Shown here: piece after piece, positions 1-64,000 of the stretch | Layout of the letters: each line of letters begins with the position of its first letter | How positions within the stretch are numbered: position 1 is the first letter of the stretch | Source: an uncultured Gaiellaceae bacterium | GTDB taxonomy: Bacteria > Actinomycetota > Thermoleophilia > Gaiellales > Gaiellaceae | Assembly: GCA_963787855.1 (NCBI GenBank) | Contig: CAWBER010000010.1 | Location: 14,066-78,065 of the forward strand | Reading direction: 5' to 3' | DNA: 64,000 nucleotides | The notes under the pieces: model-generated | The model's input: only the letters and a program-made list of their open reading frames with translations | What the model was told of the DNA's origin: nothing | Database searches by the model: none | Translations under genes and position numbers: made by a program

Positions 1-1
1 C

Positions 2-145
2 GACTGGGCGGCACAGATCAATCAGTACTGGACGCTGATCGACCCGTACTGGTGGATGACGCTGTTCCCGGCGCTCGCCATCGCGAGCCTCGTCATCGCG
101 GTGAACCTCGTCAGTGACGGCGTGCGCGAGGTCTACGAGCGGTGA
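2..145 (+). CDS. ABC transporter permease, C-terminal end (5' part lies outside the window)
   Basis: Frame is open from the window edge to TGA 143-145. It translates ...QYWTLIDPYWWMTLFPALAIASLVIAVNLVSDGVREVYER, the usual last TM helix and tail of DppC/OppC-type permeases. The stop overlaps the GTG of the next gene (GTGA). Confidence 0.6.
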   Translation, partial: DWAAQINQYWTLIDPYWWMTLFPALAIASLVIAVNLVSDGVREVYER

Positions 146-2175
146 GCGCAGACCCCTCGGCTCGGGCGCTCGAGGTCTCCGACCTCGACCTCGTATACCG
201 CGTTCGCGGCATCGACCGCCCCGTTCTCCGGGGCGTCTCGCTCTCGATCGGGCGCGGGCGCTCGTACGGGCTCGTGGGCGAGTCCGGCTGCGGGAAGTCG
301 ACGGCGGCACTAGGGATCGTGAGGTACCTCCCACGGAACGGCCGCGTCACCGGCGGCACGATCTCGGTAGCAGGCCAGAACGTGCTCGCTCTCGGCCGCC
401 GCGCACTCCGCGAGTACCACGCGCGGACGGTCTCGATGGTCTACCAGAACCCGGGATCGGCCTTGAACCCGTCCTTGAAGATCGGGACGCAGGTCGCCGA
501 GGCGTTCACCGTTCTCGGCGTGCCCGCGAAGGAGGCGCGCGAGCGGGGTCAGGCCGCACTCGTTGGCGTGCAGATCGCAGACCCGTCGAGCGTGATGAGC
601 CGCTACCCGCACCAGCTCTCGGGCGGCATGCAGCAGCGGGTCGTGATCGCGATGGCGCTGGCCAAGAATCCGGCGCTCCTCATCCTCGACGAGCCGACGA
701 CGGGCCTCGACGCGACGGTCGAGGCGGAGGTGCTCGATCTCGTTGCGCTGATCCAGCGAGAAATGGACACCGCCGTCCTCTTCATCAGCCACAACCTGGG
801 CGTCATCTCGAAGATGTGCGACCGCGTCGGCGTGTTGTACGCCGGACGACTCGTCGAGGAGGGGCCTGTCGAGACGGTCCTGCAGGACCCACGCCATCCG
901 TACACCGTCGGGCTGCTGCGATGCATTCCGCGCGGAGGGGTTCGCAAGGACCACGGCCGGCTTGACACGATTCCGGGGTTCCTCCCAGCGCTCGGAATGG
1001 ACCTCCCCGGCTGCGTCTTCGCCGATCGCTGCGCGCTCGCCGACGACCGCTGCCACGCGGAGGAGCCTCCGCCCTTCGTCGTCTCGGCGGGCCACGAGAG
1101 TAGGTGCTGGTACCACGAACGCGCCAGCGGGCTCCCGCGCGCCATGGCGGCCGACCTCGAGCTTCCTGGCGTCGACCGCGCGCAGCCGCCGCTGGTCGAG
1201 CTGGACGAGCTCACGAAGATCTTCACCCAGCGAGGGCAGCCCGTCCACGCCCTCACCGGTGTCAGCGCAGCGATCTGGCCCGGCGAGACGCTCGGACTCG
1301 TGGGCGAGTCGGGGAGCGGGAAGACGACGCTCGCGCGCACGCTGCTCGGCATCGTCCCTCCGACGTCCGGCAGCGCGACCCTCGAAGGGACGTCGCTGCC
1401 CGAGCGCTACCAGAAGCGGTCGCGGAAGGAGCTGCGTGCGCTCCAGATCGTCTTCCAGAACCCCGACTCGGCTCTCAACCGCCGGCACTCGGTCCGCCGG
1501 ATCCTGCTTCGCTCCCTCCGCAAGCTCGCCGGCGTCACCGGGCGAGCCGCGGACGAGCGGATGCGCGACCTCACCTCGCGCGTACGGCTGACGGAGCGCA
1601 CGCTCACGCAGAAGCCTGTGCAGCTCTCGGGAGGGCTCAAGCAGCGCGTCGCCATCGCGCGCGCGTTCGCCGGCGATCCCAAGCTCGTGGTCTGCGACGA
1701 GCCCACCTCGGCCCTCGACGTGTCGGTGCAGGCCGCGATCCTCAATCTTCTCGTCGAGCTCCAGGCCGAGAAGCGCGTCGCATACCTCTTCATCTCGCAT
1801 GACCTCGGCGTCGTGCGGTACATCTCCGACCGCATCGCAGTTCTCTACCTCGGGCGGTTGCAGGAGCTCGGCCCGGCGGACGTGGTCTTCGACGGGCCGC
1901 ATCATCCGTATACGGAGGCGCTGCTCTCGGCGGTGCCGACGATCGACGGCGGCGGCCGCGACCGGATCAAGCTCGGCGACGACATCCCGAGCGCGGCCTC
2001 TCCCCCGTCGGGCTGCGTGTTCCATACGCGCTGCCCGCGCTTTCTCGGGCCGGTCTGCGTCGAGCAGGAACCGCCGCTGGTCGAGGTCGAGGACGGCCAT
2101 CTCATGCGCTGCCACATCCCGATCGAGGAGTTGCGGCAGTTGCAGCAGCCGCGACCCACGTCGGCAGCACGCTAG
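142..2175 (+). CDS. Fused double-ATPase subunit of a peptide/nickel-type ABC importer (DppD-DppF-like)
   Basis: 677-aa ORF with two nucleotide-binding domains. Walker A GESGCGKST and GESGSGKTT; signatures LSGGMQQR and LSGGLKQR; Walker B LILDEPT and VVCDEPT. Each domain is followed by an HPYT plus Cys-rich oligopeptide-type C-terminal extension. Confidence 0.9.
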   Translation: MSADPSARALEVSDLDLVYRVRGIDRPVLRGVSLSIGRGRSYGLVGESGCGKSTAALGIVRYLPRNGRVTGGTISVAGQNVLALGRRALREYHARTVSMVYQNPGSALNPSLKIGTQVAEAFTVLGVPAKEARERGQAALVGVQIADPSSVMSRYPHQLSGGMQQRVVIAMALAKNPALLILDEPTTGLDATVEAEVLDLVALIQREMDTAVLFISHNLGVISKMCDRVGVLYAGRLVEEGPVETVLQDPRHPYTVGLLRCIPRGGVRKDHGRLDTIPGFLPALGMDLPGCVFADRCALADDRCHAEEPPPFVVSAGHESRCWYHERASGLPRAMAADLELPGVDRAQPPLVELDELTKIFTQRGQPVHALTGVSAAIWPGETLGLVGESGSGKTTLARTLLGIVPPTSGSATLEGTSLPERYQKRSRKELRALQIVFQNPDSALNRRHSVRRILLRSLRKLAGVTGRAADERMRDLTSRVRLTERTLTQKPVQLSGGLKQRVAIARAFAGDPKLVVCDEPTSALDVSVQAAILNLLVELQAEKRVAYLFISHDLGVVRYISDRIAVLYLGRLQELGPADVVFDGPHHPYTEALLSAVPTIDGGGRDRIKLGDDIPSAASPPSGCVFHTRCPRFLGPVCVEQEPPLVEVEDGHLMRCHIPIEELRQLQQPRPTSAAR

Positions 2176-3218
2176 AGCCGCTCGGCGTACTCCTTGTACT
2201 CCTGCGGGATCCGATCGTGCGTTCCGAGGAAGGCGTGCTTGGTCATGTCCGGCGAGTAGCGGCTCGCCGGCGGCCGCCGACCGAGCCCCTCGGCCACGGC
2301 CCGGATGTGGTGCGGGCCTGCACCGCAGCACACGCCGAGGTAGTCGACCCCGAGCGCATGTGCCGCTCGTGCGAAGTCTTCGAGCTCGTACCGGTTGCAG
2401 ACGAACGGATCGAGTGCAGTGGGGAACGGGCGTCCGCCCGGGATCACGTCGCAGCTCGGATCCGTCAGCGACTGGAACGACGGCTCGACGTCCGTCGTCC
2501 GGTACGGCACGGGCAGCGCTGCAACCCGGCAGTCGACGGCCTCTCGGACCTTCGCCACCAACGGGAGCATCGTCCTCGGCCCCCGACTGCAGTTCAGTCC
2601 GACAACGTCGGCGCCCGCATCCTCGAGCCGCTTGCACGTGTCCTCGGGGGTCCAACCCTCGCCGGTCGTGCCCTCTCGGTGGATCGACAACGTGATCACC
2701 GCAGGCAGCCCAGACGCCTTGATGACCTCGAGTGCGAGCAGCGCTTCCTCGCCCCAGGTGAAGGTCTCGCCCACGACGTAATCGGCGCCGGCATCGACTG
2801 CCCATGCGACCTGCTCCTCGAACATTCGCCGGACGACGGCTTCGGAGTCGCCGGAGACAAACACGTTCGTGTTGCAGATGTCACCGGCGAGCAGCGTGCC
2901 CGTCTCGTCGGCTACCTCCTTGGCGATCGCGAGGGCCCGACGATTCATGGGCTCGAGCAAGTGCTCCTTGCCGATCGTCTGGAGCTTCTCGCGGTGCGCG
3001 TAGTAGGTGAACGCCTCGACGACGTCCGATCCCGCGTGGACGAACTCACGGTGAAGCTGCGCGACGAGCTCGGGATGCTCGAGGACGACCTCGGGGACGA
3101 ACGCGCCGGCTTGCAGGTAGCCCCGGCGCTCGAACTCGAACAGGTAGCCCTCGGCGCACACGACGGGACCCTGCTCGAGCCGCTCGAGGAGGCCTGGCTT
3201 CGCTGCGCCGTCACCCAC
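2172..3218 (-). CDS. Homocysteine S-methyltransferase family protein (betaine-homocysteine methyltransferase-like)
   Basis: 348-aa ORF. N-terminus GPVVCAEGYLFEFERRGY, then HREFVHAGSDVVEAFTYY, GLNCSRGP, and a C-terminal Zn-site-like GVCCGAGPHH. Its end converges on and overlaps the ABC gene by 4 nt. Confidence 0.8.
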   Translation of the reverse strand: MGDGAAKPGLLERLEQGPVVCAEGYLFEFERRGYLQAGAFVPEVVLEHPELVAQLHREFVHAGSDVVEAFTYYAHREKLQTIGKEHLLEPMNRRALAIAKEVADETGTLLAGDICNTNVFVSGDSEAVVRRMFEEQVAWAVDAGADYVVGETFTWGEEALLALEVIKASGLPAVITLSIHREGTTGEGWTPEDTCKRLEDAGADVVGLNCSRGPRTMLPLVAKVREAVDCRVAALPVPYRTTDVEPSFQSLTDPSCDVIPGGRPFPTALDPFVCNRYELEDFARAAHALGVDYLGVCCGAGPHHIRAVAEGLGRRPPASRYSPDMTKHAFLGTHDRIPQEYKEYAERL

Positions 3219-3240
3219 GCGGCAAGCCTATCCTCGCTGC

Positions 3241-3846
3241 GTGGCGGTCGTCGTAATCCTCACGGAGCGCAAGTCCCTGCTGACCGAGGCCCGGTCGCGT
3301 AACTACGAGCGGCTTCGCGCGCGTATCGCCGACGCGTCCGGTGACACAGTGGAGGTCGCGCATTACGAGGACGTCGAGCCAGCCCAGCTTCGACAAGCAG
3401 GCAGCGTGGTGCTCGGTGGCTCGTCGGCCCCGTGGTCGGCCCACGATCCTGCGGAGCTCGAGCGACTCGGAGATGCCGTCCGCTCGGCGGGACGGCCGGT
3501 GCTCGGGATCTGCGCCGGGATGCAGCTGCAGGCCGTCTTCGCGGGAGGAACGATCGGCCGGAGCCGGACCGGCGAGCACGGCTACCTGCCGATTCGGGTG
3601 CACGACCGCGGCGATCTTCTGCGTGGCCTGCCTGCCGAGGCGGTGGTCTTCCACGATCACGACGACGAGGTCGTCGCTGTCCCCGCCGATTTTCGCGTGC
3701 TCGCGTCGAGCGCGGACTGCGCGGTGCAGGCGATCGCCGACCCGGTGCGGCGCTGGTGGGGCACGCAATTCCATCCCGAGGAGTTCCGGCCCGAGGACCC
3801 GGCCGGCGAGCAGATCCTGCGCACGTTCTTTGCACTCGCAGCGTAA
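3241..3846 (+). CDS. Class I glutamine amidotransferase-like protein
   Basis: 201-aa ORF with nucleophile elbow GICAGMQL and a His/Glu pair in TQFHPEE. First gene of a same-strand run 3241-7730. Confidence 0.7.
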   Translation: MAVVVILTERKSLLTEARSRNYERLRARIADASGDTVEVAHYEDVEPAQLRQAGSVVLGGSSAPWSAHDPAELERLGDAVRSAGRPVLGICAGMQLQAVFAGGTIGRSRTGEHGYLPIRVHDRGDLLRGLPAEAVVFHDHDDEVVAVPADFRVLASSADCAVQAIADPVRRWWGTQFHPEEFRPEDPAGEQILRTFFALAA

Positions 3847-3855
3847 GGTCACGCT

Positions 3856-4962
3856 GTGAAGATTCGAGGCGTCGTCTTGGAGCAGACGGGCGGGCCGCTG
3901 ACCGTCTCCGAGCTGGAGCTCGCCCCGCCCGGTCGCGAGGAGGTGCTCGTGCGTCTGCGTGCGAGTGGCGTCTGTCACTCCGACTACAACGCCGTCGACG
4001 GGACGTCCGAGACGGTCTGCCCGGCGGTCCTCGGCCACGAGGGTGCGGGCGTCGTCGAGGCGATCGGTGCGGACGTCACGCGCGTCGCCGTCGGCGATCA
4101 CGTCGCGCTCTCGTGGACGCCCTGGTGCGGGAACTGCGAGGAGTGCTCGCGCGACCTCCCCCAGCTCTGCTCGACCGTCTGGCCCGCGATGGGCACGGGA
4201 GGGCTCATGGATGGCACGCCTCGCCTCTCTCGCGACGGCGAGCCGGTCTACCACTACTCCTTCCTCTCGACGTTCGCCGATGCCTGCGTCGTCCCGGAGC
4301 GCTCCTGCGTCCCGATCGACGAAGACACGCCGTTCGACGTGGCCGCGCTCGTGGGCTGCGCAGTGTCCACCGGGACGGGCGCGGTGTGGCGCACCGCGGG
4401 CGTGGCGGCCGGCGACCGTGTCGCGATCTTCGGGTGCGGTGGCGTCGGCCTCTCGGCGCTGCTCGCGGCGGCGGGCGTGAGAGCGGAGCCGATCGTCGCC
4501 GTCGACACGGCACCGCAGAAGCTCGACGTCGCACGCTCGCTCGGAGCGACGGACACGGTGGAGTGGCAGGGAAGCGCGGAAGCGACTTCGGAAATGGTGC
4601 GCGACGTCTCCGGCGGGGGAGTCGACTACGCGATCGAGGCCACCGGCCGGCCCGAGGTCATGGAAGCGGCCTTCCTCTCGACCCGCACGCGCGGCGCGGC
4701 GGTGCTCATCGGCATCCCGCGCGAGGGCTCCGAGCTGACCCTTCCTGCGCTCACCATCCCGCGAATGGAGCGCCGGGTGCTTGGCTCGATCTACGGCTCG
4801 ACGAAGCCGGAGCGCGACTTCGCGCACGCGCTTGACCTCTATCGGGACGGGCGGCTCCCGATCGATCGCTTGATCTCGCACCGGCTGCCGCTCGAGGAGG
4901 CCGAGCGCGGATTCGAGCTCATGCACTCCGGAGATGCGCTACGGGTGGTGCTCGAGATATGA
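3856..4962 (+). CDS. Zn-dependent alcohol dehydrogenase, class III / formaldehyde-dehydrogenase-like
   Basis: GVCHSD, GHEGAGVVE, structural-Zn loop CGNCEECS, Rossmann GCGGVGLS. 368 aa. The stop overlaps the next start (ATGA). Confidence 0.85.
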   Translation: MKIRGVVLEQTGGPLTVSELELAPPGREEVLVRLRASGVCHSDYNAVDGTSETVCPAVLGHEGAGVVEAIGADVTRVAVGDHVALSWTPWCGNCEECSRDLPQLCSTVWPAMGTGGLMDGTPRLSRDGEPVYHYSFLSTFADACVVPERSCVPIDEDTPFDVAALVGCAVSTGTGAVWRTAGVAAGDRVAIFGCGGVGLSALLAAAGVRAEPIVAVDTAPQKLDVARSLGATDTVEWQGSAEATSEMVRDVSGGGVDYAIEATGRPEVMEAAFLSTRTRGAAVLIGIPREGSELTLPALTIPRMERRVLGSIYGSTKPERDFAHALDLYRDGRLPIDRLISHRLPLEEAERGFELMHSGDALRVVLEI

Positions 4963-5486
4963 GACCGCACGAGCTCGACGGCCGGATCGGCGAGGGTTGG
5001 AGCGGCGAAGCGCCGAACGGCTCCCACGTCAACGTCGTGCTCGCTCACCGCGGCAGCCCGACGGCCGCGGCCGCAATCTCGATGCTCGCGCTCCCGAGCC
5101 CGGGCCACACGCCAGTCCTCGTCTGCGTCGGCGAGACACAGCAGGAGTACGAGCCTGTCTGGCCGCCGACTCTCATCATGAACAAGGCGACCGCCGTCGA
5201 CGACCGCCACCAGACGCTGACCTGGGGCGCCGCGCAGCTCGGGATCGGGCAAGGCGTTCTCGACGCCGTCGCGGACGGTCTGATCGAGGCGAGCGGAGAC
5301 CTCCTCGTCCTCGTCGCGTTCTGGGTCGACCCAGCCTGCACCGACGAGACGGCGCTTCGGGTCGCGAGCCGGGCCGCGACGCGAAAGGCGCTCGGCGTCT
5401 GCGTCGACGGCCGAGACCCAGGTGCGGCGGCCGCGCTGGTGGAGCAGCGGGACTCGCTGCGCAGCCCGTTCTACTCGGGGGAGTAG
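4959..5486 (+). CDS. Formaldehyde-activating enzyme (Fae) family protein
   Basis: 175 aa. By eye, IGEGWSGEAPNGSHVNVVLAHRGSPTAAA...PPTLIMNKAT...WGAAQLGIGQGVLDAVADGLI...LLVLVAFWVDP aligns with the Fae pattern [25 protein letters not shown]...NTLMFNKVT...FGPAQ.GVA.AV.DAVAEGII...LYVLVGVFIHW. Confidence 0.65.
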   Translation: MRPHELDGRIGEGWSGEAPNGSHVNVVLAHRGSPTAAAAISMLALPSPGHTPVLVCVGETQQEYEPVWPPTLIMNKATAVDDRHQTLTWGAAQLGIGQGVLDAVADGLIEASGDLLVLVAFWVDPACTDETALRVASRAATRKALGVCVDGRDPGAAAALVEQRDSLRSPFYSGE

Positions 5487-5488
5487 TG

Positions 5489-6595
5489 ATGCGGATCGCG
5501 GCGATCGAGACGCGGCGCTACCGCTACCCGCTCGATCCGCCGTTCGCACCGGCCTGGGATCCCGTGCCACGGACGCACCAGGACGCGACGATCGCAGTCG
5601 TCCGCTCCGACGACGGCAGCGAGGGCTACGCGAGCGGGGACGCGCTCCCCGACCGCGAGCTCCTCGAGCGGCTTCTCGTCGGCGTCGACCCGACGGACAC
5701 GAGCACCGTCCACGGGATCGTCGAGACCGTCGACCTGCACCACGGGCGCAACTGGATCGTCGAGGTTGCCGTCTGGGATCTCGTCGCGCGCGCGTCTGGC
5801 CAGCCTGTGTGGAGGCTCCTCGGGGGCGAGCGAGACCGGATCGGCGCCTACGCGTCGAGTGGCGAGCTCGTCCCTGCGGACGAACGTGTCCGACGCTGTC
5901 AGGCGCTGCGCGACGCGGGCGTGAGAGCGACGAAGATCCGGCTCCACTCGCAAGACTGGCGCCTCGATCTGCCCGTGATCGAGGCCGTACGCGAGGCGGT
6001 GCCGGAGGTCGAGATCATGGTCGACGCGAACCAGGGCTGGCGCATGCCGGGCGACCTCACGCCGCGCTGGGACTTCGAGACGGCGCTCGCGTTCGCGCGC
6101 GAGCTCGAGCGGCTCGGCGCGTACTGGCTCGAGGAGCCGCTCCCCACGGAGGACGTCGAGGGGTATGCCGCGCTGGGTCGGGAGGTCGACCTCAGGATCG
6201 CGGCCGGGGAGTTCGTGCGCTCGACGGCCGAGGCTCGCGATCTCGTCATGCGCGGCGGCGTCGACGTCGTCCAGACCGACGTCGTGCTCGTCGGAGGGAT
6301 GGAAGGCGCGCGTCACGTCGTGGCGGTCGCGGAGGAAGCCGGGAGCTGGTGGAGCCCCCACACCTGGTCGAACGGATACGGCCTTCTCGCCAACGTGCAC
6401 GCAGCTCTCGCGTGCTCGACGTGCCCGTACCTCGAGGTCCCGTTCGATCCGCCCGCTTGGTCGGCCGAGCGGCGCGACTGGCTCCTTCCCGTCACGCTCG
6501 AGATCGACGAGGACGGCACGATCGGCGTGCCCGACGGCCCTGGTCTGGGCGTGGTCCCGGACTGGGACGCACTCGAGCGGTACCGGATCGGTTGA
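5489..6595 (+). CDS. Mandelate racemase/muconate lactonizing enzyme family protein (enolase superfamily)
   Basis: ATG at 5489 lies 2 nt after the Fae stop. Contains GQPVWRLLGG, KIRLH, IMVDANQGW, WLEEPLP, RIAAGE and DVVQTD, the typical barrel metal-ligand pattern. Confidence 0.85.
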   Translation: MRIAAIETRRYRYPLDPPFAPAWDPVPRTHQDATIAVVRSDDGSEGYASGDALPDRELLERLLVGVDPTDTSTVHGIVETVDLHHGRNWIVEVAVWDLVARASGQPVWRLLGGERDRIGAYASSGELVPADERVRRCQALRDAGVRATKIRLHSQDWRLDLPVIEAVREAVPEVEIMVDANQGWRMPGDLTPRWDFETALAFARELERLGAYWLEEPLPTEDVEGYAALGREVDLRIAAGEFVRSTAEARDLVMRGGVDVVQTDVVLVGGMEGARHVVAVAEEAGSWWSPHTWSNGYGLLANVHAALACSTCPYLEVPFDPPAWSAERRDWLLPVTLEIDEDGTIGVPDGPGLGVVPDWDALERYRIG

Positions 6596-7730
6596 TGCGC
6601 ATTCGCGCCGCCGTCCTCCACGAGCCACGGCGGCCGCTCGTCGTCGAGGAGGTCGAGCTCGCGCCGCCGCGAGACGACGAGGTCCTCGTTCGCGTCGCCG
6701 CTGCGGGTGTGTGCCACTCGGACGTTCGTCTGGCGGACGGCGAGCTCGGAGAGGGGCGCTGGCCGATGGTCCTCGGGCACGAGGGGGCCGGGGTGGTCGA
6801 GGCGGTCGGCGCACGAGTCGAGCACGTCGCGGCGGGGGATCACGTCGGCTTTTGCATCGTTCCCGCATGCCGCACCTGCGAGGAGTGCCGCGCGGGTCGC
6901 TTCCACCTGTGTCTACCGGCCGGGGAGAACGGGCCACGTGGGGTCCTGCACGACGGCACGTCGCGGCTTTCACTTCCGGACGGGACATCGCTCCAGCACG
7001 CGCTGATGACCGCCTGCTTCGCCGACTACACGGTCGTCGCGGCCGCTGGCGCCGTCCCGCTCCCCCCGACCTCCCGCTCTGGCAGGCGTCGCTTCTCGGC
7101 TGCGGCGTCGTGACCGCGTTCGGTGCCGTCCGCAACGTCGCGCGCGTCCGAGCCGGCGAGTCGGCCGTCGTGATCGGCTGCGGCGGCGTCGGGCTCCAGG
7201 TGGTTGCCGCCCTCAACCTGGCCGGCGCGTCGCCGATCGTCGCCGTCGATCTCGATCCTGCCAAGCTGGAGCTCGCGCTCTCGCGGGGAGCAACCGACGC
7301 GGTCGAGTCAGGGTCCGCGACGACGGCTGCCAGGGTCACTCGGATCGCGGGCCGTGGCGCAGACCACGCGTTCGAGGTCGTCGGCCGGCCCGAGACGATG
7401 CGGCTCGCCTGGGACTGCCTCAGGCCCGGCGGAACGGCGGTGGTCGTCGGCCTGGCCCCGAAGGACGTCGATGTCGCGCTTCCCGCGATCGAGTTCCTCT
7501 CCGACAAGGCGATCCGCGGCTCGTACTACGGCTCCGGCGACGCAGCCGGCGACCTCCCGCAGCTCGCGGAGCTCGCGCTCGCCGGCGAGCTCGATCTGGC
7601 GAGCGTCATCACGCGCATCGAGCCCCTCGACGCCGTGAACGACGCGCTCGACCGCCTCCGTCACGGAGACGGCGTGCGAACGGTGCTCGTTCTCGACGCC
7701 GAGCTCGCCGGGCATCCGGCTCACCTGTAG
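6595..7730 (+). pseudogene. Second Zn-dependent alcohol dehydrogenase, interrupted by one frameshift
   Basis: N-terminal 160 aa (MRIRAAVLHEP...GVCHSD...GHEGAGVVE...CRTCEEC...AVPLPP) are read in frame 1 up to about 7067. The remainder (DLPLWQASLLGCGVVTAFG...GCGGVGLQ...VLVLD) continues in frame 3 to 7730. The switch is at the C6 run 7062-7067. The ATG overlaps the preceding stop (TGATG). Confidence 0.8.
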
Positions 7731-8731
7731 CGCAGTGTGGTGCCGAGACCTCGCTCGCGCGCCCGCCCGAGCATGAGGTGTGCGAGCGCGACGTCCGTGG
7801 TCGCGAGACCACGGTGCCAGAAGAGGATGCGCTCCGAGTCGCTCTCGCGCCCGAGCTTCGCTCCCGCGACCACGTCCGCGAGCTCGCCGTACACCGTCTC
7901 GTCGGTCAGGAGCCCGTCCCGCACGTGCTGGCGCAACGCGCCGAAGGGATCGTCACGCTTGCACTGGGCCCAGTCGTCGACGACCACTTTGTCCATGCGT
8001 TCGAGCACGTCGAGCTCGAGGACGCTCATGGTGCCGTACGGGACGAGCAGAGTGCACGCGTCGAGCCACGCCGTCTCGAGGAGCGGCTCCGGCGCGGCGA
8101 GCCTCGTGGCCTCGACCACGACGTCCGCTCCGACGACGGCGTCGCGGATCGAGTCGGCGACCCGGATCGGCTTGCCCAACGCCTCCTCGAGCGTGTGCGC
8201 GAAGAGCTCGCGCGACTCGGGGCGCTTGCTCGTCACCCGGATCTCCTCGAAGTCGAAGAAGTGATCGAGCATGACCACGTTCGAGAACGCCGTGCCGCGT
8301 GCGCCGATGTGTGCGAGCACCTTCGAATCACGACGGCCGAGCTCGCGCCCGCCGAGTGCCGTGAGCGCGCCAGTCCGGCGCTCCGTGATCTCGGTTGCGT
8401 CGATGATCGCGAGCGGCACCCCTGTGCGCGGGTCGAAGAGCGTGACCAGCGCGAGCTCGGACGGAAGCCCGGCGCGGTAGTTCTCGACGAAGTCGCCGAC
8501 GACCTTCACGCCGGTAACGCCGAGTGGCCAGACGGTTGCACGGAGAACGTTGAAATGACCGGCGAAGGACGGGTCGGGCACGTGCTGGACACGTGGATCG
8601 AGCGCGACGTTCCCCTCCGCCTGCGCCAGGAGGACCGCCTCGACCGCCCCGAGGACGTCCTCGACGGAAAGCTCGAGCTCCTCGACGTCACGCCCCGAGA
8701 GGAAGAGGATCTCGATGCGCTCGTCGCTCAC
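7721..8731 (-). CDS. Ornithine cyclodeaminase / mu-crystallin family protein
   Basis: The 337-aa core of the long ORF 7721..9799 starts at GTG 8731 (VSDERIEILFLSGRDV...). NAD motif HIGARGTAFSN. Its GTG overlaps the stop of the upstream HAL-like gene (GTGA). Confidence 0.85.
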   Translation of the reverse strand: MSDERIEILFLSGRDVEELELSVEDVLGAVEAVLLAQAEGNVALDPRVQHVPDPSFAGHFNVLRATVWPLGVTGVKVVGDFVENYRAGLPSELALVTLFDPRTGVPLAIIDATEITERRTGALTALGGRELGRRDSKVLAHIGARGTAFSNVVMLDHFFDFEEIRVTSKRPESRELFAHTLEEALGKPIRVADSIRDAVVGADVVVEATRLAAPEPLLETAWLDACTLLVPYGTMSVLELDVLERMDKVVVDDWAQCKRDDPFGALRQHVRDGLLTDETVYGELADVVAGAKLGRESDSERILFWHRGLATTDVALAHLMLGRARERGLGTTLRYR

Positions 8732-10293
8732 CGAGCGCTCTCGACGGCCGAGTGCCGCGGCAGGAAGGGCAGATCCAGCCCGTCGAGCGACGATGCGAGA
8801 TCGCCGAGCAGCTCTTGGTCGACGGCCAGAGCGACGACCCGCTCGAGATCGGGCGCGGGCTCTCGATCGGCGCCCAGCGGCTCGACCACAGAGCGCAGAG
8901 CGTCGTAAAGACGCCTCGTTGGCGCGGCGAGCCGCGCTCCCTCCCGCAGGTCGACCGCCTGCGCCGCGACGAGCGCCTCGGCCGCGCTCAGCATCCGCAG
9001 CGGCTCGAGCTGGCCAGCGAGCTTCGCGATCGCGAGAGGGGTCTGCGGCGCAACGTCTTCGACGAAGTCCGAGACCGGCATGGCGTCGAGGCTCGCCGGC
9101 GTCGCGCCGAGCCGCACTTCGGCGACGAGGGAAGCGCACAGCTTCTGCACCGGCACGTAGCCCGCCGACCTGCCACCGACCGGCGAGAGGTACCGCGGCA
9201 GCCCCGTAAGCGCAGGATCGAGCAGGCGCGCGATTCGCTGAAAGGACGCCGCTGCGAGGTGGGCGTTCGCGATCGCGAGCGCATCGAAGACGAATGCGAG
9301 CGCCGGCGTATGGAAGTTCGCGGTCGACAGCATTCGCCCGTCGGAGAGGACGACCGGGCTGTCGGACGTTCCTGCGAGCTCGACTTCGATTTCCCGCCGA
9401 GCCTCCTCGAGTGCCTGGAGCGCGACCCCGACGATCTGCGCCAGACAACGGAAGGACAGCGGGTCCTGGATCCGTCGAGCCGGGGCAGCCTCGAGTGAGC
9501 TGCCTTCGAGCAAACGTCGGAAGAGCGCTGCCGCGTCCTGCTGCCGCGCCGCCGGTCGCAAGGCCGCGATCCGCGCGTCGAAGATCGACACGTTGGCGGC
9601 GAACCCCTCGCAGGCGAGCGCTGCCGCGTGGGCCGAGAAGAGCATGACGCGCGCCGCCTCGACGAGCGTGAGCGCTCCGTGCGCTATCGACACCGAGCTC
9701 GTGTTGCACAGCGCATGACCGTCTCTCGCGACGAGCGCGGCCGGTACGAGCCCGGCAGCCGCGAGTGCCGCAGCGCCCGGAATCCTGCGTCCCTCGCACC
9801 AGGCCTCGCCGCGGCCGATCGCGACCGCGGCCAGGTGAGCCGCGAGGCCGAGATCGCCAGCACCGATCGACCCCCGGCGCGGGATGACCGGCGTCACTCC
9901 GCGCTCGACCATGGCGAGGAGGAGATCCATCAGCGCGGGAGACACGCCTGCACCGCCGCGCGAAAGGCCGATGCAGCGGACGATGAGCGCCGCGCGGCAG
10001 ACGGCTTTGGGCAGCGGCTCGCCGACACCGATCACACGGGCGCGCACCAGCTGCTCCTGGAAGGCCTCGATCGTGTCGCGATCGACACGAAACGCGAGAT
10101 TGGCTCCGAGGCCGGTGTTCAGCCCGTAGACCGGCTCGTCACCGAGCGCATGGCGCTCGACGACGGCATGTGCCTCGACGAGGGCGTCGCGAGCGGGCTC
10201 GGACAGGGCAAGCGTCGCGGGCGCCCGGGCCAGGGCATCGACGTCCTCGATCGTGAAGGGCGCCTCGGCCAGAGTCGCCCTGAGGGAGGTCAC
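8728..10293 (-). CDS. Histidine/aromatic amino-acid ammonia-lyase family protein with a degenerate MIO motif
   Basis: Contains VYGLNTGLGAN, RGSIGAGDLGLAAHLA and ALCNTSS, which follow the HAL/PAL fold signature. The start is placed at GTG 10293 (GAGG 5 nt upstream). The longest ORF would begin at TTG 10353. Confidence 0.75.
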   Translation of the reverse strand: MTSLRATLAEAPFTIEDVDALARAPATLALSEPARDALVEAHAVVERHALGDEPVYGLNTGLGANLAFRVDRDTIEAFQEQLVRARVIGVGEPLPKAVCRAALIVRCIGLSRGGAGVSPALMDLLLAMVERGVTPVIPRRGSIGAGDLGLAAHLAAVAIGRGEAWCEGRRIPGAAALAAAGLVPAALVARDGHALCNTSSVSIAHGALTLVEAARVMLFSAHAAALACEGFAANVSIFDARIAALRPAARQQDAAALFRRLLEGSSLEAAPARRIQDPLSFRCLAQIVGVALQALEEARREIEVELAGTSDSPVVLSDGRMLSTANFHTPALAFVFDALAIANAHLAAASFQRIARLLDPALTGLPRYLSPVGGRSAGYVPVQKLCASLVAEVRLGATPASLDAMPVSDFVEDVAPQTPLAIAKLAGQLEPLRMLSAAEALVAAQAVDLREGARLAAPTRRLYDALRSVVEPLGADREPAPDLERVVALAVDQELLGDLASSLDGLDLPFLPRHSAVESAR

Positions 10294-10528
10294 CCGCGCC
10301 TCAGTCGCGCCCGGCGGCAAGCTGCTTTGCGCTCCAGCTGACCTCCATCGCAAGGACGGAATTCATGGCCCGAGTATCGCGGAACCGCGTGCTACTGAAC
10401 GAACTCGAGAAGCTTGACTTGTCGGCCTCACATCACCCTGTTTGGGGTAGGCGTCGCCCAGCACCAAGCCGATCTCTTCTGGGGTCCGTTCCACCCATCG
10501 ACTGCGGACTGCGGAAGGAGTTGCGGCA

Positions 10529-10927
10529 ATGCTCATGCGGATTCGATCCCGCTTCGGCGGAAGCTCAGAGCAGGGATTCACCCTGATCGAGCTCCTCGTC
10601 GTGATCATCATCATCGGCATCCTGCTGGCCATCGCCGTCCCCTCCTACATCGGGTTCCGCGACCGGGCTGCCAACAACGAGATGAAGGCCAACCTGCGGG
10701 CGGCGCTCCCGGCCGCGCAGGCGTACTACGACGACAACGGCACCTACGTCGGGATGACCCCGGCCGCGCTCGTGGCGATCGACTCGGCCGTCTCGCCCAC
10801 GCTCCGTATTCCGTCGACCGACGCGAGCTCGTACTGCCTCGCCGACACCGACGGCGCCCATCCGTGGAGTGTCACGGGCCCGACCCCCTCGAGCTCGGAC
10901 TTCAAGAACAACCTGACCTGCGGCTAG
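10529..10927 (+). CDS. Type IV pilin-like protein (prepilin N-terminal cleavage/methylation domain)
   Basis: GGAAGGAG lies 8 nt before the ATG. The leader ends in G followed by FTLIELLVVIIIIGILLAIAVPSY. 132 aa. Confidence 0.85.
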   Translation: MLMRIRSRFGGSSEQGFTLIELLVVIIIIGILLAIAVPSYIGFRDRAANNEMKANLRAALPAAQAYYDDNGTYVGMTPAALVAIDSAVSPTLRIPSTDASSYCLADTDGAHPWSVTGPTPSSSDFKNNLTCG

Positions 10928-11336
10928 TCCGCGTCGAAACGAAATCACCGAGAGGAGGCGCGGGAGACCGCGCCTTCTCTCTTGCCGCCATCGCCGAAAG
11001 CGTGACGAGAAGCGCGCAGACCCCCGAGGCCAGCGCGGCCCGTGCGGTCACGCCGAACACCGCGAAGCACGCGACGATCAGCGTCGCGCTGACGAGCTCG
11101 ACCGCCGGGTAGAGCAGCGAGATGTGCGCGTCACAGTGCCGGCAGCGCCCGCGGAGCAGGGCATACGAGAGCAGTGGCACGTTGTCGCGCCGGAGGATCT
11201 CCGTCGCGCAGCTGCCGCACGACGATGGCGGCCGCACGATCGACCGACCCGCCGGAACGCGCGCGGCGACGACGTTCAGGAAGCTCCCGAGCGCAAGCGC
11301 AGGCGCGAGGACCACGGCAGCTGCTGCGACGTCCAT
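10902..11336 (-). pseudogene. Prepilin peptidase (PilD/A24) N-terminal remnant without the peptidase domain
   Basis: LGSFLNVVAARVP...SSCGSCATEILRRDNVPLLSYALLRGRCRHCDAHISLLYPAVEL is the Cys4 N-terminal domain of PilD. The ORF ends after one more TM helix, and its last 30 codons are the antisense of the pilin terminator and pilin 3' end. Confidence 0.6.
10950..10981 (+). terminator. Hairpin downstream of the pilin gene
   Basis: gagaggaggcgcgg-gaga-ccgcgccttctctc: a 14-bp stem with one mismatch, followed by ttg. It starts 23 nt after the pilin stop. Confidence 0.5.
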
Positions 11337-11369
11337 CGCACTCGTGATCGGCCCCCTTCGGGCTCCCCT

Positions 11370-12500
11370 TTAGGCGGCGTGGCGCGCGAGCCGCGAGAGG
11401 AGGCGAAGCGGCGGCTGGGCGAGCCGCGGCGCGTCCCGCGGATGCGCGAGCTCGCCGCGCAGAAGTCCGGACACCGCCTCGAAGACCCCCGGCGCGCGCA
11501 GCGCCCAGACGCACGCGCGCGGGTAGCGATCCGCAGCGCGCTTGGCCTTCCACGACGCGGCGGCGTGGCGATCGAGGGCCGCCGAAAGCGCCGGCTCGTA
11601 CTCCTCCGGGCGCTCGGCCAGGATGGATGCCGAGGCGAGCTTCGCCGAGACGAGCGCCTCGTAGATGCCGTCGCCGGAGAGCGGGTCCACGAGGCCCGCC
11701 GCATCGCCGACGAGCAGGGCGCGGCCACGCGCCGCAGGCGCGCCGAGCTCGCGCATCGGCAGCCGGTGCCCTCGGACCTCGGTCAGCTCGGACGGATCGA
11801 CGCCGTGAGCTCGCGCGAGCCGCTCGAGGTGATCTCGGAGTCGAGGCCCTTCCTCCATCCACCCGCCGACTCCCAGGTTGGCGTGGTCGTCCTTCGGAAA
11901 GACCCATCCGTAGCCGCCGGGAACGACGCCGAGCTCGACCCAGGCGACACTCGCGTAGCGGGTCTGCTCGAGCGCGCTCCAGGGGACGTTTCCCTCGAGC
12001 GCGACCCCTCGGAGGATCCCGGCCCCCAAGCCCGCAGCTCGCGCGACCATGCCGTTCGCACCGTCGGCCCCGACGACGTACGACGCCCGTACGCGTGTCG
12101 ATCCGACCCGAGCGGAGGCTCCGTTGTCATCGAGCTCGAGCTCCGCGACCAGCGTTCCGTCCCGGAAGTCGGCGCCCGCGACCGCTGCCTGCTCGGCGAG
12201 GTGCAGGTCGAGGCGGCGACGCTGAGTCATCGCGACGAGCGGCCCCGGCGCTGTTCGATCGAGCGTCGTCCGGTATGACGCGCGCACCACCATTCGGTCC
12301 ACGACCCGCTCGACGACGGGCTCGACGTCGCAGGGCAGGTGCCGCAGCGCGCGCCCGGTCAGCCCGCCGCCGCACGGCTTGTCGCGCGGAAAACGCGCCT
12401 TGTCGACGAGCAGCACGCCGGCGCCGGCACGAGCCAGGTGCATCGCCGTGGCCGATCCCGCCGGCCCGGCACCGACCACGAGCACGTCGACGCGCTCCAC
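11370..12500 (-). CDS. Geranylgeranyl reductase family FAD-dependent oxidoreductase
   Basis: GTG 12500 gives VERVDVLVVGAGPAGSATA...VDKARFPRDKPCGGGL...GDAAGLVDPLSGDGI. The 944-aa ORF in the track is upstream read-through. Confidence 0.8.
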   Translation of the reverse strand: MERVDVLVVGAGPAGSATAMHLARAGAGVLLVDKARFPRDKPCGGGLTGRALRHLPCDVEPVVERVVDRMVVRASYRTTLDRTAPGPLVAMTQRRRLDLHLAEQAAVAGADFRDGTLVAELELDDNGASARVGSTRVRASYVVGADGANGMVARAAGLGAGILRGVALEGNVPWSALEQTRYASVAWVELGVVPGGYGWVFPKDDHANLGVGGWMEEGPRLRDHLERLARAHGVDPSELTEVRGHRLPMRELGAPAARGRALLVGDAAGLVDPLSGDGIYEALVSAKLASASILAERPEEYEPALSAALDRHAAASWKAKRAADRYPRACVWALRAPGVFEAVSGLLRGELAHPRDAPRLAQPPLRLLSRLARHAA

Positions 12501-12520
12501 CCGGCGATTGTAGGAGTGCG

Positions 12521-14128
12521 CTAGCGCGGCGGGCAGCGCTCGCTCGTCTCGCAGCGGCGGAGCACCGAGATGCGCGGCGCCGCGGTCCTGCCGCCCGGCC
12601 AGGCGAGACGTAGGAGCACCGAGGCCGTGTCGTCCGAGTAGCGGAGCTCGCGCATCGCCCGCTCCGGGTTCGCGCGGTGGACGAGGACGTAGCGCCCGGC
12701 GGGAAGATGCGTCACGTCGAGCTCCTGCCCGTGGAAGAACGCCGGGTACCGGTCGACGTAGCCGACCGACGTGCCCTCGAGGACACCGCGCGCGTCGGGC
12801 TGTCCCGCCCCGCAGTCGCCGACGAAACGCGGCGCACCGGTACCGCGGATGCGGGGCGACGCATGCCCCCAGCGATCGATGAGACAGAAGCCGCTCTTGC
12901 GGTCGCGGACGACCAGCCCGAAGTCGGCGCCGCGACGGAGCTCGTAGCGCACGAACGACTGGAAGTGCCAGTGGAAGTGCGGCGAGTGGAGCTCGAAGTG
13001 GAGCCGCCCGATGTCGCGGACGATCCGGGTCGCCCGGCCGCGCCGCTCGACGAGCTGGTCGGCGATCATCAGCCCACCCGCGCGACGAGCGCCGCGGATC
13101 ACCAGCGGGCCGAGACCGCGGTTCTCCGTCGACGACGCGAAGCCGAGCCGGAAGCTCCGGCCGGACTGGACGACGCGGAGCTCCGACGGCGCGCGCTGGT
13201 CGAGGTCCGGGAGGCGCTCGTCCGGTCTCGGCACGAGCGCGCGACGCGTGTGCGCCCAGTCCGGGTCCGAGAGGCCGTCCGTTCCTTCGACCGGTCGCCC
13301 GGGCCGACCGTCTGCCCCGACCACCCAGAGAGACGTGCGACCGGACGCAACGCGGGCGAACGCGATGCGGCCTCCGCGGGGCGACCAGTCGGGACGTGAG
13401 TCTCGGCCCGGACCGCGCGTGAGCTTCCGTGTGCTCCCATCCGAGAGGTCGAGCAGCCAGACGTCCGGGTTCCCGGCGGATTCGCGCGTGAAGGCGACTC
13501 GCCGACCGCCGGGCGACCATGCCGGCGCCGACGCCCGCCCCGGCGTCTCGACGAGACGCTCCGGCACCCCGCCGGTCGCGGCGACGACCCACAGCTGTCG
13601 CCGGCCGGCGCGATTCGAGGAGAACGCGATGCGCGAGCCGTCGGGCGACCAGGCAGGCTCGGCGTCGTCGCCCGGGCCGCGGACAAGCAGCCGCCGAGCT
13701 CGTCCGTTCGCCTTCGAGACGACCAGGTCGGCCTCGCCCGGAGGTCCGCTCTGCCACACGACCTGGCGGCCGCCCGGAGCCCACGCGGGCCGCCGGTCCG
13801 GCTTTCGGCTGCGAGTCAGGCGCCGCACCTCGCCGGTGCGCGCGTCCGCGACGTACACCTCGGCGTTTCCATCGCGCTCGGAGACGAACGCAATCCTGTC
13901 GCCGTCCGGCGAGACCGCTGGATCCGTGTCTCCGGGGTACAGGAAGGAGAGCTCGACCCTCCACTTCGCGTCGGCGAGCAAGGCCGTGGTCGCCGTCGCG
14001 CCGGTGGCGACGAGCGCCGCGAGCGGGCGCTCCGGCCGTGCGCCGGCGGCCCCCGCAACGCCTCCCCCTCCGGAAAGGAGAGCGGTCGCGAGCCCGACCG
14101 CGAGCACGTATCCCGAACGCCGAGTCAT
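12521..14128 (-). CDS. Secreted TolB-like PD40 beta-propeller fused to a lysyl-oxidase-like copper amine oxidase domain
   Basis: Signal-like N-terminus. At least five repeats of the P(A/D)WSPDG.RIAF type. C-terminal region has HSPHFHWHFQSF (His-x-His-x-His), DRKSGFCLIDR, and GTSVGYVDRYPAFFHGQELDVTHLPAGRYVLVHRANP, matching the LOX catalytic-domain pattern. Confidence 0.75.
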   Translation of the reverse strand: MTRRSGYVLAVGLATALLSGGGGVAGAAGARPERPLAALVATGATATTALLADAKWRVELSFLYPGDTDPAVSPDGDRIAFVSERDGNAEVYVADARTGEVRRLTRSRKPDRRPAWAPGGRQVVWQSGPPGEADLVVSKANGRARRLLVRGPGDDAEPAWSPDGSRIAFSSNRAGRRQLWVVAATGGVPERLVETPGRASAPAWSPGGRRVAFTRESAGNPDVWLLDLSDGSTRKLTRGPGRDSRPDWSPRGGRIAFARVASGRTSLWVVGADGRPGRPVEGTDGLSDPDWAHTRRALVPRPDERLPDLDQRAPSELRVVQSGRSFRLGFASSTENRGLGPLVIRGARRAGGLMIADQLVERRGRATRIVRDIGRLHFELHSPHFHWHFQSFVRYELRRGADFGLVVRDRKSGFCLIDRWGHASPRIRGTGAPRFVGDCGAGQPDARGVLEGTSVGYVDRYPAFFHGQELDVTHLPAGRYVLVHRANPERAMRELRYSDDTASVLLRLAWPGGRTAAPRISVLRRCETSERCPPR

Positions 14129-14182
14129 AGGTCACGGCCCGCACGACGCCGTGGGAGGCCGAGGCTACAATGGCGCGCCCGC

Positions 14183-14264
14183 GCAGGGATTCCCGAGTGG
14201 CCAAAGGGGGCGGGCTGTAAACCCGCTGGCTCAGCCTTCGGAGGTTCGAATCCTCCTCCCTGCA
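14183..14264 (+). tRNA. tRNA-Tyr (anticodon GTA), long variable arm
   Basis: GCAGGGA...TCCCTGC acceptor stem, TTCCCGAGTGGCCAAAGGG D-arm, CTGTAAA anticodon loop, 13-nt variable arm, GGTTCGAATCC T-arm. Nearly collinear with the bacterial tRNA-Tyr consensus. Confidence 0.85.
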
Positions 14265-14396
14265 TCCGGCGGCGGAACCCCTGGTTCCCTCGCCGAGCCC
14301 CTCCTTCCGGGCACCGGACCGCCCAACCTAAGCGGGACCTCCCGTCGGGTAGAGCCTGGCTCCGGTCGCGGAAGCGGGGCTACACTCCGGCCTCCT

Positions 14397-14469
14397 GCCC
14401 TCTTAGCTCAGTCGGTAGAGCACCTCCATGGTAAGGAGGGGGTCGACGGTTCGAGTCCGTCAGAGGGCT
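14397..14469 (+). tRNA. tRNA-Thr (anticodon GGT)
   Basis: GCCCTCT/AGAGGGC acceptor stem, TAGCTCAGTCGGTAGAGCA D-arm, CCTCC-ATGGTAA-GGAGG anticodon arm, GGTTCGAGTCC T-loop. Confidence 0.9.
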
Positions 14470-14471
14470 TG
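14427..14471 (+). repeat. att-like direct repeat copy 1 (3' half of tRNA-Thr, from the anticodon loop to 2 nt past the gene)
   Basis: catggtaaggagggggtcgacggttcgagtccgtcagagggcttg. Identical 45-mer at 22419-22463; 46-mer with one extra c at 24448-24493. Confidence 0.85.
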
Positions 14472-14876
14472 CATAAAAGCCCTGTAAATGGGCATGTGGT
14501 GTTGCCTGCGATGGCGAGATTTTGATGTCTCCGCGGGTACGAGACGGGTACATTTTGGGACTGGCGGGCACTCGCGGGCACGCGCGACGTCTCGCGACAC
14601 GGTCCTCGAACGTGCTCGAGACGCTCACTCGCGACCTTCGTCTTCGAAAACTCCTGCAAACAAGCGGACTAATGTTGCCTGTGCTGGCGCCCCGATGACT
14701 CCCTCCTTCGCCAGAGAGGGGGTCAGTGAGCTCTGTGGGAAGATCGGCGAGCGCGCTTCCGCAGGACGAATTTGGTGTGTCGCGGCCGTGACAGATGCTC
14801 CGTTGGGCGCGCGAACGACGGCCGTCCTCCGCCTCCTTACGCTCCTGTCAATGTCATCGATCGAAAGGAGCACACG

Positions 14877-14969
14877 ATGAAGGCTCGTCTTATCACCGTC
14901 TTCTTCACCATGATCGCTGTGGCCGCGGCGCTCGCCCCGATTGCCGAAGCCGGACGTTGGGGCGGTTGA
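14877..14969 (+). CDS. Candidate 30-aa hydrophobic small protein
   Basis: AAAGGAG lies 7 nt before the ATG. It encodes MKARLITVFFTMIAVAAALAPIAEAGRWGG: one TM or signal-like helix and nothing else. No family recognised. Confidence 0.3.
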   Translation: MKARLITVFFTMIAVAAALAPIAEAGRWGG

Positions 14970-15021
14970 GGTCTCGAGTCGGCCGGCCATCGAGAGGGAG
15001 GCCGCCGGCCGCGTCCCTCTC

Positions 15022-17612
15022 TCATCCGGGGACTAAATCGTTGACGGACTCTGTCGGATCGCGAGCCGACGAACGCTGCTCGAGGGCGAACGCGACCGCC
15101 TCGTCGAGCGTCATCGCGCTACCGAGTTCCCACGCCCGTTCGAAGGCCTCGTCGCCGAGGGCGAGCGCGCACGCGAGCGACCGCCTCATCGTGCGCGGCG
15201 AGCTCGAGTGGATGGTCGGCCTCGCGGCCGACCTCGCCGCCCAGCGTTTTGCGCGCACCCCACAGCCGCGCCGCCGCCTCGGGCTCTCCCAGCCGCTCGA
15301 ACAGCGTCGCGTAGAGCTCGAGCGAGTCGAGGAGGCCCGCCACGAAGCGGATGCTCGCGTAGAGCTCGCGTCGCGATCGTCAGCATCGACAGGGCACGTG
15401 CGAGGTCGCCTCGCTCGAGTGCGATCTGCACCAGGCCGGTAAGCGTCCCACGCTTGGCCCTCGGACGTCCTCCGAGTTCGCGGAAGATCGCGTGCGACTC
15501 TTCGAAGTACGTCTCCGCGCTGTGCCAGCTCTCCCTGGAGACGAGCGACGTGCGCCGAGGTTATAGAGCGTCGATCGCAAGCTCCAGTCGCCGTCCCCGA
15601 CGCCGCGCAGAGCTCCGCGCGACTCCTCCCACAGGCGGGCCGCGCGGTCGAGATCCCCTCGGTAGGCGGCGATGTCCGCAAGCAAGCGCATCGACTAGAG
15701 CAGCTTCCTCCTCGTCGCCACTCTCGCGATCGAGCTGGCAGCGCCTCCTCCGCGGCAGCTGCCGCCCGATCGAGGTCGCCTTGCTCCATCGCGATGAGGG
15801 CCAGCCCGCGCAGCGCTCGCGCGCGCGCGTCGTCCGCGCCGGCCGAGGCCTCCAGCGTCGTCTCGAGCCAGCGTCTCCCTTCGCGCAGATGGCCGCGGCT
15901 CATCCAGAAGCGCGAAAGGGCTCCCGCGAGCCGCAGCGCGCTCGCCGAGTCGCCGCTCTCGAGCAGGTACGCGAGGACTGAGCGGAAGTTGTCGTGCTCG
16001 TCCTCGAACCGCTGCAGCCAGAGGGCCGCATCGCGACCTCGCAGGTCGGCGATGTCTGCGATCCGCGAGCTCCACGAAGAACCTGGCATGGCGTTCCCGC
16101 ATCGCATCCGCCTCTCCTGACTCTTCGAGCCGCTCGCCCGCGAACTCCCGGATCGTCTCGAGCATCCAGAAGCGCCCGTCGGTGTGGCGGAGGAGGCTCT
16201 TCTCGACGAGCGACTGCAGCGTGTCGAGGCCTGCCTCGCACACCTCCTCCGCCGCCTCGAGCGTGCAGCCGCCGGCGAAGACGGCGAGGCGGGCGAAGAG
16301 GCGCTGCTCCTGGTGGTGCTGAGCAGGTCGTACGACCAGTCGATCGCCGCGCGCAGGGTGCGCTGCCGCTCGGGGAGGTCGCGCGCGCCTCCGGTCAGGA
16401 GCGGGAGCCGCCGTTCGAGGCGCTCGAGGAGCGCGGTCGGCGGAAGCACCTTGACGCGCGCCGCGGCGAGCTCGATCGCGAGCGGCAGATGGTCGAGCCG
16501 GCGGCAGATCGTCGGCGATCTCGCCGTTCGCCGCGAGCTCGACGCCGGTTGCCCGCACGCGCTCGTAGAAGAGCGAGATCGCGTCCGCCTCGCGCAGGGG
16601 CAGGACGACGTACTCGCGCTCGCTCCTGAGGTGGAGCGGCTCGCGGCTCGTGACGAGCAGCGTCAGACGTTCGGGCAGGCGGCGAGGAGCTCGGCAAGCT
16701 CGGTCGCTGCTGCCAGCAGCTGCTCGAAGTTGTCGAGCAGGAGCAGCAGCCGCTTCGAGCCGATGTGCTCGGCAAGCTCCTCCTTCGCCCCCAGCGACCT
16801 GCGCGATCGTCGAGCTGACGAGCGCCTGGCTCGCGCAGGGCGGCCAGCCCGACCCAGAAGACGCCGTCCGGGAAGAGCTCGGACGACGTCGGCGGCCGCC
16901 TGAGCGGCGAGCCGCGTCTTGCCCGAGCCCCCCGCTCCGGTCAGGGTGAGGAGCCGAGTCCTCTCGTCCGCGAGCAGCGCGCTCACCTCCTGCGAGCTCG
17001 CGCTCGCGCCCGAGGAAGGGCGTCGCCGGCACGGGCAGGTTCGTCTGGTAGAGCGAGGCGAGCGGCGGGAACTCCTCTTCGCCGAGCTGGTAGAGCCGCT
17101 GCGGCGCCGACAGGTCCTTCAGCCGATGCTCGCCGAGGTCGCGCAGCGAGAGCCCGTCCGGCAGCTCGGCGCTGCGACGAGCGACGTCGTTCGCTCGGAG
17201 ACGAGCACCTGGCCGCCGTGGCCCGGCGCTCATCACCCGCGCCGCGCGATGGACGTCGAGGCCGGCATACAGGCTTGCCGGTGACGAGCGGCTCGCCGGT
17301 GTGCATGCCCGATCCGCACCCGGATCGGCTCGCGCTCCCAGGCGTGCTCGGCAGAGCGCCGCTGCGCCTGCGCCGCGCGAGCACGGCCTCGCACGGATCG
17401 GCGAAGGCGAAGTGGAAGGAGTCGCCCTGCATCTCCACCTCGACCCCGCCGTGGCCGGTGAAGGCCTCGCGGAGGAGGCGGCGGTGATCCTCGAGCGCCC
17501 GCACGTAGGCCTCCTCGCCGAGCTCCTGCAGCAGCCGCGTCGAGCCCTCGATGTCCGTGAAGAGCAGGGTGACAGTGCCGCGAGGTAGCTCCGCCATGGC
17601 CGAACCAGCCAA
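15022..17612 (-). pseudogene. Class III adenylate/guanylate cyclase - AAA/STAND ATPase - TPR regulator, fragmented by many frameshifts
   Basis: Collinear pieces lie in different frames. They are: cyclase (TVTLLFTDIEGSTRLLQELGEE...EVEMQGDSFHFAF; IRVRIG; GMHTGEP; LRDLGEHRLKDL), P-loop (LLTLTGAGGSGKTRLA), winged-helix part ([19 protein letters not shown]), and TPR-like tail. ORFs 16983..17612, 17233..17772, 15695..17236, 16663..16986, 16395..16775 and 15022..16449 each carry part of it. Confidence 0.8.
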
Positions 17613-18051
17613 GCCTACGACGCTCGCAGCGCATGCGACCAGCGCACGTGCGTGCTGTTGCCGCCCTGACGTTCCATCCGTCGCGCGCGTGAACGACGGC
17701 GCAGGCGACTATTTCTACGCTCGAAGGCATGAGGCTGCACGACGTTGACTTCGGTGTCGGTGCGTGGTACAAGCACCCGAACCTTCATCACAGGGGAGAG
17801 GGTTGGAAAACTGCGGCTGGTTTCGGAGACAGGCCTCGCGAGGCTTGCTGCTTTGCGTGGTCCTGCTCTTCGTGCCCGCACTAGGCGCGTCGAGCAGAAC
17901 CGGAACTGCGGCCGCGGTTGGCGCTTCGGCCGCCTCGACGGAGGCGTCGCTCGAACTCGTGAAGACGGCGGACGCCGAGACGGTCGAGGCCGGCAACCCC
18001 ATCGGCTTCAGCATTGACCTCACGAACCACGGAGAGATCGCGAATCAGGGA

Positions 18052-19041
18052 CGCGTCATCATCGAGAAGCGGCTCGACCCCAACTGGGCAACCGGCGACC
18101 TTCCCCTTCAGCACCAACCTCCGGGGGACCGGCAGCTTCTCCCTCGGCGGCGCCGCCTGCGCCGAGCCTCATGAAGATCAAGACCTTCAAGGCGCGTGGC
18201 CCCGGGCACTTACACCGTGACCGAGGATCCGCCGCCGGCGGGCTTCACGCTAACCGGCCTGAGCTGTGACGACGCCAACTCCAACGTCGACCTGGAACGA
18301 GGGCACCCGCGCACAGCGACGATCAGCCTGCAGGCGGGCGAAACGGTGCGCTGCATCTTCACGAACCACATCGACCACGGCCGCGTCATCATCGAGAAGC
18401 GGCTCGACCCCAACTGGGCGACCGGCGACCTTCCCCTTCAGCACCAACCTCGCCGGGGACCGGCAGCTTCTCCCTCGGCGCGACGCCTGCGCCGAGCCTC
18501 ATGAAGATCAAGACCTTCAAGGCGCGTCGCCCCGGGCACTTACACCGTGACCGAGGAGCTCGCCGCCGGCGGGCTTCACGCTAACCGGCCTGAGCTGCGA
18601 CGACCCCAACTCCAACGTCGACCTGGAACGAGGGCACCCGCACAAGCGACGATCAGCCTGCAGGCGGGCGAAACGGTGCGCTGCATCTTCACGAACCACA
18701 TCGACCACGGCCGCGTCATCATCGAGAAGCGGCTCGACCCCAACTGGGCAACCGGCGACCTTCCACTTCAGCACCGACCTCCGGGGACCGGCAGCTTCTC
18801 CCCTCGGCGGCGCCGCCTGCGCCAGCGCTCATGAAGATCAAGACCTTCAAGGCGCGTGGCCCCGGGCACTTACACCGTGACCGAGGATCCGCCGCCGGCG
18901 GGCTTCACGCTAACCGGCCTGAGCTGTGACGACGCCAACTCCAACGTCCACCTGGAACGAGGGCCCGCCAAGCGACGATCAGCCTGCAGGCAGGCGAAAC
19001 GGTGCGCTGCATCTTTACGAACGCACGACTCCACGATCGAC
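18052..19041 (+). repeat. Tandem repeat, 3 x 330 bp (coding module GRVIIEKRLDP...PGTYTVTEDPPPAGFTLTGLSCDD...ETVRCIFTNHIDH)
   Basis: The unit start cgcgtcatcatcgagaagcgg recurs at 18052, 18382 and 18712. Copies are near-identical apart from point changes and 1-3-nt indels. The third copy decays after about 19026. Confidence 0.9.
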
Positions 19042-19060
19042 GCCTAACGGACGCGGGGTG

Positions 19061-19980
19061 GTGATCATCGAGAAGCAGGCCCCGGCCGACGCACGACCCC
19101 TCGCTCGAGCCTGCCGCCGTACGTTCACTGACGACCTCGGGCCGTGCAACTTGCAGGGGATCGCCTCCGGCAGCGAAGCAGACCTGCGACAACGTCGTCC
19201 CCGGCACCTACACGGTCACCGAGAGCGCCCTCTCGACCAACGGCCGCTTCGTCTCGCTGCGCTGCGACGACCCCAACAACAACGTCCACCTTCAGACGGG
19301 GCCGTCGCCACCATCCGCGTGGAGGCAAACGAGACGGTGCGCTGCGTGTGGGTAAACGAAGACCGGCGCGGCTGGGTGATCGTCGAGAAGCAGGCCCCCG
19401 CCGACGCACGACCCCTCGCTTGAGCCTGCCGCCGTCTTGCACTGACGACCTGCCGTGCAACTTGCAGGGGATCGCCTCCGGCAGCGAGCAGACCTGCGCC
19501 AACGTCGTCCCCGGCACCTACACGGTCACCGAGAGCGCCCTCTCGACCAACGGCCGCTTCGTCTCGCTGCGCTGCGACGACCCCAACAACAACTCCACCT
19601 TCAGCGGGGCCGTCGCCACCATCCGCGTGGAGGCAAACGAGACGGTGCGCTGCGTGTGGGTAAACGAAGACCGGCGCGGCTGGGTGATCGTCGAGAAGCA
19701 GGCCCCCGCCACGCACGACCCCTCGCTTGAGCCTGCCGCCGTCTTCACTGACGACCTGCCGTGCAACTTGCAGGGGATCGCCTCCGGCAGCGAGCAGACC
19801 TGCGCCAACGTCGTCCCCGGCACCTACACGGTCACCGAGAGCGCCCTCTCGACCAACGGCCGCTTCGTCTCGCTGCGCTGCGACGACCCCAACAACAACT
19901 CCACCTTCAGCGGGGCCGTCGCCACCATCCATCTCGAGGCCGACGAGACCGTCCGCTGCACCTGGGTCAACGAGGTTCCC
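19061..19980 (+). repeat. Tandem repeat, 3 x about 310 bp (module GWVIVEKQAP...CNLQGIASGSEQTCANVVPGTYTVTESALSTNGRFVSLRCDDPNNN...ETVRCVWVNE)
   Basis: The unit start gtgatc(a/g)tcgagaagcaggcccc recurs at 19061, 19376 and 19684 (periods 315 and 308). Copies differ mostly by small indels. Confidence 0.9.
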
Positions 19981-21392
19981 TCCGGTCAGGGTACGGCGAC
20001 GAACGTTGCCCTCACGGACGAGTTGCCGGCCGGCCCTGATCTGAGCTGGTCACTAGATCCAGCAGTTGCTGGGTGCTCGATCGAGGGGCGATTGCTGTCG
20101 TGTACGTTCGGCAGCCTCACCGACGGGGAGACCATTTCGGTCCACGTCACGAGCCCGACGACGACAGCGAGCTGCGGCCGCTACGACAACACCGCGTTCG
20201 CGCAGGCCGATAACCGCACGGCAGTACAGCGCTCGGCGTCGGTGACCGTCGTTTGCCCGGCGACCATGACCTACCGCAAGGAGACCCTGCCGGCCTCGGA
20301 TCCGCAGGACTTCGCGTTCGTGGCCGCGGGCGTGGGGGTGGACGGCGACACCTTGGACACCGATCCCGGCTCGGCCACGCCTTCCTCGCACACGGACACC
20401 CTGGACACGTCCGAGTTGGCGGGCACCAAGACGATCGCCGAGTCCGTGCCACCAGGGTGGGTCTTGAGCAGCGTCGTCTGCACCGGCACGAGTGCGACCC
20501 GCGCCGGCGACGCGGTCAGCTTCAGCGTCTCGGCCGGCGCCCAGATCGTCTGCACCTTCACGAACACGAAGCTCGGCTCGGTGACCCTCAGGAAGACGAC
20601 GAACGCCGTCGTCGATCCGAGCAAGGACATCTTGTTCATCCTGACCGGTCCCGGCTTGCCGGCGGACGGCGTCAGGAGGTCGACGTTCGGCGATCAGGAC
20701 GGCTTGCTTGAGTTCGGCAGCGGGAACTTGATCCCCGCGCAGACGTACAAGATCTGCGAGACCCCTGTCCCGGCCGGCTTCACCTCCTTCTGGAAGCTGG
20801 ACCGTGACATTGTCACGCCTTACAACCCAGACGCGAGCAAGAGCCCGCCCGAGGATCTCGGCACCCGCTGCTACGACTTCAAGGTCGAGCCCGGGCAGGC
20901 TCGCTCCTTCGAGGTCGACAACTCCCGACCCGGCGGAGACCCGCGCACGATCGGTTACTGGAAGAACTGGAACCGTTGCACGAGCGGAAACCAGGCGGCA
21001 ACGGCCCAGAAGAACGGCGGCGCGGCGGCGGGCTTCTTCCTCGCCGAGGACCTCCTGCCGCAGACGCATCGGCGACTTCGACGGTCACCACCTGCCAGCA
21101 GGCGGTCAAGCTCCTCTCGAAACAGGACCAGGCAGGGAAGAGCAAGTCGAGCGATGCCGCCTACGAGCTCGGAGCGCAGCTGCTTGCCGCCCGCTTCAAC
21201 CTCGCCGCGGGCGCAGAGACGTGCACGGCGGTGCAGCAGGCGGTCCTGGACGGTCAGACGCTGCTCGACCAGCTCAACTTCACCGGCTCCGGCGACTACC
21301 TAGGCTCGAAATCGAAGGACGCGCGCCGCGCCCAGGCGCTCTCGCTCGCCGCCACGCTCGACCGCTACAACAACGGCAACCTCTGCTGAGGC

Positions 21393-22040
21393 TCAGCGCG
21401 CGCGGCGCACGATCTCCTCCGCGTCGAGGACGAGCGTGCGTCCCCGCCGGAGCTCCACCGTCCCGCGCGCCTGCTCCTCGCGGAGCACGCGGTTTACCGT
21501 GGCGCGCGAGGTGCCCGCCATCTCCGCGAGCTGCTCCTGGGTGAGCGGGATCACCGAGTCGCGGCCGGCGTAGAGCGCGCTCAACTCCGCAAGCCGGCGG
21601 AGCACGCGCCGCTCGACCGGCACGTAGAGGGCCTCGAGCAGGAGCTCGTTCTGCCGTCGAACCTCCCCGGCGAGGAAGCCGATGAGAACTTCGTTGACTG
21701 TCGGGTGCTCCCTGCGCAGCCGCTGGAATTCCGCGACGTAGACGGCGAACGTCTCCGCCTCCTCGAGCGCCTCGACGGTGGCCGAGCGCTTCGTCCCCTC
21801 CGCCACGAGCGCCATCTCGCCGAAGCTGTCCTCCGGACCGCGGATGCCGATCGTGACCGTCTCCCCGAGCGGAGTCATGATCCGGATCGCGAACCGACCC
21901 TTCCTGATCAGGTGCAGCGAGTCGGCCGGATCCTCGCGGTGAAAGACGACCTCGTTGCGCGAGAAGCGCCGCCGGCGAGCGACCGATAACAGACGCCGCA
22001 CCTCCTCGTCGGGAACGCCGTCCATGAGCCGCCAACGCAC
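21393..22040 (-). CDS. Crp/Fnr family transcriptional regulator (cNMP-binding plus HTH)
   Basis: 215 aa. cNMP-binding beta-barrel (GDSFGEMALV..RSATVEA) and C-terminal HTH LTQEQLAEMAGTSRATVNRVLRE. An alternative ATG start is at 22025. Confidence 0.9.
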   Translation of the reverse strand: MRWRLMDGVPDEEVRRLLSVARRRRFSRNEVVFHREDPADSLHLIRKGRFAIRIMTPLGETVTIGIRGPEDSFGEMALVAEGTKRSATVEALEEAETFAVYVAEFQRLRREHPTVNEVLIGFLAGEVRRQNELLLEALYVPVERRVLRRLAELSALYAGRDSVIPLTQEQLAEMAGTSRATVNRVLREEQARGTVELRRGRTLVLDAEEIVRRAR

Positions 22041-22418
22041 GCGCCCAACTATGGCACCTGTTCGGCCCGGTCAAAACGAAGGGGACGCCACCAAGCGCGG
22101 GCTCACGCGTCGTTGGTCTCGTTCTCTATTTGATGAACAGACAACAGCGCGCGGGTACGAGACGACGCGCTTACGGCGAAGGCGCGATGTCGCGCTCATC
22201 GGGTCGGATCATTACGCTCGGCGACTTCCTTCGCCAGGGAGAGCGACGAGAGCGTCTAGCCGGGCAACATGCATCTGACCCGCAACCTCGAACCTGGAAC
22301 GAATCTGGAACGGTGAGGTGGACAAAGGCCGGTAAGGGGTCGCCCGCCCCACGAGCCGAATCCGCTCAACCGGGCCGATTCCGGGAGAGGCGGGTACGCA
22401 CGGGTAAGCCAGCGCGGT

Positions 22419-22463
22419 CATGGTAAGGAGGGGGTCGACGGTTCGAGTCCGTCAGAGGGCTTG
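22419..22463 (+). repeat. att-like direct repeat copy 2 (tRNA-Thr 3' half)
   Basis: 45/45 identical to 14427-14471. No matching tRNA 5' half lies upstream. Confidence 0.85.
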
Positions 22464-22751
22464 GCGGGATGCCGCATGGTTCGTAAAGATGCTTTGATCG
22501 CAGCTCGTAAGGCGAGGAGTCGGACGCACCGTTCTGGAAGCAAGATGGAAACGGGGCTGGTCGCGAAGAGCATGGTTCGTTCAGATCCAGAGGGCGCTCG
22601 CAGGTGCGTCCGAGTAGCCTCTTGCGTGTCTGACTACCTACGGGTGACGACCGGATTCGAACACTGACGAACCTACCGGGACGAAGGTAGGCGGGCCCGG
22701 GGCGCGCTATAGGTGGCGCACGGCGGGTTCGACGACAGGAAAGGGGGACCG

Positions 22752-24134
22752 ATGACAAAGCGTCTCGTACGGACGATGCTGTGCACCGGCGTGTTCGCCC
22801 TGGCACTTGGGGCGGCGGCGTCCGCAGCCAACTTCGCGCCGGGTTCGCCGGGGCTCGGAGACCCGATGTTCCCGAACGCCGGGAACGGCGGCTACGACGT
22901 TCAGCACTATGGCCTGACCCTCGACTACACGCCGTCGTCGAACCAGTTGACGGCGACGGCCGTGATCAGCGCCCGGGCAACCCAGGATCTTTCGAGCTTC
23001 AACCTAGACCTGCGCGGGTTCGCGATCTCGCGGCTGCTCGTCGACGGCCGAGCCGCAACCTTCACGCGCGACGGCGGGCAGGAGCTGACGGCGACGCCGA
23101 GGCCGGGGATTCTCGCGGGCACGACCTTCACCGTCACGATTGACTACGCCGGCACGCCGGCCGTCGTGACCGACCCCGACAACTCGATCGAAGGCTGGGT
23201 GCCGACGGACGACGGAGCGTTCGTCGTCAACGAGCCGCAGGGCTCGCCAGCCTGGTACCCGTGCAACGACAACCCGCGCGACAAGGCGACCTTCGACTTT
23301 CGCGTTACCGTCCCCGCGGGGCTGACCGCGATGGCGAACGGCATCCTCGTCTCCAGTTCGACGACCGGCGGGAAGACGACCTGGGTCTGGAAGGAGACGG
23401 ACCCCATGGCGACCTACCTCGCCACAGCGACTCTCGGAAGGTTCGACCTGACGATCTCGAACGTGGGGAGCATCCCGTCGTACGTCGCCGTCGACCCGCA
23501 GCTCGCGAAGGGGCAGGTGCTGTCGAAGCTGCCCGAGGCAGTCCAGTTCTACGAGTCGATCTACGGTCCGTACCCGTTTAACGCCGTCGGCGCGATCGTC
23601 GACTCGGCGAAGGTCGTCGGGTACTCGCTCGAGACGCAGACGAAGCCGAACTTCCCTTACGTGCCGGACGAGGCGACGCTCGTCCACGAGCTCGCGCACA
23701 TGTGGTTCGGCGACTCGGTGACGCTCACGACGTGGCCCGACATCTGGCTGAACGAGGGCTTCGCAACGTGGTCCGAGTGGATTTGGAGCGAGCGCCAGGG
23801 CAACAAGTCCGCCGCGCAGTGGTTCAACCAGCTCTACAACACGCCCGCGCAAGACACGGCGTTCTGGGGCCCCGCGGTCGCCAACTTCCTCGACCCAGCC
23901 CTGCTCTTCAACGGCACCGTCTACTACCGCGGCGCGATGACGCTTCAGGCGTTGCGGGAGAAGATCGGGGACCTGGCGTTCTTCCAGCTGCTCAACGACT
24001 GGGCGACGCAGAACCGCTACGGCAACGTGACGACGCCGGACTTCATCGCGCTCGCGGAGCAGAAGTCGGGGATGGACCTGACTGCTTTCTTCGACGCCTG
24101 GATCTTCCAGGAGGCGAAGCCGACCATCTGGTGA
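22752..24134 (+). CDS. Secreted M1-family zinc metallopeptidase (aminopeptidase N-like)
   Basis: GGAAAGGGGGA lies before ATG 22752. Signal peptide MTKRLVRTMLCTGVFALALGAAASA. Gluzincin motif VHELAHMWFGD...WLNEGFATW. Confidence 0.9.
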   Translation: MTKRLVRTMLCTGVFALALGAAASAANFAPGSPGLGDPMFPNAGNGGYDVQHYGLTLDYTPSSNQLTATAVISARATQDLSSFNLDLRGFAISRLLVDGRAATFTRDGGQELTATPRPGILAGTTFTVTIDYAGTPAVVTDPDNSIEGWVPTDDGAFVVNEPQGSPAWYPCNDNPRDKATFDFRVTVPAGLTAMANGILVSSSTTGGKTTWVWKETDPMATYLATATLGRFDLTISNVGSIPSYVAVDPQLAKGQVLSKLPEAVQFYESIYGPYPFNAVGAIVDSAKVVGYSLETQTKPNFPYVPDEATLVHELAHMWFGDSVTLTTWPDIWLNEGFATWSEWIWSERQGNKSAAQWFNQLYNTPAQDTAFWGPAVANFLDPALLFNGTVYYRGAMTLQALREKIGDLAFFQLLNDWATQNRYGNVTTPDFIALAEQKSGMDLTAFFDAWIFQEAKPTIW

Positions 24135-24146
24135 GGAACAGCCCGG

Positions 24147-24172
24147 GAGGGCGACCGTGGCCGGTCGTCCTC
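24147..24172 (+). terminator. Hairpin after the M1 peptidase gene
   Basis: gagggcgacc-gtggcc-ggtcgtcctc: a 10-bp stem with one mismatch, 12 nt after the stop. No U-tract. Confidence 0.35.
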
Positions 24173-24447
24173 ACGGGCTCGATGGTCGCATCTCGTCTCG
24201 GGAGGGCAACAGCGCAACTGGGCTCGGCTGGTATTGCTCGTTCGAGTGCCTCAGCGAGGGGATCGGAGAGCTGCGCGGGACCTATGGCTCTCAGTGCGAT
24301 CGCGCTCGGTTTGAGTGAACGCATGGAAACGCATTGGAAACCATTCGCCGCGAACCGCGGCGAACCGCGACAATCTGAGGACGCTCTGATCCGCGCGATT
24401 TCCGGGCAGAACTATTGGAGGCGACGTCCGGCGAAGCTCGAAGGGCA

Positions 24448-24493
24448 CATGGTAAGGAGGGGGTCGACGGTTCGAGTCCGTCAGACGGGCTTG
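24448..24493 (+). repeat. att-like direct repeat copy 3 (tRNA-Thr 3' half with a 1-nt insertion)
   Basis: catggtaaggagggggtcgacggttcgagtccgtcagaCgggcttg. Identical to copies 1 and 2 except for the extra c at 24486. Confidence 0.85.
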
Positions 24494-24497
24494 GAAG

Positions 24498-24524
24498 AAA
24501 GGCCCGCAAACGCGGGCCTTTTCC
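24498..24524 (+). terminator. Rho-independent terminator immediately after repeat copy 3
   Basis: aaaggcccgc-aaac-gcgggccttttcc: a perfect GC-rich stem extended by A/U pairs and followed by TTTT. Confidence 0.6.
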
Positions 24525-24621
24525 CTGGGCGCAGACTTGAAGCGAGTTCGTTCAGGAGGCATCGCTCACCTCAGGCGAGGCTTGCTCCGCCGCCGGACGC
24601 GCGGCGGGCTTGCTCGCGCGA

Positions 24622-25152
24622 TTACCGGCTGCTTGGAGAGCGGCGCCACGCGAGCACGGCGATGCACGCAGCGACGAGGAGGCCAGCGCCGACGATGGCG
24701 GCGATCACGCCCCAACCGACGCTCTGCGCACCTTCGCCGCCTGGCGGCCCCGGCACGACAGTCAGAGTTGCGGGCCAACTGACAGTCGCTCCGCTCGGAT
24801 AGAGCTGGAGCGTGTCCAGCGTTGCTGGCCCCGGATGTGCGGTGACATCGACGTCGAGACGGAAGCTCTCGATGGAGAGATGCGCCAGCGGGCCGCCCCG
24901 CCAGGTGGAGGTCGAGCCGTGGTGAGTCGCTGTCCAGCCCGCCGTCGGATGTGCGCGAACGATCTGGAGACCTGCAGGGACGCTGATGGTCACTCCCGAC
25001 ATCGGCTCCGGGCGCTCGTTCGGCACGGCGAAGTCCATCGTCGTGACGACGCCGGTCGGGAGGGTCTGCGGCACCGGCACCACGTGTGCCGAGACACCGC
25101 TCGACATCACCAGGGCGGAGAGGACGCAGGCTGCGAGTAGCGCCGAGCGCAC
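24622..25152 (-). CDS. YcnI-like (DUF1775) membrane-anchored putative copper-binding protein
   Basis: The signal peptide ends ...SSGVSA, followed by HVVPVP (N-terminal His typical of YcnI). Beta-sandwich region, Pro/Gly linker and C-terminal TM WGVIAAIVGAGLLVAACIAVLAW. Confidence 0.7.
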   Translation of the reverse strand: MRSALLAACVLSALVMSSGVSAHVVPVPQTLPTGVVTTMDFAVPNERPEPMSGVTISVPAGLQIVRAHPTAGWTATHHGSTSTWRGGPLAHLSIESFRLDVDVTAHPGPATLDTLQLYPSGATVSWPATLTVVPGPPGGEGAQSVGWGVIAAIVGAGLLVAACIAVLAWRRSPSSR

Positions 25153-25337
25153 GCGAAGAGATATTCCGAGCTGCGGTTGATTCGGATTAGCCGATCAACG
25201 CTGCTGCCCCGCCGCCCCTCCCCCTCGCGAAGTGCTCGGGCGGTGGGGCCTGCTCGCTCGGTCGCACGTGGTAGCAGTCCTATGAAAGCGGAAGACCCGC
25301 CGGAGCGGGCCTTCACGGTGACCGGACACTGCTGTGC

Positions 25338-25607
25338 CTACTTCTGGATGTACGCAGTGAACGGTGGGACGACGCCGTGGTCTTGCATCGCGGCGAGGAC
25401 TTCAGGCGACGGTGACTCCAACATGGACTTGATCGCCGCCACGTCGGTTACGTCGGCTGTGATCGCGATGTTGTTGCTTCCGTCGGCGGCAACGTAGTCG
25501 GTCACGTTGCTACCCGTGCCGGATTCGATGGCAGCGGCACGTGCTTCCTTGCCCTGCAACCAACGGTCGATGTCCTCGACGGCATGGGTAACTACGACTT
25601 TCGGCAT
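25338..25607 (-). CDS. Hypothetical small protein (89 aa)
   Basis: GAAGGGAAG lies 5 nt before ATG 25607. It encodes MPKVVVTHAVEDIDRWLQGKEARAAAIESG.... No family assigned from memory. Confidence 0.5.
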   Translation of the reverse strand: MPKVVVTHAVEDIDRWLQGKEARAAAIESGTGSNVTDYVAADGSNNIAITADVTDVAAIKSMLESPSPEVLAAMQDHGVVPPFTAYIQK

Positions 25608-25887
25608 TCGACTTCCCTTCGTAACGGCGCGTCGGCGGCTGAGCGACGAACGCATCGCACACCACCTGGGTCGTGACGACCCTACCGCTGATCACTGGCC
25701 TGGGCGGTGACCCATCGGTCGGTATCTGGTGACGGACGCTCCGGTCGCCCTGTCCTCGACGACGGCCCTCGTACGGCTCATCCGTTCACGGATCCACGAC
25801 TTCCCGGAAGACGACTGAAAGTCATCGGTGTCGCCAGGCCCGGTCAGTCGGGCCGGTAGAACATGGGGTGAGCCTGCAAAGGAGGAA

Positions 25888-26349
25888 ATGATGAGTGCAA
25901 GGAAGGAAACGCAAACGTCCGCGAAGAGCTCCAAGGGGTTCACGGAAGAAGAAAAGGCTGCGATGAAGGAGCGCGCCAAGGAGCTGAAGGCGGAGGCGCG
26001 CGCGAGCAAGGACAGGGCAGTCGGCGAGAGCGACCTGCTCGCGAAGATCGCCGAGATGCCGAATCCGGATCGCGCGATGGCCAAGCGGCTCCACGCGATC
26101 GTCACGGACAGCGCTCCGGACCTCTGGCCGAAGACCTGGTACGGGATGCCCGCGTATGCCAGGGACGGCAAGGTCGTCTGCTTCTTCACACCTGCGTCGA
26201 AGTTCAAGGAGCGGTACGCGTCGTTCGGCTTCAACGCCGCGGCGAACCTCGACGAAGGCAACATGTGGCCGACCTCGTTCGCGCTGAAGAAGCTGACCGC
26301 CGCCGACGAGAAAAGGATCGCCGCGCTCGTGAAGAAAGCGGTGAGCTGA
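25888..26349 (+). CDS. YdhG-like / DUF1801 domain protein
   Basis: AAAGGAGG precedes a tandem ATGATG (25888/25891). Lys/Glu-rich N-terminus, then [16 protein letters not shown]...[17 protein letters not shown]. Confidence 0.65.
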
Positions 26350-26363
26350 GACCGAGCTGACCG

Positions 26364-27452
26364 CTACTCCTCGAGCACCGGGGCGACGACGACGCCGTAC
26401 CCCTGCGCCTCGAGCAGGTCCGCTGAGAGCTTCGCGCTCGCCTCACCGGTGACGAGGATGGTCAGCGTTCCGCCTCGCTCGGGTGAGAGGTGCTCGAGTT
26501 CGAAGTCGGAGACGTTGATCCGCTCGGCGCCGAGCGCGTGGAAGATGCCGGCCAGGACGCCCGGGCGATCGGGGACGTGCACCCGCACCCGGTGGAGGGC
26601 GCCCGCGTCCTCGTAGGCCGTGTCGAGCATGCGACGCCGGTTGCCGCTTGCCTCGCCGATCCAGCGGGCGAGAAAGCCGGCGTCGCCGTCGGCCAGTGCG
26701 GCTTCCAGCTGCTCGACCCGGCGGCGATGCTCCGCGAGCGCGGCGGTGAGCGCCTCCCGGTTCTCGAGGAGGATGTCGACCCAGATCCGGGGATTCGCGC
26801 CGGCAATGCGGGTCATGTCGCGCAGTGACCCTCCGGCCGCCGCGAGCGGGTCATGGCCCTCGATGCGTGCGGCGCCGGCATGATTGAGGAGCACGTTGGC
26901 GAGCGCGTGCGGCAGATGGCTCGTGACGGCCACGAGCCGGTCGTGCGCGTCGGGCTCGATCGCGACCGCGCGCGCGCCGAGAGCCGAGACCAGGCCGTGC
27001 ACGGTGCGGTAACGCTCCGGCTCCACCGAGCTCACGGGAGTGAGGAACCACGTCGCGCCGGCGAAGAGGTCAGCGGTCGCTCGTTCCGGCCCGCGCGTCT
27101 CGGCTCCGCAGATCGGATGCCCGCCGACGAAGCGCGGATCGCTTCCGGCCGCTGCGCAGACGGCGCCCTTGGTGGATCCGACATCCGTGACCGTGCACGA
27201 CTCGGTCGCGACGTCGAGCACGCTGCGAACGACCGCCGGCAGTCCGGCGACGGGGATCGCCACCAGTGCGACGTCAGCCCCCTCGAGCGCTTCAGGCAAG
27301 GACTCCGTCCGGGTGACCGCTTCCCGCCCGACCGCGATGTCGAGTGCGTTCGGGTCCGCGTCCCAGCCCACGACCTCGCCCACCCCAGCGCGCCGCGCCG
27401 CCAGCCCGGCGGAGGCGCCGATCAGCCCCGTGCCGATGATCGCCAGCCGCAC
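26364..27452 (-). CDS. tyrA: Prephenate dehydrogenase with C-terminal ACT domain
   Basis: MRLAIIGTGLIGAS Rossmann motif, SHLPH motif (VTSHLPHALAN), and an ACT-like C-terminus (VRVHVPDRPGVLAGIFHALGAERINV). Confidence 0.85.
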   Translation of the reverse strand: MRLAIIGTGLIGASAGLAARRAGVGEVVGWDADPNALDIAVGREAVTRTESLPEALEGADVALVAIPVAGLPAVVRSVLDVATESCTVTDVGSTKGAVCAAAGSDPRFVGGHPICGAETRGPERATADLFAGATWFLTPVSSVEPERYRTVHGLVSALGARAVAIEPDAHDRLVAVTSHLPHALANVLLNHAGAARIEGHDPLAAAGGSLRDMTRIAGANPRIWVDILLENREALTAALAEHRRRVEQLEAALADGDAGFLARWIGEASGNRRRMLDTAYEDAGALHRVRVHVPDRPGVLAGIFHALGAERINVSDFELEHLSPERGGTLTILVTGEASAKLSADLLEAQGYGVVVAPVLEE

Positions 27453-27461
27453 GGCTCGTGC

Positions 27462-28895
27462 TCAGCCGGCCCGCATGAGCTCGGCGACCCGGAACGCCAG
27501 ATCCAGCGACTGGCGCCCGTTCAGGCGTGGGTCGCAGAGCGTCTCGTAGCGGTTGTCGAGCTGATCCTCGAGCACGGCCTCCGACCCGCCGAGACACTCC
27601 GTCACGTCCTCTCCCGTGAACTCGAGATGCACGCCTCCCGGCCACGTGCCGACCTCGCGATGCGCGGCGAAGAAGCCGTGCAGCTCCTCCATGATCTCGT
27701 CGAAGCGGCGCGTCTTCGTCCCGGACGGCATGCGGACGAGGTTCGCGTGCATCGGGTCGCACACCCAGACGACGGGAATCCCTGCCTGCTGCACCGCGTG
27801 CAGAAGCGGAGGCAACGCCTCGCGCACACGCCCCGCACCCATGCGCGTGATGAACGTCAGGCGGCCCGGGATCCGGCCCGGGTTCAGCCGCTCCGCCAGT
27901 GCAACGGCGTCCTCGCCGGTCGCGGTCGGCCCGAGCTTGACTCCGATCGGGTTGTCGACTCCCGAGAAGAACTCCACGTGGGCACCGTCGATGCCTCGGG
28001 TCCGCTCCCCGATCCAGAGCATGTGCGCCGAGCAGTCATAGGGTCGCCCGGTGAGCGAGTCGGTGCGCGTGAGCGCCTCCTCGTACTCGAGCAGCAGCCC
28101 CTCGTGACTCGTCCAGACGTCGACCTCGTGCAGGCTGGGCTCGTTGTCGAGGTCGATCCCGATCGACTGCATGAAGCGGAGCGCACGCTCGATCTCGCCG
28201 GCGAGCGCCTCGTACCGCTGACCCGCCGGCGACGCGGCCACGAACTCGCGGTTCCAGGTGTGCACGAGGTTGAGGTCGGCGAAGCCACCCTTGGTAAAGG
28301 CTCGCAGCAGGTTCAGCGTCGACGCCGCCTGGTAGTAGCCCTGAAGGAGCCGTTCGGGATCGGGGGTTCGCGCTTCGGGTGTCGGCTCGTCGGAGTGCAC
28401 GACGTGCCCGCGGAAGGACGGCAGCTCGACGCCGTCGACCGTCTCGGTCGCCTCGGTCCGCGGCTTCGCGAACTGACCGGCGAGGCGCCCCACCTTCACC
28501 ACCGGGAGCATTGCGCCGTAGGTCAGCACGACCGACATCTGCAGCAGAACCTTCAGCCGCTCGCGGATCGCGGGAGCCGACACGTCCCGAAACGACTCGA
28601 CGCACTCGCCCGCCTGCAGGAGGAAGGCGCGGCCCTCACAGACCTCACCGAGTCCCGCAAGCAGCGCCCGCGCCTCTCCCGCGAAGACGAGTGGCGGGAC
28701 GACGCGAAGACGATTCAGGACGCCGTCCAGCGCGGCCGCATTGGGCCAGTCGGGCTGTTGCCCGGCAGGGAAGCCACGCCACGACGAGGTCGTCCACGCG
28801 CCGGCACCCGCGGGGGCCGGTCGCGGCGACTGCGCGGGCGGGTCCGGCGTCTGCTGGCTCAACGGCCTCGACCTTCGCAGAGGAGCGCTGCTCAT
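27462..28895 (-). CDS. 3-deoxy-7-phosphoheptulonate (DAHP) synthase, class II
   Basis: QQPDWP, LVFAGEAR, KVGRLAGQFAKPR, WIGERTR, DPMHAN and LEFTGEDVTEC are class II AroA motifs. ATG 28895 was chosen because longer starts would overlap the divergent pheA start. Confidence 0.9.
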   Translation of the reverse strand: MSSAPLRRSRPLSQQTPDPPAQSPRPAPAGAGAWTTSSWRGFPAGQQPDWPNAAALDGVLNRLRVVPPLVFAGEARALLAGLGEVCEGRAFLLQAGECVESFRDVSAPAIRERLKVLLQMSVVLTYGAMLPVVKVGRLAGQFAKPRTEATETVDGVELPSFRGHVVHSDEPTPEARTPDPERLLQGYYQAASTLNLLRAFTKGGFADLNLVHTWNREFVAASPAGQRYEALAGEIERALRFMQSIGIDLDNEPSLHEVDVWTSHEGLLLEYEEALTRTDSLTGRPYDCSAHMLWIGERTRGIDGAHVEFFSGVDNPIGVKLGPTATGEDAVALAERLNPGRIPGRLTFITRMGAGRVREALPPLLHAVQQAGIPVVWVCDPMHANLVRMPSGTKTRRFDEIMEELHGFFAAHREVGTWPGGVHLEFTGEDVTECLGGSEAVLEDQLDNRYETLCDPRLNGRQSLDLAFRVAELMRAG

Positions 28896-28953
28896 GGGGG
28901 CTGAAGGATAGAGAGCCGTCGGCGCCCGTCGAGCAGCGCGGGGTACGTCCATC

Positions 28954-29820
28954 ATGGACTCGATGCGCGAACCGATGCCCGCAAACAATGAACGCCTCAC
29001 CGTCGGCTATCCGGGACGGGACGGCGCCCACAGCGCGGCTGCCTGCGACCGCCTCTTTCCCGGTGCCGCGGAGCTCGTGCCCCTGCCGAGCTTCAGTGCC
29101 GTCGCCGAGGCTGCAGCGTCCGGTCAGGTCGCATTCGGAGTCCTGCCGATCGAGAGCTCGCTCGCGGGGCCGGTCGCCGAGACGCACGATCTCCTGTACG
29201 ACTCGCCGCTCGCGATCACGGCGGAGACGGTCCTGCGGATCCGCCACTGCCTCGTCGGCCCCGCTCCGACACGAGTCGAGGACATCCGCGTCGTCCACTC
29301 GCATCCGGTCGCGCTCGACCAGTGCCGACAGCTGCTCGCCGGCATGCCGTGGGCCACGGCAATCGCAGCCGCGACGACCGCCGACGCAGCCGCTCAGGTC
29401 GCAGCGCACGGCGATCCGGCGGAGGTCGCGATCGCGAGCGAGCGTGCTGCCACGCTGCACGGGCTAACCCTGATCGCCGACGACGTCGGAGATCATCCGG
29501 AGGCGTACACCCGCTTCGTCGCAATCGCGACGCACATGCGCCTCGACGCGAGCGGCGAACGCTGGCGGACCGCCTTCTCGTTCGTCACCGATCACCAGCC
29601 GGGTGCCCTCCATCGGGCGATCGAGCCCTTCGCGCGCCACGACATCGACCTCTTGCAGCTCGTCTCCCGCCCGATCCCGCAATCCCCATGGCGCTACCGC
29701 TTCGACGCCGTGCTCGACGGCCACCCGCTCGACGCAATCGTGAGCGGGACTCTGCGCGAGCTGCGCACGCGCGCGAGGCACCTCCGCGTCTTCGGGTCCT
29801 ATCCTGCGAACGGACGATGA
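28954..29820 (+). CDS. pheA: Prephenate dehydratase with ACT domain
   Basis: VGYPGRDGAHSAAA, GVLPIESSLAGPV, a TRF motif (EAYTRFVAIA) and an ESRP-like SRPIP in the ACT part. Confidence 0.9.
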   Translation: MDSMREPMPANNERLTVGYPGRDGAHSAAACDRLFPGAAELVPLPSFSAVAEAAASGQVAFGVLPIESSLAGPVAETHDLLYDSPLAITAETVLRIRHCLVGPAPTRVEDIRVVHSHPVALDQCRQLLAGMPWATAIAAATTADAAAQVAAHGDPAEVAIASERAATLHGLTLIADDVGDHPEAYTRFVAIATHMRLDASGERWRTAFSFVTDHQPGALHRAIEPFARHDIDLLQLVSRPIPQSPWRYRFDAVLDGHPLDAIVSGTLRELRTRARHLRVFGSYPANGR

Positions 29821-30107
29821 ACGACCCGCACGCTCACGCCCGCATCCACCGGCTTCGGGACGAGATCTCGGACCTGGACCGCGCCATCCTGGCTGCGATC
29901 AACGCTAGACTCGCGCTCGTCGCCGAGCTCAAGCGCTACAAGGAGGAGCACGGCATTTCCTTCGTCGACCCCGATCGCGAACGCGAGCTTCTCGACGAGC
30001 TGCTCGCGGCGAACGGCGGACCGCTGTCGGAGTCGGGCCTTCGGGAGATCTTCGGCGAGCTCCTGGATCTCATGAAGCGCGAGGTCTCGCGCGACGGCGC
30101 CTCCTAG
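29817..30107 (+). CDS. Chorismate mutase (AroQ type)
   Basis: The ATG overlaps the pheA stop (ATGA). 96 aa: RLRDEISDLDRAILAAINARLALVAELKRYKEEHGISFVDPDRERELL. Confidence 0.8.
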   Translation: MNDPHAHARIHRLRDEISDLDRAILAAINARLALVAELKRYKEEHGISFVDPDRERELLDELLAANGGPLSESGLREIFGELLDLMKREVSRDGAS

Positions 30108-30667
30108 GTCGAGCGCAGGAAGTTCTGCGCCATCGTGCTGCCGGTCGCCGTCAATATCGACTCCGGGTGGAACTGCACGCCCTCGATCCGGTATGCGCGG
30201 TGCCTGACTGCCATGACCTCGCCGTCCTCGGTGTGCGCCGTCACGAGCAGCTCGTCAGGCACGTCGACCGCGGCGAGCGAGTGGTAGCGGCCGGCCTCGA
30301 TCTCCTCCGGCAACCCGGCGAAGATCCCCTGTCCGTCGTGATGCACTCGGCTGGCCTTGCCGTGCAGGAGCGCCCGCGCTTGCCCGATCGAGCCGCCGAA
30401 GGCCTCGACGATCGCCTGGTGGCCGAGACAGACGCCGAGCGTGGGCACGGTCGGGCCGAGCGCCTGGATGAGGTGCACCGACACACCTGCATCCGCCGGA
30501 CGGCCCGGCCCGGGCGAGACGACGAGACGGTCCGGCCGGAGAGCCTCAGCTTCCTCGACCGTGATCGCATCGTTGCGGTAGACGACGACCTCGGCGCCGA
30601 GCTCCTCGAACAGGTGGACGAGATTCCACGTGAACGAGTCGTAGTTGTCGAGCACCAGGACCTTCAT
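30104..30667 (-). CDS. Anthranilate/aminodeoxychorismate synthase glutamine amidotransferase subunit (TrpG/PabA family)
   Basis: MKVLVLDNYDSFTWNLV, GVCLGHQAI, GVQFHPES. The ATG overlaps the stop of the upstream component I gene (ATGA). Confidence 0.9.
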   Translation of the reverse strand: MKVLVLDNYDSFTWNLVHLFEELGAEVVVYRNDAITVEEAEALRPDRLVVSPGPGRPADAGVSVHLIQALGPTVPTLGVCLGHQAIVEAFGGSIGQARALLHGKASRVHHDGQGIFAGLPEEIEAGRYHSLAAVDVPDELLVTAHTEDGEVMAVRHRAYRIEGVQFHPESILTATGSTMAQNFLRST

Positions 30668-31926
30668 GCGACGTACTCCGCTTCGGCCACGTCGATCGCC
30701 TTCTCGAGGGCGGCGAGCTTGGCCAGGCACTCCCGGTGCTCTGCATCGGGCTGCGAGTCAGCCACGACACCGGCACCGGCCTGAAGTCGGGCGATTCCAT
30801 CCGAGACCACGATGGTGCGCAGGGCGATGCAGGTGTCCATCGTCCCGCCGGGGAGCACGTAGCCGACGGCGCCGGCGTACGGGCCACGACGATAGCCCTC
30901 GAGCTCGGAGATGATCTGCATCGCACGAACCTTCGGCGCGCCCGTGACGGTGCCGGCCGGGAAGCAGGCGCGGAGCACGTCGAACGGCGTGACCCCGTCG
31001 CGCAGCTCTCCCGAGACCTCCGAGACGAGGTGAGAGACGTGCGAGAACCGTTCGACGTCCAGGAAGCGGGTGACCCGAACCGTCCCCCCGCGACAGACGC
31101 GGGAGAGGTCGTTGCGGCCGAGGTCGACGAGCATCACGTGCTCCGCACGATCCTTCTCGGACGAGAGCAGTCGCTCGGCGTCACCGTCATCCGGGGTCGT
31201 GGTACCCGCGATGGGGCATACGCTCGCCCGTCCGTCCTCGCAGGCGACAAGGCGCTCCGGGGACGAGCCGACCAGGGCGAGCCCGTCGAGCTCGAGCAGG
31301 AAGAGGTACGGGGAGGGGTTGACCCGGCGAAGGGCGCGGTAGAGCGCGAGCGGTGATGCCGACGTGGGTCGCTCGGCCCGCTGTGACGGGACGATCTGAT
31401 AGGCGTCGCCGGCTCGGATGTAGTCCTGACACATCCGGACCATGTCCTCGTAGCGCGACTGAGACGGGAAGCGGCGCAGCGGCCCGCGCTCGCCGTCCCC
31501 TGACTCCACCGTTGCAAGCGGCTCTGCCAGCTTGCGGGCGACGTCCTCCGGCTCACCCGCGATGACCTCGGCGACTCCCGCGCCGTGATCGAAGCGGACG
31601 AGCGTCTCGGCGACGACGAAACGGCTTTCCGGGAAGTCAGGCCCGTCCGCGGGCACCGGCACCGTCGGCTCGAGCTTGGCGGCGTGGTCGTATGAGACAT
31701 AGCCGACGACAGGGGTCTCGAGGGTCTCCGCCTCCTCGAGCCCGACGAGCCGTGCACCCCACCCGACGAACGAGTTGCGGCCGAGTCGCCCCCGCTCGAC
31801 CGACTCGAGCAGGAAGCTGCCGCCGCCTTCGCCGCGCAGGCGCAGGTACGCGCCGAGGGGCGTGAGGAGATCGGCGGGAATCGCACTAGCGCGTGTCATG
31901 GGCAACGAAAAGGCCCGTGCCTGCAT
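30664..31926 (-). CDS. Anthranilate synthase component I family protein (TrpE/PabB family, short form)
   Basis: Chorismate-binding domain: SPERLV, PIAGTT, AEHVMLVDLGRNDL, FPAGTVTGAPKVRAM, GPYAGAVGY. An alternative ATG is at 31899. Confidence 0.85.
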   Translation of the reverse strand: MQARAFSLPMTRASAIPADLLTPLGAYLRLRGEGGGSFLLESVERGRLGRNSFVGWGARLVGLEEAETLETPVVGYVSYDHAAKLEPTVPVPADGPDFPESRFVVAETLVRFDHGAGVAEVIAGEPEDVARKLAEPLATVESGDGERGPLRRFPSQSRYEDMVRMCQDYIRAGDAYQIVPSQRAERPTSASPLALYRALRRVNPSPYLFLLELDGLALVGSSPERLVACEDGRASVCPIAGTTTPDDGDAERLLSSEKDRAEHVMLVDLGRNDLSRVCRGGTVRVTRFLDVERFSHVSHLVSEVSGELRDGVTPFDVLRACFPAGTVTGAPKVRAMQIISELEGYRRGPYAGAVGYVLPGGTMDTCIALRTIVVSDGIARLQAGAGVVADSQPDAEHRECLAKLAALEKAIDVAEAEYVA

Positions 31927-31947
31927 CGGCGCCGCAGCGTGCGCGGG

Positions 31948-33963
31948 CTAGCGGGGCGCCTCGGCGGTCTGCTTCGCCTGGAGCTCCTGCCTCCAGCGAG
32001 CGAGGATCCCGTGCACGCTCGCCGCGCCCAGAATGGGCCCGTCCGGGACCTCGAGATGGGTCGGGTGCAGGATGAACGGGCGCGTCTGGAGCCCGCCGAT
32101 GCCGCCGTGGAACGAGATCAGCTCCTCGAAGGCGCAGCCCTCGTCGAGATCCGGGTCGTAGAAGCTCCCGACCATGACGTCGCCCACGTGCTCGAAGCCG
32201 TCCGTGCGGAGCAGGTGCTGCGGCGCATGCGGCGAGAAGTGCGCCAGCGGATCCTCACCCTCGACGCGACCTTCGGTGAGGAAATGGGTGCCGTTCGCCC
32301 CGAGCGCGACGGCTCCGTGCTCGGACGAGCGAACGAGCAGCCAGCCGACGTGAGGATGTGAACGAAGAGCCGGAATGAGCTCGGGATGCCGCTCGTCGAT
32401 CTCTTCGAGCGTCAGCCGGCGGCGCTCCTCCATGAGATAGATCAGGCCGAGGTTGCCCGAGCCCATGACGACGACATCGCGATCGGACACGTCGTTCTTC
32501 GGCTTCTTCTTCTTCTCCGAGGTCGTGCCGGTCGCCTCGCTGACGGCGAGCCCGACCATGGAGTGTTGCTCGTCCCCGCCTTCGACACTGGTCACGTCAC
32601 CGCGCGAGAGCGAGCGCCCGACAAGCTCGTCGAGGCCGTAGCCGTTGCGCTGCTTGAACGTCGCGCCCTGGGTCTGTCCGTGGTCGGAGAGGACGACGAT
32701 CTCGTACGGCCGCGGCGCGTACCGGCAGGCACGCTCGATGTGGCCGAAGTGGTCGTCGAGCTTGCGCAGCGCCTCGAGCGTGTCGGCGCGCTCGAGGCCC
32801 GAGTGGTGCGCCACCTCGTCATAGCTCGAGAAGGTCGCGTAGACCGCTGGGCGCCCGCGCATGATGTCGGTGAGCACGCCCGACACGATCAGGTCGCGCA
32901 CGAAGACGCAGAGCGCACCCCTCATCAGCGGGTAGATGCCGCCGCGGTGGCCCCGCGGTTGCACGTTCCGGCGGATCGCGCGCAGCGCGGCCGTGCACTC
33001 GAGGATGACTTCCCACCCGAAGAGGACGAGCGTGCGCGTCACGTTGTCGCCGTTCGCGAAGAACGCCCGGTAGCCGGGGTTGGACTTCTTCTCCGCTTCC
33101 ATGCGACTGACGGTGAGGATCACGTCCTCTGCCTCGCCGGAGAGGAGGTTTCCACGGCTGGCGCCGCCGTCGACGAGAAGGCCGATGCCCGTCCCGAGCC
33201 GGCGCTCGAGCTCCGCGCAGTCGGCGGGCGCGGAGCAGGTCATCGTCGTCGCGGTCTCCTTCTCCACCCAGCGGAACGCCGAGATGTCCTCGTTCGACCC
33301 GAGCAGGATCCCTGCCTGGCTGGCCCCTGTCTGCGACGAGAGGTCGGGCTCCCACTCGGCGAGACGGTGGGTCTCGCGCGCCCAGCGCGCCATGTTCGGG
33401 GCATTGCCGTCGCGCATCGCCCGCTGCAGAACGGGCAGCGCAAGCCCGTCGATCTCCAGGTAGACGATTCCCGGGACGTCGGTCGAGGCGATGATCCCCT
33501 GCCGGCGCGCGATCCGGTGTGCGATGCGGATCGACCCCGTGTCGTCCGAGCCGAGGAATACGGCGAGCACGACGCTCACGGCTGCGACGACGAGCGCCGC
33601 GAGCAGCGCCCAGCCGAAGTTGTCGACCGTGAGCGCGCTCTCGGCGACGACCGCAGCGAGCTGGAGTATGAGGGCGTCCGCGATCAGGACGAGCAAGAAG
33701 CCGAGGACGAGCGTGAGCGGCAACCGCAAGGCCGCGAGCACCGGTGGGATGACCGCGTTCAGCACGCCGATGATCGCGGCGACGAGAAGCGCACCCCAGA
33801 AGCTCTTGACGTCGACGCCCGGAAGTACCCAGGAGGCGACCATCAGCGCGATGCCCGTCGCGAGCCAGGAGACGACCAGGGGGTACGGACGCCACCTCGG
33901 ACGCTCGGGCTTCCAGTCCGTGGAATGGCCGTACGTGCGGGTCGCTTGCTGGCTGGCCGTCAT
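31948..33963 (-). CDS. Membrane protein: DUF360/holin-4-like four-TM N-terminus fused to an alkaline-phosphatase-superfamily (type I phosphodiesterase-like) domain
   Basis: GAGGAGAGGAC precedes ATG 33963. TM region SWLATGIALMVASWVLPGVDV...VLNAVIPPVL, then GIVYLEIDGLA...FSSYDEVAHHSG...VLSDHGQTQG. The upstream 318 codons of the track ORF are the antisense shadow of gene 34096..35235. Confidence 0.75.
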   Translation of the reverse strand: MTASQQATRTYGHSTDWKPERPRWRPYPLVVSWLATGIALMVASWVLPGVDVKSFWGALLVAAIIGVLNAVIPPVLAALRLPLTLVLGFLLVLIADALILQLAAVVAESALTVDNFGWALLAALVVAAVSVVLAVFLGSDDTGSIRIAHRIARRQGIIASTDVPGIVYLEIDGLALPVLQRAMRDGNAPNMARWARETHRLAEWEPDLSSQTGASQAGILLGSNEDISAFRWVEKETATTMTCSAPADCAELERRLGTGIGLLVDGGASRGNLLSGEAEDVILTVSRMEAEKKSNPGYRAFFANGDNVTRTLVLFGWEVILECTAALRAIRRNVQPRGHRGGIYPLMRGALCVFVRDLIVSGVLTDIMRGRPAVYATFSSYDEVAHHSGLERADTLEALRKLDDHFGHIERACRYAPRPYEIVVLSDHGQTQGATFKQRNGYGLDELVGRSLSRGDVTSVEGGDEQHSMVGLAVSEATGTTSEKKKKPKNDVSDRDVVVMGSGNLGLIYLMEERRRLTLEEIDERHPELIPALRSHPHVGWLLVRSSEHGAVALGANGTHFLTEGRVEGEDPLAHFSPHAPQHLLRTDGFEHVGDVMVGSFYDPDLDEGCAFEELISFHGGIGGLQTRPFILHPTHLEVPDGPILGAASVHGILARWRQELQAKQTAEAPR

Positions 33964-34095
33964 GTCCTCTCCTCGGGTCACCAATGAACCTCGACTCTCC
34001 CCGTCATCATCCCGATCCTTCGCCGGGCGTGCGAACCCTGTAGTGACGAAACTCGTCGCGCGCCATAGGATGCTGCAAGTTCCCCCCGCACCGAC

Positions 34096-35235
34096 ATGAC
34101 CGAGACACGGACCAGCGAACCGCCGAGGACGTCCCGCATGCGCGTGATCGGCGCGCGTGTTTTGACCGTGCTGGCGATCCTGCTCGCGCTGGTCGGGATG
34201 ATCGCGTTCTACGTCGAGCACACAGCGCTCGACGAGGAGGGCTTCGAGACGATCTCGCGGAACATGATCGAGAACGACGAGATCCGCACCCAAGTGGCGG
34301 GTACGGCGGTCGAGACGCTGTTCGCGAACGTCGACGTCGAAGCGGCGATCGCGGAGGAGCTGCCTCCCGCACAGCAGGGCCTCGCCCCGGTTCTGGCCGG
34401 TCTCGCCCGCTCGGGGGCCGATCGGGCAGCGGTAGCCGTGCTCGAACGGCCGCGCGCGCAGACCGTGTGGGTGGAGGCGACGACCAGGACGCAGCGCCAG
34501 CTCGTTCGGTTGCTCGACGACGACACGACGTTCATCCAGACCGAGGGCGGCGCGGTCGTGCTCGACCTCCGCCCGATCGTGATCGAGCTTGGCGACCAGG
34601 TCGCGGTGATCGGAAAGGTCGCCGAGAGACTCCCGGAGTCCGCGGGAAGGATCGCGATCATCGAAGAGAGCCAGCTGGAGACGGCGCAGACGGCGACGAA
34701 GCTCCTGCGCACCGTCGCCGACTGGATGTGGCTCGTCGCGCTCATCGTCGCGGCGCTCGCCGTCTGGCTCGCTCGCGGGCGGCGCAGGCTCGAGCTCCGG
34801 GCGATCGCCCTCGGCTTGCTCGTCGTGGGGCTTCTGATGCTGGCGGTACGCCGCTTCGCGGGCGGCTACCTGGTCGACGAGCTCGCGCGAGACGACGCGG
34901 TCAAGCCGGCCGCCCACGACGCCTGGAACATCCTCACCCAGACCCTCTCCGACCGTGCGTGGGTCTGGATCATCCTCGGCGTCGTCACCATCGCCGGGGT
35001 CTGGTTCGTCGGTGAGACCCGTCGCGCGACAGACGCGCGCCGCGCCGCAGCGCCGGTCCTCGAGAACCGAGTGACGACGTACGCAATCGCCGCTGGCGCG
35101 CTCCTCGCACTGGTGCTGATCGCTCCGCAGATCGCCCGAGGCTGGCTATCTGCACTCCTGCTCATCGCCCTCATCGTCGCCGGGATCGAGGTCGTCCGAG
35201 CCATCGTCCTTCGGGAAGCTCGGCAGCCCGCCTGA
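34096..35235 (+). CDS. Hypothetical integral membrane protein
   Basis: 379 aa. One N-terminal TM, a soluble middle region and about five C-terminal TM helices. No family recognised. Confidence 0.55.
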   Translation: MTETRTSEPPRTSRMRVIGARVLTVLAILLALVGMIAFYVEHTALDEEGFETISRNMIENDEIRTQVAGTAVETLFANVDVEAAIAEELPPAQQGLAPVLAGLARSGADRAAVAVLERPRAQTVWVEATTRTQRQLVRLLDDDTTFIQTEGGAVVLDLRPIVIELGDQVAVIGKVAERLPESAGRIAIIEESQLETAQTATKLLRTVADWMWLVALIVAALAVWLARGRRRLELRAIALGLLVVGLLMLAVRRFAGGYLVDELARDDAVKPAAHDAWNILTQTLSDRAWVWIILGVVTIAGVWFVGETRRATDARRAAAPVLENRVTTYAIAAGALLALVLIAPQIARGWLSALLLIALIVAGIEVVRAIVLREARQPA

Positions 35236-35321
35236 GAGGCCCTTTCTTCCGCGCGTGGCGCGATCGATGAATAGCGCGCGACTCTAGGGTCTACACCGTG
35301 ACATCGACACGGAGGTAGAGC

Positions 35322-35864
35322 ATGGGCGCGATTCACGTACACGAGTTCATGAGCCTCGACGGCGTCATCGACGAGCCGACGTGGACCTTCGAATACGGCT
35401 TCGACCCGAAGATGGGAGAGGCCCTCGGCGCGGTGACGGGCCGCTCCGGCGGCATCCTGCTCGGACGCAAGACGTACGAGATGTTCGAGCCGGCGTGGTC
35501 GACGCGAACCGTCGAGGACGACCCGGGTGCTCCGTTCTTCAACGACACGACCAAGTACGTCGTCTCGGGGACGCTCGAGGAGGGAACGTGGCGGAACTCC
35601 GAGATCGTCGGTCCGTACGACGCCGAACGGATCCGGCGACTGAAGGAAGAGGTCGAGGGCGACATCTACGTGAGCGGCAGCGTCACGCTCGTCCGCGCGC
35701 TGCTCGCGGATGGGCTCGTGGACGAGCTGCACCTGTTCGTCTACCCGCTCACGATCGGGACCGGGACCAGGCTCTTCGACGAGAACGCGCCCAACAAGCT
35801 GTCCCTCGCGAGATCGGACGCGTATCCGAACGGCGTCGTCTACCTCGCGTACCGTCCGCAGTGA
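35322..35864 (+). CDS. Dihydrofolate reductase family protein (RibD C-terminal domain type)
   Basis: GGAGG lies 6 nt before the ATG. Contains HEFMSLDGVIDEP...LLGRKTYEMF...YVSGSVTLVRALLADGLVDELHLFVYP. Confidence 0.8.
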   Translation: MGAIHVHEFMSLDGVIDEPTWTFEYGFDPKMGEALGAVTGRSGGILLGRKTYEMFEPAWSTRTVEDDPGAPFFNDTTKYVVSGTLEEGTWRNSEIVGPYDAERIRRLKEEVEGDIYVSGSVTLVRALLADGLVDELHLFVYPLTIGTGTRLFDENAPNKLSLARSDAYPNGVVYLAYRPQ

Positions 35865-36361
35865 CGGCGTCCGTCGCACTACGGCCGGCCCGCGCCGACG
35901 ACGCGGAGACGATCGCCGAGATCTGGCGCCAGGGCTGGCGGGACGGGCACCTCGGGCACGTGCCACAGGAGCTCGTCGACATTCGAACCGAGGCGTCGTT
36001 CGCAACGCGATCGCTCGAACGGATTCCGGACGCGACCGTCGCCACAGTCGACGGTGCCGTGGTCGGGTTCATCATGGTCGTCGACGACGAAGTCGAGCAG
36101 GTCTACGTCTCCTCGGGTGCGCGCGGAACAGGAGTCGCAGACGAGTTGATGCGCGAGGCCGAGCGACAGGTTCGGACGAACGGCCACACCGAGGCGTGGC
36201 TGGCGGTCGTCGCCGGCAACGGTCGGGCCCGCGCCTTCTACGAGCGTGCCGGCTGGGTCGACGAGGGCACATTCGACTACGCCGCCGCCGCGTCGGCTGC
36301 AGCTGAGACCGGGACGATCGCCGTGCCGTGCCGCCGCTACGCGAAGCGCGTCGCAGACTAG
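35861..36361 (+). CDS. GNAT family N-acetyltransferase
   Basis: The GTG overlaps the preceding stop (GTGA). Contains VEQVYVSSGARGTGVADELMREAE...AFYERAGW (acetyl-CoA motif A). Confidence 0.8.
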   Translation: MTASVALRPARADDAETIAEIWRQGWRDGHLGHVPQELVDIRTEASFATRSLERIPDATVATVDGAVVGFIMVVDDEVEQVYVSSGARGTGVADELMREAERQVRTNGHTEAWLAVVAGNGRARAFYERAGWVDEGTFDYAAAASAAAETGTIAVPCRRYAKRVAD

Positions 36362-37482
36362 GGAGACACGTACTCCACGGCGTCGAGGCCGAGCCACGAG
36401 GCGAGGGCGTCGAGCTCGGCTCGCACGCCCTTCGTGATCGGACGGGTGAAACGGACGTCCTCGTGGATCACATGCACGCGGAGTGTCGACGCCTTCCTGT
36501 CGGCAGTCGTGTCGAGTTTCCCGACGAGCCGGTCGTCGTGGAGGATCGGCAGCGCGAAGTACCCCCAGCGCCGCTTGGCGGCCGGCTTGTACATCTCGAG
36601 GTAGTACTCGAAGTCGAAGAGCTCCTGGGCGCGGACGCGGTCATGAATGAGCCGATCGAAAGGCGAAAGGAACGCCGTGCGGCCCTCGAAGTCCTGGCCG
36701 AGCGCGGCCGGGTCGACCACCCATTCGCCCGCGGTTCCGTCGACCTCGGCCGGCTCGCCGTGCACCACTTCGTGGTAGCGCTCGCCGCTGACGCCGATGA
36801 CCTCGGGGCGGGAGATGCCCAACCAGCGGATCCGCCGCTCGGCGAGGGCTCGGCGGGCTTTCGCGAGCGGGATGGCCTTCACGCGCGGGTACACGCGCTC
36901 GGGGAGATCCCACAGCCGCTGCCGTCCGATGCGGCCGGCGATCGCGACCTCGCCGCGAGAGTTCAGGAACTCGAGCATCTGCGTGACGTTGCGGTTGCCG
37001 GTCCAGCCCGTCGACTGCCAGGGCACGACGCTCGTGTCCGGTATGTCGCGCGACATCAGCGGCCCGGACTTCCGCAGGCGGCGAAGCACGTCCTGGCGGA
37101 ACGACTCGTTCTTCTCGAGCCACTGTTGGGCCACCGGTCCGGGTGGCGGCGAGTACCGCTTGTCGTCCGTCGCGTACGGCCAGGCCGCCATGGACTCGAG
37201 GTAGAGCCCAAGGTCGGCCGTGGGGCGGACGTACGCGCGGACCTCGTACAGCGTTCGGTCTTGCTCGAGCGCCTGCGTGAGCTGCTCCGGCCGATAGGCG
37301 CCGCCCATCCGCGTCCAGGCGACGAGGTCGGCGCTCGGCGCGATCGCCGCGGTCGGGTCGAGCTGGAGGAAGGTCAGGTGGCGCACGACCTCGAGGAGGT
37401 CGGTCGGCCGGCTCGCGTCCAGCAGCTGGGCGCGGATCGCGATCCGCCGAGCCTCGGCCTTGGTCAACCGGTGGACGGCCAC
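36358..37482 (-). CDS. Winged-helix DNA-binding protein of the YcaQ/DUF1006 family (crosslink DNA glycosylase-like)
   Basis: Family-typical LTKAEARRIAIRAQLL...HLTFLQLDP, LSPFDRLIHDR.R...LFDFEY.LEMY.P...R.WGYF.LPIL. Start placed at GTG 37482 (uncertain). Confidence 0.7.
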   Translation of the reverse strand: MAVHRLTKAEARRIAIRAQLLDASRPTDLLEVVRHLTFLQLDPTAAIAPSADLVAWTRMGGAYRPEQLTQALEQDRTLYEVRAYVRPTADLGLYLESMAAWPYATDDKRYSPPPGPVAQQWLEKNESFRQDVLRRLRKSGPLMSRDIPDTSVVPWQSTGWTGNRNVTQMLEFLNSRGEVAIAGRIGRQRLWDLPERVYPRVKAIPLAKARRALAERRIRWLGISRPEVIGVSGERYHEVVHGEPAEVDGTAGEWVVDPAALGQDFEGRTAFLSPFDRLIHDRVRAQELFDFEYYLEMYKPAAKRRWGYFALPILHDDRLVGKLDTTADRKASTLRVHVIHEDVRFTRPITKGVRAELDALASWLGLDAVEYVSP

Positions 37483-37568
37483 GAGCCCGAGCGTACTCGT
37501 CCCCGCGAAGTGTCCTCTCGCTCCCTTGCCGTTCGTCCAGAGACGACAATCCCGAGAAGGAGGACGAC

Positions 37569-37928
37569 ATGAAGTACCTGCTGCTGATCCACCACGGCAC
37601 GACCGCGACGCCAGACGACCAGGAGGCATGGGGACGTCTCTCCCAGGAGGAGCAGAACGCCGTCTACGCCGCGTACCAGGCGATCAACGAGACGCCCGGC
37701 GTGACGCCCGGCGAGTGGATGGAGCCGCCAGAGCTCGCAACCACGGTTCGCGTCGAGAACGGCAAGACGCTGACCACCGACGGGCCGTTCGTCGCCGTGA
37801 AGGAGGCGCTCGGCGGCTACCTGTTCTTCGAGGCAGACGACCTCGACGCGGCGATCGAGCTCGCGGCGCGCATCCCCGCCGCTCGCATGGGCGGCGCGAT
37901 CGAGGTGCGCCCCCTCAAGGAGCAGTAG
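37569..37928 (+). CDS. YciI (DGPF) family protein
   Basis: MKYLLLIHH...TTDGPFVAVKEALGGYLFFEADDLDAAIELAARIP. 119 aa, TAG stop. Confidence 0.85.
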   Translation: MKYLLLIHHGTTATPDDQEAWGRLSQEEQNAVYAAYQAINETPGVTPGEWMEPPELATTVRVENGKTLTTDGPFVAVKEALGGYLFFEADDLDAAIELAARIPAARMGGAIEVRPLKEQ

Positions 37929-37931
37929 GCG

Positions 37932-39095
37932 ATTCTCGAGCAGGTCTTCCGCGAGGAGTGGGGACGCGTCCTTGCCAGCCTGATCGGCCTCCTCGGCGAC
38001 TTCGACCTCGCCGAGGAGGCCGCCCAGGAAGCGTTCGCGATCGCTGCGGCGCGCTGGCCTGCCGAGGGGACGCCCGCGAACCCCCGTGCCTGGCTGGTCA
38101 CGACCGGCCGGAACCGCGCGATCGATCGCATCCGCCGCGAGCGCCTGCTCGCAGAGAAGACGCAGCTCCTCGAGGCACCGCAGTCGCCTGAGATCGAGAT
38201 GGACGACACGACGTTCCCGGACGAGCGCCTCGAGCTCCTCTTCACGTGCTGCCATCCGGCACTCGCGCTCGACGCGCAGGTCGCGCTCACGCTTCGCGCG
38301 CTCGGCGGCCTGACCGCGGAGGAGATCGCACATGCGTTCCTGGTCGCGGACGAGGCGATGGCGAAGCGGCTCGTCCGGGCGAAGCGGAAGATCAAGGCCT
38401 CCGGCATCCCGTTCCGCGTCCCGCCTGCCCACCTGCTTCCCGAGCGCCTCGACGCGGTGCTCGCGGTGATCTACCTGATCTTCAACGAGGGCTACGGCGG
38501 CCGTGGGGATCTCGCAGCGGAGGCGATCCGACTCGGAGGCGGGCTCGCCGAGCTGATGCCCGACGAGCCCGAGGTGCAGGGCCTGCTCGCGCTCATGCTC
38601 GTCCACGACGCACGGCGCGACGCGCGGTTCGCGGACGGATCCGTGGTGCTGCTGCGTGATCAGGACCGCGCGCTCTGGGACGTTCGCCAGATCCAGCGCA
38701 GCCGATCCGCGCTCGAGCGAGCGCTGGCGCTCGGTGGTCGCGGCCCCTACGTGATGCAGGCGACGATCGCCGTGCTCCACGTCGAGGATCCGCCGGACTG
38801 GCCGCGGCTGGCGGGGCTCTACGGCGAGCTCGCGCTCGCAACGGGCTCACCCGTCGTGGAGCTCAACCAGGCGGCCGCCCTGGCCGAGGCCGGCGACGTC
38901 GAGCGGGCGCTCGCGCTCGTCGACGGCCTCGAGCTCGACGAGTATCACTACCTGCACGCGACGCGCGCGGAGCTCCTCCGACGTCTCGATCGCGGCGAGG
39001 AGGCACGGAGCGCCTACCTGCGCGCGCTCGAGCTCGTCCGCTCGGACGCAGAACGCCGCTTCCTCGAGGGGCGACTCGTGGAGCTCGACGGCTGA
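37932..39095 (+). CDS. Sigma-70 family (ECF-like, YciI-associated) RNA polymerase sigma factor with a long C-terminal TPR-like extension; start codon non-canonical or missing
   Basis: Region 2 (NPRAWLVTTGRNRAIDRIRRE) and region 4 (LRALGGLTAEEIAHAFLVADEAMAKRLVRAKRKI) are read in one frame from 37929. The first canonical start (ATG 38199) would delete region 2. AAGGAG lies 9 nt before ATT 37932. Confidence 0.7.
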   Translation: MLEQVFREEWGRVLASLIGLLGDFDLAEEAAQEAFAIAAARWPAEGTPANPRAWLVTTGRNRAIDRIRRERLLAEKTQLLEAPQSPEIEMDDTTFPDERLELLFTCCHPALALDAQVALTLRALGGLTAEEIAHAFLVADEAMAKRLVRAKRKIKASGIPFRVPPAHLLPERLDAVLAVIYLIFNEGYGGRGDLAAEAIRLGGGLAELMPDEPEVQGLLALMLVHDARRDARFADGSVVLLRDQDRALWDVRQIQRSRSALERALALGGRGPYVMQATIAVLHVEDPPDWPRLAGLYGELALATGSPVVELNQAAALAEAGDVERALALVDGLELDEYHYLHATRAELLRRLDRGEEARSAYLRALELVRSDAERRFLEGRLVELDG

Positions 39096-39146
39096 TCGGC
39101 AGTCGGGAAGCCTGCGCCCCGGACCGACGTTGGAGTCCTCAGCGAG

Positions 39147-39935
39147 ATGGCGAAGTACGTTCACGGCTACGGGACGCGCGAGCAGGAGCGGCTCGTCGAG
39201 CAGGCGGAGCACTGGCGCCAGCGGCTGATCGCGGACGGCACGACGCTCCCGTCTGGCACGCGCCTCCTCGAGCTGGGCTGTGGCGTGGGCGCAGTCCTGG
39301 CCGTGCTCGGTCAGGAGTTCCCCGGCGTCCGGTTGCACGGCCTCGACATCGAGCCGAAGCAGCTCGAGTACGCGCGCGGGCACCTGCGGCGTGCCGGTGT
39401 CGAGGCCACGTTGGAGGAGGGAGATGCGACGGCCGTCCCGTTCGCCGACGAGTCGTTCGACCACGTCTGGATGATGTGGTTCCTCGAGCACGTCTCCGAT
39501 CCGCTCGCCGTCCTCCGCGAAGCGCAACGCGTGCTCGTTCCGGGCGGCCTCGTCACGGCGATCGAGGTCGACTACTCGACCGCCCGTGCAGAGCCGTCGA
39601 CGGCGGCCTTCGAGGCGCTCGTCCAGGCGATGGTCCGCGGGATGGCCGCGGCGGGCTGGAGTGACGCGGGCACCCGGCTGCCGGCATGGCTCGCAGAGGC
39701 GGGCTTCCGCGAGATCGATCCCGGCGAGCGGCCGTTCTGGTGGCAGGGTGAGGAGCTGGCGGCCGAGGCCGCCTACGCGGCCGACGTGATCGAGAGCGCG
39801 CTTCCTGCACTGATGCAGCTTCCGGGGACGTCCGAAGACGAGCTCCGGGCAGGTCTCGAGCACCTCCGCCGCCTCCCGGGCCACCCCGACGCCCGGCTCG
39901 GCTGGGTCGTGCACAAGTCGACTGCCGCCCGCTGA
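39147..39935 (+). CDS. Class I SAM-dependent methyltransferase
   Basis: LLELGCGVGAV (motif I), GLDIEPK, and DHVWMMWFLEHV with post-I/II motifs. Confidence 0.85.
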   Translation: MAKYVHGYGTREQERLVEQAEHWRQRLIADGTTLPSGTRLLELGCGVGAVLAVLGQEFPGVRLHGLDIEPKQLEYARGHLRRAGVEATLEEGDATAVPFADESFDHVWMMWFLEHVSDPLAVLREAQRVLVPGGLVTAIEVDYSTARAEPSTAAFEALVQAMVRGMAAAGWSDAGTRLPAWLAEAGFREIDPGERPFWWQGEELAAEAAYAADVIESALPALMQLPGTSEDELRAGLEHLRRLPGHPDARLGWVVHKSTAAR

Positions 39936-39965
39936 CGCGGCGCCTCTTCGCGGGCTGGCCGAGCG

Positions 39966-40658
39966 CTAGCCCGCCTCCGACCGCACGTACTCGATGTAGC
40001 CGCGGACGTCCGCGACAGGCTCCGAGTACGCGTCGCCGAGCGCCTGCTCCATCCGCTCGAGGTACCCCTCCGCCCAGGCGGGGAAGTCGTAGTCGATCGC
40101 ACGGAGGAACTCGAGCGTCGCCGCCCAGCGCATGTCGGCGATCGAGGGCTGGTCACCACCGACGAACGGCCTGCCCGCCAGGAAGAACGCGTTGAAGGCC
40201 TCGAGCGGCGTGGCGAGAGCCTTCTCGGCGTCCTTGCGCGCCTGCTCCTTGAGCTCGTCCGACACGTCGGCAGTCGCGACCTCGCCCGCATACTGACCGA
40301 ACTTGAGCGTCGGATAGGTCGCGCGCGCGAGCAGCGGGTAGAAGGTTCCGATCAAGTAGAACATCGCGCTGTCGACCATCGCCCGCTCGCCGGGATCGGT
40401 CGGGTAGAAGCGATCGAGGCCGTGCTTGTTGCAGAGGTACTGCATGATCGCGCAGCTCTCCCACAGCGAGCCCTTCGGCAGCCCTTCCTCCTCGAGCAAC
40501 GGTGTCAAATCCGCCGGGTCCTTCGCGAGGAAGTCCGGCGTCGACTTCTTCCCCCAGACGTCGACCTCCTCGTAGTCGAGACCCGCCGCCCGCACGAAGA
40601 TGCGAACCGTCAGGTTGTTCACGCTCGGCTTGAGGATGCTCAGTGTGTGTGTGGCCAT
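39966..40658 (-). CDS. Glutathione S-transferase family protein
   Basis: 230 aa. Thioredoxin-like N-terminus (PLLEEEGLPKGSLWESCAIMQYL) and helical C-domain (GGDQPSIADM). Confidence 0.75.
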   Translation of the reverse strand: MATHTLSILKPSVNNLTVRIFVRAAGLDYEEVDVWGKKSTPDFLAKDPADLTPLLEEEGLPKGSLWESCAIMQYLCNKHGLDRFYPTDPGERAMVDSAMFYLIGTFYPLLARATYPTLKFGQYAGEVATADVSDELKEQARKDAEKALATPLEAFNAFFLAGRPFVGGDQPSIADMRWAATLEFLRAIDYDFPAWAEGYLERMEQALGDAYSEPVADVRGYIEYVRSEAG

Positions 40659-40672
40659 GTGCTCCTCCTCTG

Positions 40673-42565
40673 CTAGCGGTACGGGTTCTTCGGTGACCGG
40701 TCGTGCGAGAGCGACTCCTGCGATCGCGCGACGAGATCTTCGATCGCGTCCGTCAGGTGGACGCGGTCGATGTTCGGGTCGTCCCTCTCGATGCGCAGCT
40801 TGTGCGCCTCGAGCAGGACGTCCGTGTGCGTGTGACCCGCCGGTGGCTCGAAGCGGTAGGACGCGAGCTCGATGAGAAGGCCGAGCGGGTCCTCGAAGTA
40901 GATCGAGTCCATGAACCCGCGGTCCTTGACGCCCGAGTGCTCGATGCCGCGCTCGTCGAGCCGCTCGACCGTCTGCGCGAAGGTCGCCTGCGAGATGGCG
41001 AAGGCGAGGTGGTGGACGATGCCCGGCTCCCTCGGCGCCGAGCGCTGCTCCGGCTCGCGCTCCTCGTTCGTGAAGATCGTGATCAGGCGCCCGTCGCCCG
41101 GATCGAAGTACAGATGGCTCTCGGACTCCCGGTCGAGATTGGGCTGCTCGAAGACGAAGGGCATGCCGAGCACGCCCTCCCAGAAGTCGATGGACGTCTG
41201 GCGGTTCGCGCCGTTGATCGTGATGTGGTGGACGCCTTGCGTCTGCAGCTTTCTCACTGTCCGACGCTCTAGAAGCTGTCCCTTGTATTCATCGCGAGCA
41301 AGGCTTCCCCAGGGCACGAGCTCCACGCTCGTGGAGACGACGAGCACCGCGCGCAGTCTCTCACGGATCGCATCCGCCAGCTCCGGGTCTGCCTCCTCGC
41401 CTTGCGCGAGCTCGACGGCGACGGGAAGTGGCGGAGCCTGCTTCGCCCCAGGGGCTTGCGGCCGCACGCGGACGTGACCGCTCACCCTCGGCACGAACGC
41501 GGCGACGACCTCGCGTACGGCCGACGGGAAGACGTTGACGCCCCGCACTACGAGCATGTCGTCGGTTCGCCCGACGCAGCGCACCCGTGGCCCGGTGCGC
41601 CCGCATGGGCACGGGCTCATGCGAACCTCGACGTGATCGCGCGTGCGAAAGCGGAGCAGCGGAGCGGCCTGGTGCCGGAGATGCGTGAGCACGAGCTCAC
41701 CCGAAGAACCGTCCTCGAGCGGGATCGCCGACGTCGTCTCCGGGTCGATCAGCTCCGGATGGGCGAAGCCGCGGGCGCCGAGGTGCATCCCGTCCTGCTC
41801 CTCGCACTCGCCCCAGAGCGAGATCCCGATGTCGCCGATCCCCATCGCCTCCGTGACCCGTGCGCCCCAGCCTTCCTCGAGCCTCGCGCGGAAAGCAGGC
41901 TCTCCCCCACCCGGCTCGCCAGCGACGAGCACGCGCTCGATGCTCGAGCCGGCGATGTCGAGCCCGCGGTCGGCGGCAGCCTCGACGACGTACTCGGCGT
42001 AGGACGGGGTGAGCACGGCCGCCGCCGGCCGGAGGAGCTCGATCGCGCGCAGGAGCCGTTCGGTGTTCCCTGTGCCGACCGGAACGTGACAGAGCCCGAT
42101 GCGGTCGAATGACGCGAGCGCGGCGCCGGCGACGAAGGGGCCGGCGTTGTACGTCGAGACGATCCGCTGGCCCGCCGTGATGCCGGATGCCGCGTAGCTG
42201 CGCGCCGATCCCGTGACCCAGTCGTCGAGGTCGCGGACGGTCAACGGGATGTAGCTCGGGGTGCCGGTCGTGCCGCTCGTGGAGTAGATCCGCACGATCT
42301 CCGACGCGTCCGCACAGAGATGCGTGCCGATCGGATTCTCCGGGGTTGCGGTCTCCTTGAGCTCGCGCTTCTCCGTCAGCGGAAGGACTGCGATCTCGGC
42401 CAGACCTCCGGCTTCCTCGGCGGTCGCGAGCCCCGCGGCGCCGAGCTTCTCGCGGTAGAAGTCCGAGCGCTCGAGGACGTATGCGACCTGCGCGCGGTAG
42501 CTCGCGTCGTCCAGGGCGAGCTGCTCCTCCCACGGCCGGGTCTCGACGTCCGGCTCGAGCATCAC
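40673..42565 (-). CDS. Phenylacetate-CoA ligase-like adenylating enzyme (PaaK/F390 synthetase family) fused in frame to a VOC/glyoxalase-type domain
   Basis: Residues 1-436 contain YSTSGTTGTPSYIP, GEPGG and TDDMLVVRGVNVFP, ending ...KGQLLERR as PaaK proteins do. Residues 437-630 contain GVHHITINGANRQTSIDFWEGVLGMPFVFEQ...HLYF...GIVHHLAFAI...IYFEDPLGLLIEL. Confidence 0.8.
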   Translation of the reverse strand: MMLEPDVETRPWEEQLALDDASYRAQVAYVLERSDFYREKLGAAGLATAEEAGGLAEIAVLPLTEKRELKETATPENPIGTHLCADASEIVRIYSTSGTTGTPSYIPLTVRDLDDWVTGSARSYAASGITAGQRIVSTYNAGPFVAGAALASFDRIGLCHVPVGTGNTERLLRAIELLRPAAAVLTPSYAEYVVEAAADRGLDIAGSSIERVLVAGEPGGGEPAFRARLEEGWGARVTEAMGIGDIGISLWGECEEQDGMHLGARGFAHPELIDPETTSAIPLEDGSSGELVLTHLRHQAAPLLRFRTRDHVEVRMSPCPCGRTGPRVRCVGRTDDMLVVRGVNVFPSAVREVVAAFVPRVSGHVRVRPQAPGAKQAPPLPVAVELAQGEEADPELADAIRERLRAVLVVSTSVELVPWGSLARDEYKGQLLERRTVRKLQTQGVHHITINGANRQTSIDFWEGVLGMPFVFEQPNLDRESESHLYFDPGDGRLITIFTNEEREPEQRSAPREPGIVHHLAFAISQATFAQTVERLDERGIEHSGVKDRGFMDSIYFEDPLGLLIELASYRFEPPAGHTHTDVLLEAHKLRIERDDPNIDRVHLTDAIEDLVARSQESLSHDRSPKNPYR

Positions 42566-43347
42566 TCGCCTGACGGTGGCTCGTACTCGACGGCTTCCTC
42601 GGCTTCGCGGGCGAGCAGGAAGCCGAGCGGGCTTTCCTGCTCCTCGACCAGGTGCGCGAGCAGGCCGGCGGTGCGGGCGAGGATCGGAATCGCCTTGACA
42701 CTCGAGGAGGGATAGCCGAGGTCGAGCATCACCGCCGCGATCGGCATTGCCACGTTGAGTGGGAGCGCCTTACCCCAGATTTCGGCGACCGCCGCACCCA
42801 GGCGGCGGACGAGCTCGACGTACGGCCCGCTCACACCGCGCTCGTCGGCGAGCTCGAGGATTCGCTCTGCCCGCGGGTCCGTCGGCCGGTGCACCGGATG
42901 ACCGAAGCCGGGAACCTTGCCGCCCGCATCCCGGATCGAGCGCACGAACTCCCGCGCGACGGCTGCGGGCTCGTCGCCCGCGGCAACCCGCCGCCGCGCG
43001 TCCTCGAGCAGCCGTGCGCACTCGCCGGACGTCCCGAGGACGACGGAGCCGGCACCCAGGATCCCCGCCGCGACTGCGCCTTGCAGCGCATCGGGATCGG
43101 CCGCCAGCGTCATCCGGGCCGCAACGTTGGACGGCATCATTCCGTGCTCGGCGATCGACACGAGCAGGAGGTCGAGGAAGAAGCGCTGGTCGTCGGTCGC
43201 CTCCCGGCCGGTGAGGAGCAGGTGGAAGTACTCGGTGAACGTCACCCGGCCCATGAGCTCGCCGGTCAGATCGCGTCCGCGGACCTCGACGCGATCGGGG
43301 TAGGCGCGCGAGATCCGGCTCACCGCCCGGTCATCCTGCGGCAGCAT
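42562..43347 (-). CDS. Citryl-CoA lyase-like protein (short citrate synthase family)
   Basis: 262 aa from ATG 43347 (overlaps the upstream stop by 1 nt). Contains FLDLLLVSIAEHGMMPS, PGFGHPVHRPTDPR, and LPLNVAMPIAAV. Confidence 0.7.
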   Translation of the reverse strand: MLPQDDRAVSRISRAYPDRVEVRGRDLTGELMGRVTFTEYFHLLLTGREATDDQRFFLDLLLVSIAEHGMMPSNVAARMTLAADPDALQGAVAAGILGAGSVVLGTSGECARLLEDARRRVAAGDEPAAVAREFVRSIRDAGGKVPGFGHPVHRPTDPRAERILELADERGVSGPYVELVRRLGAAVAEIWGKALPLNVAMPIAAVMLDLGYPSSSVKAIPILARTAGLLAHLVEEQESPLGFLLAREAEEAVEYEPPSGE

Positions 43348-44378
43348 CAGGCGGCGATCTCCTCGCGCACGATCGCCGCGCCGGCGACCATCGCCTGCAG
43401 CTTCGCGAACGCCCGCTCGCGCGGGAGGTACTTCATCCCGCAGTCGGGTGCGACGACGAGTCGCTCCGGTTCGACGACGCCGAGCGCCCGGCGGATCCTC
43501 TCGGCAACGAGCGCGGGCGTCTCGACCTCCTCCGCTCCGAGATCGAGGACGCCGAGCACGACGATCTTGTCCGGCAAGGAGCGCAGCACCTGCGGGTCGA
43601 GCTTCGGCTGCGCAGCCTCGATCGAGACGTGCGTCGCGGCGCAGTCGTTCAGCTCGGCGAGGAACGGGTAGCCGCTCGGCTTGTCGTGGACGACGTGGGC
43701 GTACCCGAAGCACGTGTGGAGGACCGTGTCGCCCTCGATGCCCTCGAGCGCGCGGTCGATCGCCTCGAGGGCGTAGGCGCGGGCGAGCTCCGGACGGGCC
43801 TGGAGGTAGGGCTCGTCGATCTGGACGATATCCGCCCCTGCCTCCTTGAGGTCTCGCAGCTCCCCGTTGACCGCGTCTGCGTACGCGAGTGCGAGGTCGC
43901 GGTCGTCCGCGTAGTGGTCGTTCTGCGCCTGCTGCGCCATCGTGAACGGCCCCGGGACCGTGATCTTGATCCGGCGTTCCGTGATCGCGCGCAGGAACCG
44001 GGCGTGCCTTATCTCCACGGGTCGCGTGCGGCGGATCGGCCCGACGACCCTCGGGACGGGGTTCTCGTGTCCCGTCCGGTCGAGTGCGACTCCCGGCGAG
44101 TCGAGATCGATCCCATCGAGCGCGGTCGCGAAGTGGTTCGAGTAGCTCTCGCGGCGCATCTCCCCGTCCGTGACCACTTCGACACCCGCGAGCTCCATGT
44201 CGCGGACGGCGACGCGCGTTGCGTCGTCCTGGGCCTCGTCGAGGAACGGCGCCGGGACGCGCCAGAGCTCCTCGGCGCGCACGCGTGGCGGCAGCCTGTC
44301 ACCGAGGCGCTCACGGTCGATGAGCCACTCGGGCTGCGGATAGCTCCCGACGACGGTCGTTGTGAGCTGCTCTCCCAC
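43347..44378 (-). CDS. Cobalamin-independent methionine synthase family protein (MetE C-terminal-domain type, 343 aa)
   Basis: TTVVGSYPQPEWL, VVTDGEMRRESY, IVQIDEPY, HTCFGY, APDCGMKYL. Confidence 0.8.
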   Translation of the reverse strand: MGEQLTTTVVGSYPQPEWLIDRERLGDRLPPRVRAEELWRVPAPFLDEAQDDATRVAVRDMELAGVEVVTDGEMRRESYSNHFATALDGIDLDSPGVALDRTGHENPVPRVVGPIRRTRPVEIRHARFLRAITERRIKITVPGPFTMAQQAQNDHYADDRDLALAYADAVNGELRDLKEAGADIVQIDEPYLQARPELARAYALEAIDRALEGIEGDTVLHTCFGYAHVVHDKPSGYPFLAELNDCAATHVSIEAAQPKLDPQVLRSLPDKIVVLGVLDLGAEEVETPALVAERIRRALGVVEPERLVVAPDCGMKYLPRERAFAKLQAMVAGAAIVREEIAA

Positions 44379-44412
44379 CGCGACGCAACATATCGCCGTC
44401 AGAATTCACGGC

Positions 44413-44763
44413 GTGGCCTCTTATGCCGTCAACGAGAAGGCCGTCGCGCGAGCGCGCCGGCTCATCGAGGGTCGCCAGTACGTCCTCGACAGCGAGTGGG
44501 GCGAAGTGCAGCCGAACGCCGAAGCCGAGAACGCGTTCCTCGAGTCGCACACCTGGAACGAGTACGCGGAGTGGCACCTCGGGCTCACCGAGGGCGCGAC
44601 GGACGAGACCAAGGCGCGCTACGCCTTCGCCTACGGGGACCTTCGCCGCCTCCACCGAAGCGGGCTGATTGCATGCCACTACCGCGCTGCGGAGTGGCGA
44701 CACAAGGGGATCGAGCTCGCGGCGCACGACCTGCTGCAGCTACTCGACAAGACGAGCGCCTGA
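44413..44763 (+). CDS. Hypothetical protein
   Basis: ORF 44362..44763. The start is moved to GTG 44413 because the longest form overlaps the divergent gene start. No family recognised (…WHLGLTEGATDETKARYAFAYGDLRRLHRSGLIACHYRAAEW…). Confidence 0.4.
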   Translation: MASYAVNEKAVARARRLIEGRQYVLDSEWGEVQPNAEAENAFLESHTWNEYAEWHLGLTEGATDETKARYAFAYGDLRRLHRSGLIACHYRAAEWRHKGIELAAHDLLQLLDKTSA

Positions 44764-44776
44764 GAGACGACGCGGC

Positions 44777-44798
44777 GGGGCCGGTACCGCTCGGCCCC
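44777..44798. terminator. GC hairpin between convergent genes
   Basis: ggggccg-gtaccgct-cggcccc. No U-tract. Confidence 0.3.
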
Positions 44799-44817
44799 GG
44801 CCCGTCGCGACGAACGT

Positions 44818-45018
44818 CTACTCGAGGACGAACGAGACCCGCAGCGTTACGCGGAACTCGGTGATCTTCCCGTCCTCGACCTCCACCTTCTCCTCCGAGA
44901 CCCACGCGCCCTTGATGCCGCGGAGACTCTCGCCTGCCTTGTCGATGCCGTTCTTCACCGCGTCCTCGAAGCTCGTCGGGGAGCTCGCGGAGATCTCGAC
45001 GACCTTGGCAACGGACAT
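44818..45018 (-). CDS. Dodecin family flavin-binding protein
   Basis: 66 aa: MSVAKVVEISASSPTSFEDAVKNGIDKAGESLRGIKGAWVSEEKVEVEDGKITEFRVTLRVSFVLE, the canonical dodecin pattern. Confidence 0.85.
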   Translation of the reverse strand: MSVAKVVEISASSPTSFEDAVKNGIDKAGESLRGIKGAWVSEEKVEVEDGKITEFRVTLRVSFVLE

Positions 45019-45103
45019 GCGCCCACCCCTTCCGTGACGGTGTCGGTAATCGGATCCCGAGTCTAGTCCGGCAGGTGATCGCATATCCTCGCCTCGGAAA
45101 GAG

Positions 45104-45631
45104 ATGCACGCCGAGGCGGACTCACGACCGGACTGGGGGCGGCGCGCGATCTGGGCGGGCGTCGTCCTCATCGTCATCCTTCTCGGCGGGCTGATTGCCT
45201 CGGCGACTGTGCCCCGCTGGTGGGCGCAACGCATCGGCGACCAGGTCGATGGGAGCATCACGCAGGGCACGCTCCTCGGGCTCTTCTACGGCTTCGTGTT
45301 CACGCTCGTGCCGCTCGCCGTCCTCGTGCTGATCCTGCGGTGGCGCTCGAGCTGGAGGTGGGTGGTCTTCGCGGTCGTCCTCGCGGCGATCCTCGCGCTT
45401 CCGAACCTCATGACGCTCGGCATCGTCCTCGGACGAGGGAACGCCGCCCATGCTGGCGACCGCATCCTCGACGTCGAGGCGCCCGCCTTCCGGGGCGGAA
45501 CGCTCGCGGGCGCGCTGCTCGCGGCCCTGCTCATCGCCTTCGTCGCGTACCTCATCGTCTCCCGCGGCCGAGCCCGATCAGGCGAGCGGAACGCGCGCGA
45601 GGAGCGGGAGGTTCCCGCGGATCCAGGCTAG
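45104..45631 (+). CDS. Hypothetical membrane protein (four predicted TM helices)
   Basis: 175-aa ORF with hydrophobic stretches IWAGVVLIVILLGGLIA, LLGLFYGFVFTLVPLAVLVLIL, VVFAVVLAAILALPNLMTLGIVL and LAGALLAALLIAFVAYLIV. Confidence 0.5.
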   Translation: MHAEADSRPDWGRRAIWAGVVLIVILLGGLIASATVPRWWAQRIGDQVDGSITQGTLLGLFYGFVFTLVPLAVLVLILRWRSSWRWVVFAVVLAAILALPNLMTLGIVLGRGNAAHAGDRILDVEAPAFRGGTLAGALLAALLIAFVAYLIVSRGRARSGERNAREEREVPADPG

Positions 45632-46509
45632 ACGCGGCCCTTGAACGTGTCGCAGCTCTGCGGGCCGGAGCCCTCGATGCCGCGCACGAACCAGCTCTGC
45701 CGCTGCTCCGCCGAGCCGTGCGTCCACGACTCGGGGACGACCCGGCCTTGTGTCCGCTCCTGGATGCGGTCGTCCCCCACCGACGCGGCGGCGTCGAGCG
45801 CCTGCGCGACGTCCTGGCGGCTCAGGTCCTCGATGAAGCCCGTTTCGAGCGCGTTCCCGACCCAGAGACCCGCGTAGCAGTCCGCCTGGAGCTCTACACG
45901 CACCTGTCCCCCTTGCGGGCCGGTGTCGCGGTCGGCGCTGCGCAGGACTCCTGTCAGGTTCTGGACGTGGTGGCCGTACTCGTGGGCGAGGATGTACGCC
46001 TCGGCGAGCGGCCCGCCCTCGGCGCCGAGCTGGGACTGGAGCTGGTCGAAGAAGCCGAGGTCGATGTAGACGTAACGGTCGTTCGGACAGTAGAACGGCC
46101 CGACCGCGGACGACGCTCCCCCGCAGCCGGTCTGGATCGACCCGTCGAAGAGGCGCGTCGCCGTCGGCTCGTATCCTCGGAACGCCCTGTTCCAGTACGC
46201 CTGGATGCTGTTGATGCTCGCCAGGATCCGGCAGTCCTCGCGCTCGTTCGCGTCCGCCCCGGTCTGACACTCCTGCGCTAGGTCGCCGGGCGGCTGCTGG
46301 CCCGGCCCGACGGTCTGGCCGGCGAGCGAGCCGAGGTCTCCGAGGCCGCCGCCTCCGCCGAGGAACATGAAGGCGAGCACGACGAGCAGCACGATGATCC
46401 CGCCTCCGCCACCGAGCTGGAGCGGAATGCCGCCGGGCAGGCCGCCTCCGCGTCCGCGGTAGTCCTCGACCTGCGAGGGGTCGAGCTTCGCGTCCTTGCG
46501 AAACCGCAT
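45628..46509 (-). CDS. YpfJ-family neutral zinc metallopeptidase
   Basis: N-terminal Gly-rich TM, GPFYCPND.YVYIDL.FF, and HEYGHHVQ zinc motif followed by ELQADCYAG. Confidence 0.85.
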   Translation of the reverse strand: MRFRKDAKLDPSQVEDYRGRGGGLPGGIPLQLGGGGGIIVLLVVLAFMFLGGGGGLGDLGSLAGQTVGPGQQPPGDLAQECQTGADANEREDCRILASINSIQAYWNRAFRGYEPTATRLFDGSIQTGCGGASSAVGPFYCPNDRYVYIDLGFFDQLQSQLGAEGGPLAEAYILAHEYGHHVQNLTGVLRSADRDTGPQGGQVRVELQADCYAGLWVGNALETGFIEDLSRQDVAQALDAAASVGDDRIQERTQGRVVPESWTHGSAEQRQSWFVRGIEGSGPQSCDTFKGRV

Positions 46510-46533
46510 GGAGCGAAACTACCCCGATGCGAC

Positions 46534-46568
46534 GCGGCCGGAACCTGCGCGTGGCAGGTTCCGGCCGC
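46534..46568 (-). terminator. 15-bp perfect hairpin just downstream of the MFS gene
   Basis: gcggccggaacctgc-gcgtg-gcaggttccggccgc, 12 nt from the MFS stop. No U-tract (common in GC-rich genomes). Confidence 0.45.
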
Positions 46569-46579
46569 GACGAGCTCGA

Positions 46580-48025
46580 TTAGCCGGTCGGCTCGAGCGC
46601 CGGCTCGCGGGCGTGCGCTTCCTGCTCTTGCAGGTCGCGCCCACGAACCATGAAGACCGACACGAGCACGCCCGCGAACATGATCGCCGCGGCCGCCCAG
46701 AACGCCGCCCGGAAGCCGTCGGTCAAGGCCGAGGGCACCGCCGTCCCGCTCGCCAGCGCGTCGTCGGTCGTCGACACCGCAATGGTCGAGAGCAGCGCGA
46801 TACCGACTGCGCCGCCGATCTGCTGCGACGTGTTGATGAGCCCCGATGCAAGACCCGCCTCCTGCTGCTTCGTTCCGGCCACCGCCGCGATCGTGACCGG
46901 CACGAACGCGAACGGCAGACCGAGGCCGATCAGGAGGAAGCCCGGGAACAGATCCGTCCAGTACGAGCCGTCGACCGAGACCTGCGTGAAGTAGAGGATC
47001 CCGACCGTCATGACGGACATCCCGAACACGAGCGCCGGCTTGACGCCGACCCGCGTCACGGCGGCCGCAGCGACGTTCGCCCAGATGATGGCGGTGCCTG
47101 CAACTGCCAGGTAGCCAACTCCGGTCTTCAGTGGCGAGAACTCGAGCACCTGCTGCATGTAGAGCGTGAGCATCAGGAACATCGCGAACATTCCCGTCCC
47201 CATGAAGAGCCCGACCACATTCGCAGCCGTGAGCGTCTGCAGCCGGAAGATCGAGAACGGCACGAGAGGGTCCTTCACGCGCTGCTCCCACACGACGAAC
47301 GCAGTGAGCAGCACTGCGGAGACGACGAAGACGCCGATCGTTTCGGGGGAGCTCCAGCCCCAGCCGCGCCCCTGCGTGATTCCGAGGACGAGCAGCGACA
47401 GGCCCGAGGTGACGAGGACCGCACCCGGAACGTCAAAGCCCTGACCGTGCTTGTCGAGGCTCTCCGAGAGCAGTATCGGAGCCAGGATCAGCGCGGCAAC
47501 TCCAACAGGGACGTTGACCCAGAAGATCCACTCCCACGAGAGGAAGTCGGTGAGGATGCCGCCGAACAGCACGCCGGCTGCGGCCCCAAAACCGCCGACC
47601 GCTCCCCACGCGCCCAGAGCGATGTTCCGCTCACGGCCTTCCTGGAAGGTCCAGACGAGGATGGACAGCGCAGCCGGAGTGATCGTCGCGGCGCCGAGCC
47701 CCTGAAGCGCTCTGAAGGCGATCAAGGCCTCGTCATTCCAGGCGAAGCCGCAGAGGAGCGATCCGATCGTGAACACGATCGTTCCGAAGATGAAGATGCG
47801 CCGGCGGCCGAGGAGGTCGGCTGACCGCCCTCCGAGCAGGAGGAATCCGCCGAACACGAGCGCGTAGGCGCTGATCACCCACTGGAGGTTCTCTTGCGAG
47901 AACCCGAGATCGACCTGGATCGACGGCAGCGCGACGTTCACGATCGCGACGTCGAGGATGACCATGAATTGCACCGCCAGGATGAGCGCGAGTGCGAACC
48001 ACTTCTTGCTATCGCTAGTGACCAT
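46580..48025 (-). CDS. MFS transporter, DHA2 (EmrB/QacA, 14-TM) type
   Basis: 481 aa. ILDVAIVNVALPSI, GGRSADLLGRRRIF (motif A-like), 14 hydrophobic segments. Confidence 0.9.
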   Translation of the reverse strand: MVTSDSKKWFALALILAVQFMVILDVAIVNVALPSIQVDLGFSQENLQWVISAYALVFGGFLLLGGRSADLLGRRRIFIFGTIVFTIGSLLCGFAWNDEALIAFRALQGLGAATITPAALSILVWTFQEGRERNIALGAWGAVGGFGAAAGVLFGGILTDFLSWEWIFWVNVPVGVAALILAPILLSESLDKHGQGFDVPGAVLVTSGLSLLVLGITQGRGWGWSSPETIGVFVVSAVLLTAFVVWEQRVKDPLVPFSIFRLQTLTAANVVGLFMGTGMFAMFLMLTLYMQQVLEFSPLKTGVGYLAVAGTAIIWANVAAAAVTRVGVKPALVFGMSVMTVGILYFTQVSVDGSYWTDLFPGFLLIGLGLPFAFVPVTIAAVAGTKQQEAGLASGLINTSQQIGGAVGIALLSTIAVSTTDDALASGTAVPSALTDGFRAAFWAAAAIMFAGVLVSVFMVRGRDLQEQEAHAREPALEPTG

Positions 48026-48093
48026 GCAAAGCCCCTTCAGTCGTTTCTCGAGTCAGACGAGTGAGCGATCCTACAACAGACACTTTCAATTCG

Positions 48094-48107
48094 CAAGTTA
48101 AGACTTG
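48094..48107. promoter_or_regulatory. Candidate operator palindrome in the MFS/HxlR divergent intergenic region
   Basis: CAAGT-TAAG-ACTTG lies inside the only AT-rich stretch (48040-48140) between the two divergent genes. Confidence 0.25.
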
Positions 48108-48140
48108 TGTTTCGAAAGAAGACCGGCTAGTATCGAAAAC

Positions 48141-48776
48141 GTGGCCAAGTGCTACGACCAGTACTGCCCGATGGCGCATGCGCTCGACCTGGTCGGTGAG
48201 CGCTGGTCGTTGCTGATCGTCCGCGAGCTGCTCGAAGACGACCAGCTTCGGTACTCGGATCTCCATGCGCGGCTTCCCGGCTGCGGCACCAACATCCTCG
48301 CTGCGCGGCTGAAGACGCTCGAGCAGGGAGGTGTCGTCCGCCGCCGCAAGCTCGACCCACCGGCGGGGTCGTGGGTCTACGAGCTCACGGAGTACGGCGC
48401 GGGGCTCCGCGAGGTGCTCCACGTGCTCGCGCACTGGGGCGCGCGTTCGCTCCGTCCCCCCGCGACGTCTGGCGACCTCGAGCCGGGCTGGCTCCACGGC
48501 GCGCTCCGCATCGCGCTTCCCGCTGCGAGCTCGCCGAGGCGGATCGAGTTCCGTATCGGCGACGAAGTCGCAGCGGTCGTGGACGACTCCGTCGTCGAAG
48601 GCTCGGTCGACGACCCCGAGGCTGTCGTGACCGGCGACACACCGAGCTTCTATTGCCTGATGGTCGACCGAGACATCGATGCCGTCGCGATCGAGGGCGA
48701 TGCCGAGGCCGTACGCGCGATGCTCGCGTCGCTCCCAGCAGTGCCGGCGACAGAGCCGGCTCTGTCCGCGAGCTAG
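48141..48776 (+). CDS. HxlR-family transcriptional regulator with C-terminal SCP2-like extension
   Basis: CPMAHALDLVGERWSLLIVRELL...RYSDL...LAARLKTLEQGGVV.R. GTG 48141. Divergent from the MFS gene. Confidence 0.85.
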   Translation: MAKCYDQYCPMAHALDLVGERWSLLIVRELLEDDQLRYSDLHARLPGCGTNILAARLKTLEQGGVVRRRKLDPPAGSWVYELTEYGAGLREVLHVLAHWGARSLRPPATSGDLEPGWLHGALRIALPAASSPRRIEFRIGDEVAAVVDDSVVEGSVDDPEAVVTGDTPSFYCLMVDRDIDAVAIEGDAEAVRAMLASLPAVPATEPALSAS

Positions 48777-49355
48777 CGTGCGCCGAAGTCGTCGAGGCGC
48801 CCGGTCTTGCCGCGGATCCCGATCCCGACGCGTCCTGCGGCGACGTACGTCGAGTCCGCGACGCTCCCGAGGAGCGTCCACGTCGACCCCCGCTTGAGCC
48901 ACGCCTCGAGCGTCGACGCCTTCACGCGTAGAAGGAGCGTGTCGCCGGCCGCGAGCTCCTGGAGGATCGTGAGCCTGGTGACCGTCCCGCCCGTGTCGAT
49001 CCGCTCGAGCATCACCTGGTCGGTCCCGGCGAGCTGGTTCGTCCTGAGCACGTAGCCGCTGTGCACCGCCAGGCCGGCGTTCTGGAGCCGCGCGTACAGG
49101 CGGAACTGGTTGCCGTTGCCGGGGAGCGTGGAGACACGCGCCCACACCTCCGTGTCCGGGCCGAGCGCCGGGTTGGTCCGCCAGGCCGTGCACGTGGTCG
49201 TCTTCGTGCACTGGACGGTGTTCGAATTCACGCGCAGGCCCGTCTCCACGGAGCCGCCGATCCCGTTCGACCAGCCGTTGGCCAGGGGGTTCTCGTTGCG
49301 CCGGTTGAAGCTGTCGACGATCGGCAGGGGCTCGACCGGGGCGAGGGCGCCACTC

Positions 49356-49955
49356 GGCGTCGAGACCGTCGCCGTGGCCGAGTAGGGACCGAGGTTGAGC
49401 GCGGCGTCCTGGGCACGCACGCGGTAGGTGTAGGAGGTCGAGGCGGCGAGGCCGGTGTTCGAGAAGCTCGCCGAGGTGCTCGTGCCGACCTCGCCGAAGA
49501 CCGAGCAGCCCGCGCCCGAGCAGCGCTCGATGCGGTACAGGGTCACTCCCACGTTGTCGGAGGCCGCGGCCCAGGTGAGATCGATCTGGGTCGGGCTCAC
49601 CGGGGCCAGGCTCGGTGTTCCGGGCGCGCTCGGCGCCTCGGTGTCGGGCGGCGCCGGCGTCGAGACCGTCGCCGTGGCCGAGTAGGGACCGAGGTTGAGC
49701 GCGGCGTCCTGGGCACGCACGCGGTAGGTGTAGGAGGTCGACGCGACGAGGCCGGTGTTCGAGAAGCTCGTCGAGGTGCTCGTGCCGACCTCGCTGAAGA
49801 CCGAGCAGCCCGCGCCCGGGCAGCGCTCGATGCCGATACGAGGGTCGACTCGCGACGTTGTCCGTCGGCCGCCTGCCAGGAGAGGTCGATCTGCGTCGGG
49901 CTGGCAGCGGCGGCAGGCTCAGGTTCGTTGGCGGGGTGGGCGGCTCGGTGTCGGG
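49356..49955 (-). repeat. Tandem repeat 2 x 300 bp (FN3-type module ...IDLTWAAASDNVGVTLYRIERCSGAGCS...YTYRVRAQDAALNLGPYSATATVSTP)
   Basis: ggcgtcgagaccgtcgccgtggccgagtagggaccgaggttgagcgcggcgtcctgggcacgcacgcggtaggtgtaggaggtcga occurs at 49356 and 49656. The second copy decays with indels after about 49830. Confidence 0.85.
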
Positions 49956-49973
49956 CGGAGGGGCACCCATCGT

Positions 49974-51720
49974 CCGCGCACCGAAGTCGTCGAGCCGGCC
50001 GGTGGTGCCGCGCAGGCCGATGCCGGCGAAGCCGACGGCAGACGTAGGTCGAGTCGGAGACGACGCCGAGGCGAGTCCAGATGGAGCTTGCATTGCGCCA
50101 GATCTCCAGGGTCGAGCCCTTGGCCCGCAAGAGCAGGACGTCGCCCACCGCGAGCTCCTGGTTGACGGTCAAGCGGTTGACGAGGGCGCCGTTGTCCATC
50201 CGCTCGAGGAGAGATCTGGTCGGTCCCCGCAAGCTCGTTGGTGCGCAGCATGTAGCCGTCGTAGGTCGAGGCGCCAGGGCCTCTGCAGACGTGCGAACAG
50301 GCGAATGTGGTTGTTGGTGCCGAGGAGCGGTGGAGATGCGCGTCCACGACCTCGACGTCAGGGCCGTACTGAGGGGTCGTGCGCCAGGCCGTACAGGTCG
50401 TCGTCTTCGAGCAGGCGAGCGTGTTCGAGGTCGTGTAGAGCCCGGTTTCGACGCCACCGATGGCGCTGATCCCGTTCGTCCAGCCCCCGGAGAGCGGGTT
50501 CTCGTTGGGGCGGTCGAAGCTGTCGACCACCGGGAGCGGCTCGACCGGGGTGACGAGGTCGGCGGGCGTCGCGGAGGCCTCGTTGGAGAGCGCGCCCTCG
50601 CCGTTTCCGTTGACCGCGGACACCTTGTAGTAGTAGGTCGTGCCGTTCGAGGCGCTGCCGTCGACGTAGCTCGTCGTCGCGCCCGCGTCGTCGAGGAAGC
50701 TCAGCGACCCGGAGCTCAGGCCGCGGTACACCTTGTAGTTCGTGACCGTGCGACGCCTCCGTCGAAGTTGGGTGCGTTCCAGGCAGGCTTACGCTCGTCG
50801 TCGCCGGCGAACGCGGAGAGGGCGGTCGGCGCCTGCGGCGGGTTTTGGCTGATGCTCCGCGCACCGAAGTCGTCGAGCCGGCCGGTGGTGCCGCGCAGGC
50901 CGATGCCCGCGAAGCCGACGGCAGCGTAGGTCGAGTCGGAGACGACGCCGAGTCGAGTCCAGATGGAGCCTTGCATTGCGCCAGATCTCCAGGGTCGAGC
51001 CCTTGACCCGCAAGAGCAGGACGTCGCCCACCGCGAGCTCCTGGTTGACGGTCAAGCGGTTGACGAGGGCGCCGTTGTCGATCCGCTCGAGGAAGATCTG
51101 GTCGGTCCCCGCAAGCTCGTTGGTGCGCAGCATGTAGCCGTCGTAGGTCGAGGCGCCAGGGCCCTGCAGACGTGCGTACAGGCGAATGTGGTTGTTGGTG
51201 CCGAGGAGCGTGGAGATGCGCGTCCACACCTCGACGTCAGGGCCGTACTGAGGGGTCGTGCGCCAGGCCGTACAGGTCGTCGTCTTCGAGCAGGCGAGCG
51301 TGTTCGAGGTCGTGTAGGAGCCCGGTTTCGACGCCGACCGATGGCGCTGATCCCGTTCGTCCAGCCCCCGGCTCGAGAGCGGGTTCTCGTTGGGGCGGTC
51401 GAAGCTGTCGACCACCGGGAGCGGCTCGACCGGGGTGACGAGGTCGGCGGGCGTCGCGGAGGCCTCGTTGGAGAGCGCGCCCTCGCCGTTTCCGTTGACC
51501 GCGGACACCTTGTAGTAGTAGGTCGTGCCGTTCGAGGCGCTGCCGTCGACGTAGCTCGTCGTCGCGCCCGCGTCGTCGAGGAAGCTCAGCGACCCGGAGC
51601 TCAGGCCGCGGTACACCTTGTAGTTCGTGATCGTGGAGCCTCCGTCGAAGGTCGGCGCGTTCCAGGCGAGGCTCACGCTGTCGTCGCCGGGCGTGGCCGC
51701 GAGGGAGGTGGGGGCGCCCG
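49974..51720 (-). repeat. Tandem repeat 2 x about 883 bp (FN3 plus X module)
   Basis: ccgcgcaccgaagtcgtcgagccggccggtggtgccgcgcaggccgatgcc occurs at 49974 and 50857. The copies are near-identical over about 750 bp, differing by scattered 1-4-nt indels and a few substitutions. A diverged third X module lies at 48776-49355. Confidence 0.85.
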
Positions 51721-52827
51721 GTGGCCCGTCGCCGGGCGGAGCGCCGTCGATCGTGACGCCGAAGCGCTGCAGTACCGGGATGATGGGGTTCCCGATCGTC
51801 AGCTGGCCATCGCCGGCAAAGAGAAGCGCGACCGGCTGATTCCCACCCTGCGTGACCATCAGAGAGCCGGAATCTCCCGGCGCGCTGAACGACGCGCCCG
51901 AGACGGAGATCTGGTTGACGAAACGCGCTTCGTAGCCCGGGAAGCAGAACTCGCCCAACGCGAAGTAGCAGACGTCGACGGAGAAGTTGACGTCTTGCAC
52001 GGCCCCGAGCTGAAAGCCCGTTGTGCGCCCGTACTTCTGCACTCCCATTCCGATCGCAGCGGTCGTGGGCGTCGTGGTCGGAGCGCCGTAGCCGTCGGGC
52101 GGCGTTGCCGTACCGACGTTACCGGCGGAAGTAACCGCGATTGCCGCGTCCATGATGTTGTTGCCGCCGTTGAAGTCGATCGCCTGATAGCCCGCGAGCG
52201 TCGCGATGCGATCCGCCGCATCGGAGCCGCCGTCCTCGACGCCCGGCTGCGTGATCGCGTCGCCAATGCTCGCCGTGTTGACGCCGGCGAAGACGTGGTT
52301 GTTGGACAACGCGTAGACGTTCGTGCCGTCCGTGACGCGCGCACCAAGCGTCCCGGTCGCGAAGTCCGCGAGACCTGACGAGACGCCGATCGGCACCGGA
52401 CGTGGCCACCGGTCGGTGGGCAACGCTCGCGGGTCGAAGCGGCCCGAGCGAACGTGCTCTACCCCCACGCCATCGACGTCGGATGGAATGCCTTCGTCGT
52501 CGTCCGTCAGCTTGTAGACATGGATTACGGTCTTGCCGGCCGTGTTCTCGCCGATCCCGACGCCGACGACGTTCGGCTTGTCGAGCCACTTGTCCGCGTG
52601 CTTCTCCATCGCGGCGATCGCCTTGTCGAGCCCGGGAGGGGCGCCACCGGGCGGGCCCTGTCCGGCGGAGGACGCCGCGAGCGCGCCGACGACGACCGCA
52701 GCCAGCCACAGAACGACCTGCGCCTTCCGGACCACCCCTGCCCTCGCTTCTCGAGCCTGTCCCCTCGGCGCGCACACCCTAGTGCGGCGAAGCACGAATT
52801 ACCAGGGGGATTTCGGAATTCCCCCGA

Positions 52828-54378
52828 TCAGACGAGGCCGCCGGGGTACTTCCACGGCCCCGGCTCGAGCTTGATGCCGCGCTTGCGGCAGAACTCGCGT
52901 ACGGAATCGAGTACGACGCCCGCGCTCCCATGGACACGGCGGCCGAGCAGGTCGAGAACCGCAACGCCCTCTGGCACATCGCCGCGCATGTCGAGCGCGA
53001 GCACGACGGCCGGAGCGTCGACACCACCCCGATAGATCGACGTGAACAGAACGCGCGTCCCTTCCACTTCGAAGGCGTCGTCGTGGACCGCCGTGACCTC
53101 GTGACCCCGCAGCGCGAGGAGCTCGTGGAGATCGACGACCATCCGTCGCGCCAGCTCGAGGCGGCGCGCGTCGGAGAGCTTGTGGCTGGAGCTGCCGGTC
53201 GCCTTCGCGGGGACGCCGATCGCGAACGACCCGGCGGGGATCTCACCCACGACATACGAGTTGGACGCGACGATCGCCTCGGCCCCGATCCTCGCGCCGG
53301 CGTACAGCACCGCACCGAGCCCGACCTGCGAGCGGTCTTCGAGCACGACCGGCGCGAAGCGGTTCTCGAAGCCCTCGAGCACCGAGTGTCCGATGTTGTG
53401 GGTGACGATCAGCGAGCGCATCGTCAGGAAGACCTCGCGGCCGATCAGCACCGGGCGGCAGACGTTCACGAACGCCTCGTCGCCGACGAACGCCAGGTCA
53501 CCGATCGCCAGCGTCGCCCACGGATCCCGGTGGCCGCCGCCGCCGATCCGGACCGAGCGTCCCCCCCAGATCCCCGAGCCGAGGAAGGCGCGGCGGCACC
53601 GCAGCTCGAGGTCGACGCCGAACTGGGTGACAGCTCCGACGGCGAACACCTCCTCGCACACGACGGTCGCGCGCGCGCCGAGCTGGACGCCGTCCGAGAT
53701 CACGATGCGGGGGGCGACGACCAGCGAGCCCTCGCCGAGCTCGACGTCCTCGCCGACCTCGGCCCCGTACTCGCGCAGGACCCGGACCTTCTCGGCGGGC
53801 GGCAGCGCGCGGAAGTCGTCCTGCTCCCGCAGAAGCCGCTCGTAGGACGACGGCTCGAGCGCACCCGACGCCCCGTCGGGATCGAACGTGTCCGGCAGCG
53901 AGACCCCGGCCGTCGAGACGCCTGCAAGCGCCGGGCTCGCCGAGGGCGTCGCGGCGGCCTTCTGAGCGTCGATCAGCGCCTCGACGTCCTTCTCCGTGAT
54001 GAAGCCGCGCTTCTCGACGGACGCGAGGTCGATCCCGTGCAGCTCGGCGAGCTCCACCGCCTTCCGCGTCGCCTTGCGGTCGCCCGCGGGCGGCTTCGGC
54101 GCCGGCTTCTCCTTCGCCTTGGCGTCGATCGACGCGAGCTCGTCGGCGGACTCGGCGACGTAGGCGATCGTCTTGCCCAGCTCGACCTCGATGTTCTCGG
54201 CGTAGAGCTGCACGATCGTCCCCGCGCCGGGCGCCTCGACTTCGACCGTCGCCTTGGTCGTCTCGACCACGCAGACCGGCTGGCCCGCAGTGACTTCCAC
54301 TCTGTCCTCCACGAGCCACTCCGCGAGAAGCGCGTACTCGGTGTTCGCGTCTTCGCGCGTGAGAACGATCTCGAGCAT
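52828..54378 (-). CDS. E2-like lipoyl carrier: lipoyl-attachment domain plus E1/E3-binding (PSBD) domain plus left-handed beta-helix hexapeptide acyltransferase plus unassigned C-terminal domain
   Basis: Lipoyl domain AGQPVCVVETTKATVEVEAPGAGTIV. PSBD ATRKAVELAELHGIDLASVEKRGFITEKDVEALI. Ala/Pro linkers. LbH region IGDLAFVGDEAFVNV...THNIGHSVLEGFENRFAPVVLEDRSQVGLGAVLYAGARIGAEAIVASNSYVVGEIPAGSFAIGVPAK. I saw no DHRxxDG-type E2 core. Confidence 0.8.
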   Translation of the reverse strand: MLEIVLTREDANTEYALLAEWLVEDRVEVTAGQPVCVVETTKATVEVEAPGAGTIVQLYAENIEVELGKTIAYVAESADELASIDAKAKEKPAPKPPAGDRKATRKAVELAELHGIDLASVEKRGFITEKDVEALIDAQKAAATPSASPALAGVSTAGVSLPDTFDPDGASGALEPSSYERLLREQDDFRALPPAEKVRVLREYGAEVGEDVELGEGSLVVAPRIVISDGVQLGARATVVCEEVFAVGAVTQFGVDLELRCRRAFLGSGIWGGRSVRIGGGGHRDPWATLAIGDLAFVGDEAFVNVCRPVLIGREVFLTMRSLIVTHNIGHSVLEGFENRFAPVVLEDRSQVGLGAVLYAGARIGAEAIVASNSYVVGEIPAGSFAIGVPAKATGSSSHKLSDARRLELARRMVVDLHELLALRGHEVTAVHDDAFEVEGTRVLFTSIYRGGVDAPAVVLALDMRGDVPEGVAVLDLLGRRVHGSAGVVLDSVREFCRKRGIKLEPGPWKYPGGLV

Positions 54379-54385
54379 GCGCGCG

Positions 54386-55420
54386 CTAGCTTCGCACGCC
54401 GTCGAGCGCCATCACCGCGGCAACAACGTCCTCGACGCTCGGAAGCATGTCGTCCTCGAGCGGACGGGCCGACGGGATGATCCCGTCGCGCGCGGCGACG
54501 CGCTGAACCGGAGCGCGAAGATGGCTCCACGCAGCCTCCTGGACGCGCGCGGCGATCTCTGCGCCGAAGCCGCCGGTCAGCGTTCCCTCCTCGGCCGTCA
54601 CGAGCGCGCCCGTGCGCGCGACGGACTCGAGCACGGCGTCGAGCTCCATCGGCACGAGCTGGGAGAGCGCGACGACCTCGCAGAAGATCTCATGCTCGAG
54701 CACGAGCTCGGTGACGGCGTCGAGGACGATCTGGAGCATTCCGCCGTACGTGACCACGGTCGCGGCGCCCTCGCTGAAGTCGGTCGCGGAGAAGGTCAGC
54801 GCGGGATAGGGGTCACCGCTCTCGCGCACGGCGAGCTCGCCGATGTGGCCGTCCTCGGGCCGCCGGATCGGCCGGCCGTACAGCAGCTTGTTCTCGATGA
54901 AGAAGACCGGGCGCTCGTCCTCGACCGCGGCTGCCAGCAATGCGCCGACGTCGTGGCACTCGCTCGGGGCGACGACGCAGATGTTGGGGATGCCGAGCAG
55001 GAGCTTCTCCAGAGACTGGCTGTGCGTCGGCCCGTAGCCGCGGCGGCCGCCCATCGGCGTGCGCACGACGAGCGGCACCGTCACCTGGTCGTCGTACATC
55101 TCGCGGAACTTCGAGATCCCGTTCACGATCTGGTCGAGCCCCAGCGCGACGAAGTCACCGAACATGATCTCGAGGATCGGCCGCTGGCCGCGAAGCGCCA
55201 TTCCCGCGGCGACGCCGAAGAGCGAGGCCTCGCTGATCGGCGTGGTGAGGACACGATCCGGGTACGCGTCGGAGAGCCCCTGCGTCACCTTGAACGCCCC
55301 GCCGTACGGGTCGAGCACGTCCTCGCCGAAGAGGACGACGTCGTCGCGCTCCGCGAAGAGCGCATGCAGCGTCTCGTTCAGAGCCTGCACGCCGCGCTTC
55401 CCCTGGGCCGTGGTCGTCAC
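54386..55420 (-). CDS. 2-oxoacid dehydrogenase E1 component, beta subunit (transketolase-like Pyr and C-terminal domains)
   Basis: GTG 55420 overlaps the E1 alpha stop (GTGA). Contains VVLFGEDV..YGGAFKVT.GL, TPISEA...GVAAGMAL.G.RPI.EIMF.DF, and RTPMGG..GYGPTHSQS. Confidence 0.9.
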   Translation of the reverse strand: MTTTAQGKRGVQALNETLHALFAERDDVVLFGEDVLDPYGGAFKVTQGLSDAYPDRVLTTPISEASLFGVAAGMALRGQRPILEIMFGDFVALGLDQIVNGISKFREMYDDQVTVPLVVRTPMGGRRGYGPTHSQSLEKLLLGIPNICVVAPSECHDVGALLAAAVEDERPVFFIENKLLYGRPIRRPEDGHIGELAVRESGDPYPALTFSATDFSEGAATVVTYGGMLQIVLDAVTELVLEHEIFCEVVALSQLVPMELDAVLESVARTGALVTAEEGTLTGGFGAEIAARVQEAAWSHLRAPVQRVAARDGIIPSARPLEDDMLPSVEDVVAAVMALDGVRS

Positions 55421-56316
55421 GCGGCGACTCCGGGAGCTGCGGCCGGTGCTTCGTCGGCCGCCTCGACCGTCTCCGCCAGACGCTCCTCGCACCGCTCCTC
55501 GATCGCCTTCCGCTCCTCGTCGGCGAGCCGACCGCCGGCGACGACCAGCGGATCGCGCGTGCGCCGCTCCTCGATCTCGGCCGGGTCGCGCTGGTCGTCC
55601 GACTTCGAGTGCGGGCTGAAGCGGTAGGTGTTGAGGACGAGGAAGAACGGCGCGCCCGTCTCCCGGATCCGCGCCACTGCGCGACCTGCCGCCTCGTGGA
55701 TCACGTCGACGTCCGTCGTGTCGAGCTCGTCGACCTCGACGCCGAACGCCGCGCCGCGGGCCGCGATCGATCCGGCGAGCTCGAGCTCGACCGGCGTCGA
55801 CTGCGCGTAGTAGTTGTTCTCGACGACGAACAGCACCGGCAGGCGCCACAGCGACGCGAGGTTCAGGGACTCGTAGGTCACGCCCTCGCCGAGCGTGCCG
55901 TCGCCGAGGAACACCGTCGAGACCGCGCCCGTGCCCTTGCGCTTCTCCGCGAGCGCGATGCCCGTCCCGACCGGGACGATGCTCCCGAGGACGCCGTTCG
56001 AATAGAAGTTCCCCTTGCAAAGGTGCTGACTACCACCCTTGCCGCCGCAGACGCCCGGCGCCTTCCCCATCACCTCGCACAGGAGGCCGAACGCGTCGTC
56101 GGTGAAGGCGAGGTAGTGCCCGTGGCAGCGGTGGTTGGAGAAGATCGTGTCGACATCAGGGTCGAGGTGGTCGATCAGGCCGACCGCGTTCGCCTCCTGC
56201 CCGATGTACGTGTGCGTCGTGCCCACGAGCTTCCCGAGCGAGAAGAGGTCGAGGAGGGTCTCCTCGAAGCGGCGGATGAAGAACATCCGCTCGTAGAACG
56301 TCGCAAGCTTGTCCAT
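55417..56316 (-). CDS. 2-oxoacid dehydrogenase E1 component, alpha subunit (TPP-binding)
   Basis: YIGQEA, HRCHGH, GGKGGSQH, and the TPP motif FLGDGTLGEGVTYESLNLASLWRLPVLFVVENNYYA. Confidence 0.9.
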   Translation of the reverse strand: MDKLATFYERMFFIRRFEETLLDLFSLGKLVGTTHTYIGQEANAVGLIDHLDPDVDTIFSNHRCHGHYLAFTDDAFGLLCEVMGKAPGVCGGKGGSQHLCKGNFYSNGVLGSIVPVGTGIALAEKRKGTGAVSTVFLGDGTLGEGVTYESLNLASLWRLPVLFVVENNYYAQSTPVELELAGSIAARGAAFGVEVDELDTTDVDVIHEAAGRAVARIRETGAPFFLVLNTYRFSPHSKSDDQRDPAEIEERRTRDPLVVAGGRLADEERKAIEERCEERLAETVEAADEAPAAAPGVAA

Positions 56317-57488
56317 CAGAGGTAGCCGAGGTCGGAGAGACGCTTCGCGACGGTCGCCTCTTCCTCCTCCGTCAGCTCGTGCGTCTCCGCGCTCTCCAGC
56401 TCACGGAAGACGATGTCGCGCAGCTCCTGCGCCGCGTCCGAGCGCGGGTGCAGCTCACGCGGGTCCTCGTCGAGGCGGTACGCCTCCTCCTCGCCGCTCT
56501 CTACGTGGAGGATCAGCTTCCAGGGCGGCTTGCGCACCGCGAGCTTCGTAAGTGCGCCCTTGTCGGTCCCCGCGATGATCGCGTCGCGGTCGCCGTCGAC
56601 GTGGAGCAGCGACTCGCCGTCCGTCTCACGCGCCGGAAGGCCTGCGAGCTCGAGCAGCGTCGGCATGAGGTCGACCGAGCGCACCTGGTGGTCGACGACC
56701 GCCGAATCGAGCCGGCCGGGAGCGGAGAGGATCAGCGGCACCTCGACGATCTCGTCGTAAAGCGTCGCGCCGTGCATGTGGTACACGCCCTGCACGTCGT
56801 CCTTCGCGCGGAAGCGCTCGCCCCACGACTCTCCGTGGTCGGAGAGGAAGGCGACGACGGTGTTCTCGCGCCGACCGAGCGTCTCGAGCTCCCCGAGGAA
56901 CGAGGCGACGAGCACTTCGGACTGCCGCTCGACCGCCGAGCGATAGCGCTCGCGCATCGCTTCGAGCGCGGACGCCGAATCGGACTGGATGCCCTCGATG
57001 ACCTCCTGCTTCGCTGCGAGCCAGTTCTTGCGGTCGGCATGGACGATGTCGTAGGGCATGTGCGTCGCCCAGTTGTGCACGTACAGGAAGAAAGGCGTGT
57101 CCCGCTTCGCGCGCAGCCACTCGAACGCGCCGTCGAGGGACTCGGACGTGCCGAGGACGTTCGCCTCGGGCAGGTCCTTGAAGAGGTAGTTCGTGTCGAA
57201 CACGAAGCTCGCGACGTCGTAGCCGTGGGCGGAGAACGCGCGGAAGGCAGTCTCGATCGACGGGTCGAGCGTCGCGTCCCAGTGCAGGTAGCCGTGGTGG
57301 TGCGCGTACATCCCGGTCACGATCGACGTGGTCGAGGGCGCGGTCCACGGCGCGGCGCTGATCGCATGCGCGTAGCGAACGCCCCCCGCGGCGAGCTCGT
57401 CGATCGTCCCCGTGTTCACGTACCGGGCGCCGTAGCAGCCGAGATGGTCCGTGCGCAGCGCATCGGAGACGTAGACGACGACGTTCAC
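56316..57488 (-). CDS. Cytoplasmic sulfatase-family (alkaline phosphatase superfamily) protein lacking the formylglycine motif
   Basis: NVVVYVSDALRTDHLGCYG and SDHGESWGE are sulfatase-fold metal-site motifs. At the C/S-x-P-x-R position the sequence is PWTAPSTTSIVTG. No signal peptide. The stop overlaps the E1 alpha ATG by 1 nt. Confidence 0.85.
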   Translation of the reverse strand: MNVVVYVSDALRTDHLGCYGARYVNTGTIDELAAGGVRYAHAISAAPWTAPSTTSIVTGMYAHHHGYLHWDATLDPSIETAFRAFSAHGYDVASFVFDTNYLFKDLPEANVLGTSESLDGAFEWLRAKRDTPFFLYVHNWATHMPYDIVHADRKNWLAAKQEVIEGIQSDSASALEAMRERYRSAVERQSEVLVASFLGELETLGRRENTVVAFLSDHGESWGERFRAKDDVQGVYHMHGATLYDEIVEVPLILSAPGRLDSAVVDHQVRSVDLMPTLLELAGLPARETDGESLLHVDGDRDAIIAGTDKGALTKLAVRKPPWKLILHVESGEEEAYRLDEDPRELHPRSDAAQELRDIVFRELESAETHELTEEEEATVAKRLSDLGYL

Positions 57489-57829
57489 AGCGCGGCCGAT
57501 TGTAGTGACGGGTCCGTGAGCTCCTACGATCAGAGGCGGGTGGCCTCGTCACGCGACATCGACTCCGCGATCGATCGCCTCGACGAGGCGTTGCGCACGA
57601 CTGGTCTCGCGGGTCTCGAGCCGCCGAGCGAAGTCCCGCCCGTGGCGGAGGTCGCCGACGCACCTCGACGTCTGGTGTCCTGCAGGCACGGGCGCTGGCC
57701 GATGACCTCGAAGGAGCGCAGGCGGCGGCGAGCTCGTTCGTCGACCGCTTGACGCAGGCGCGGCCGTCAGCCGTGGCGACCGACCTGCGGCCGCTCGACT
57801 GAGTCGTCGCAGAGACCTCGACGCGTAGC

Positions 57830-59044
57830 GTGCCGCCGGTGCGGAGGCAGGCACCTCTCTACGCCCTGTACGCCGCGGAGACGATCTCGCTCGCGGGAAA
57901 CGCCGTTGCCCAGCTCGCCATCCCCTGGTACGTCCTGATCACGACCGGGAGCGCAACGCTCACCGGTCTCGCCGTCTTCTTCAACTTCCTCCCGATCGTG
58001 CTCGCGGCCTTCTTCGGCGGCGTTGTCGTCGACCGGCTCGGCTTCCGGGCGACGAGCATCGTCGCCGACCTCGCCAGCGCGGCTGCCGTCGCGGCGATTC
58101 CGCTCATCGAGTCGACGGTCGGAATCGAGCTCTGGCAGCTCTTCGCACTCGTGTTCCTCGGTGCGCTCCTGGACGCGCCGGGAGCGACCGCGCGTGCCGC
58201 ACTCCTCCCCGACGTCGTGGAGCTTGCGGGCGCCCGGATGGAGCGCGCAAGCGGGATCCGGTCGGCGATCCAGCAGAGCGCGATCCTCATCGGCGCACCG
58301 GTCGGCGGCATTCTGGTCGCGGCTTTCGGGGCGACGACAGCGCTGTGGCTCGACGCGGCGAGCTTCCTCGTCTCCGCGACGCTCGTCGGATTCTTCATAC
58401 CGCGTCCGGCCGCAGCCGCTGCGGGTGAGGAGGAGGCGCCGGGCAGGTTCTTCGAGGAGCTCACCGAGGGCATGCGGTTCATCTGGCAGCGGCGCGTCCT
58501 GCGGGCCGTCGTCCTCATGGTGCTCCTCTCCAACCTCCTGGAGGCGCCGTTCCCGGTGGTGATGTCGGTCTTCGCCCGTGAGGAGTACGGCAGCGCGTCC
58601 GACCTCGGGCTCATGTTCGGCGTCTTTGGAGGCGGCGCGCTCGCGGGATCCCTCGTCTACAGCGCGATCGGGCACCGGCTGCCGCGGCGGCGGACATTCC
58701 TGTGGTGCTTCGCGGGCATACCGATCGCGTACTTGGCGCTCGCGACCCTGCCGCCGCTACCCGTTGCACTCGTCGCGCTCGCCGTCACCGGCCTCGTGGC
58801 TGGCCCGATCAACCCGCTGCTCTTCACCGTCCTGACCGAGATCGTCCCGACGCAGTTGCGCGGACGCGTCTTCGGCGCTGTGCGAGGCGGCGCCTGGGCT
58901 GCGATCCCCCTCGGCACACTTGTCGGCGGGGTGCTCGTGGGCGCAATCGGTGTCGCGCCGACGTTTCTCGCGATCGGCGTGCTCCTCGCGCTCGTCGTCG
59001 CCCACGGCTTCGTCAACCCCGCGTTCCGGGAGATGGACCCGTGA
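57830..59044 (+). CDS. MFS transporter (12-TM, EntS/MFS_3-like)
   Basis: 404 aa, 12 hydrophobic segments, DRLGFR motif after TM2. Confidence 0.85.
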   Translation: MPPVRRQAPLYALYAAETISLAGNAVAQLAIPWYVLITTGSATLTGLAVFFNFLPIVLAAFFGGVVVDRLGFRATSIVADLASAAAVAAIPLIESTVGIELWQLFALVFLGALLDAPGATARAALLPDVVELAGARMERASGIRSAIQQSAILIGAPVGGILVAAFGATTALWLDAASFLVSATLVGFFIPRPAAAAAGEEEAPGRFFEELTEGMRFIWQRRVLRAVVLMVLLSNLLEAPFPVVMSVFAREEYGSASDLGLMFGVFGGGALAGSLVYSAIGHRLPRRRTFLWCFAGIPIAYLALATLPPLPVALVALAVTGLVAGPINPLLFTVLTEIVPTQLRGRVFGAVRGGAWAAIPLGTLVGGVLVGAIGVAPTFLAIGVLLALVVAHGFVNPAFREMDP

Positions 59045-59583
59045 GGGCGGTGATCCTCGTCGAGGGGATCAGCGACCAACACGCTGTCGAGGCGCTCGCA
59101 GTGCGGCGCGGCCGCGACCTGGGTGAGGAGGACGTCTCGATCGTGCCGATAGGGGGTGCGCACGCGATCGCTGCTGCGCTCGAGCGGTTCGGCCCGAGCG
59201 GGCTCGACGTCACACTGGCCGGCCTCTGCGACGTCGGCGAGGAGCACGCATTCAGGCGCGGCCTCGAGCGGGCGGGACTGGGCGCAAACCTCGACCGGGC
59301 CGGCATGGAGGCGCTCGGCTTCTACGTGTGCGACACCGACCTCGAGCACGAACTGGTGCGGGCGCTCGGCGTCGACGCCGTGCTGCGGATCGTCGACGAG
59401 CAGCGCGAGCTGAGCTCGTTCCGCACCTTCCAGAAGCAGCCGGCGAAGCGGGAGCTCGACCTCGAGGAGCAGCTGTGGCGGTTCATGTGGAACCGGAAGA
59501 TCCGGTACGCGACGTTGCTGGTCGAGGCGCTCGATCTCGAGCGTGTGCCGCGCCCGCTCGACGGCGTCCTAGCTCACGTCTGA
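59041..59583 (+). CDS. Stand-alone TOPRIM (OLD-nuclease-type) domain protein
   Basis: The GTG overlaps the MFS stop (GTGA). Contains VILVEGISDQHAVEALA...IVPIGGA...GLCDVGEE...YVCDTDLEHEL. The conserved E and DxD acidic positions of Toprim are present, but there is no ATPase domain. Confidence 0.6.
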   Translation: MRAVILVEGISDQHAVEALAVRRGRDLGEEDVSIVPIGGAHAIAAALERFGPSGLDVTLAGLCDVGEEHAFRRGLERAGLGANLDRAGMEALGFYVCDTDLEHELVRALGVDAVLRIVDEQRELSSFRTFQKQPAKRELDLEEQLWRFMWNRKIRYATLLVEALDLERVPRPLDGVLAHV

Positions 59584-60965
59584 GCGGCGAGAAGCGGCGA
59601 CCCACGCATCCCCGCCGGCTCCTCGATCCCGAGGATCTCGAGCACGGTCGGAGCGATGTCGAGCAGGTGTGCGTCGCGCCGCCCGGCGGCGCCGATGCCC
59701 GGGCCGGCGACGACATACAGGCCGTCCTGAGCGTGGTTCGCGTCATCAGGCCCCGTGTCGTTCTCGAGTGTCTGGATGCCCTCGTCGCCGCCGATGGTTC
59801 CGACCGAGCGCCAGAGGAGGTCGCCGAAGACGACGATGAGGTCGGGTGCGACGCCCTGCGGCTCGCCGTACAGCTCCTCCGGCTTGTAGACGGTGGTGGG
59901 GATCGGGTTTCCGGCGTCGTCCGGGATGGCCGCGATGCGGCGCGCAAGATCGTCGCGAACGGCCTCGTACTCCTCGGGCGGGATCGTCCCTTCCGGCTCG
60001 CGGCCGGCGACGTTCAGGAAGACGCGCGCGTAGTAGCCGCCTTCCCCCCACGCTGTCGTTCGCGACCAGTCGACCCCTACGTCGCGCAACGACGAAACGC
60101 CGTTCGGCTCGGCGAGCGTCGCGAGCAACTCCTCGCGGCGCAGCCACTCGTTGATCCGGATCCCTCCGTCGAGGCGCTTCGCGCCGTGGTCGGAAAGGAC
60201 GAAGACGACGGTGTCGTCGTCGGCGTGCTCGAGCAGCTTCCCGATGAGGCCATCCACGTGGCGGTGGTAGTCGAGGATCGCGCTCTCGTACGCGTTCCCG
60301 GGCTCGTGCTTGCGGTGCTCGGGGTCCATGAACTTCCAGAAGCCGTGGTGCATGCGGTCCGGCCCCATCTCGACCATCGCGAACAGCGTCCACGGCTTCG
60401 TCTCCAGGAGGTGCTCGGCGAGCGCGAAGCGCCGGTCGGTCATCTCGTACACCTGGCGCAGCAGGTACTCCTTGTCGTCCGTGCGGAAGTCCTTGGTGTC
60501 GAAGAGGTACTCGCCGACAACGTCTGCGATCTCGTCCTTCAGCGCTGCCGGGTACGTGTACTTCGAATCGAGCGACGGTGTGAGGAAGCAGCCCACCATG
60601 ACGCCGTTCAGCGGCTTCGGCGGGTAGCAGCCGGGCACCGAGAGCACGATCGACGAGCCGCCCGCGCGCGTGACGAGATCCCAGAGCCGCGGCTCCTTGA
60701 TCGCGGTCGACATCGCGATGAAGCCGCCGTCGTACGTGTGGTCGGAGCGATTCCGGAAGCCATAGACGCCGAGGTCTCCGGGCGTCTTCGACGACATCAT
60801 GCAGGACCACGCAGGCACGGTGATCGGCGGGATGACCGAGGTCAGGCGACCGTACGTCCCGCGCTCCATGAGCCGCGAGATCGTCGGCAGCTCGTCGCGC
60901 CAGCGCTCGAGGACAAGCGAGGGCTCGGCGCAGTCGAGCCCGATGAGCATGACCTTCCGCGGCAC
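59574..60965 (-). CDS. Alkaline phosphatase superfamily protein, type I phosphodiesterase/nucleotide pyrophosphatase (NPP) type
   Basis: VMLIGLDCAEP, PPITVPAWSCMMS (Thr nucleophile context), VLSDHGA. 463 aa, no signal peptide. Confidence 0.8.
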   Translation of the reverse strand: MPRKVMLIGLDCAEPSLVLERWRDELPTISRLMERGTYGRLTSVIPPITVPAWSCMMSSKTPGDLGVYGFRNRSDHTYDGGFIAMSTAIKEPRLWDLVTRAGGSSIVLSVPGCYPPKPLNGVMVGCFLTPSLDSKYTYPAALKDEIADVVGEYLFDTKDFRTDDKEYLLRQVYEMTDRRFALAEHLLETKPWTLFAMVEMGPDRMHHGFWKFMDPEHRKHEPGNAYESAILDYHRHVDGLIGKLLEHADDDTVVFVLSDHGAKRLDGGIRINEWLRREELLATLAEPNGVSSLRDVGVDWSRTTAWGEGGYYARVFLNVAGREPEGTIPPEEYEAVRDDLARRIAAIPDDAGNPIPTTVYKPEELYGEPQGVAPDLIVVFGDLLWRSVGTIGGDEGIQTLENDTGPDDANHAQDGLYVVAGPGIGAAGRRDAHLLDIAPTVLEILGIEEPAGMRGSPLLAAQT

Positions 60966-60991
60966 GCGGCAACGATAGAGGTCGAGTAGCG

Positions 60992-61414
60992 TTGGACGGC
61001 GTGGCGACCCGACGTCACAAGCACCTCGCGCTCATCATCGCGCGGGAGCTCGCATCGCAGCTGGCCACGGCGACCTTCATCGCGGATGCGAGCGGCGAGC
61101 TCGTCTTCTACAACGAGGCGGCCGAGGACATCCTCGGCCGGAGCTTCGCCGAAGCCGGAGCCATGCCGGCTTCGGAGTGGTCGTCGCTCTTCAGCGTCGA
61201 GGATCTCGACGGAGCGCCCGTCGCCCTCGCCGACCTCCCGGGAGGGATCGCCCTCGCCGAGCAGCGGCCGGCACATGCACACGTGCGTATCGTCGGCCTC
61301 GACGGAGAGCGGCGTGCCATCTCGATCACCGCCATCCCCCTCTTCGCCCATCCAACCGAGGTAGTCGGAATGGTCGCGTACTTCTGGGAGGGCGACGGAC
61401 CGGGAGGCGAGTAA
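60992..61414 (+). CDS. PAS-domain protein (single domain)
   Basis: FIADASGELVFYNEAAEDILGRSFAE...ISITAIPLF. TTG start at 60992; GTG alternative at 61001. Confidence 0.55.
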   Translation: MDGVATRRHKHLALIIARELASQLATATFIADASGELVFYNEAAEDILGRSFAEAGAMPASEWSSLFSVEDLDGAPVALADLPGGIALAEQRPAHAHVRIVGLDGERRAISITAIPLFAHPTEVVGMVAYFWEGDGPGGE

Positions 61415-61415
61415 C

Positions 61416-62258
61416 GTGGTCGCACGTGTCTGGGGTTGTCGGGGCTCACTCCCGACGCCCGGCAAGTCCACGGTGCGGTACGGGGGGAACACGACCTGCG
61501 TGGAGATCCGTTGCGGCGACCGAGTGACCGTGATCCTCGACGCAGGCACCGGCATCAAACGCCTGGGAGAACAGCTCGAAACGAGCGCAGAGATCCACGT
61601 GCTCCTCACGCACCTACACCTCGACCACGTGGAGGGACTCCGCTTCTTCGCGCCACTGTGGCGGGCCGAGGGCGACGTCCACATCTGGGGGCCGCCCTCG
61701 CCGGTGCACTCACTACAGGAGCGCATCGCCAGGTCGTTCTCGCCGCCGCTCTTTCCGGTCAACCTCGGAGACATCCCGGCGACCGTCGTGTTCCACGACG
61801 TTCCGGACGAGCCCTGGGAGCTCGACGGCATCCGGATCCTCGCGCAGGCGGTCTCCCATCCGGGATCGACGGTGGGGTTCCGGCTCGAGCACGGAGGCCG
61901 CTCACTCGCGTTCATCCCCGACCACGAGCCTGTCCTGGGCATCGAGCTCGCGACGCTCAATCCCGAGTGGATCTCCGGCCATGCGCTCGCCGACGACGTG
62001 GACATTCTCCTCCACGACAGCCAGTTCACCGAGGACGAGTACCCAGACCGCGTCGGGTGGGGGCACTCGAGCGTGGCGCATGCCGTCGGCTTCGCGCGGA
62101 AGGCAAAGGCCGGGCGGCTCGTGCTCTTCCATCACGACCCGGATCGTTCCGACGCTCAGGTCGACCGACTGGCCGAGCGCGCCGCGGAGCTTTGGGATGG
62201 GAACGGCTCACACGCTCCGCTCGCCGCGTGCGAGGGGATGACGATCGACCTCAGCTGA
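61416..62258 (+). CDS. MBL-fold metallo-hydrolase (Lactamase_B_2 / PhnP- or cNMP-phosphodiesterase-like)
   Basis: VLLTHLHLDHVEGL (HxHxDH), later GHS and HHD ligands. Starts 1 nt after the PAS gene. Confidence 0.85.
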   Translation: MVARVWGCRGSLPTPGKSTVRYGGNTTCVEIRCGDRVTVILDAGTGIKRLGEQLETSAEIHVLLTHLHLDHVEGLRFFAPLWRAEGDVHIWGPPSPVHSLQERIARSFSPPLFPVNLGDIPATVVFHDVPDEPWELDGIRILAQAVSHPGSTVGFRLEHGGRSLAFIPDHEPVLGIELATLNPEWISGHALADDVDILLHDSQFTEDEYPDRVGWGHSSVAHAVGFARKAKAGRLVLFHHDPDRSDAQVDRLAERAAELWDGNGSHAPLAACEGMTIDLS

Positions 62259-62360
62259 GTCCGAGCAGGAAGTCGCTCGTCTGGACCCGTGACGACGCGC
62301 GGCACACCTCTTCGAGCCGGTCCCGCTCCTGCTGGTGTCCGACCGGCTTACCTACGTGGG

Positions 62361-62391
62361 GGTTGGCCCCGACGCTGGGTCGGGGCCAACC
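62361..62391. terminator. 13-bp perfect hairpin between convergent genes
   Basis: ggttggccccgac-gctgg-gtcggggccaacc. Confidence 0.5.
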
Positions 62392-62405
62392 GGTGTTACT
62401 CGCTC

Positions 62406-62783
62406 CTAGGGCCCGGAGAGGAAACCGGTGTTGCCGTTGCAGGCCGCGCCGGGATGGGGAAAAGCCTCAGGGTCAGGCGGGTTGCTGCGATTCTCCGCGC
62501 TCGGATCAGCAGCGCCCGACTTGACGTCCTGCCCGTAGGACTGCGTCTTACCTGGAGGATTTGCCGGATCCGTGCTGTCAGGATCGTCGTTCTGTCCGGA
62601 GAACGCGCAGATCGAGTTGGCGTTTGCGTTCTGACCCGTCTTGCAGTTCTCCGCAGCTTGAGACCCCTCCTTGGCGTTATTGCAGTTCCCAGTCACCTCA
62701 CCAGCGGATGCGGCACCCGCACCCAAACCCGCCGCGACGGCGGCTGCGAAGGTCGCAATCGCCAGCAATGACCGCTTGCGCAT
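62406..62783 (-). CDS. Small secreted low-complexity protein with four Cys
   Basis: GGGAGAGGGGGAAAG precedes ATG 62783. Signal peptide MRKRSLLAIATFAAAVAAGLGAGAASA, then an Asn/Asp/Pro-rich mature part. No family recognised. Confidence 0.5.
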   Translation of the reverse strand: MRKRSLLAIATFAAAVAAGLGAGAASAGEVTGNCNNAKEGSQAAENCKTGQNANANSICAFSGQNDDPDSTDPANPPGKTQSYGQDVKSGAADPSAENRSNPPDPEAFPHPGAACNGNTGFLSGP

Positions 62784-62989
62784 GTCTTTCCCCCTCTCCC
62801 CAGTTGTTGATCGGCGCCAGATCGGCGCCAAGGCGGAACGTACTCGTGCGACCGCGTGTCGTCAACAGTTCCTGACGAGGATGCCGGCGAGGTCAGCGGA
62901 AACGGCAAGGACACAACTTGCGAACGCCAGAAGCAGCAAGCCGCTAGCTCGAGCCCGCTCCGAGTGCCTTACACGCCACAATCCACGGC

Positions 62990-64000
62990 ATGACCGCCGC
63001 GCCCGAACCGAGCACCGAGACCGTCGTCATGAAGTTCGGCGGCTCCTCGGTCGCCGACCCGGACAAGATCAAGCATGTCGCGCATCGGCTCGTCGAGGCC
63101 CGCGAGCGCGGCGTCCGCGTCGTCGCGACGGTCTCGGCTATGGGGGACGCGACCGACGGTCTGCTCGAGCTCGCCCGGCAGGTCTCGGCGGATCCACACC
63201 CGCGCGAGCTCGACATGCTGCTCTCGACGGGCGAACGGATCTCGTGTGCCCTCGTCGCGATGGCGGTGCACGACCTCGGCTACGAGGCCGTGTCCTTCAC
63301 CGGCTCGCAGGCCGGGATCATCACCGACCCCGTCCACACGAAGGCGAAGATCCGCGAGATCACGCCTGTCCGCGTGCTCGAGGCGCTCGAGCGCGGCAGG
63401 ATCGTCCTGGTCGCCGGCTACCAGGGCTTCTCGCGCGACACGATGGACGTGACGACGCTCGGCCGCGGCGGCACCGATGCGACCGCGGTCGCGCTCGCCG
63501 CCGCGCTCGGCGGCTCGTGCGAGATCTACTCCGACGTCGAGGGCGTCTTCACGGCAGACCCGCGGATTGTCCCGGACGCGCGGAAGCTCGACCGCGTCTC
63601 GTACGAGGAGATGCTCGAGATGGCAGCCTCGGGCGCAAAGGTGTTGATGCTCCGCGCAGTCGAGATAGCTCGCAACCAGAACGTCCCCATCCACGCGCGC
63701 TCGACCTTCTCGAACGACGCGGGGACGTGGATCGCTCACCCGGAGGGGCTCGAGCAGCCGATCGTCTCCGCCGTCACGCACTCGGAGGACGAGGTTGTCT
63801 TCTCGCTCCGGAACGTCCCGGACCGCCCGGGCACCGCGGCGGCGATCTTCGACGCCATCGCTGCCGAGCACGTGAATGTGGACACGATCCTCCAGAACGT
63901 CGTGCACGACGCGGCCGAGCTGTCCTTTTCCGTGCCGCAGGACGACGTCTCGGCAACCCGCCGCGCACTCGCCGAAGCACAGGGCGCGATCGGCATGCTC
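62990..64000 (+). CDS. Aspartate kinase (3' end outside the window)
   Basis: [43 protein letters not shown], and start of the ACT region. The frame is open to the window end. An alternative ATG is at 63029. Confidence 0.9.

What the first reader, a model, noticed from the sequence alone, without database searches (positions are those of the whole stretch)
52828..54378. E2-like lipoyl carrier whose acyltransferase core is replaced by a hexapeptide (LbH) acyltransferase
The 516-aa ORF begins like a textbook E2 subunit.
- Lipoyl domain: the Lys sits in VETTKATVEVEAP at the canonical hairpin position (about 54378-54150).
- Ala/Pro linker, then a peripheral-subunit-binding domain ATRKAVELAELHGIDLASVEKRGFITEKDVEALI (about 54070-53960).
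- Where characterised E2s carry the chloramphenicol-acetyltransferase-like core (DHRxxDG), this protein has a left-handed beta-helix acyltransferase of the Maa/LacA/WbbJ kind (about 53770-53180).
- The last 115 residues or so I cannot assign.

LbH enzymes normally take acyl-CoA or acyl-ACP and acylate a sugar, amino acid or amine. Here the donor could be the enzyme's own S-acyl-dihydrolipoyl arm, loaded by the adjacent E1. That would couple oxidative decarboxylation of a 2-oxoacid directly to acylation of a non-CoA acceptor. I do not recognise this as a characterised enzyme architecture.
Basis: partly seen in the sequence, partly recalled or inferred. Interest (0 to 1): 0.75.

Follow-up and report, generated by a model that had tools for sequence, protein, structure and literature searches.

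The report
Lipoyl swinging arm fused to sugar-type acyltransferase
This soil actinobacterium gene joins the lipoic-acid "swinging arm" of a pyruvate-dehydrogenase E2 subunit to a sugar-type acyltransferase instead of the usual CoA-forming core, and relatives in many uncultured bacteria sit in cell-surface sugar pathways, which points to an undescribed way of moving acyl groups from 2-oxoacids onto other molecules without coenzyme A.

Summary
ORF 52828-54378(-) encodes 516 aa in four parts:
- a lipoyl domain with Lys42
- a peripheral-subunit-binding domain (PSBD)
- a Maa/LacA/WcaF-type left-handed beta-helix (LbH) acyltransferase with its catalytic His327
- a confidently modelled 119-aa C-terminal domain with no match in the PDB

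There is no CAT-like E2 core in the ORF or anywhere in the window. The gene ends a tightly coupled operon: Thr-type alkaline-phosphatase-superfamily enzyme, E1alpha, E1beta, then this gene.

It is not an assembly artefact. More than 1000 full-length homologues exist, and 146 clusters at 50% identity reach E<1e-30. The architecture holds down to about 25% identity across Actinomycetota, Chloroflexota and Acidobacteriota. Lys42 is kept in 81 of 83 sequences and Thr-His326/327 in 83 of 83.

Distant members follow E1alpha/E1beta inside nonulosonic-acid and other glycan loci, usually beside a PIG-L de-N-acetylase. A second fusion, lipoyl-PSBD joined to a PglD/NeuD-type LbH, also follows E1alpha/E1beta. 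One locus carries both fusions and no plain acetyltransferase gene.

My best reading is that the E1-loaded acyl-lipoyl arm feeds the LbH site directly. This is inferred, not shown. The acceptor in Gaiellaceae is unknown. I found no literature or curated family for this architecture.

The parts
52828..54378 (-). Lipoyl-PSBD-LbH-Cdom protein ('LipLbH'), 516 aa, last gene of the operon
   Evidence: Intact ORF. Domain hits. AlphaFold mean pLDDT 89.9. More than 1000 homologues. 146 clusters at 50% identity with E<1e-30.
54145..54378 (-). Lipoyl domain (aa 1-78). The lipoyl-lysine Lys42 is codon 54253-54255, in the motif V-E-T-T-K-A
   Evidence: PF00364 E 2.5e-10. Aligns with the lipoyl domains of solved PDH E2 chains. 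Lys kept in 81 of 83 family members. It lies in the beta-turn between strands 34-39 and 44-48 of the model.
53953..54078 (-). Peripheral-subunit-binding domain (aa about 101-142), preceded by a low-confidence Ala/Pro/Lys linker
   Evidence: PF02817 is sub-threshold on this protein (E 0.0094). The family profile aligns it to the PSBD of E. coli-type and other PDH E2 chains. The motif T.KA..LA...G.DL....G.I.E.DV is conserved. Members P0174 and P0202 pass PF02817.
53734..53853 (-). Helical N-terminal cap of the acyltransferase (aa about 176-215)
   Evidence: Helices 176-184, 186-191 and 194-204 in the model. The conserved motif LSS..K...YR..GA.IG and a mean pairwise identity of 0.39 make this the most conserved segment.
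53188..53733 (-). Left-handed beta-helix acyltransferase domain (aa about 216-397). The catalytic pair Thr326-His327 includes the His codon at 53398-53400
   Evidence: PF00132 above gathering score. NCBIfam best hits are WcaF, HpsU and WbbJ family models. PDB profile hits to VCA0836, Maa and LacA. Foldseek hits to Pcryo_0619, VCA0836, MAT and NeuO. His327 aligns with the His of the T-A-S-H motif of 3ECT, taken from family knowledge to be the catalytic His. Thr-His kept in 83 of 83.
52831..53187 (-). C-terminal alpha/beta domain of unknown fold (aa 398-516) with the basic motif REF(L/C)RKRGI(K/R)..P.PW(K/R)Y
   Evidence: No Pfam hit at E<=10. Stand-alone model pLDDT 93.4, pTM 0.86. No PDB neighbour (best E 0.72, TM<0.35). 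G484, R498, G501 and W509 are near-invariant. It also follows the LbH in stand-alone Streptomyces homologues.
54386..55420 (-). E1 beta subunit (344 aa). Its GTG start overlaps the E1alpha stop, and 7 nt separate its stop from the LipLbH start
   Evidence: PF02779 plus PF02780. PDH E1beta subfamily model at 223 bits, below the 321 cut-off. Junction sequences. Adjacent to LipLbH in every Gaiellales locus with room for it.
55417..56316 (-). E1 alpha subunit (299 aa), ThDP-binding, PDH-like
   Evidence: PF00676 E 9e-56. TIGR03182 at 250 bits, below the 393 cut-off. The closest solved relative is human PDH E1alpha at E 5e-41, against 1e-21 for BCKDH.
56316..57488 (-). Sulfatase-fold alkaline-phosphatase-superfamily enzyme (390 aa, no signal peptide) with Thr at the formylglycine position. 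First gene of the operon; its TGA overlaps the E1alpha ATG
   Evidence: PF00884 E 6e-35. The alignment to a solved sulfatase puts W-T-A-P-S-T-T against C-S-P-T-R. The Thr is conserved in all 62 aligned Gaiellales orthologues that cover the motif. It lies directly upstream of E1alpha in nearly all Gaiellales loci.
59574..60965 (-). Second alkaline-phosphatase-superfamily enzyme (PF01663, 463 aa) on the same strand. It is separated from the operon here by a divergently transcribed MFS_3 transporter gene and an OLD/TOPRIM-like gene, but is directly adjacent in deeper-branching Gaiellales
   Evidence: PF01663 E 3e-46. Adjacent to the sulfatase-fold gene in L071, L074, L075, L076, L081 and L082. 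No solved homologue by sequence.

Best explanation
The gene encodes the carrier-plus-transferase subunit of a non-canonical 2-oxoacid dehydrogenase-like system.

**Proposed cycle**
1. The co-transcribed ThDP-dependent E1alpha/E1beta docks on the PSBD. It decarboxylates a small, pyruvate-like 2-oxoacid and reductively acylates lipoyl-Lys42.
2. The S-acyl-dihydrolipoyl arm swings into the active site of the protein's own LbH domain, which is presumably trimeric. It takes the place that the acyl-pantetheine arm of acyl-CoA occupies in Maa/LacA/PglD-type enzymes.
3. His327 acts as general base to transfer the acyl group to an amine or hydroxyl of a non-CoA acceptor.
4. The reduced arm is re-oxidised by the housekeeping dihydrolipoamide dehydrogenase (E3), also via the PSBD.

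**Acceptor**
In distant family members the acceptor is most likely a de-N-acetylated amino-sugar or nonulosonic-acid precursor, so the module would install a non-acetyl N-acyl group. In this Gaiellaceae operon the acceptor is unknown. It is probably a phosphorylated or nucleotide-linked metabolite handled by the two Thr-type alkaline-phosphatase-superfamily enzymes.

**Shown versus inferred**
- Shown: the domain architecture, conservation of the two catalytic residues, the operon linkage and the genomic contexts.
- Inferred: lipoylation, loading by E1, direct arm-to-LbH transfer, the identity of the acyl group and acceptor, and the use of E3.
For: 1. **Architecture.** There is no CAT-like core.
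2. **Both functional residues are conserved.** Lys42 is kept in 81 of 83 and Thr326-His327 in 83 of 83 sequences that share only about 25-40% identity. His327 aligns with the Thr/Ser-His motif of the Maa/LacA-like enzyme VCA0836.
3. **E1 linkage.**
   - E1alpha and E1beta are translationally coupled to the gene here.
   - They are contiguous with it in every Gaiellales locus long enough to show it.
   - An E1 gene occupies position -1 in 33 of 54 and position -2 in 29 of 41 diverse metagenomic loci.
4. **Context of distant members.** PIG-L deacetylase occurs in 28 loci, NeuC-like epimerase in 13, DegT in 13, NeuB in 11, NeuA-like in 7 and PtmE-like CBS-NTP transferase in 7. Typical orders are dehydratase-DegT-E1-E1-LipLbH-NeuC-PIG-L-NeuB-LbH-NeuA (L143), and similar in L144 and L160.
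5. **An independent fusion.** A second fusion joins a similar lipoyl-PSBD module to a PglD_N + PglD-type LbH. That scaffold's N-domain binds nucleotide sugars (family knowledge). It again follows E1alpha/E1beta.
6. **Locus L176.** Within the 21.5 kb read it holds one E1 pair, both lipoyl-LbH types, PIG-L and two NeuB genes. No plain N-acetyltransferase gene was called (one called gene there had no Pfam hit). The lipoyl-LbH proteins are therefore the only evident sugar acyltransferases.
7. **Stand-alone relatives.** LbH+C-domain homologues in Streptomyces sit beside PIG-L or DegT genes. This suggests the core is an amino-sugar-type acyltransferase.
8. **Divergence pattern.** E1alpha and E1beta are 41-60% identical between clades, against 25-31% for LipLbH. 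This fits a common donor chemistry with diverging acceptors.
Against: - There is no biochemical evidence of any kind.
- I could not inspect model coordinates, so whether the lipoyl arm can reach His327, or whether the CoA groove is occluded, is untested.
- The Gaiellaceae operon has no deacetylase, aminotransferase or sugar-nucleotide gene. The acceptor inference from distant relatives may therefore not transfer to the window protein.
- E1 is most similar to pyruvate-specific E1. If the acyl group is plain acetyl, a CoA-independent route has no obvious advantage.
- No E3 gene is linked in any locus examined.
- Some nonulosonic-acid loci also carry a plain LbH acetyltransferase (L143, L144, L160). 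That enzyme could use an acyl-CoA made by this system.
Confidence: 0.55

Rival explanations
1. Analogous E2 core. The LbH domain is a non-homologous replacement of the CAT-like core and still catalyses acyl-dihydrolipoyl + CoA -> acyl-CoA + dihydrolipoyl. The operon would then be an unusual but functionally conventional 2-oxoacid dehydrogenase complex. Its acyl-CoA product would be used by other enzymes or, in Gaiellaceae, by central metabolism.
For: - From general knowledge: CAT-fold and LbH-fold enzymes are both His-dependent trimers and are known to catalyse the same reaction (classical versus xenobiotic chloramphenicol acetyltransferases).
- E2 subunits with a non-CAT core already exist: the AcoC-type model NF011457, which as I recall is lipoyl plus alpha/beta-hydrolase. 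That model matches only the N-terminal 115 residues here.
- The operon is near-universal and syntenic in Gaiellales, as a core metabolic function would be.
- E1 is PDH-like.
- Some nonulosonic-acid loci have a separate plain LbH that could consume a special acyl-CoA.
Against: - The short class keeps the PglD_N nucleotide-sugar-binding domain, which is pointless for a lipoyl-to-CoA transferase.
- L176 has no other called acyltransferase gene to use the putative acyl-CoA.
- The LbH and C-terminal domains diverge much faster than E1. That is unexpected if both substrates, lipoyl and CoA, were universal.
- Stand-alone homologues of the core sit in amino-sugar and secondary-metabolite clusters.
Confidence: 0.22
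2. Conventional acyl-CoA-dependent LbH acyltransferase in which the lipoyl-PSBD part is not the donor. That part would instead be a docking or regulatory module, or a redox or acyl sensor, that tethers the enzyme to E1/E3 or to the host PDH complex.
For: - The LbH domain is an ordinary Maa/LacA/WcaF-type domain with its catalytic His.
- Stand-alone LbH+C-domain homologues without a lipoyl domain exist and presumably use soluble donors.
Against: - The lipoyl Lys is kept in 81 of 83 sequences, which implies the cofactor itself is needed.
- A dedicated E1alpha/E1beta pair is co-transcribed across phyla. The only known role of such a pair is to acylate lipoyl domains, and a mere tether would not require one.
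Confidence: 0.08
3. Acyl relay to a carrier protein or to water. As in the QncN/QncL/QncM glycolyl system, the lipoyl-bound acyl group would be passed to an ACP or peptidyl carrier. Alternatively it would be hydrolysed to release a free acid as part of a catabolic route, for a phosphorylated or sulfonated 2-oxoacid handled by the alkaline-phosphatase-superfamily enzymes.
For: - There is a precedent for E1/E2-like systems diverted to biosynthesis via ACP (PMC6335953).
- The Gaiellales operon pairs the module with two phospho-ester-type enzymes. In L075, L079 and L081 an arylsulfotransferase-family gene follows LipLbH.
Against: - No ACP or carrier gene is present in the window operon or in the Gaiellales loci.
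- LbH enzymes of this subfamily are not known to act as thioesterases or ACP loaders (general knowledge).
- The distant contexts point to sugars.
Confidence: 0.08

Closest known systems
Dihydrolipoyl acyltransferase (E2) subunits of pyruvate, 2-oxoglutarate and branched-chain 2-oxoacid dehydrogenase complexes
   Same: The N-terminal lipoyl domain with its Lys in the hairpin, the flexible Ala/Pro linker, the PSBD, and the position directly downstream of heterotetramer-type E1alpha/E1beta genes.
   Different: The C-terminal CAT-like catalytic and core-forming domain (PF00198, DHRxxDG) is absent. A Maa/LacA-type LbH plus an unknown 119-aa domain takes its place. No cubic or dodecahedral core can be assumed, and CoA is probably not the acceptor.
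Maa/LacA/WcaF/VCA0836-type hexapeptide (LbH) O-/N-acetyltransferases, and PglD/NeuD-type enzymes for the short sister architecture
   Same: The left-handed beta-helix fold, the helical N-terminal cap, the catalytic His in a Thr/Ser-His motif followed by an extended loop, and the G-V-P-A motif at the end of the helix.
   Different: These enzymes are free-standing proteins of about 180-200 aa that use acetyl-CoA. Here the domain is fused behind lipoyl-PSBD, carries an extra C-terminal domain, and is co-transcribed with an E1 that makes acyl-lipoyl rather than acyl-CoA.
QncN/QncL/QncM (and SclQ1-4) glycolicacyl-ACP system of tetrahydroisoquinoline and scleric-acid biosynthesis
   Same: A ThDP-dependent E1-like enzyme and a lipoyl-bearing E2-like protein diverted from central metabolism to deliver an acyl unit to a biosynthetic acceptor other than CoA (PMC6335953).
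   Different: QncL and SclQ4 are described there as a lipoyl attachment domain plus an acyltransferase catalytic domain, which I take to be the E2 type, and they hand the acyl group to a dedicated ACP. Here the transferase is an LbH, no ACP gene is present, and the contexts are glycan loci or alkaline-phosphatase-superfamily operons.
AcoC-type acetoin dehydrogenase E2 (NCBIfam NF011457 / PRK14875)
   Same: A precedent for an E2-like protein whose lipoyl domain is joined to a non-CAT catalytic domain. The model matches residues 3-115 here.
   Different: As I recall, the catalytic part there is an alpha/beta-hydrolase fold. Only the N-terminal third of that model aligns, and nothing of it matches beyond residue 115.

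Membership tests
2-oxoacid dehydrogenase E2 (dihydrolipoyl acyltransferase) | Lipoyl domain with the modifiable Lys at the beta-hairpin tip | tested here: met
   PF00364 at 40.5 bits against a 22.1 cut-off. Lys42 lies in the turn between strands 34-39 and 44-48. Kept in 81 of 83 sequences.
2-oxoacid dehydrogenase E2 (dihydrolipoyl acyltransferase) | Peripheral-subunit-binding domain | tested here: met
   Sub-threshold on the single sequence (PF02817, 16.6 bits against 23.7). The family profile aligns through the PSBD of solved E2 chains, and members P0174 and P0202 pass PF02817.
2-oxoacid dehydrogenase E2 (dihydrolipoyl acyltransferase) | CAT-like catalytic and core-forming domain (PF00198, DHRxxDG) | tested here: not met
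   No PF00198 hit at E<=10. Canonical E2 proteins match only the lipoyl domain in the whole window. The model shows a beta-helix instead.
2-oxoacid dehydrogenase E2 (dihydrolipoyl acyltransferase) | Genetic linkage to an E1 component | tested here: met
   E1alpha and E1beta lie immediately upstream with overlapping or 7-nt junctions. This linkage is conserved in the Gaiellales loci and in most distant loci.
2-oxoacid dehydrogenase E2 (dihydrolipoyl acyltransferase) | Lipoylation in vivo, reductive acylation by E1, and acyl transfer to CoA | not testable with these tools
   Needs mass spectrometry and enzyme assays.
Hexapeptide-repeat (LbH) acyltransferases, Maa/LacA/WcaF subgroup | Hexapeptide repeats forming a left-handed beta-helix | tested here: met
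   PF00132 at 30.1 bits against a 27 cut-off. The AlphaFold beta-helix spans 219-397. Foldseek probability 1.00 to Pcryo_0619, VCA0836, MAT and NeuO.
Hexapeptide-repeat (LbH) acyltransferases, Maa/LacA/WcaF subgroup | Catalytic His preceding the extended loop | tested here: met
   His327 aligns with the His of the T-A-S-H motif of 3ECT. Invariant in 83 of 83.
Hexapeptide-repeat (LbH) acyltransferases, Maa/LacA/WcaF subgroup | Score above a curated family cut-off (WcaF, WbbJ, Maa or LacA equivalogs) | tested here: not met
   The best hit is NF007797 at 55.8 bits against a 192 cut-off. Every other LbH model is also far below its cut-off.
Hexapeptide-repeat (LbH) acyltransferases, Maa/LacA/WcaF subgroup | Trimeric assembly and acyl-CoA as donor | not testable with these tools
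   Only a monomer model was made and no coordinates were available. The donor needs an assay.
QncN/QncL/QncM-type glycolicacyl-ACP system | Dedicated ACP acceptor gene, and an E2-type acyltransferase domain on the lipoyl protein | tested here: not met
   No ACP or PF00198 among the operon genes or the Gaiellales neighbours. The description of the Qnc system comes from PMC6335953.
AcoC-type E2 (NF011457) | Full-length match including the C-terminal hydrolase-fold domain | tested here: not met
   Only residues 3-115 match model positions 5-119 of 372, at 47 bits against a 307 cut-off.
Formylglycine-dependent sulfatases (neighbouring gene 56316-57488) | C/S-x-P-x-R motif for formylglycine generation | tested here: not met
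   The motif reads T-A-P-S-T where a solved sulfatase has C-S-P-T-R. The Thr is conserved in all 62 aligned orthologues that cover the motif.

The most novel reading that the evidence does not exclude
Lipoyl-LbH proteins would define a new enzyme class: CoA-independent, lipoyl-arm-fed acyltransferases. They occur in two independently fused forms, Maa-like plus C-domain and PglD-like. Together with a dedicated E1 they would convert a 2-oxoacid directly into an N- or O-acyl decoration. For example, hydroxypyruvate would give glycolyl, 2-oxobutyrate propionyl, or glyoxylate formyl. The targets would be nonulosonic acids and other amino sugars after PIG-L de-N-acetylation. This would explain how uncultured bacteria from several phyla diversify sialic-acid-like surface sugars. 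In Gaiellaceae the same chemistry would be coupled to two Thr-type alkaline-phosphatase-superfamily enzymes to make a still unknown acylated metabolite.
Probability: 0.45. Interest if true: 0.85.

Novelty: new variant of a known kind. Interest (0 to 1): 0.72.

Why it matters
In every characterised 2-oxoacid dehydrogenase complex, the lipoyl arm hands its acyl group to CoA through a CAT-like core that also builds the complex scaffold.

A widespread family that swaps this core for a sugar-type LbH acyltransferase, twice and independently, suggests something different. The swinging arm may itself serve as an acyl donor for biosynthesis, channelling a 2-oxoacid into a surface-glycan or metabolite decoration without free acyl-CoA. 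If so:
- It would add a new donor type to LbH enzymology.
- It would give a biosynthetic origin for non-acetyl N-acyl groups on legionaminic- and pseudaminic-type sugars.
- It would assign a function to genes now annotated as "biotin/lipoyl-containing protein" or "hypothetical" in abundant soil Gaiellaceae and other uncultured phyla.
- It offers a compact three-gene module (E1alpha, E1beta, lipoyl-LbH) for engineering CoA-independent acylation.

If the rival is right and the LbH is an analogous CoA-forming E2 core, that would still be a notable case of non-homologous replacement in a textbook complex.

Tried and rejected
- **Exact look-up of the window protein:** not on record. I used homologues P0035 and P0028 instead.
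- **Genome scan too narrow:** the narrower alignment A2 returned only Gaiellales/Thermoleophilia loci. Distant contexts had to come from the look-up of encoding contigs and one metagenome scan.
- **Literature:** two queries were rejected as malformed. Seven valid full-text searches found nothing on a lipoyl-hexapeptide or lipoyl-nonulosonic-acid system. Only the QncN/L/M analogy could be cited.
- **C-terminal domain:** no Pfam hit and no PDB fold neighbour. Its role remains unknown.
- **Gaiellales partner genes:** I looked for the two alkaline-phosphatase-superfamily partners near distant family members and found none. The Gaiellales acceptor therefore cannot be inferred from the glycan loci.
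- **Other Gaiellales neighbours:** aspartokinase, SHOCT, MscS, a metallo-beta-lactamase-fold protein (PF12706) and a methyltransferase look like unrelated flanking genes.
- **Cultured carrier:** a search of the plasmid collection found only Streptomyces stand-alone LbH+C-domain homologues. Cluster look-ups gave only MAG names.
- **Rejected readings:**
  - Biotin carrier: the motif is E-T-[ST]-K-A, not A-M-K-M, and E1 is adjacent.
  - Assembly chimera: more than 1000 collinear homologues exist.
  - Phosphonoacetate hydrolase for the PF01663 gene: no curated NCBIfam enzyme model matched beyond a weak partial phosphoglycerate-mutase hit.
- **Model coordinates:** none are exposed, so arm-to-active-site geometry could not be measured.


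Full report
**1. The observation**

The minus-strand ORF 52828-54378 is intact and encodes 516 aa. Pfam finds Biotin_lipoyl at residues 18-73 (E 2.5e-10) and Hexapep at 344-376 (E 3.3e-7). Both are above their gathering scores. There is no 2-oxoacid_dh (PF00198) hit even at E<=10.

The E3_binding (PSBD) model is only sub-threshold on this sequence: E 0.0094 and 16.6 bits on the isolated 46 residues, against a cut-off of 23.7. A profile of 45 family members aligns residues 3-148 to the lipoyl+PSBD regions of solved PDH E2 chains. For 7b9k the whole-chain E is 1.5e-40 and the stretch spanning lipoyl+PSBD has i-Evalue 1.2e-17. The alignment runs with high posterior through the PSBD helices. Some members have the canonical G-T/S-G-P-x-G loop and recorded PF02817 hits.

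The LbH part is closest to WcaF, HpsU and WbbJ in NCBIfam, all far below cut-off. In the PDB it is closest to VCA0836, Maa and LacA. By fold it matches Pcryo_0619, VCA0836, MAT and NeuO.

His327 aligns with the His of the T-A-S-H motif in VCA0836. From knowledge of the Maa/LacA family, that is the catalytic base.

AlphaFold, using the 45-sequence alignment, gives mean pLDDT 89.9. It shows a flattened beta-barrel lipoyl domain with Lys42 in the hairpin turn, a disordered linker (residues 96-99, pLDDT<50), PSBD helices, a helical cap (176-204), a beta-helix (about 219-397), and a separate C-terminal alpha/beta domain.

Modelled alone, that last domain reaches pLDDT 93.4. It has no Pfam hit and no structural neighbour in the PDB (best E 0.72). 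Canonical E2 proteins match the 64-kb window only at this gene's lipoyl domain.

**2. Not an artefact, and part of a family**

The word-indexed search returned 1004 proteins at E<=1e-3. The best 120 are all 80-92% identical over the full length. They come from independent ENA, JGI, NCBI and Logan assemblies, and those with names are Gaiellaceae MAGs.

An exhaustive search of representatives clustered at 50% identity found 146 clusters at E<1e-30. Many are about 500 aa long and align from residue 1 to 515 at 26-50% identity. Named members come from Acidobacteriota, Chloroflexota, Zixibacteria, Saccharimonadales and Actinomycetota MAGs. They are annotated only as "hypothetical", "biotin/lipoyl-containing" or "E3 binding domain-containing".

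In an 83-sequence alignment the lipoyl Lys is kept in 81 of 83 and Thr326-His327 in 83 of 83. The C-terminal motif R-E-F-L-R-K/R-R-G-I-R-F-x-P-x-x-W-R-Y is largely kept.

**3. Operon in the window and in Gaiellales**

Four genes are transcribed together on the minus strand:
- a sulfatase-fold alkaline-phosphatase-superfamily (AP-superfamily) enzyme, 56316-57488
- E1alpha, 55417-56316
- E1beta, 54386-55420
- the lipoyl-LbH gene

The junctions are TGATG, GTGA and a 7-nt spacer.

Across 80 Gaiellales/Thermoleophilia loci, E1alpha-E1beta-LipLbH is contiguous wherever the contig allows. The sulfatase-fold gene is directly upstream in nearly all of them. A second AP-superfamily gene (PF01663) lies upstream on the same strand. 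It is immediately adjacent in deeper-branching lineages (L071, L074, L075, L076, L081 and L082). The ancestral unit therefore looks like a five-gene operon. In the window lineage a divergently transcribed MFS_3 transporter gene and an OLD/TOPRIM-like gene lie between the PF01663 gene and the rest.

The "sulfatase" has W-T-A-P-S-T-T where sulfatases have C-x-P-x-R. The Thr is conserved in all 62 aligned orthologues that cover the motif. It is therefore a Thr-nucleophile phosphoryl-transfer-type enzyme and not a formylglycine sulfatase.

E1alpha is most like PDH E1alpha (E 5e-41 to the human enzyme, against 1e-21 for BCKDH). It stays below the curated PDH cut-offs.

**4. Contexts of distant relatives**

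Neighbourhoods were recovered by exact-protein look-up and by one metagenome scan. ORFs were then clustered and the cluster representatives annotated with Pfam.

| Feature near the lipoyl-LbH gene | Frequency |
|---|---|
| E1 gene at position -1 | 33 of 54 loci |
| E1 gene at position -2 | 29 of 41 loci |
| PIG-L de-N-acetylase | 28 loci |
| NeuC-like UDP-GlcNAc 2-epimerase | 13 loci |
| DegT aminotransferase | 13 loci |
| NeuB | 11 loci |
| SDR 4,6-dehydratase | 11 loci |
| CMP-transferase | 7 loci |
| CBS-NTP transferase | 7 loci |
| Bac_transf | 7 loci |

Wzx, Wzy and glycosyltransferase genes also occur.

L143 reads dehydratase-DegT-E1-E1-LipLbH-NeuC-PIG-L-NeuB-LbH-NeuA, and L144 and L160 are similar. 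From knowledge of the pathway, this is the gene set of a legionaminic/pseudaminic-type nonulosonic-acid route with three additions: E1alpha/E1beta, the lipoyl-LbH and a deacetylase.

Other contexts are:
- a WbpB/WbpE-like set (GFO_IDH_MocA, DegT, LbH) in Chloroflexota (L088)
- a Polysacc_deac_1 partner (L091)
- a subgroup with a luciferase-like monooxygenase, in part of it together with a PlsC-type acyltransferase (L109, L114-L116)
- a lipid-like neighbourhood in Acidobacteriota (L094)

**5. A second, independent fusion**

The profile search also returned proteins of about 360-385 aa. They carry a related lipoyl-PSBD-like N-terminus (E-T-T-K-A motif) followed by PglD_N and a PglD/NeuD-type LbH. 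They too lie directly after E1alpha/E1beta (L176 and L177).

Within the 21.5 kb read, L176 carries one E1 pair, the short fusion, NeuB, the long fusion, PIG-L, a second NeuB, and dehydratase, DegT and NeuA genes. No plain acetyltransferase gene was called (one called gene there had no Pfam hit).

Conversely, Streptomyces plasmids encode stand-alone LbH+C-domain homologues (residues 194-512, about 26% identity). One is divergent from a PIG-L gene. Another sits among DegT and adenylate-forming genes.

**6. Interpretation**

Five facts bear on the mechanism:
- The arm's Lys and the LbH's His are both preserved.
- A dedicated E1 is always supplied.
- The core belongs to sugar-acyltransferase scaffolds, one of which keeps its nucleotide-sugar-binding domain.
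- Deacetylases co-occur.
- In L176 the fusions are the only evident acyltransferases.

Together these fit best with direct transfer of the E1-generated acyl group from the dihydrolipoyl arm to an amine or hydroxyl acceptor in the LbH active site, with re-oxidation by a housekeeping E3. I put it at about 0.55.

The main rival, at about 0.22, is that the LbH is a non-homologous substitute for the CAT-like core and still makes acyl-CoA. That is chemically plausible, since CAT and xenobiotic LbH acetyltransferases are isofunctional trimers. It also fits the near-universal conservation of the operon in Gaiellales. It is disfavoured by the PglD_N-bearing fusion, by L176, and by the faster divergence of LipLbH (25-31% identity) than of E1 (41-60%) between clades.

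The acyl group is unknown. E1 is PDH-like, but pairing with a deacetylase argues for something other than acetyl in the glycan loci. Glycolyl, propionyl and formyl are speculative candidates.

For the window organism the acceptor is unknown. The only conserved partners are the two Thr-type AP-superfamily enzymes, and these have no homologues near the distant family members.

**7. Comparison with known systems and novelty**

The protein fails membership of the E2 family because it lacks PF00198. It fails every curated LbH equivalog on score. It differs from QncL-type E2-like proteins, which are described as carrying an acyltransferase catalytic domain and using an ACP (PMC6335953). It differs from AcoC-type E2, where only the N-terminus matches.

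No Pfam, NCBIfam or PDB entry has this architecture, and seven valid full-text searches found no paper on it. The paper library is incomplete, so prior description cannot be fully excluded.

I rate it a new variant of a known kind: a 2-oxoacid-dehydrogenase-type swinging-arm system with a replaced transferase and probably a new acceptor class. Interest is 0.72.

**8. Limits**

- Everything mechanistic is inferred from sequence, models and gene context.
- All family members come from uncultured organisms, so no known glycan structure could be tied to the system.

Noticed in passing
window 56316-57488 (-): The operon's "sulfatase" (PF00884) has Thr in place of the formylglycine Cys/Ser and lacks the Arg: W-T-A-P-S-T-T against C-x-P-x-R. 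It has no signal peptide. The Thr is conserved in all 62 aligned Gaiellales orthologues that cover the motif, so this is a cytosolic Thr-nucleophile alkaline-phosphatase-superfamily enzyme of unknown substrate.
   Followed up: partly
window 59574-60965 (-): A PF01663 (Phosphodiest) protein of 463 aa with no solved homologue by sequence. It is separated from the operon here by the divergently transcribed MFS_3 transporter gene (57830-59044, +) and an OLD/TOPRIM-like gene (about 59041-59583, +), but is directly adjacent to it in deeper Gaiellales lineages.
   Followed up: partly
window 48775-51640: The fn3-domain protein gene region downstream of the finding contains a tandem duplication of about 0.88 kb at 98-100% identity (for example 50490-50750 = 51375-51635) and a third, diverged copy about 1.2 kb upstream. 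The coding sequence is split into several ORFs in different frames, whereas the orthologue in L001 is one 1201-aa gene. This could be recent duplication with frameshifts or a repeat-collapse or assembly problem.
   Followed up: partly
L176 7612-8769 and L177 10001-11131: A second architecture of about 375 aa: lipoyl domain + PSBD-like segment + PglD_N + PglD/NeuD-type LbH, also directly downstream of E1alpha/E1beta. In L176 it coexists with the long form, two NeuB genes and PIG-L.
   Followed up: partly
L075, L079, L081 (gene directly downstream of LipLbH, e.g. L079 11563-13023): In deep-branching Gaiellales an arylsulfotransferase-family (ASST, PF14269/PF05935) gene immediately follows the lipoyl-LbH gene.
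   Followed up: no
L178 8824-10032 and L179 8986-10038 (Streptomyces linear plasmids NZ_CP115937, NZ_CP108729): Stand-alone homologues of the LbH+C-terminal domain (no lipoyl or PSBD) in cultured Streptomyces. One is divergent from a PIG-L deacetylase. The other lies in a cluster with DegT, an adenylate-forming enzyme and a methyltransferase. They may be tractable models for the unknown C-terminal domain.
   Followed up: partly
L109, L114-L116, L124, L126, L137: In a subgroup of distant family members a luciferase-like monooxygenase, a PlsC-type acyltransferase, or both follow the gene, instead of nonulosonic-acid genes. This suggests a third, possibly lipid-related, use of the module.
   Followed up: no
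L091 1-1692: Upstream of one distant member the E1 appears as a single ORF of about 563 aa that matches both E1alpha and E1beta, a possible alpha-beta fusion. The ORF is cut by the contig end.
   Followed up: no

What the first reader, a model, noticed from the sequence alone, without database searches (positions are those of the whole stretch)
52828..57488. Tightly coupled four-gene operon: AP-superfamily hydrolase, E1 alpha, E1 beta, lipoyl-LbH protein; no E3 and no canonical E2 nearby
The four minus-strand genes are joined by a 1-nt overlap (TGATG at 56316), a 4-nt overlap (GTGA at 55417-55420) and a 7-nt gap (54379-54385), so they are almost certainly co-translated.

A heterotetramer-type E1 (TPP motif GDGTLGEG...VENN in alpha) is paired only with the unusual lipoyl-LbH protein and with a phosphatase/sulfatase-fold enzyme. 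No dihydrolipoamide dehydrogenase is in the window.

The flanks hold an MFS exporter-type gene, a second AP-superfamily enzyme, and a PAS plus MBL pair. This looks like a self-contained pathway acting on a phosphorylated or sulfated 2-oxoacid-derived metabolite, or making an acylated product. That pathway reading is inference only.
Basis: partly seen in the sequence, partly recalled or inferred. Interest (0 to 1): 0.65.

Follow-up and report, generated by a model that had tools for sequence, protein, structure and literature searches.

The report
Lipoyl-tethered hexapeptide acyltransferase operon
Soil Gaiellales bacteria carry a conserved four-gene operon that pairs a thiamine-dependent E1 enzyme with an undescribed protein whose usual E2 catalytic core is replaced by a hexapeptide-repeat acyltransferase, which suggests a coenzyme-A-independent way to attach a small acyl group to a sugar-like acceptor.

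Summary
The window has no E3, canonical E2 core, ACP or PIG-L.

The linkage is not incidental. The four-gene set is collinear in 70 of 72 assessable Thermoleophilia loci. A strongly conserved TACAAT block sits just before the first start codon.

The last protein has a lipoyl domain with invariant Lys42, a peripheral-subunit-binding domain, a maltose/galactoside-acetyltransferase-like LbH domain with invariant Thr326-His327, and a new C-terminal domain. This architecture occurs in several phyla. There it sits beside E1 alpha/beta in 22 of 25 loci, often next to a PIG-L deacetylase inside polysaccharide loci.

The partner E1s group with RenH, a QncN/QncL-type E1 that makes glycolyl units, with modest support, and apart from acetoin/PDH E1s.

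The "sulfatase" has an invariant Thr where sulfatases have formylglycine, so it is probably a phosphoesterase. A second, NPP-like enzyme (59574-60965) is a loosely linked fifth member.

Best reading: E1 loads a short acyl group onto the lipoyl arm, and the LbH domain passes it directly to a non-CoA acceptor. The acyl group and the acceptor are unknown. I found no description of this family.

The parts
57489..57510 (-). Conserved promoter-like block cGTCACTACAATCGGCCGCGCt. TACAAT lies at -16..-11 from the GTG start, which implies a very short or absent leader.
   Evidence: Near-identical block in 67 of 69 Thermoleophilia loci, while the sequence further upstream diverges. Window sequence. The generic sigma-70 scan found nothing, so the promoter function is inferred.
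56316..57488 (-). Cytoplasmic sulfatase-fold (alkaline-phosphatase superfamily) enzyme, 390 aa. Thr49 sits at the nucleophile position (WTAPSTT). Probably a phosphoesterase or phosphotransferase, not a sulfatase.
   Evidence: Pfam Sulfatase 121 bits. PDB alignments place Thr opposite the formylglycine Cys and Thr opposite the motif Arg. Thr is invariant in all orthologues. No signal peptide is visible in the sequence.
55417..56316 (-). E1 alpha subunit (ThDP-binding), 299 aa. Start codon overlaps the upstream stop by 1 nt.
   Evidence: E1_dh 189 bits. PDH_E1_alph_y scores 250 bits, below the 394-bit cutoff. 51% identical to RenH against at most 44% to acetoin/PDH-type E1 alpha. Tree.
54386..55420 (-). 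E1 beta subunit, 344 aa. GTG start overlaps the E1 alpha stop by 4 nt.
   Evidence: Transket_pyr plus Transketolase_C. Junction.
54154..54378 (-). Lipoyl domain of the lipoyl-LbH protein (residues 1-75), with lipoyl-lysine Lys42 in the ETTKA motif.
   Evidence: Biotin_lipoyl E=2.5e-10. K42 is invariant in 41 family members down to 22% identity. AF2 predicts a beta-barrel with pLDDT about 90.
53953..54072 (-). Peripheral-subunit-binding domain (residues about 103-142), the docking site for E1 and/or E3.
   Evidence: The family profile aligns here to the PSBD of E. coli and other E2p chains. PF02817 is called in some members. AF2 predicts helices at 105-113 and 129-142.
53191..53766 (-). Left-handed beta-helix acyltransferase domain (residues about 205-396) with invariant Thr326-His327.
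   Evidence: Hexapep. WcaF family E=4.5e-15. Foldseek and profile hits to maltose/galactoside O-acetyltransferases, VCA0836 and NeuO. Invariant columns.
52831..53181 (-). Conserved alpha/beta C-terminal domain (residues about 400-516, motif REFxRKRGIxxxPxxW[KR]Y) of unknown role.
   Evidence: No Pfam hit. Conserved across the family. AF2 pLDDT above 90. Also present in lipoyl-less Streptomyces homologues.
52805..52825 (-). Hairpin GGGGGA-9 nt-TCCCCC starting 2 nt after the stop codon. Possible terminator without a T-tract.
   Evidence: Read directly from the sequence. The terminator scan did not call it. The downstream gene varies among relatives.
59574..60965 (-). NPP-like alkaline-phosphatase-superfamily phosphodiesterase (COG3379 type), 463 aa. 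A loosely linked fifth member, separated here from the operon by an inserted MFS_3 gene and an OLD-like TOPRIM ORF on the other strand.
   Evidence: Phosphodiest 159 bits. Foldseek top hits are ENPP1/3/5 and Xac NPP; the model has pLDDT 69 and pTM 0.72. Directly upstream on the same strand in 12 loci, and within 8 kb upstream in 49 of 65. One of only five genes conserved in deep-branching loci.

Best explanation
The operon encodes a swinging-arm acyl-transfer machine whose catalytic end has been exchanged.

Shown:
- The last gene product carries the N-terminal half of an E2 (lipoyl domain with Lys42, then a peripheral-subunit-binding domain).
- In place of the chloramphenicol-acetyltransferase-like E2 core it carries a maltose/galactoside-acetyltransferase-type left-handed beta-helix domain and a new C-terminal domain.
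- It is always encoded next to its own E1 alpha/beta pair.

Inferred mechanism:
1. The ThDP-dependent E1 (alpha2beta2) docks on the binding domain. It makes a ThDP-bound C2 or short intermediate from a small 2-oxo acid, or, like its relatives QncN/RenH, from a ketose phosphate.
2. E1 reductively acylates the lipoyl group on Lys42.
3. The arm swings into the trimeric LbH active site. There His327 activates a hydroxyl or amine of a non-CoA acceptor, which takes the acyl group.
4. A housekeeping E3, bound in trans through the same binding domain, re-oxidises the dihydrolipoyl arm.

In most other phyla the acceptor is probably an amino sugar freshly de-N-acetylated by the adjacent PIG-L enzyme. 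That is an N-acetyl to N-acyl exchange on a surface-polysaccharide precursor. It argues that the acyl group is not plain acetyl, and glycolyl is the leading candidate.

In Gaiellales and other Thermoleophilia the PIG-L partner is replaced by a cytoplasmic Thr-nucleophile sulfatase-fold enzyme, usually with an NPP-like phosphodiesterase nearby. I infer that these unmask or produce the acceptor by cleaving a phosphodiester or phosphomonoester, for example from a nucleotide-activated or phosphorylated sugar-like precursor, and that the product is then acylated.

The identities of the acyl group and of the acceptor are not established.
For: Architecture:
- Pfam and NCBIfam domain calls.
- AF2 model with pLDDT 91.
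- Foldseek and profile matches to E2 N-termini including the PSBD, and to MAT/GAT/VCA0836/NeuO LbH acetyltransferases.
- Invariant K42, T326 and H327 in 41 members down to 22% identity.

Family breadth:
- 146 clusters at 50% identity score below E=1e-30, many of them full length, at 26-69% identity among the 150 best listed.
- Named members include Chloroflexi, Zixibacteria, Planctomycetota, Acidobacteriota and Saccharimonadales.

Linkage:
- 70 of 72 Thermoleophilia loci are collinear.
- Outside that class, E1 alpha and beta lie on the same strand in 22 of 25 assessable loci, mostly less than 140 nt from the lipoyl-LbH gene.
- PIG-L occurs in 27 of 47 loci, always on the same strand and mostly abutting.
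- These loci sit among Wzz/Wzy/Bac_transf/GT4/NeuB/PseG/DegT/Wzt genes.
- PIG-L and SULF/PDE are mutually exclusive partners.

Direct transfer rather than CoA:
- Lipoyl-less LbH plus C-terminal-domain homologues in Streptomyces sit beside PIG-L or in amino-sugar clusters with no E1. The catalytic module is therefore tied to PIG-L-type substrates on its own.

E1 lineage:
- The concatenated alpha+beta NJ tree puts all lipoyl-LbH-linked E1s with RenH and a Paenibacillus E2+ACP cassette (bootstrap 55-72), apart from acetoin/PDH types.
- The N-terminal arm of RenI aligns with this protein's arm, while RenI's core is a 2-oxoacid_dh domain.
- RenH/RenI and SclQ1-4 are assigned by homology to QncN/QncL, for which those papers cite a ketose-to-glycolyl activity (PMC13249901, PMC6335953).

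AP enzymes:
- The sulfatase-fold protein has Thr at the nucleophile position.
- The second enzyme has an NPP-like fold.
Against: - No biochemical data exist for any member.
- Deep nodes of the E1 tree have only moderate bootstrap support, and the outgroup sample is small and taken from plasmids.
- A maltose-acetyltransferase-like LbH normally binds CoA, so transfer to CoA cannot be excluded from sequence alone.
- One relative (L086) has PDE-SULF-lipoyl-LbH with no E1 within 9 kb, so E1 linkage is not absolute.
- PIG-L is missing from about 40% of assessable non-Thermoleophilia loci.
- The Gaiellales loci contain no glycosyltransferase or other sugar gene, so a sugar acceptor there is only an extrapolation.
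- The roles assigned to the two AP-superfamily enzymes rest on fold and nucleophile identity alone. The PDE model is of moderate quality (pLDDT 69).
- No E3 is encoded nearby in any of the loci searched for it: LpdA tblastn of the window and the 82 Thermoleophilia loci, and the Pfam gene lists of L083-L088. Re-oxidation in trans is therefore assumed.
Confidence: 0.5

Rival explanations
1. The lipoyl-LbH protein is a non-homologous replacement of a normal E2. The LbH domain moves the acyl group from the lipoyl arm to CoA, so the operon is a small dedicated dehydrogenase complex. It would supply one particular acyl-CoA, which other enzymes then use.
For: The nearest structural and sequence relatives of the LbH domain are acetyl-CoA-dependent enzymes. 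The lipoyl plus PSBD arm is exactly that of E2. Thioester exchange is chemically easy, and both E2 cores and LbH enzymes are trimers with interface active sites (established knowledge). Some loci contain additional acyltransferases that could use such an acyl-CoA.
Against: The minimal conserved module in other phyla is E1, lipoyl-LbH and PIG-L, with no second acyltransferase (L085). That leaves the deacetylated amine without an acylating enzyme unless the LbH does it. Lipoyl-less homologues of the same LbH plus C-terminal module sit beside PIG-L without any E1. No acyl-CoA-consuming enzyme is conserved in the Thermoleophilia loci.
Confidence: 0.2
2. The E1 oxidatively decarboxylates a phosphorylated, phosphonylated or sulfonated 2-oxo acid, such as phosphohydroxypyruvate, phosphonopyruvate or sulfopyruvate. 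The two AP-superfamily enzymes then remove the phosphoryl or sulfuryl group from the substrate or product. The pathway would be catabolic or salvage.
For: Two AP-superfamily hydrolases are the lineage-specific partners of E1 and lipoyl-LbH. PF01663 also contains phosphonoacetate hydrolase PhnA (my own knowledge). A PEP_mutase-family gene lies near the module in L086.
Against: The same E1 clade and the same lipoyl-LbH family work with PIG-L in polysaccharide loci in other phyla, where no phospho or sulfo chemistry is implied. The sulfatase-fold protein lacks the formylglycine motif, so sulfate esters are unlikely. No transaminase, transporter or regulator typical of phosphonate or sulfonate catabolism is conserved. 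The PEP_mutase-family hit scores best as a methylisocitrate-lyase type, far below cutoff, and it is absent from the window and the other loci.
Confidence: 0.1
3. It is an ordinary pyruvate or acetoin dehydrogenase E1 that happens to lie beside unrelated genes. The real E2 and E3 are elsewhere, and the lipoyl-LbH protein is an unrelated acetyltransferase with a decorative lipoyl domain.
For: The best solved-structure match of E1 alpha is human PDH E1 alpha (144 bits). NCBIfam's top model is PDH E1 alpha.
Against: The score is far below the equivalog cutoff (250 against 394 bits). E1 to lipoyl-LbH adjacency is conserved across phyla. The coding regions overlap. The lipoyl lysine is invariant and a PSBD is present. 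The E1s group away from E1s that have LpdA or a canonical E2.
Confidence: 0.04

Closest known systems
Canonical 2-oxoacid dehydrogenase complexes (E1 alpha2beta2 / E2 / E3; PDH, BCKDH, acetoin dehydrogenase)
   Same: Heterotetramer-type ThDP E1. A lipoyl domain with the lipoyl-lysine, followed by a peripheral-subunit-binding domain, on the acyltransferase subunit. Swinging-arm logic.
   Different: The E2 catalytic core (PF00198, CAT-like fold) is absent. An LbH acyltransferase and a novel C-terminal domain take its place. No E3 is encoded nearby in any of the loci searched for it. E1 alpha scores below the PDH equivalog cutoff. The likely acceptor is not CoA.
QncN/QncL/QncM of quinocarcin biosynthesis, with homologues RenH/RenI (renieramycin) and SclQ1-4 (scleric acid)
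   Same: RenH, a QncN/QncL-family E1, is the closest functionally assigned relative of the E1 found here (RenH 51% identity, grouped in the same clade). The lipoyl arm resembles RenI's. Both are dedicated E1-plus-lipoyl systems that supply a C2 acyl unit to a biosynthetic acceptor rather than to central metabolism. No E3 gene is annotated in the stretches of the RenH, Paenibacillus, Tropicibacter and Rhodococcus cassettes viewed here.
   Different: Those systems keep the canonical E2 catalytic domain and hand the glycolyl unit to an ACP for an NRPS line (PMC6335953, PMC13249901). Here there is no ACP and the catalytic domain is an LbH. The donor substrate (ketose phosphate or 2-oxo acid) is untested here.
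Maltose/galactoside O-acetyltransferase class of hexapeptide (LbH) acyltransferases (MAT, LacA/GAT, WcaF, NeuO, VCA0836)
   Same: Fold, hexapeptide repeats and a His-bearing loop after the central coils. Typical sugar acceptors.
   Different: Those are free-standing proteins of about 180-200 aa that use acetyl-CoA. Here the domain is fused behind a lipoyl-PSBD arm and followed by an extra alpha/beta domain. The donor is inferred to be the protein's own acyl-lipoyl group.
LpxA / LpxD (LbH acyltransferases that use acyl-ACP)
   Same: They are a precedent for an LbH enzyme taking its acyl group from a protein-tethered thioester instead of CoA. In lipid A synthesis the LbH step also follows a deacetylase (LpxC then LpxD), which parallels PIG-L then lipoyl-LbH. 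This comparison rests on my own knowledge.
   Different: The carrier there is a separate ACP with phosphopantetheine, and the acyl chains are long. No sequence relationship closer than the shared fold was found (Foldseek hits).
AcoC-type acetoin dehydrogenase E2 (NCBIfam PRK14875)
   Same: It was the second-best NCBIfam hit of the N-terminal arm. From memory, some AcoC proteins also carry a lipoyl domain fused to a non-CAT catalytic fold (alpha/beta hydrolase). If so, E2 core replacement has a precedent.
   Different: The replacing fold differs. AcoC systems are catabolic and include E3. The architectural point about AcoC comes from memory and was not tested here.
S1 formylglycine sulfatases, and Thr-nucleophile AP-superfamily phosphoryl transferases (NPP, LtaS, EptA)
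   Same: The first gene has the sulfatase fold and metal-site motifs. The flank gene has the NPP fold.
   Different: The sulfatase-fold protein has Thr instead of Cys/Ser-derived formylglycine and lacks the motif Arg. In this it resembles the phosphoryl-transfer members, but unlike LtaS and EptA it is soluble and cytoplasmic.

Membership tests
2-oxoacid dehydrogenase E2 (dihydrolipoyl acyltransferase) | Lipoyl domain with a conserved lipoyl-lysine | tested here: met
   PF00364 E=2.5e-10. K42 invariant in 41 sequences. ETTKA is a lipoyl-type motif, not a biotin-type motif.
2-oxoacid dehydrogenase E2 (dihydrolipoyl acyltransferase) | Peripheral-subunit-binding domain | tested here: met
   Family profile positions about 100-145 align to the PSBD of E2p chains. 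PF02817 is called in some members. It is below threshold for the window protein alone.
2-oxoacid dehydrogenase E2 (dihydrolipoyl acyltransferase) | Catalytic 2-oxoacid_dh (CAT-like) core domain, PF00198 | tested here: not met
   No PF00198 hit. An LbH domain is there instead. tblastn with four E2 cores found nothing in the window.
Heterotetrameric ThDP-dependent E1 (alpha/beta) | E1_dh alpha subunit with the GDG...NN ThDP motif, and a beta subunit with Transket_pyr plus Transketolase_C | tested here: met
Pyruvate dehydrogenase E1 alpha (NCBIfam equivalog TIGR03182) | Score at or above the curated equivalog cutoff | tested here: not met
   250 bits against a cutoff of 394. The beta subunit scores 223 bits against a cutoff of 321.
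QncN/QncL/QncM-type glycolyl-unit system | E1 belongs to the same clade as a member of the system | tested here: inconclusive
   Groups with RenH in NJ trees (bootstrap 55-72 for the inclusive clade). 51% identity to RenH against at most 44% to the others. QncN itself was not available.
QncN/QncL/QncM-type glycolyl-unit system | Canonical E2 catalytic domain and a dedicated ACP acceptor | tested here: not met
   RenI has PF00198 and this protein does not. There is no ACP in the window or in 82 related loci.
QncN/QncL/QncM-type glycolyl-unit system | Ketose phosphate as C2 donor, giving glycolyl-S-lipoyl | not testable with these tools
   Needs enzyme assays.
Hexapeptide (LbH) acyltransferases, MAT/GAT/WcaF class | Left-handed beta-helix with hexapeptide repeats and a catalytic His on the loop after the central coils | tested here: met
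   PF00132. WcaF family E=4.5e-15. AF2 and Foldseek. T326-H327 invariant. The catalytic role of the His is inferred.
Hexapeptide (LbH) acyltransferases, MAT/GAT/WcaF class | Acetyl-CoA as acyl donor | not testable with these tools
   The fused lipoyl arm and dedicated E1 suggest a different donor. Binding assays are needed.
S1 (formylglycine) sulfatases | C/S-x-P-x-R motif that is converted to formylglycine | tested here: not met
   WTAPSTT aligns to CSPTR / ASPTR of solved sulfatases, with Cys replaced by Thr and Arg replaced by Thr. Thr is invariant in orthologues.
S1 (formylglycine) sulfatases | Sulfatase fold with an N-terminal metal-binding Asp and a DHG motif | tested here: met
   PF00884 121 bits. 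The motifs SDALRTDH and LSDHGE are visible.
Nucleotide pyrophosphatase/phosphodiesterase (NPP) family (flank gene 59574-60965) | NPP-type AP-superfamily core with a Thr nucleophile | tested here: inconclusive
   PF01663 159 bits. Foldseek top hits are ENPP1/3/5 and Xac NPP, TM about 0.5-0.6, from a model with pLDDT 69. The candidate nucleophile T49 lies in the invariant PPITVPAW but in a low-confidence part of the model. No solved structure matches by sequence.

The most novel reading that the evidence does not exclude
Lipoyl-LbH proteins are a new, phylogenetically widespread class of swinging-arm acyltransferase that bypasses coenzyme A altogether. A dedicated QncN-like E1 makes a non-standard acyl group, most plausibly glycolyl, from a ketose phosphate or hydroxy-oxo acid directly on the enzyme's own lipoyl arm. 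The fused LbH domain installs it on a freshly unmasked amine or hydroxyl of a cell-surface sugar. The partner is PIG-L in most phyla. In Gaiellales, one of the most abundant uncultured soil lineages, the partners are Thr-nucleophile phosphoesterases. That would imply a lineage-wide, still unknown acylated envelope component or metabolite.
Probability: 0.35. Interest if true: 0.8.

Novelty: new variant of a known kind. Interest (0 to 1): 0.65.

Why it matters
E2 cores of 2-oxoacid dehydrogenase complexes are regarded as invariant CAT-fold assemblies that always deliver acyl groups to CoA, or to an ACP in the QncL systems. A family that keeps the E1, the lipoyl arm and the binding domain but swaps the core for a sugar-type LbH acyltransferase would widen what swinging-arm chemistry is used for.

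It would also explain how bacteria without the matching acyl-CoA can decorate glycans with unusual N- or O-acyl groups.

The family recurs in surface-polysaccharide loci of poorly studied phyla (Acidobacteriota, Chloroflexi, Planctomycetota, Zixibacteria, Saccharimonadales). A variant is nearly universal in the Thermoleophilia genomes sampled, which are abundant in soil metagenomes. The product is therefore likely a widespread but unrecognised cell-envelope or metabolite modification.

The system is small, four or five soluble proteins, and can be tested directly in vitro.

Tried and rejected
- Exact-sequence look-up of the window protein found no record.
- The first attempt to scan genomes with the 41-sequence alignment failed because no conserved stretch was long enough.
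Distant contexts had to come from protein look-ups and one metagenome scan.
- Generic promoter and terminator scans found nothing useful. The conserved -10 block appeared only by comparing orthologous upstream regions.
- Literature searches found no description of the family. They combined lipoyl, hexapeptide or beta-helix, E1 and polysaccharide, N-acyl or PIG-L terms.
- Peng et al. 2012 (PMC3365175) is not held, so the QncN/QncL biochemistry is cited through PMC6335953 and PMC13249901.
- A PDB sequence search with the NPP-like protein gave no hit. Its AF2 model from a shallow alignment is only moderate.
- A true sulfatase was considered and rejected, because the formylglycine motif is missing.
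- The downstream fn3/protease gene was rejected as an operon member. A hairpin lies between the genes, the neighbour varies among relatives, and the gene is frame-disrupted here.
- MFS, PAS and MBL were rejected as pathway genes because they are not conserved in deep-branching loci.
- A biotinyl domain was rejected because the motif is ETTKA, not MKM.
- A phosphonate link through the PEP_mutase-family gene in L086 was rejected. It scores as a weak methylisocitrate-lyase-like protein and occurs in one locus only.

Full report
**Observation**

The window has about 70% G+C. Its closest relatives are Gaiellaceae MAGs (Actinomycetota, Thermoleophilia).
- 56316-57488, Sulfatase family.
- 55417-56316, E1_dh.
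- 54386-55420, Transket_pyr plus Transketolase_C.
- 52828-54378, Biotin_lipoyl plus Hexapep.

The junctions read TGATG, GTGA and a 7-nt spacer. I scanned about 34 other window ORFs with Pfam. I also ran tblastn with LpdA, four E2 cores, an ACP and two PIG-L proteins. Apart from the protein's own lipoyl domain, the window holds no E3, canonical E2, ACP or PIG-L.

**Boundaries**

A 22-nt block, cGTCACTACAATC(C/G)GCCGCGCt, ends one base before the first start codon. It is almost invariant in 67 of 69 orthologous loci, while the DNA further upstream diverges. With TACAAT at -16 to -11, it looks like a -10 element that gives a nearly leaderless transcript. It is present even where another gene abuts upstream, so the four genes have their own promoter.

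Two bases after the last stop codon lies a GGGGGA/TCCCCC hairpin. The next gene varies among relatives. In this window it is broken by frame changes relative to its 1201-aa orthologue.

**Conservation in the lineage**

A genome scan returned 80 Thermoleophilia loci whose lipoyl-LbH proteins are 55-91% identical to this one. Of the 72 Thermoleophilia loci in hand with at least 3.4 kb upstream, 70 have the collinear set. The other two carry the sulfatase-fold gene downstream on the opposite strand. One locus has the whole set duplicated in tandem (L067).

In deep-branching members only five genes are conserved: these four plus the Phosphodiest-family gene, which here lies at 59574-60965. That gene is directly upstream on the same strand in 12 loci and within 8 kb upstream in 49 of 65. 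In this window an MFS_3 gene and an OLD-like TOPRIM ORF on the other strand separate it from the operon.

**The key protein**

An exhaustive search of 1.8 billion cluster representatives found 146 clusters below E=1e-30. Among the 150 best listed, many are full length, at 26-69% identity. An alignment of 41 members shows invariant Lys42 (ETTKA/ETSKA), Thr326-His327 and a conserved C-terminal motif REFLRKRGIRFxPxxWRY.

AlphaFold (pLDDT 91) gives these parts:
- Lipoyl barrel, residues 1-75.
- Two short helices, 105-142.
- Helical linker.
- Left-handed beta-helix, about 205-396.
- Alpha/beta domain, 403-499.

A family profile searched against PDB sequences aligns positions 1-145 to the lipoyl domain plus peripheral-subunit-binding domain of E2p chains. 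Positions about 255-390 align to maltose/galactoside O-acetyltransferases, and Foldseek agrees. So the protein is an E2 arm on a sugar-type LbH acyltransferase. The CAT-like E2 core is absent.

**Context in other phyla**

Named members come from Chloroflexi, Zixibacteria, Planctomycetota, Acidobacteriota (Terracidiphilus), Saccharimonadales and Actinomycetia. All are annotated only as hypothetical or "biotin/lipoyl-containing".

Six long contigs and 54 metagenome loci were mapped with tblastn:
- E1 alpha and beta, often fused, lie on the same strand in 22 of 25 loci with enough upstream sequence, usually less than 140 nt away.
- A PIG-L family deacetylase is present in 27 of 47 assessable loci. 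It is always on the same strand and mostly abuts either E1 alpha or the lipoyl-LbH gene.
- The surroundings are surface-polysaccharide loci: Wzz, Poly_export, Bac_transf, Wzy_C, GT4, Polysacc_synt, Wzt and DegT.
- One locus is a pseudaminic-acid-type locus with NeuB, CTP_transf_3 and PseG (191 bits, above cutoff).

PIG-L and the AP-superfamily partners exclude each other. None of the 82 Thermoleophilia loci has PIG-L. None of the other loci has SULF or PDE except L086. L086 is a 59%-identical relative with PDE-SULF-lipoyl-LbH and no E1 within 9 kb.

Streptomyces plasmids encode homologues of only the LbH plus C-terminal part. One sits beside a PIG-L gene and another in an amino-sugar-type cluster, with no E1.

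**The E1**

E1 alpha scores 250 bits on the PDH E1 alpha equivalog against a cutoff of 394. Its best solved relative is human PDH E1 alpha.

Among 72,556 plasmids the best match is RenH of the renieramycin cluster at 51% identity. Acetoin/PDH-type E1 alphas reach 44% at most. RenH is a fused E1 alpha-beta. Its neighbour RenI has a lipoyl domain plus the canonical 2-oxoacid_dh core, and RenI's N-terminal arm aligns with the arm of this protein.

RenH/RenI and SclQ1-4 are described as homologues of QncN/QncL (Qcn7/Qcn9). These convert ketose phosphates into a glycolyl unit on a lipoyl arm and pass it to an ACP (PMC13249901, PMC6335953).

In a concatenated alpha+beta NJ tree (559 columns, 300 bootstraps), all 20 lipoyl-LbH-linked E1s, RenH and a Paenibacillus E2+ACP cassette form one clade (bootstrap 55-72). 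That clade is separate from the C. difficile acetoin-type E1 with LpdA and from the Thermus, Enterococcus, Acinetobacter, Sinorhizobium, Rhodococcus and Tropicibacter E1s.

**The AP-superfamily partners**

Alignments to solved sulfatases put Thr49 where they have the formylglycine-forming Cys or Ser, and Thr where they have the motif Arg. The WT[AC]PS motif is invariant in all orthologues. In the alkaline-phosphatase superfamily a Thr nucleophile goes with phosphoryl transfer (NPP, LtaS, EptA, PhnA; established knowledge), so a sulfatase function is unlikely.

The flank gene is COG3379, "predicted AlkP superfamily phosphohydrolase/phosphomutase". Its model (pLDDT 69) matches ENPP1/3/5 and bacterial NPP best.

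Both proteins start directly at the first core strand, without a signal peptide.

**Mechanism**

Domain architecture, invariant residues, gene linkage and phyletic pattern are shown. The rest is inferred:
1. E1 reductively acylates lipoyl-Lys42.
2. The arm delivers the acyl group to the LbH site, where His327 activates an acceptor hydroxyl or amine.
3. A housekeeping E3 docks on the binding domain and re-oxidises the arm.

Pairing with a deacetylase makes sense only if the new acyl group differs from acetyl. Together with the RenH/QncN affinity of the E1, this makes glycolyl the leading candidate (my estimate about 40%), ahead of acetyl and other short acyl groups.

In Thermoleophilia the sulfatase-fold enzyme occupies the position PIG-L holds in many other loci, immediately upstream of E1 alpha. 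I therefore infer an analogous unmasking role: cleavage of a phosphoester, with the NPP-like enzyme acting on a phosphodiester or nucleotide-activated precursor, to expose the group that is then acylated. This last step is the weakest part of the model, because no sugar-metabolism gene is conserved in these loci.

**Rivals**

- The LbH simply replaces the E2 core and makes an acyl-CoA (about 0.2).
- Incidental linkage of an ordinary E1 (below 0.05).

**Novelty**

Five full-text searches found no description of a lipoyl-LbH protein, and database names are generic. The system uses known parts and known swinging-arm logic in a new combination, so I rate it a new variant of a known kind. Interest is moderate to high because the family is widespread, sits in glycan loci of little-studied phyla, is nearly universal in the Thermoleophilia genomes sampled, and can be tested with four soluble proteins.

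Noticed in passing
window 57489-57510 (-): A 22-nt block, cGTCACTACAATC(C/G)GCCGCGCt, ends 1 nt before the first start codon. It is nearly invariant in 67 of 69 orthologous loci while the DNA upstream of it diverges. The conservation extends beyond the -10-like hexamer on both sides, so it may also be an operator or discriminator.
   Followed up: partly
window 48767-52795 (-): The secreted S1-protease-like/fn3 gene downstream of the operon is split by frame changes and has an Arg-rich out-of-frame tail, compared with the intact 1201-aa orthologue in L002. It is either a pseudogene or an assembly error in a repetitive fn3 region.
   Followed up: partly
window 57830-59580 (+): An MFS_3 (Tap/EntS-like) efflux gene and an OLD-like TOPRIM ORF (82% identical to the L002 copy) lie on the opposite strand between the NPP-like gene and the operon. 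Deep-branching relatives lack this insert. A 342-aa gene of unknown function found at this spot in L001 and L002 is absent from the window.
   Followed up: partly
L067 1066-11406: Tandem duplication of the complete four-gene set in one Thermoleophilia MAG. It could be a real duplication or an assembly artefact.
   Followed up: no
L086 6301-10575: A 59%-identical relative has the NPP-like gene (in two frames), the sulfatase-fold gene and the lipoyl-LbH gene in a row, but no E1 within 9 kb. A PEP_mutase-family gene lies divergently next to them.
   Followed up: partly
window 31948-34917 (-): A 989-aa ORF combines a Phage_holin_4_2 membrane domain with a Phosphodiest domain. It is a third AP-superfamily protein in the window and probably sits in the membrane.
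   Followed up: no
L089 8824-10032 and L090 8986-10038 (Streptomyces plasmids): These are homologues of only the LbH plus C-terminal half, without the lipoyl arm. One is beside a PIG-L deacetylase. The other is in a cluster with DegT aminotransferase, sugar-phosphate isomerase and an adenylating enzyme. They are annotated as 'DapH/DapD/GlmU-related' or hypothetical.
   Followed up: partly
L152 3492-5515 (Solidesulfovibrio magneticus pDMC1): An E1 alpha/beta pair with no E2 of any kind lies inside a sugar-modification cluster (GT2, radical SAM, NUDIX, kinase, GDP-fucose synthase, DegT). This is another sugar-linked use of an E1 that appears undescribed.
   Followed up: no
L149, L150, L148 (Tropicibacter, Rhodococcus and Paenibacillus plasmids): Cassettes of E1 (alpha/beta), a canonical E2 and an ACP, in the Tropicibacter and Rhodococcus loci preceded by acsA, are annotated as pdhA/pyruvate dehydrogenase. 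Their layout looks like QncN/L/M-type acyl-unit suppliers, so they are probably misnamed.
   Followed up: no
window 26364-31926 (-): A run of aromatic amino-acid genes (prephenate dehydrogenase with ACT, class II DAHP synthase, and anthranilate synthase components I and II). It is ordinary housekeeping context and unrelated to the operon.
   Followed up: no
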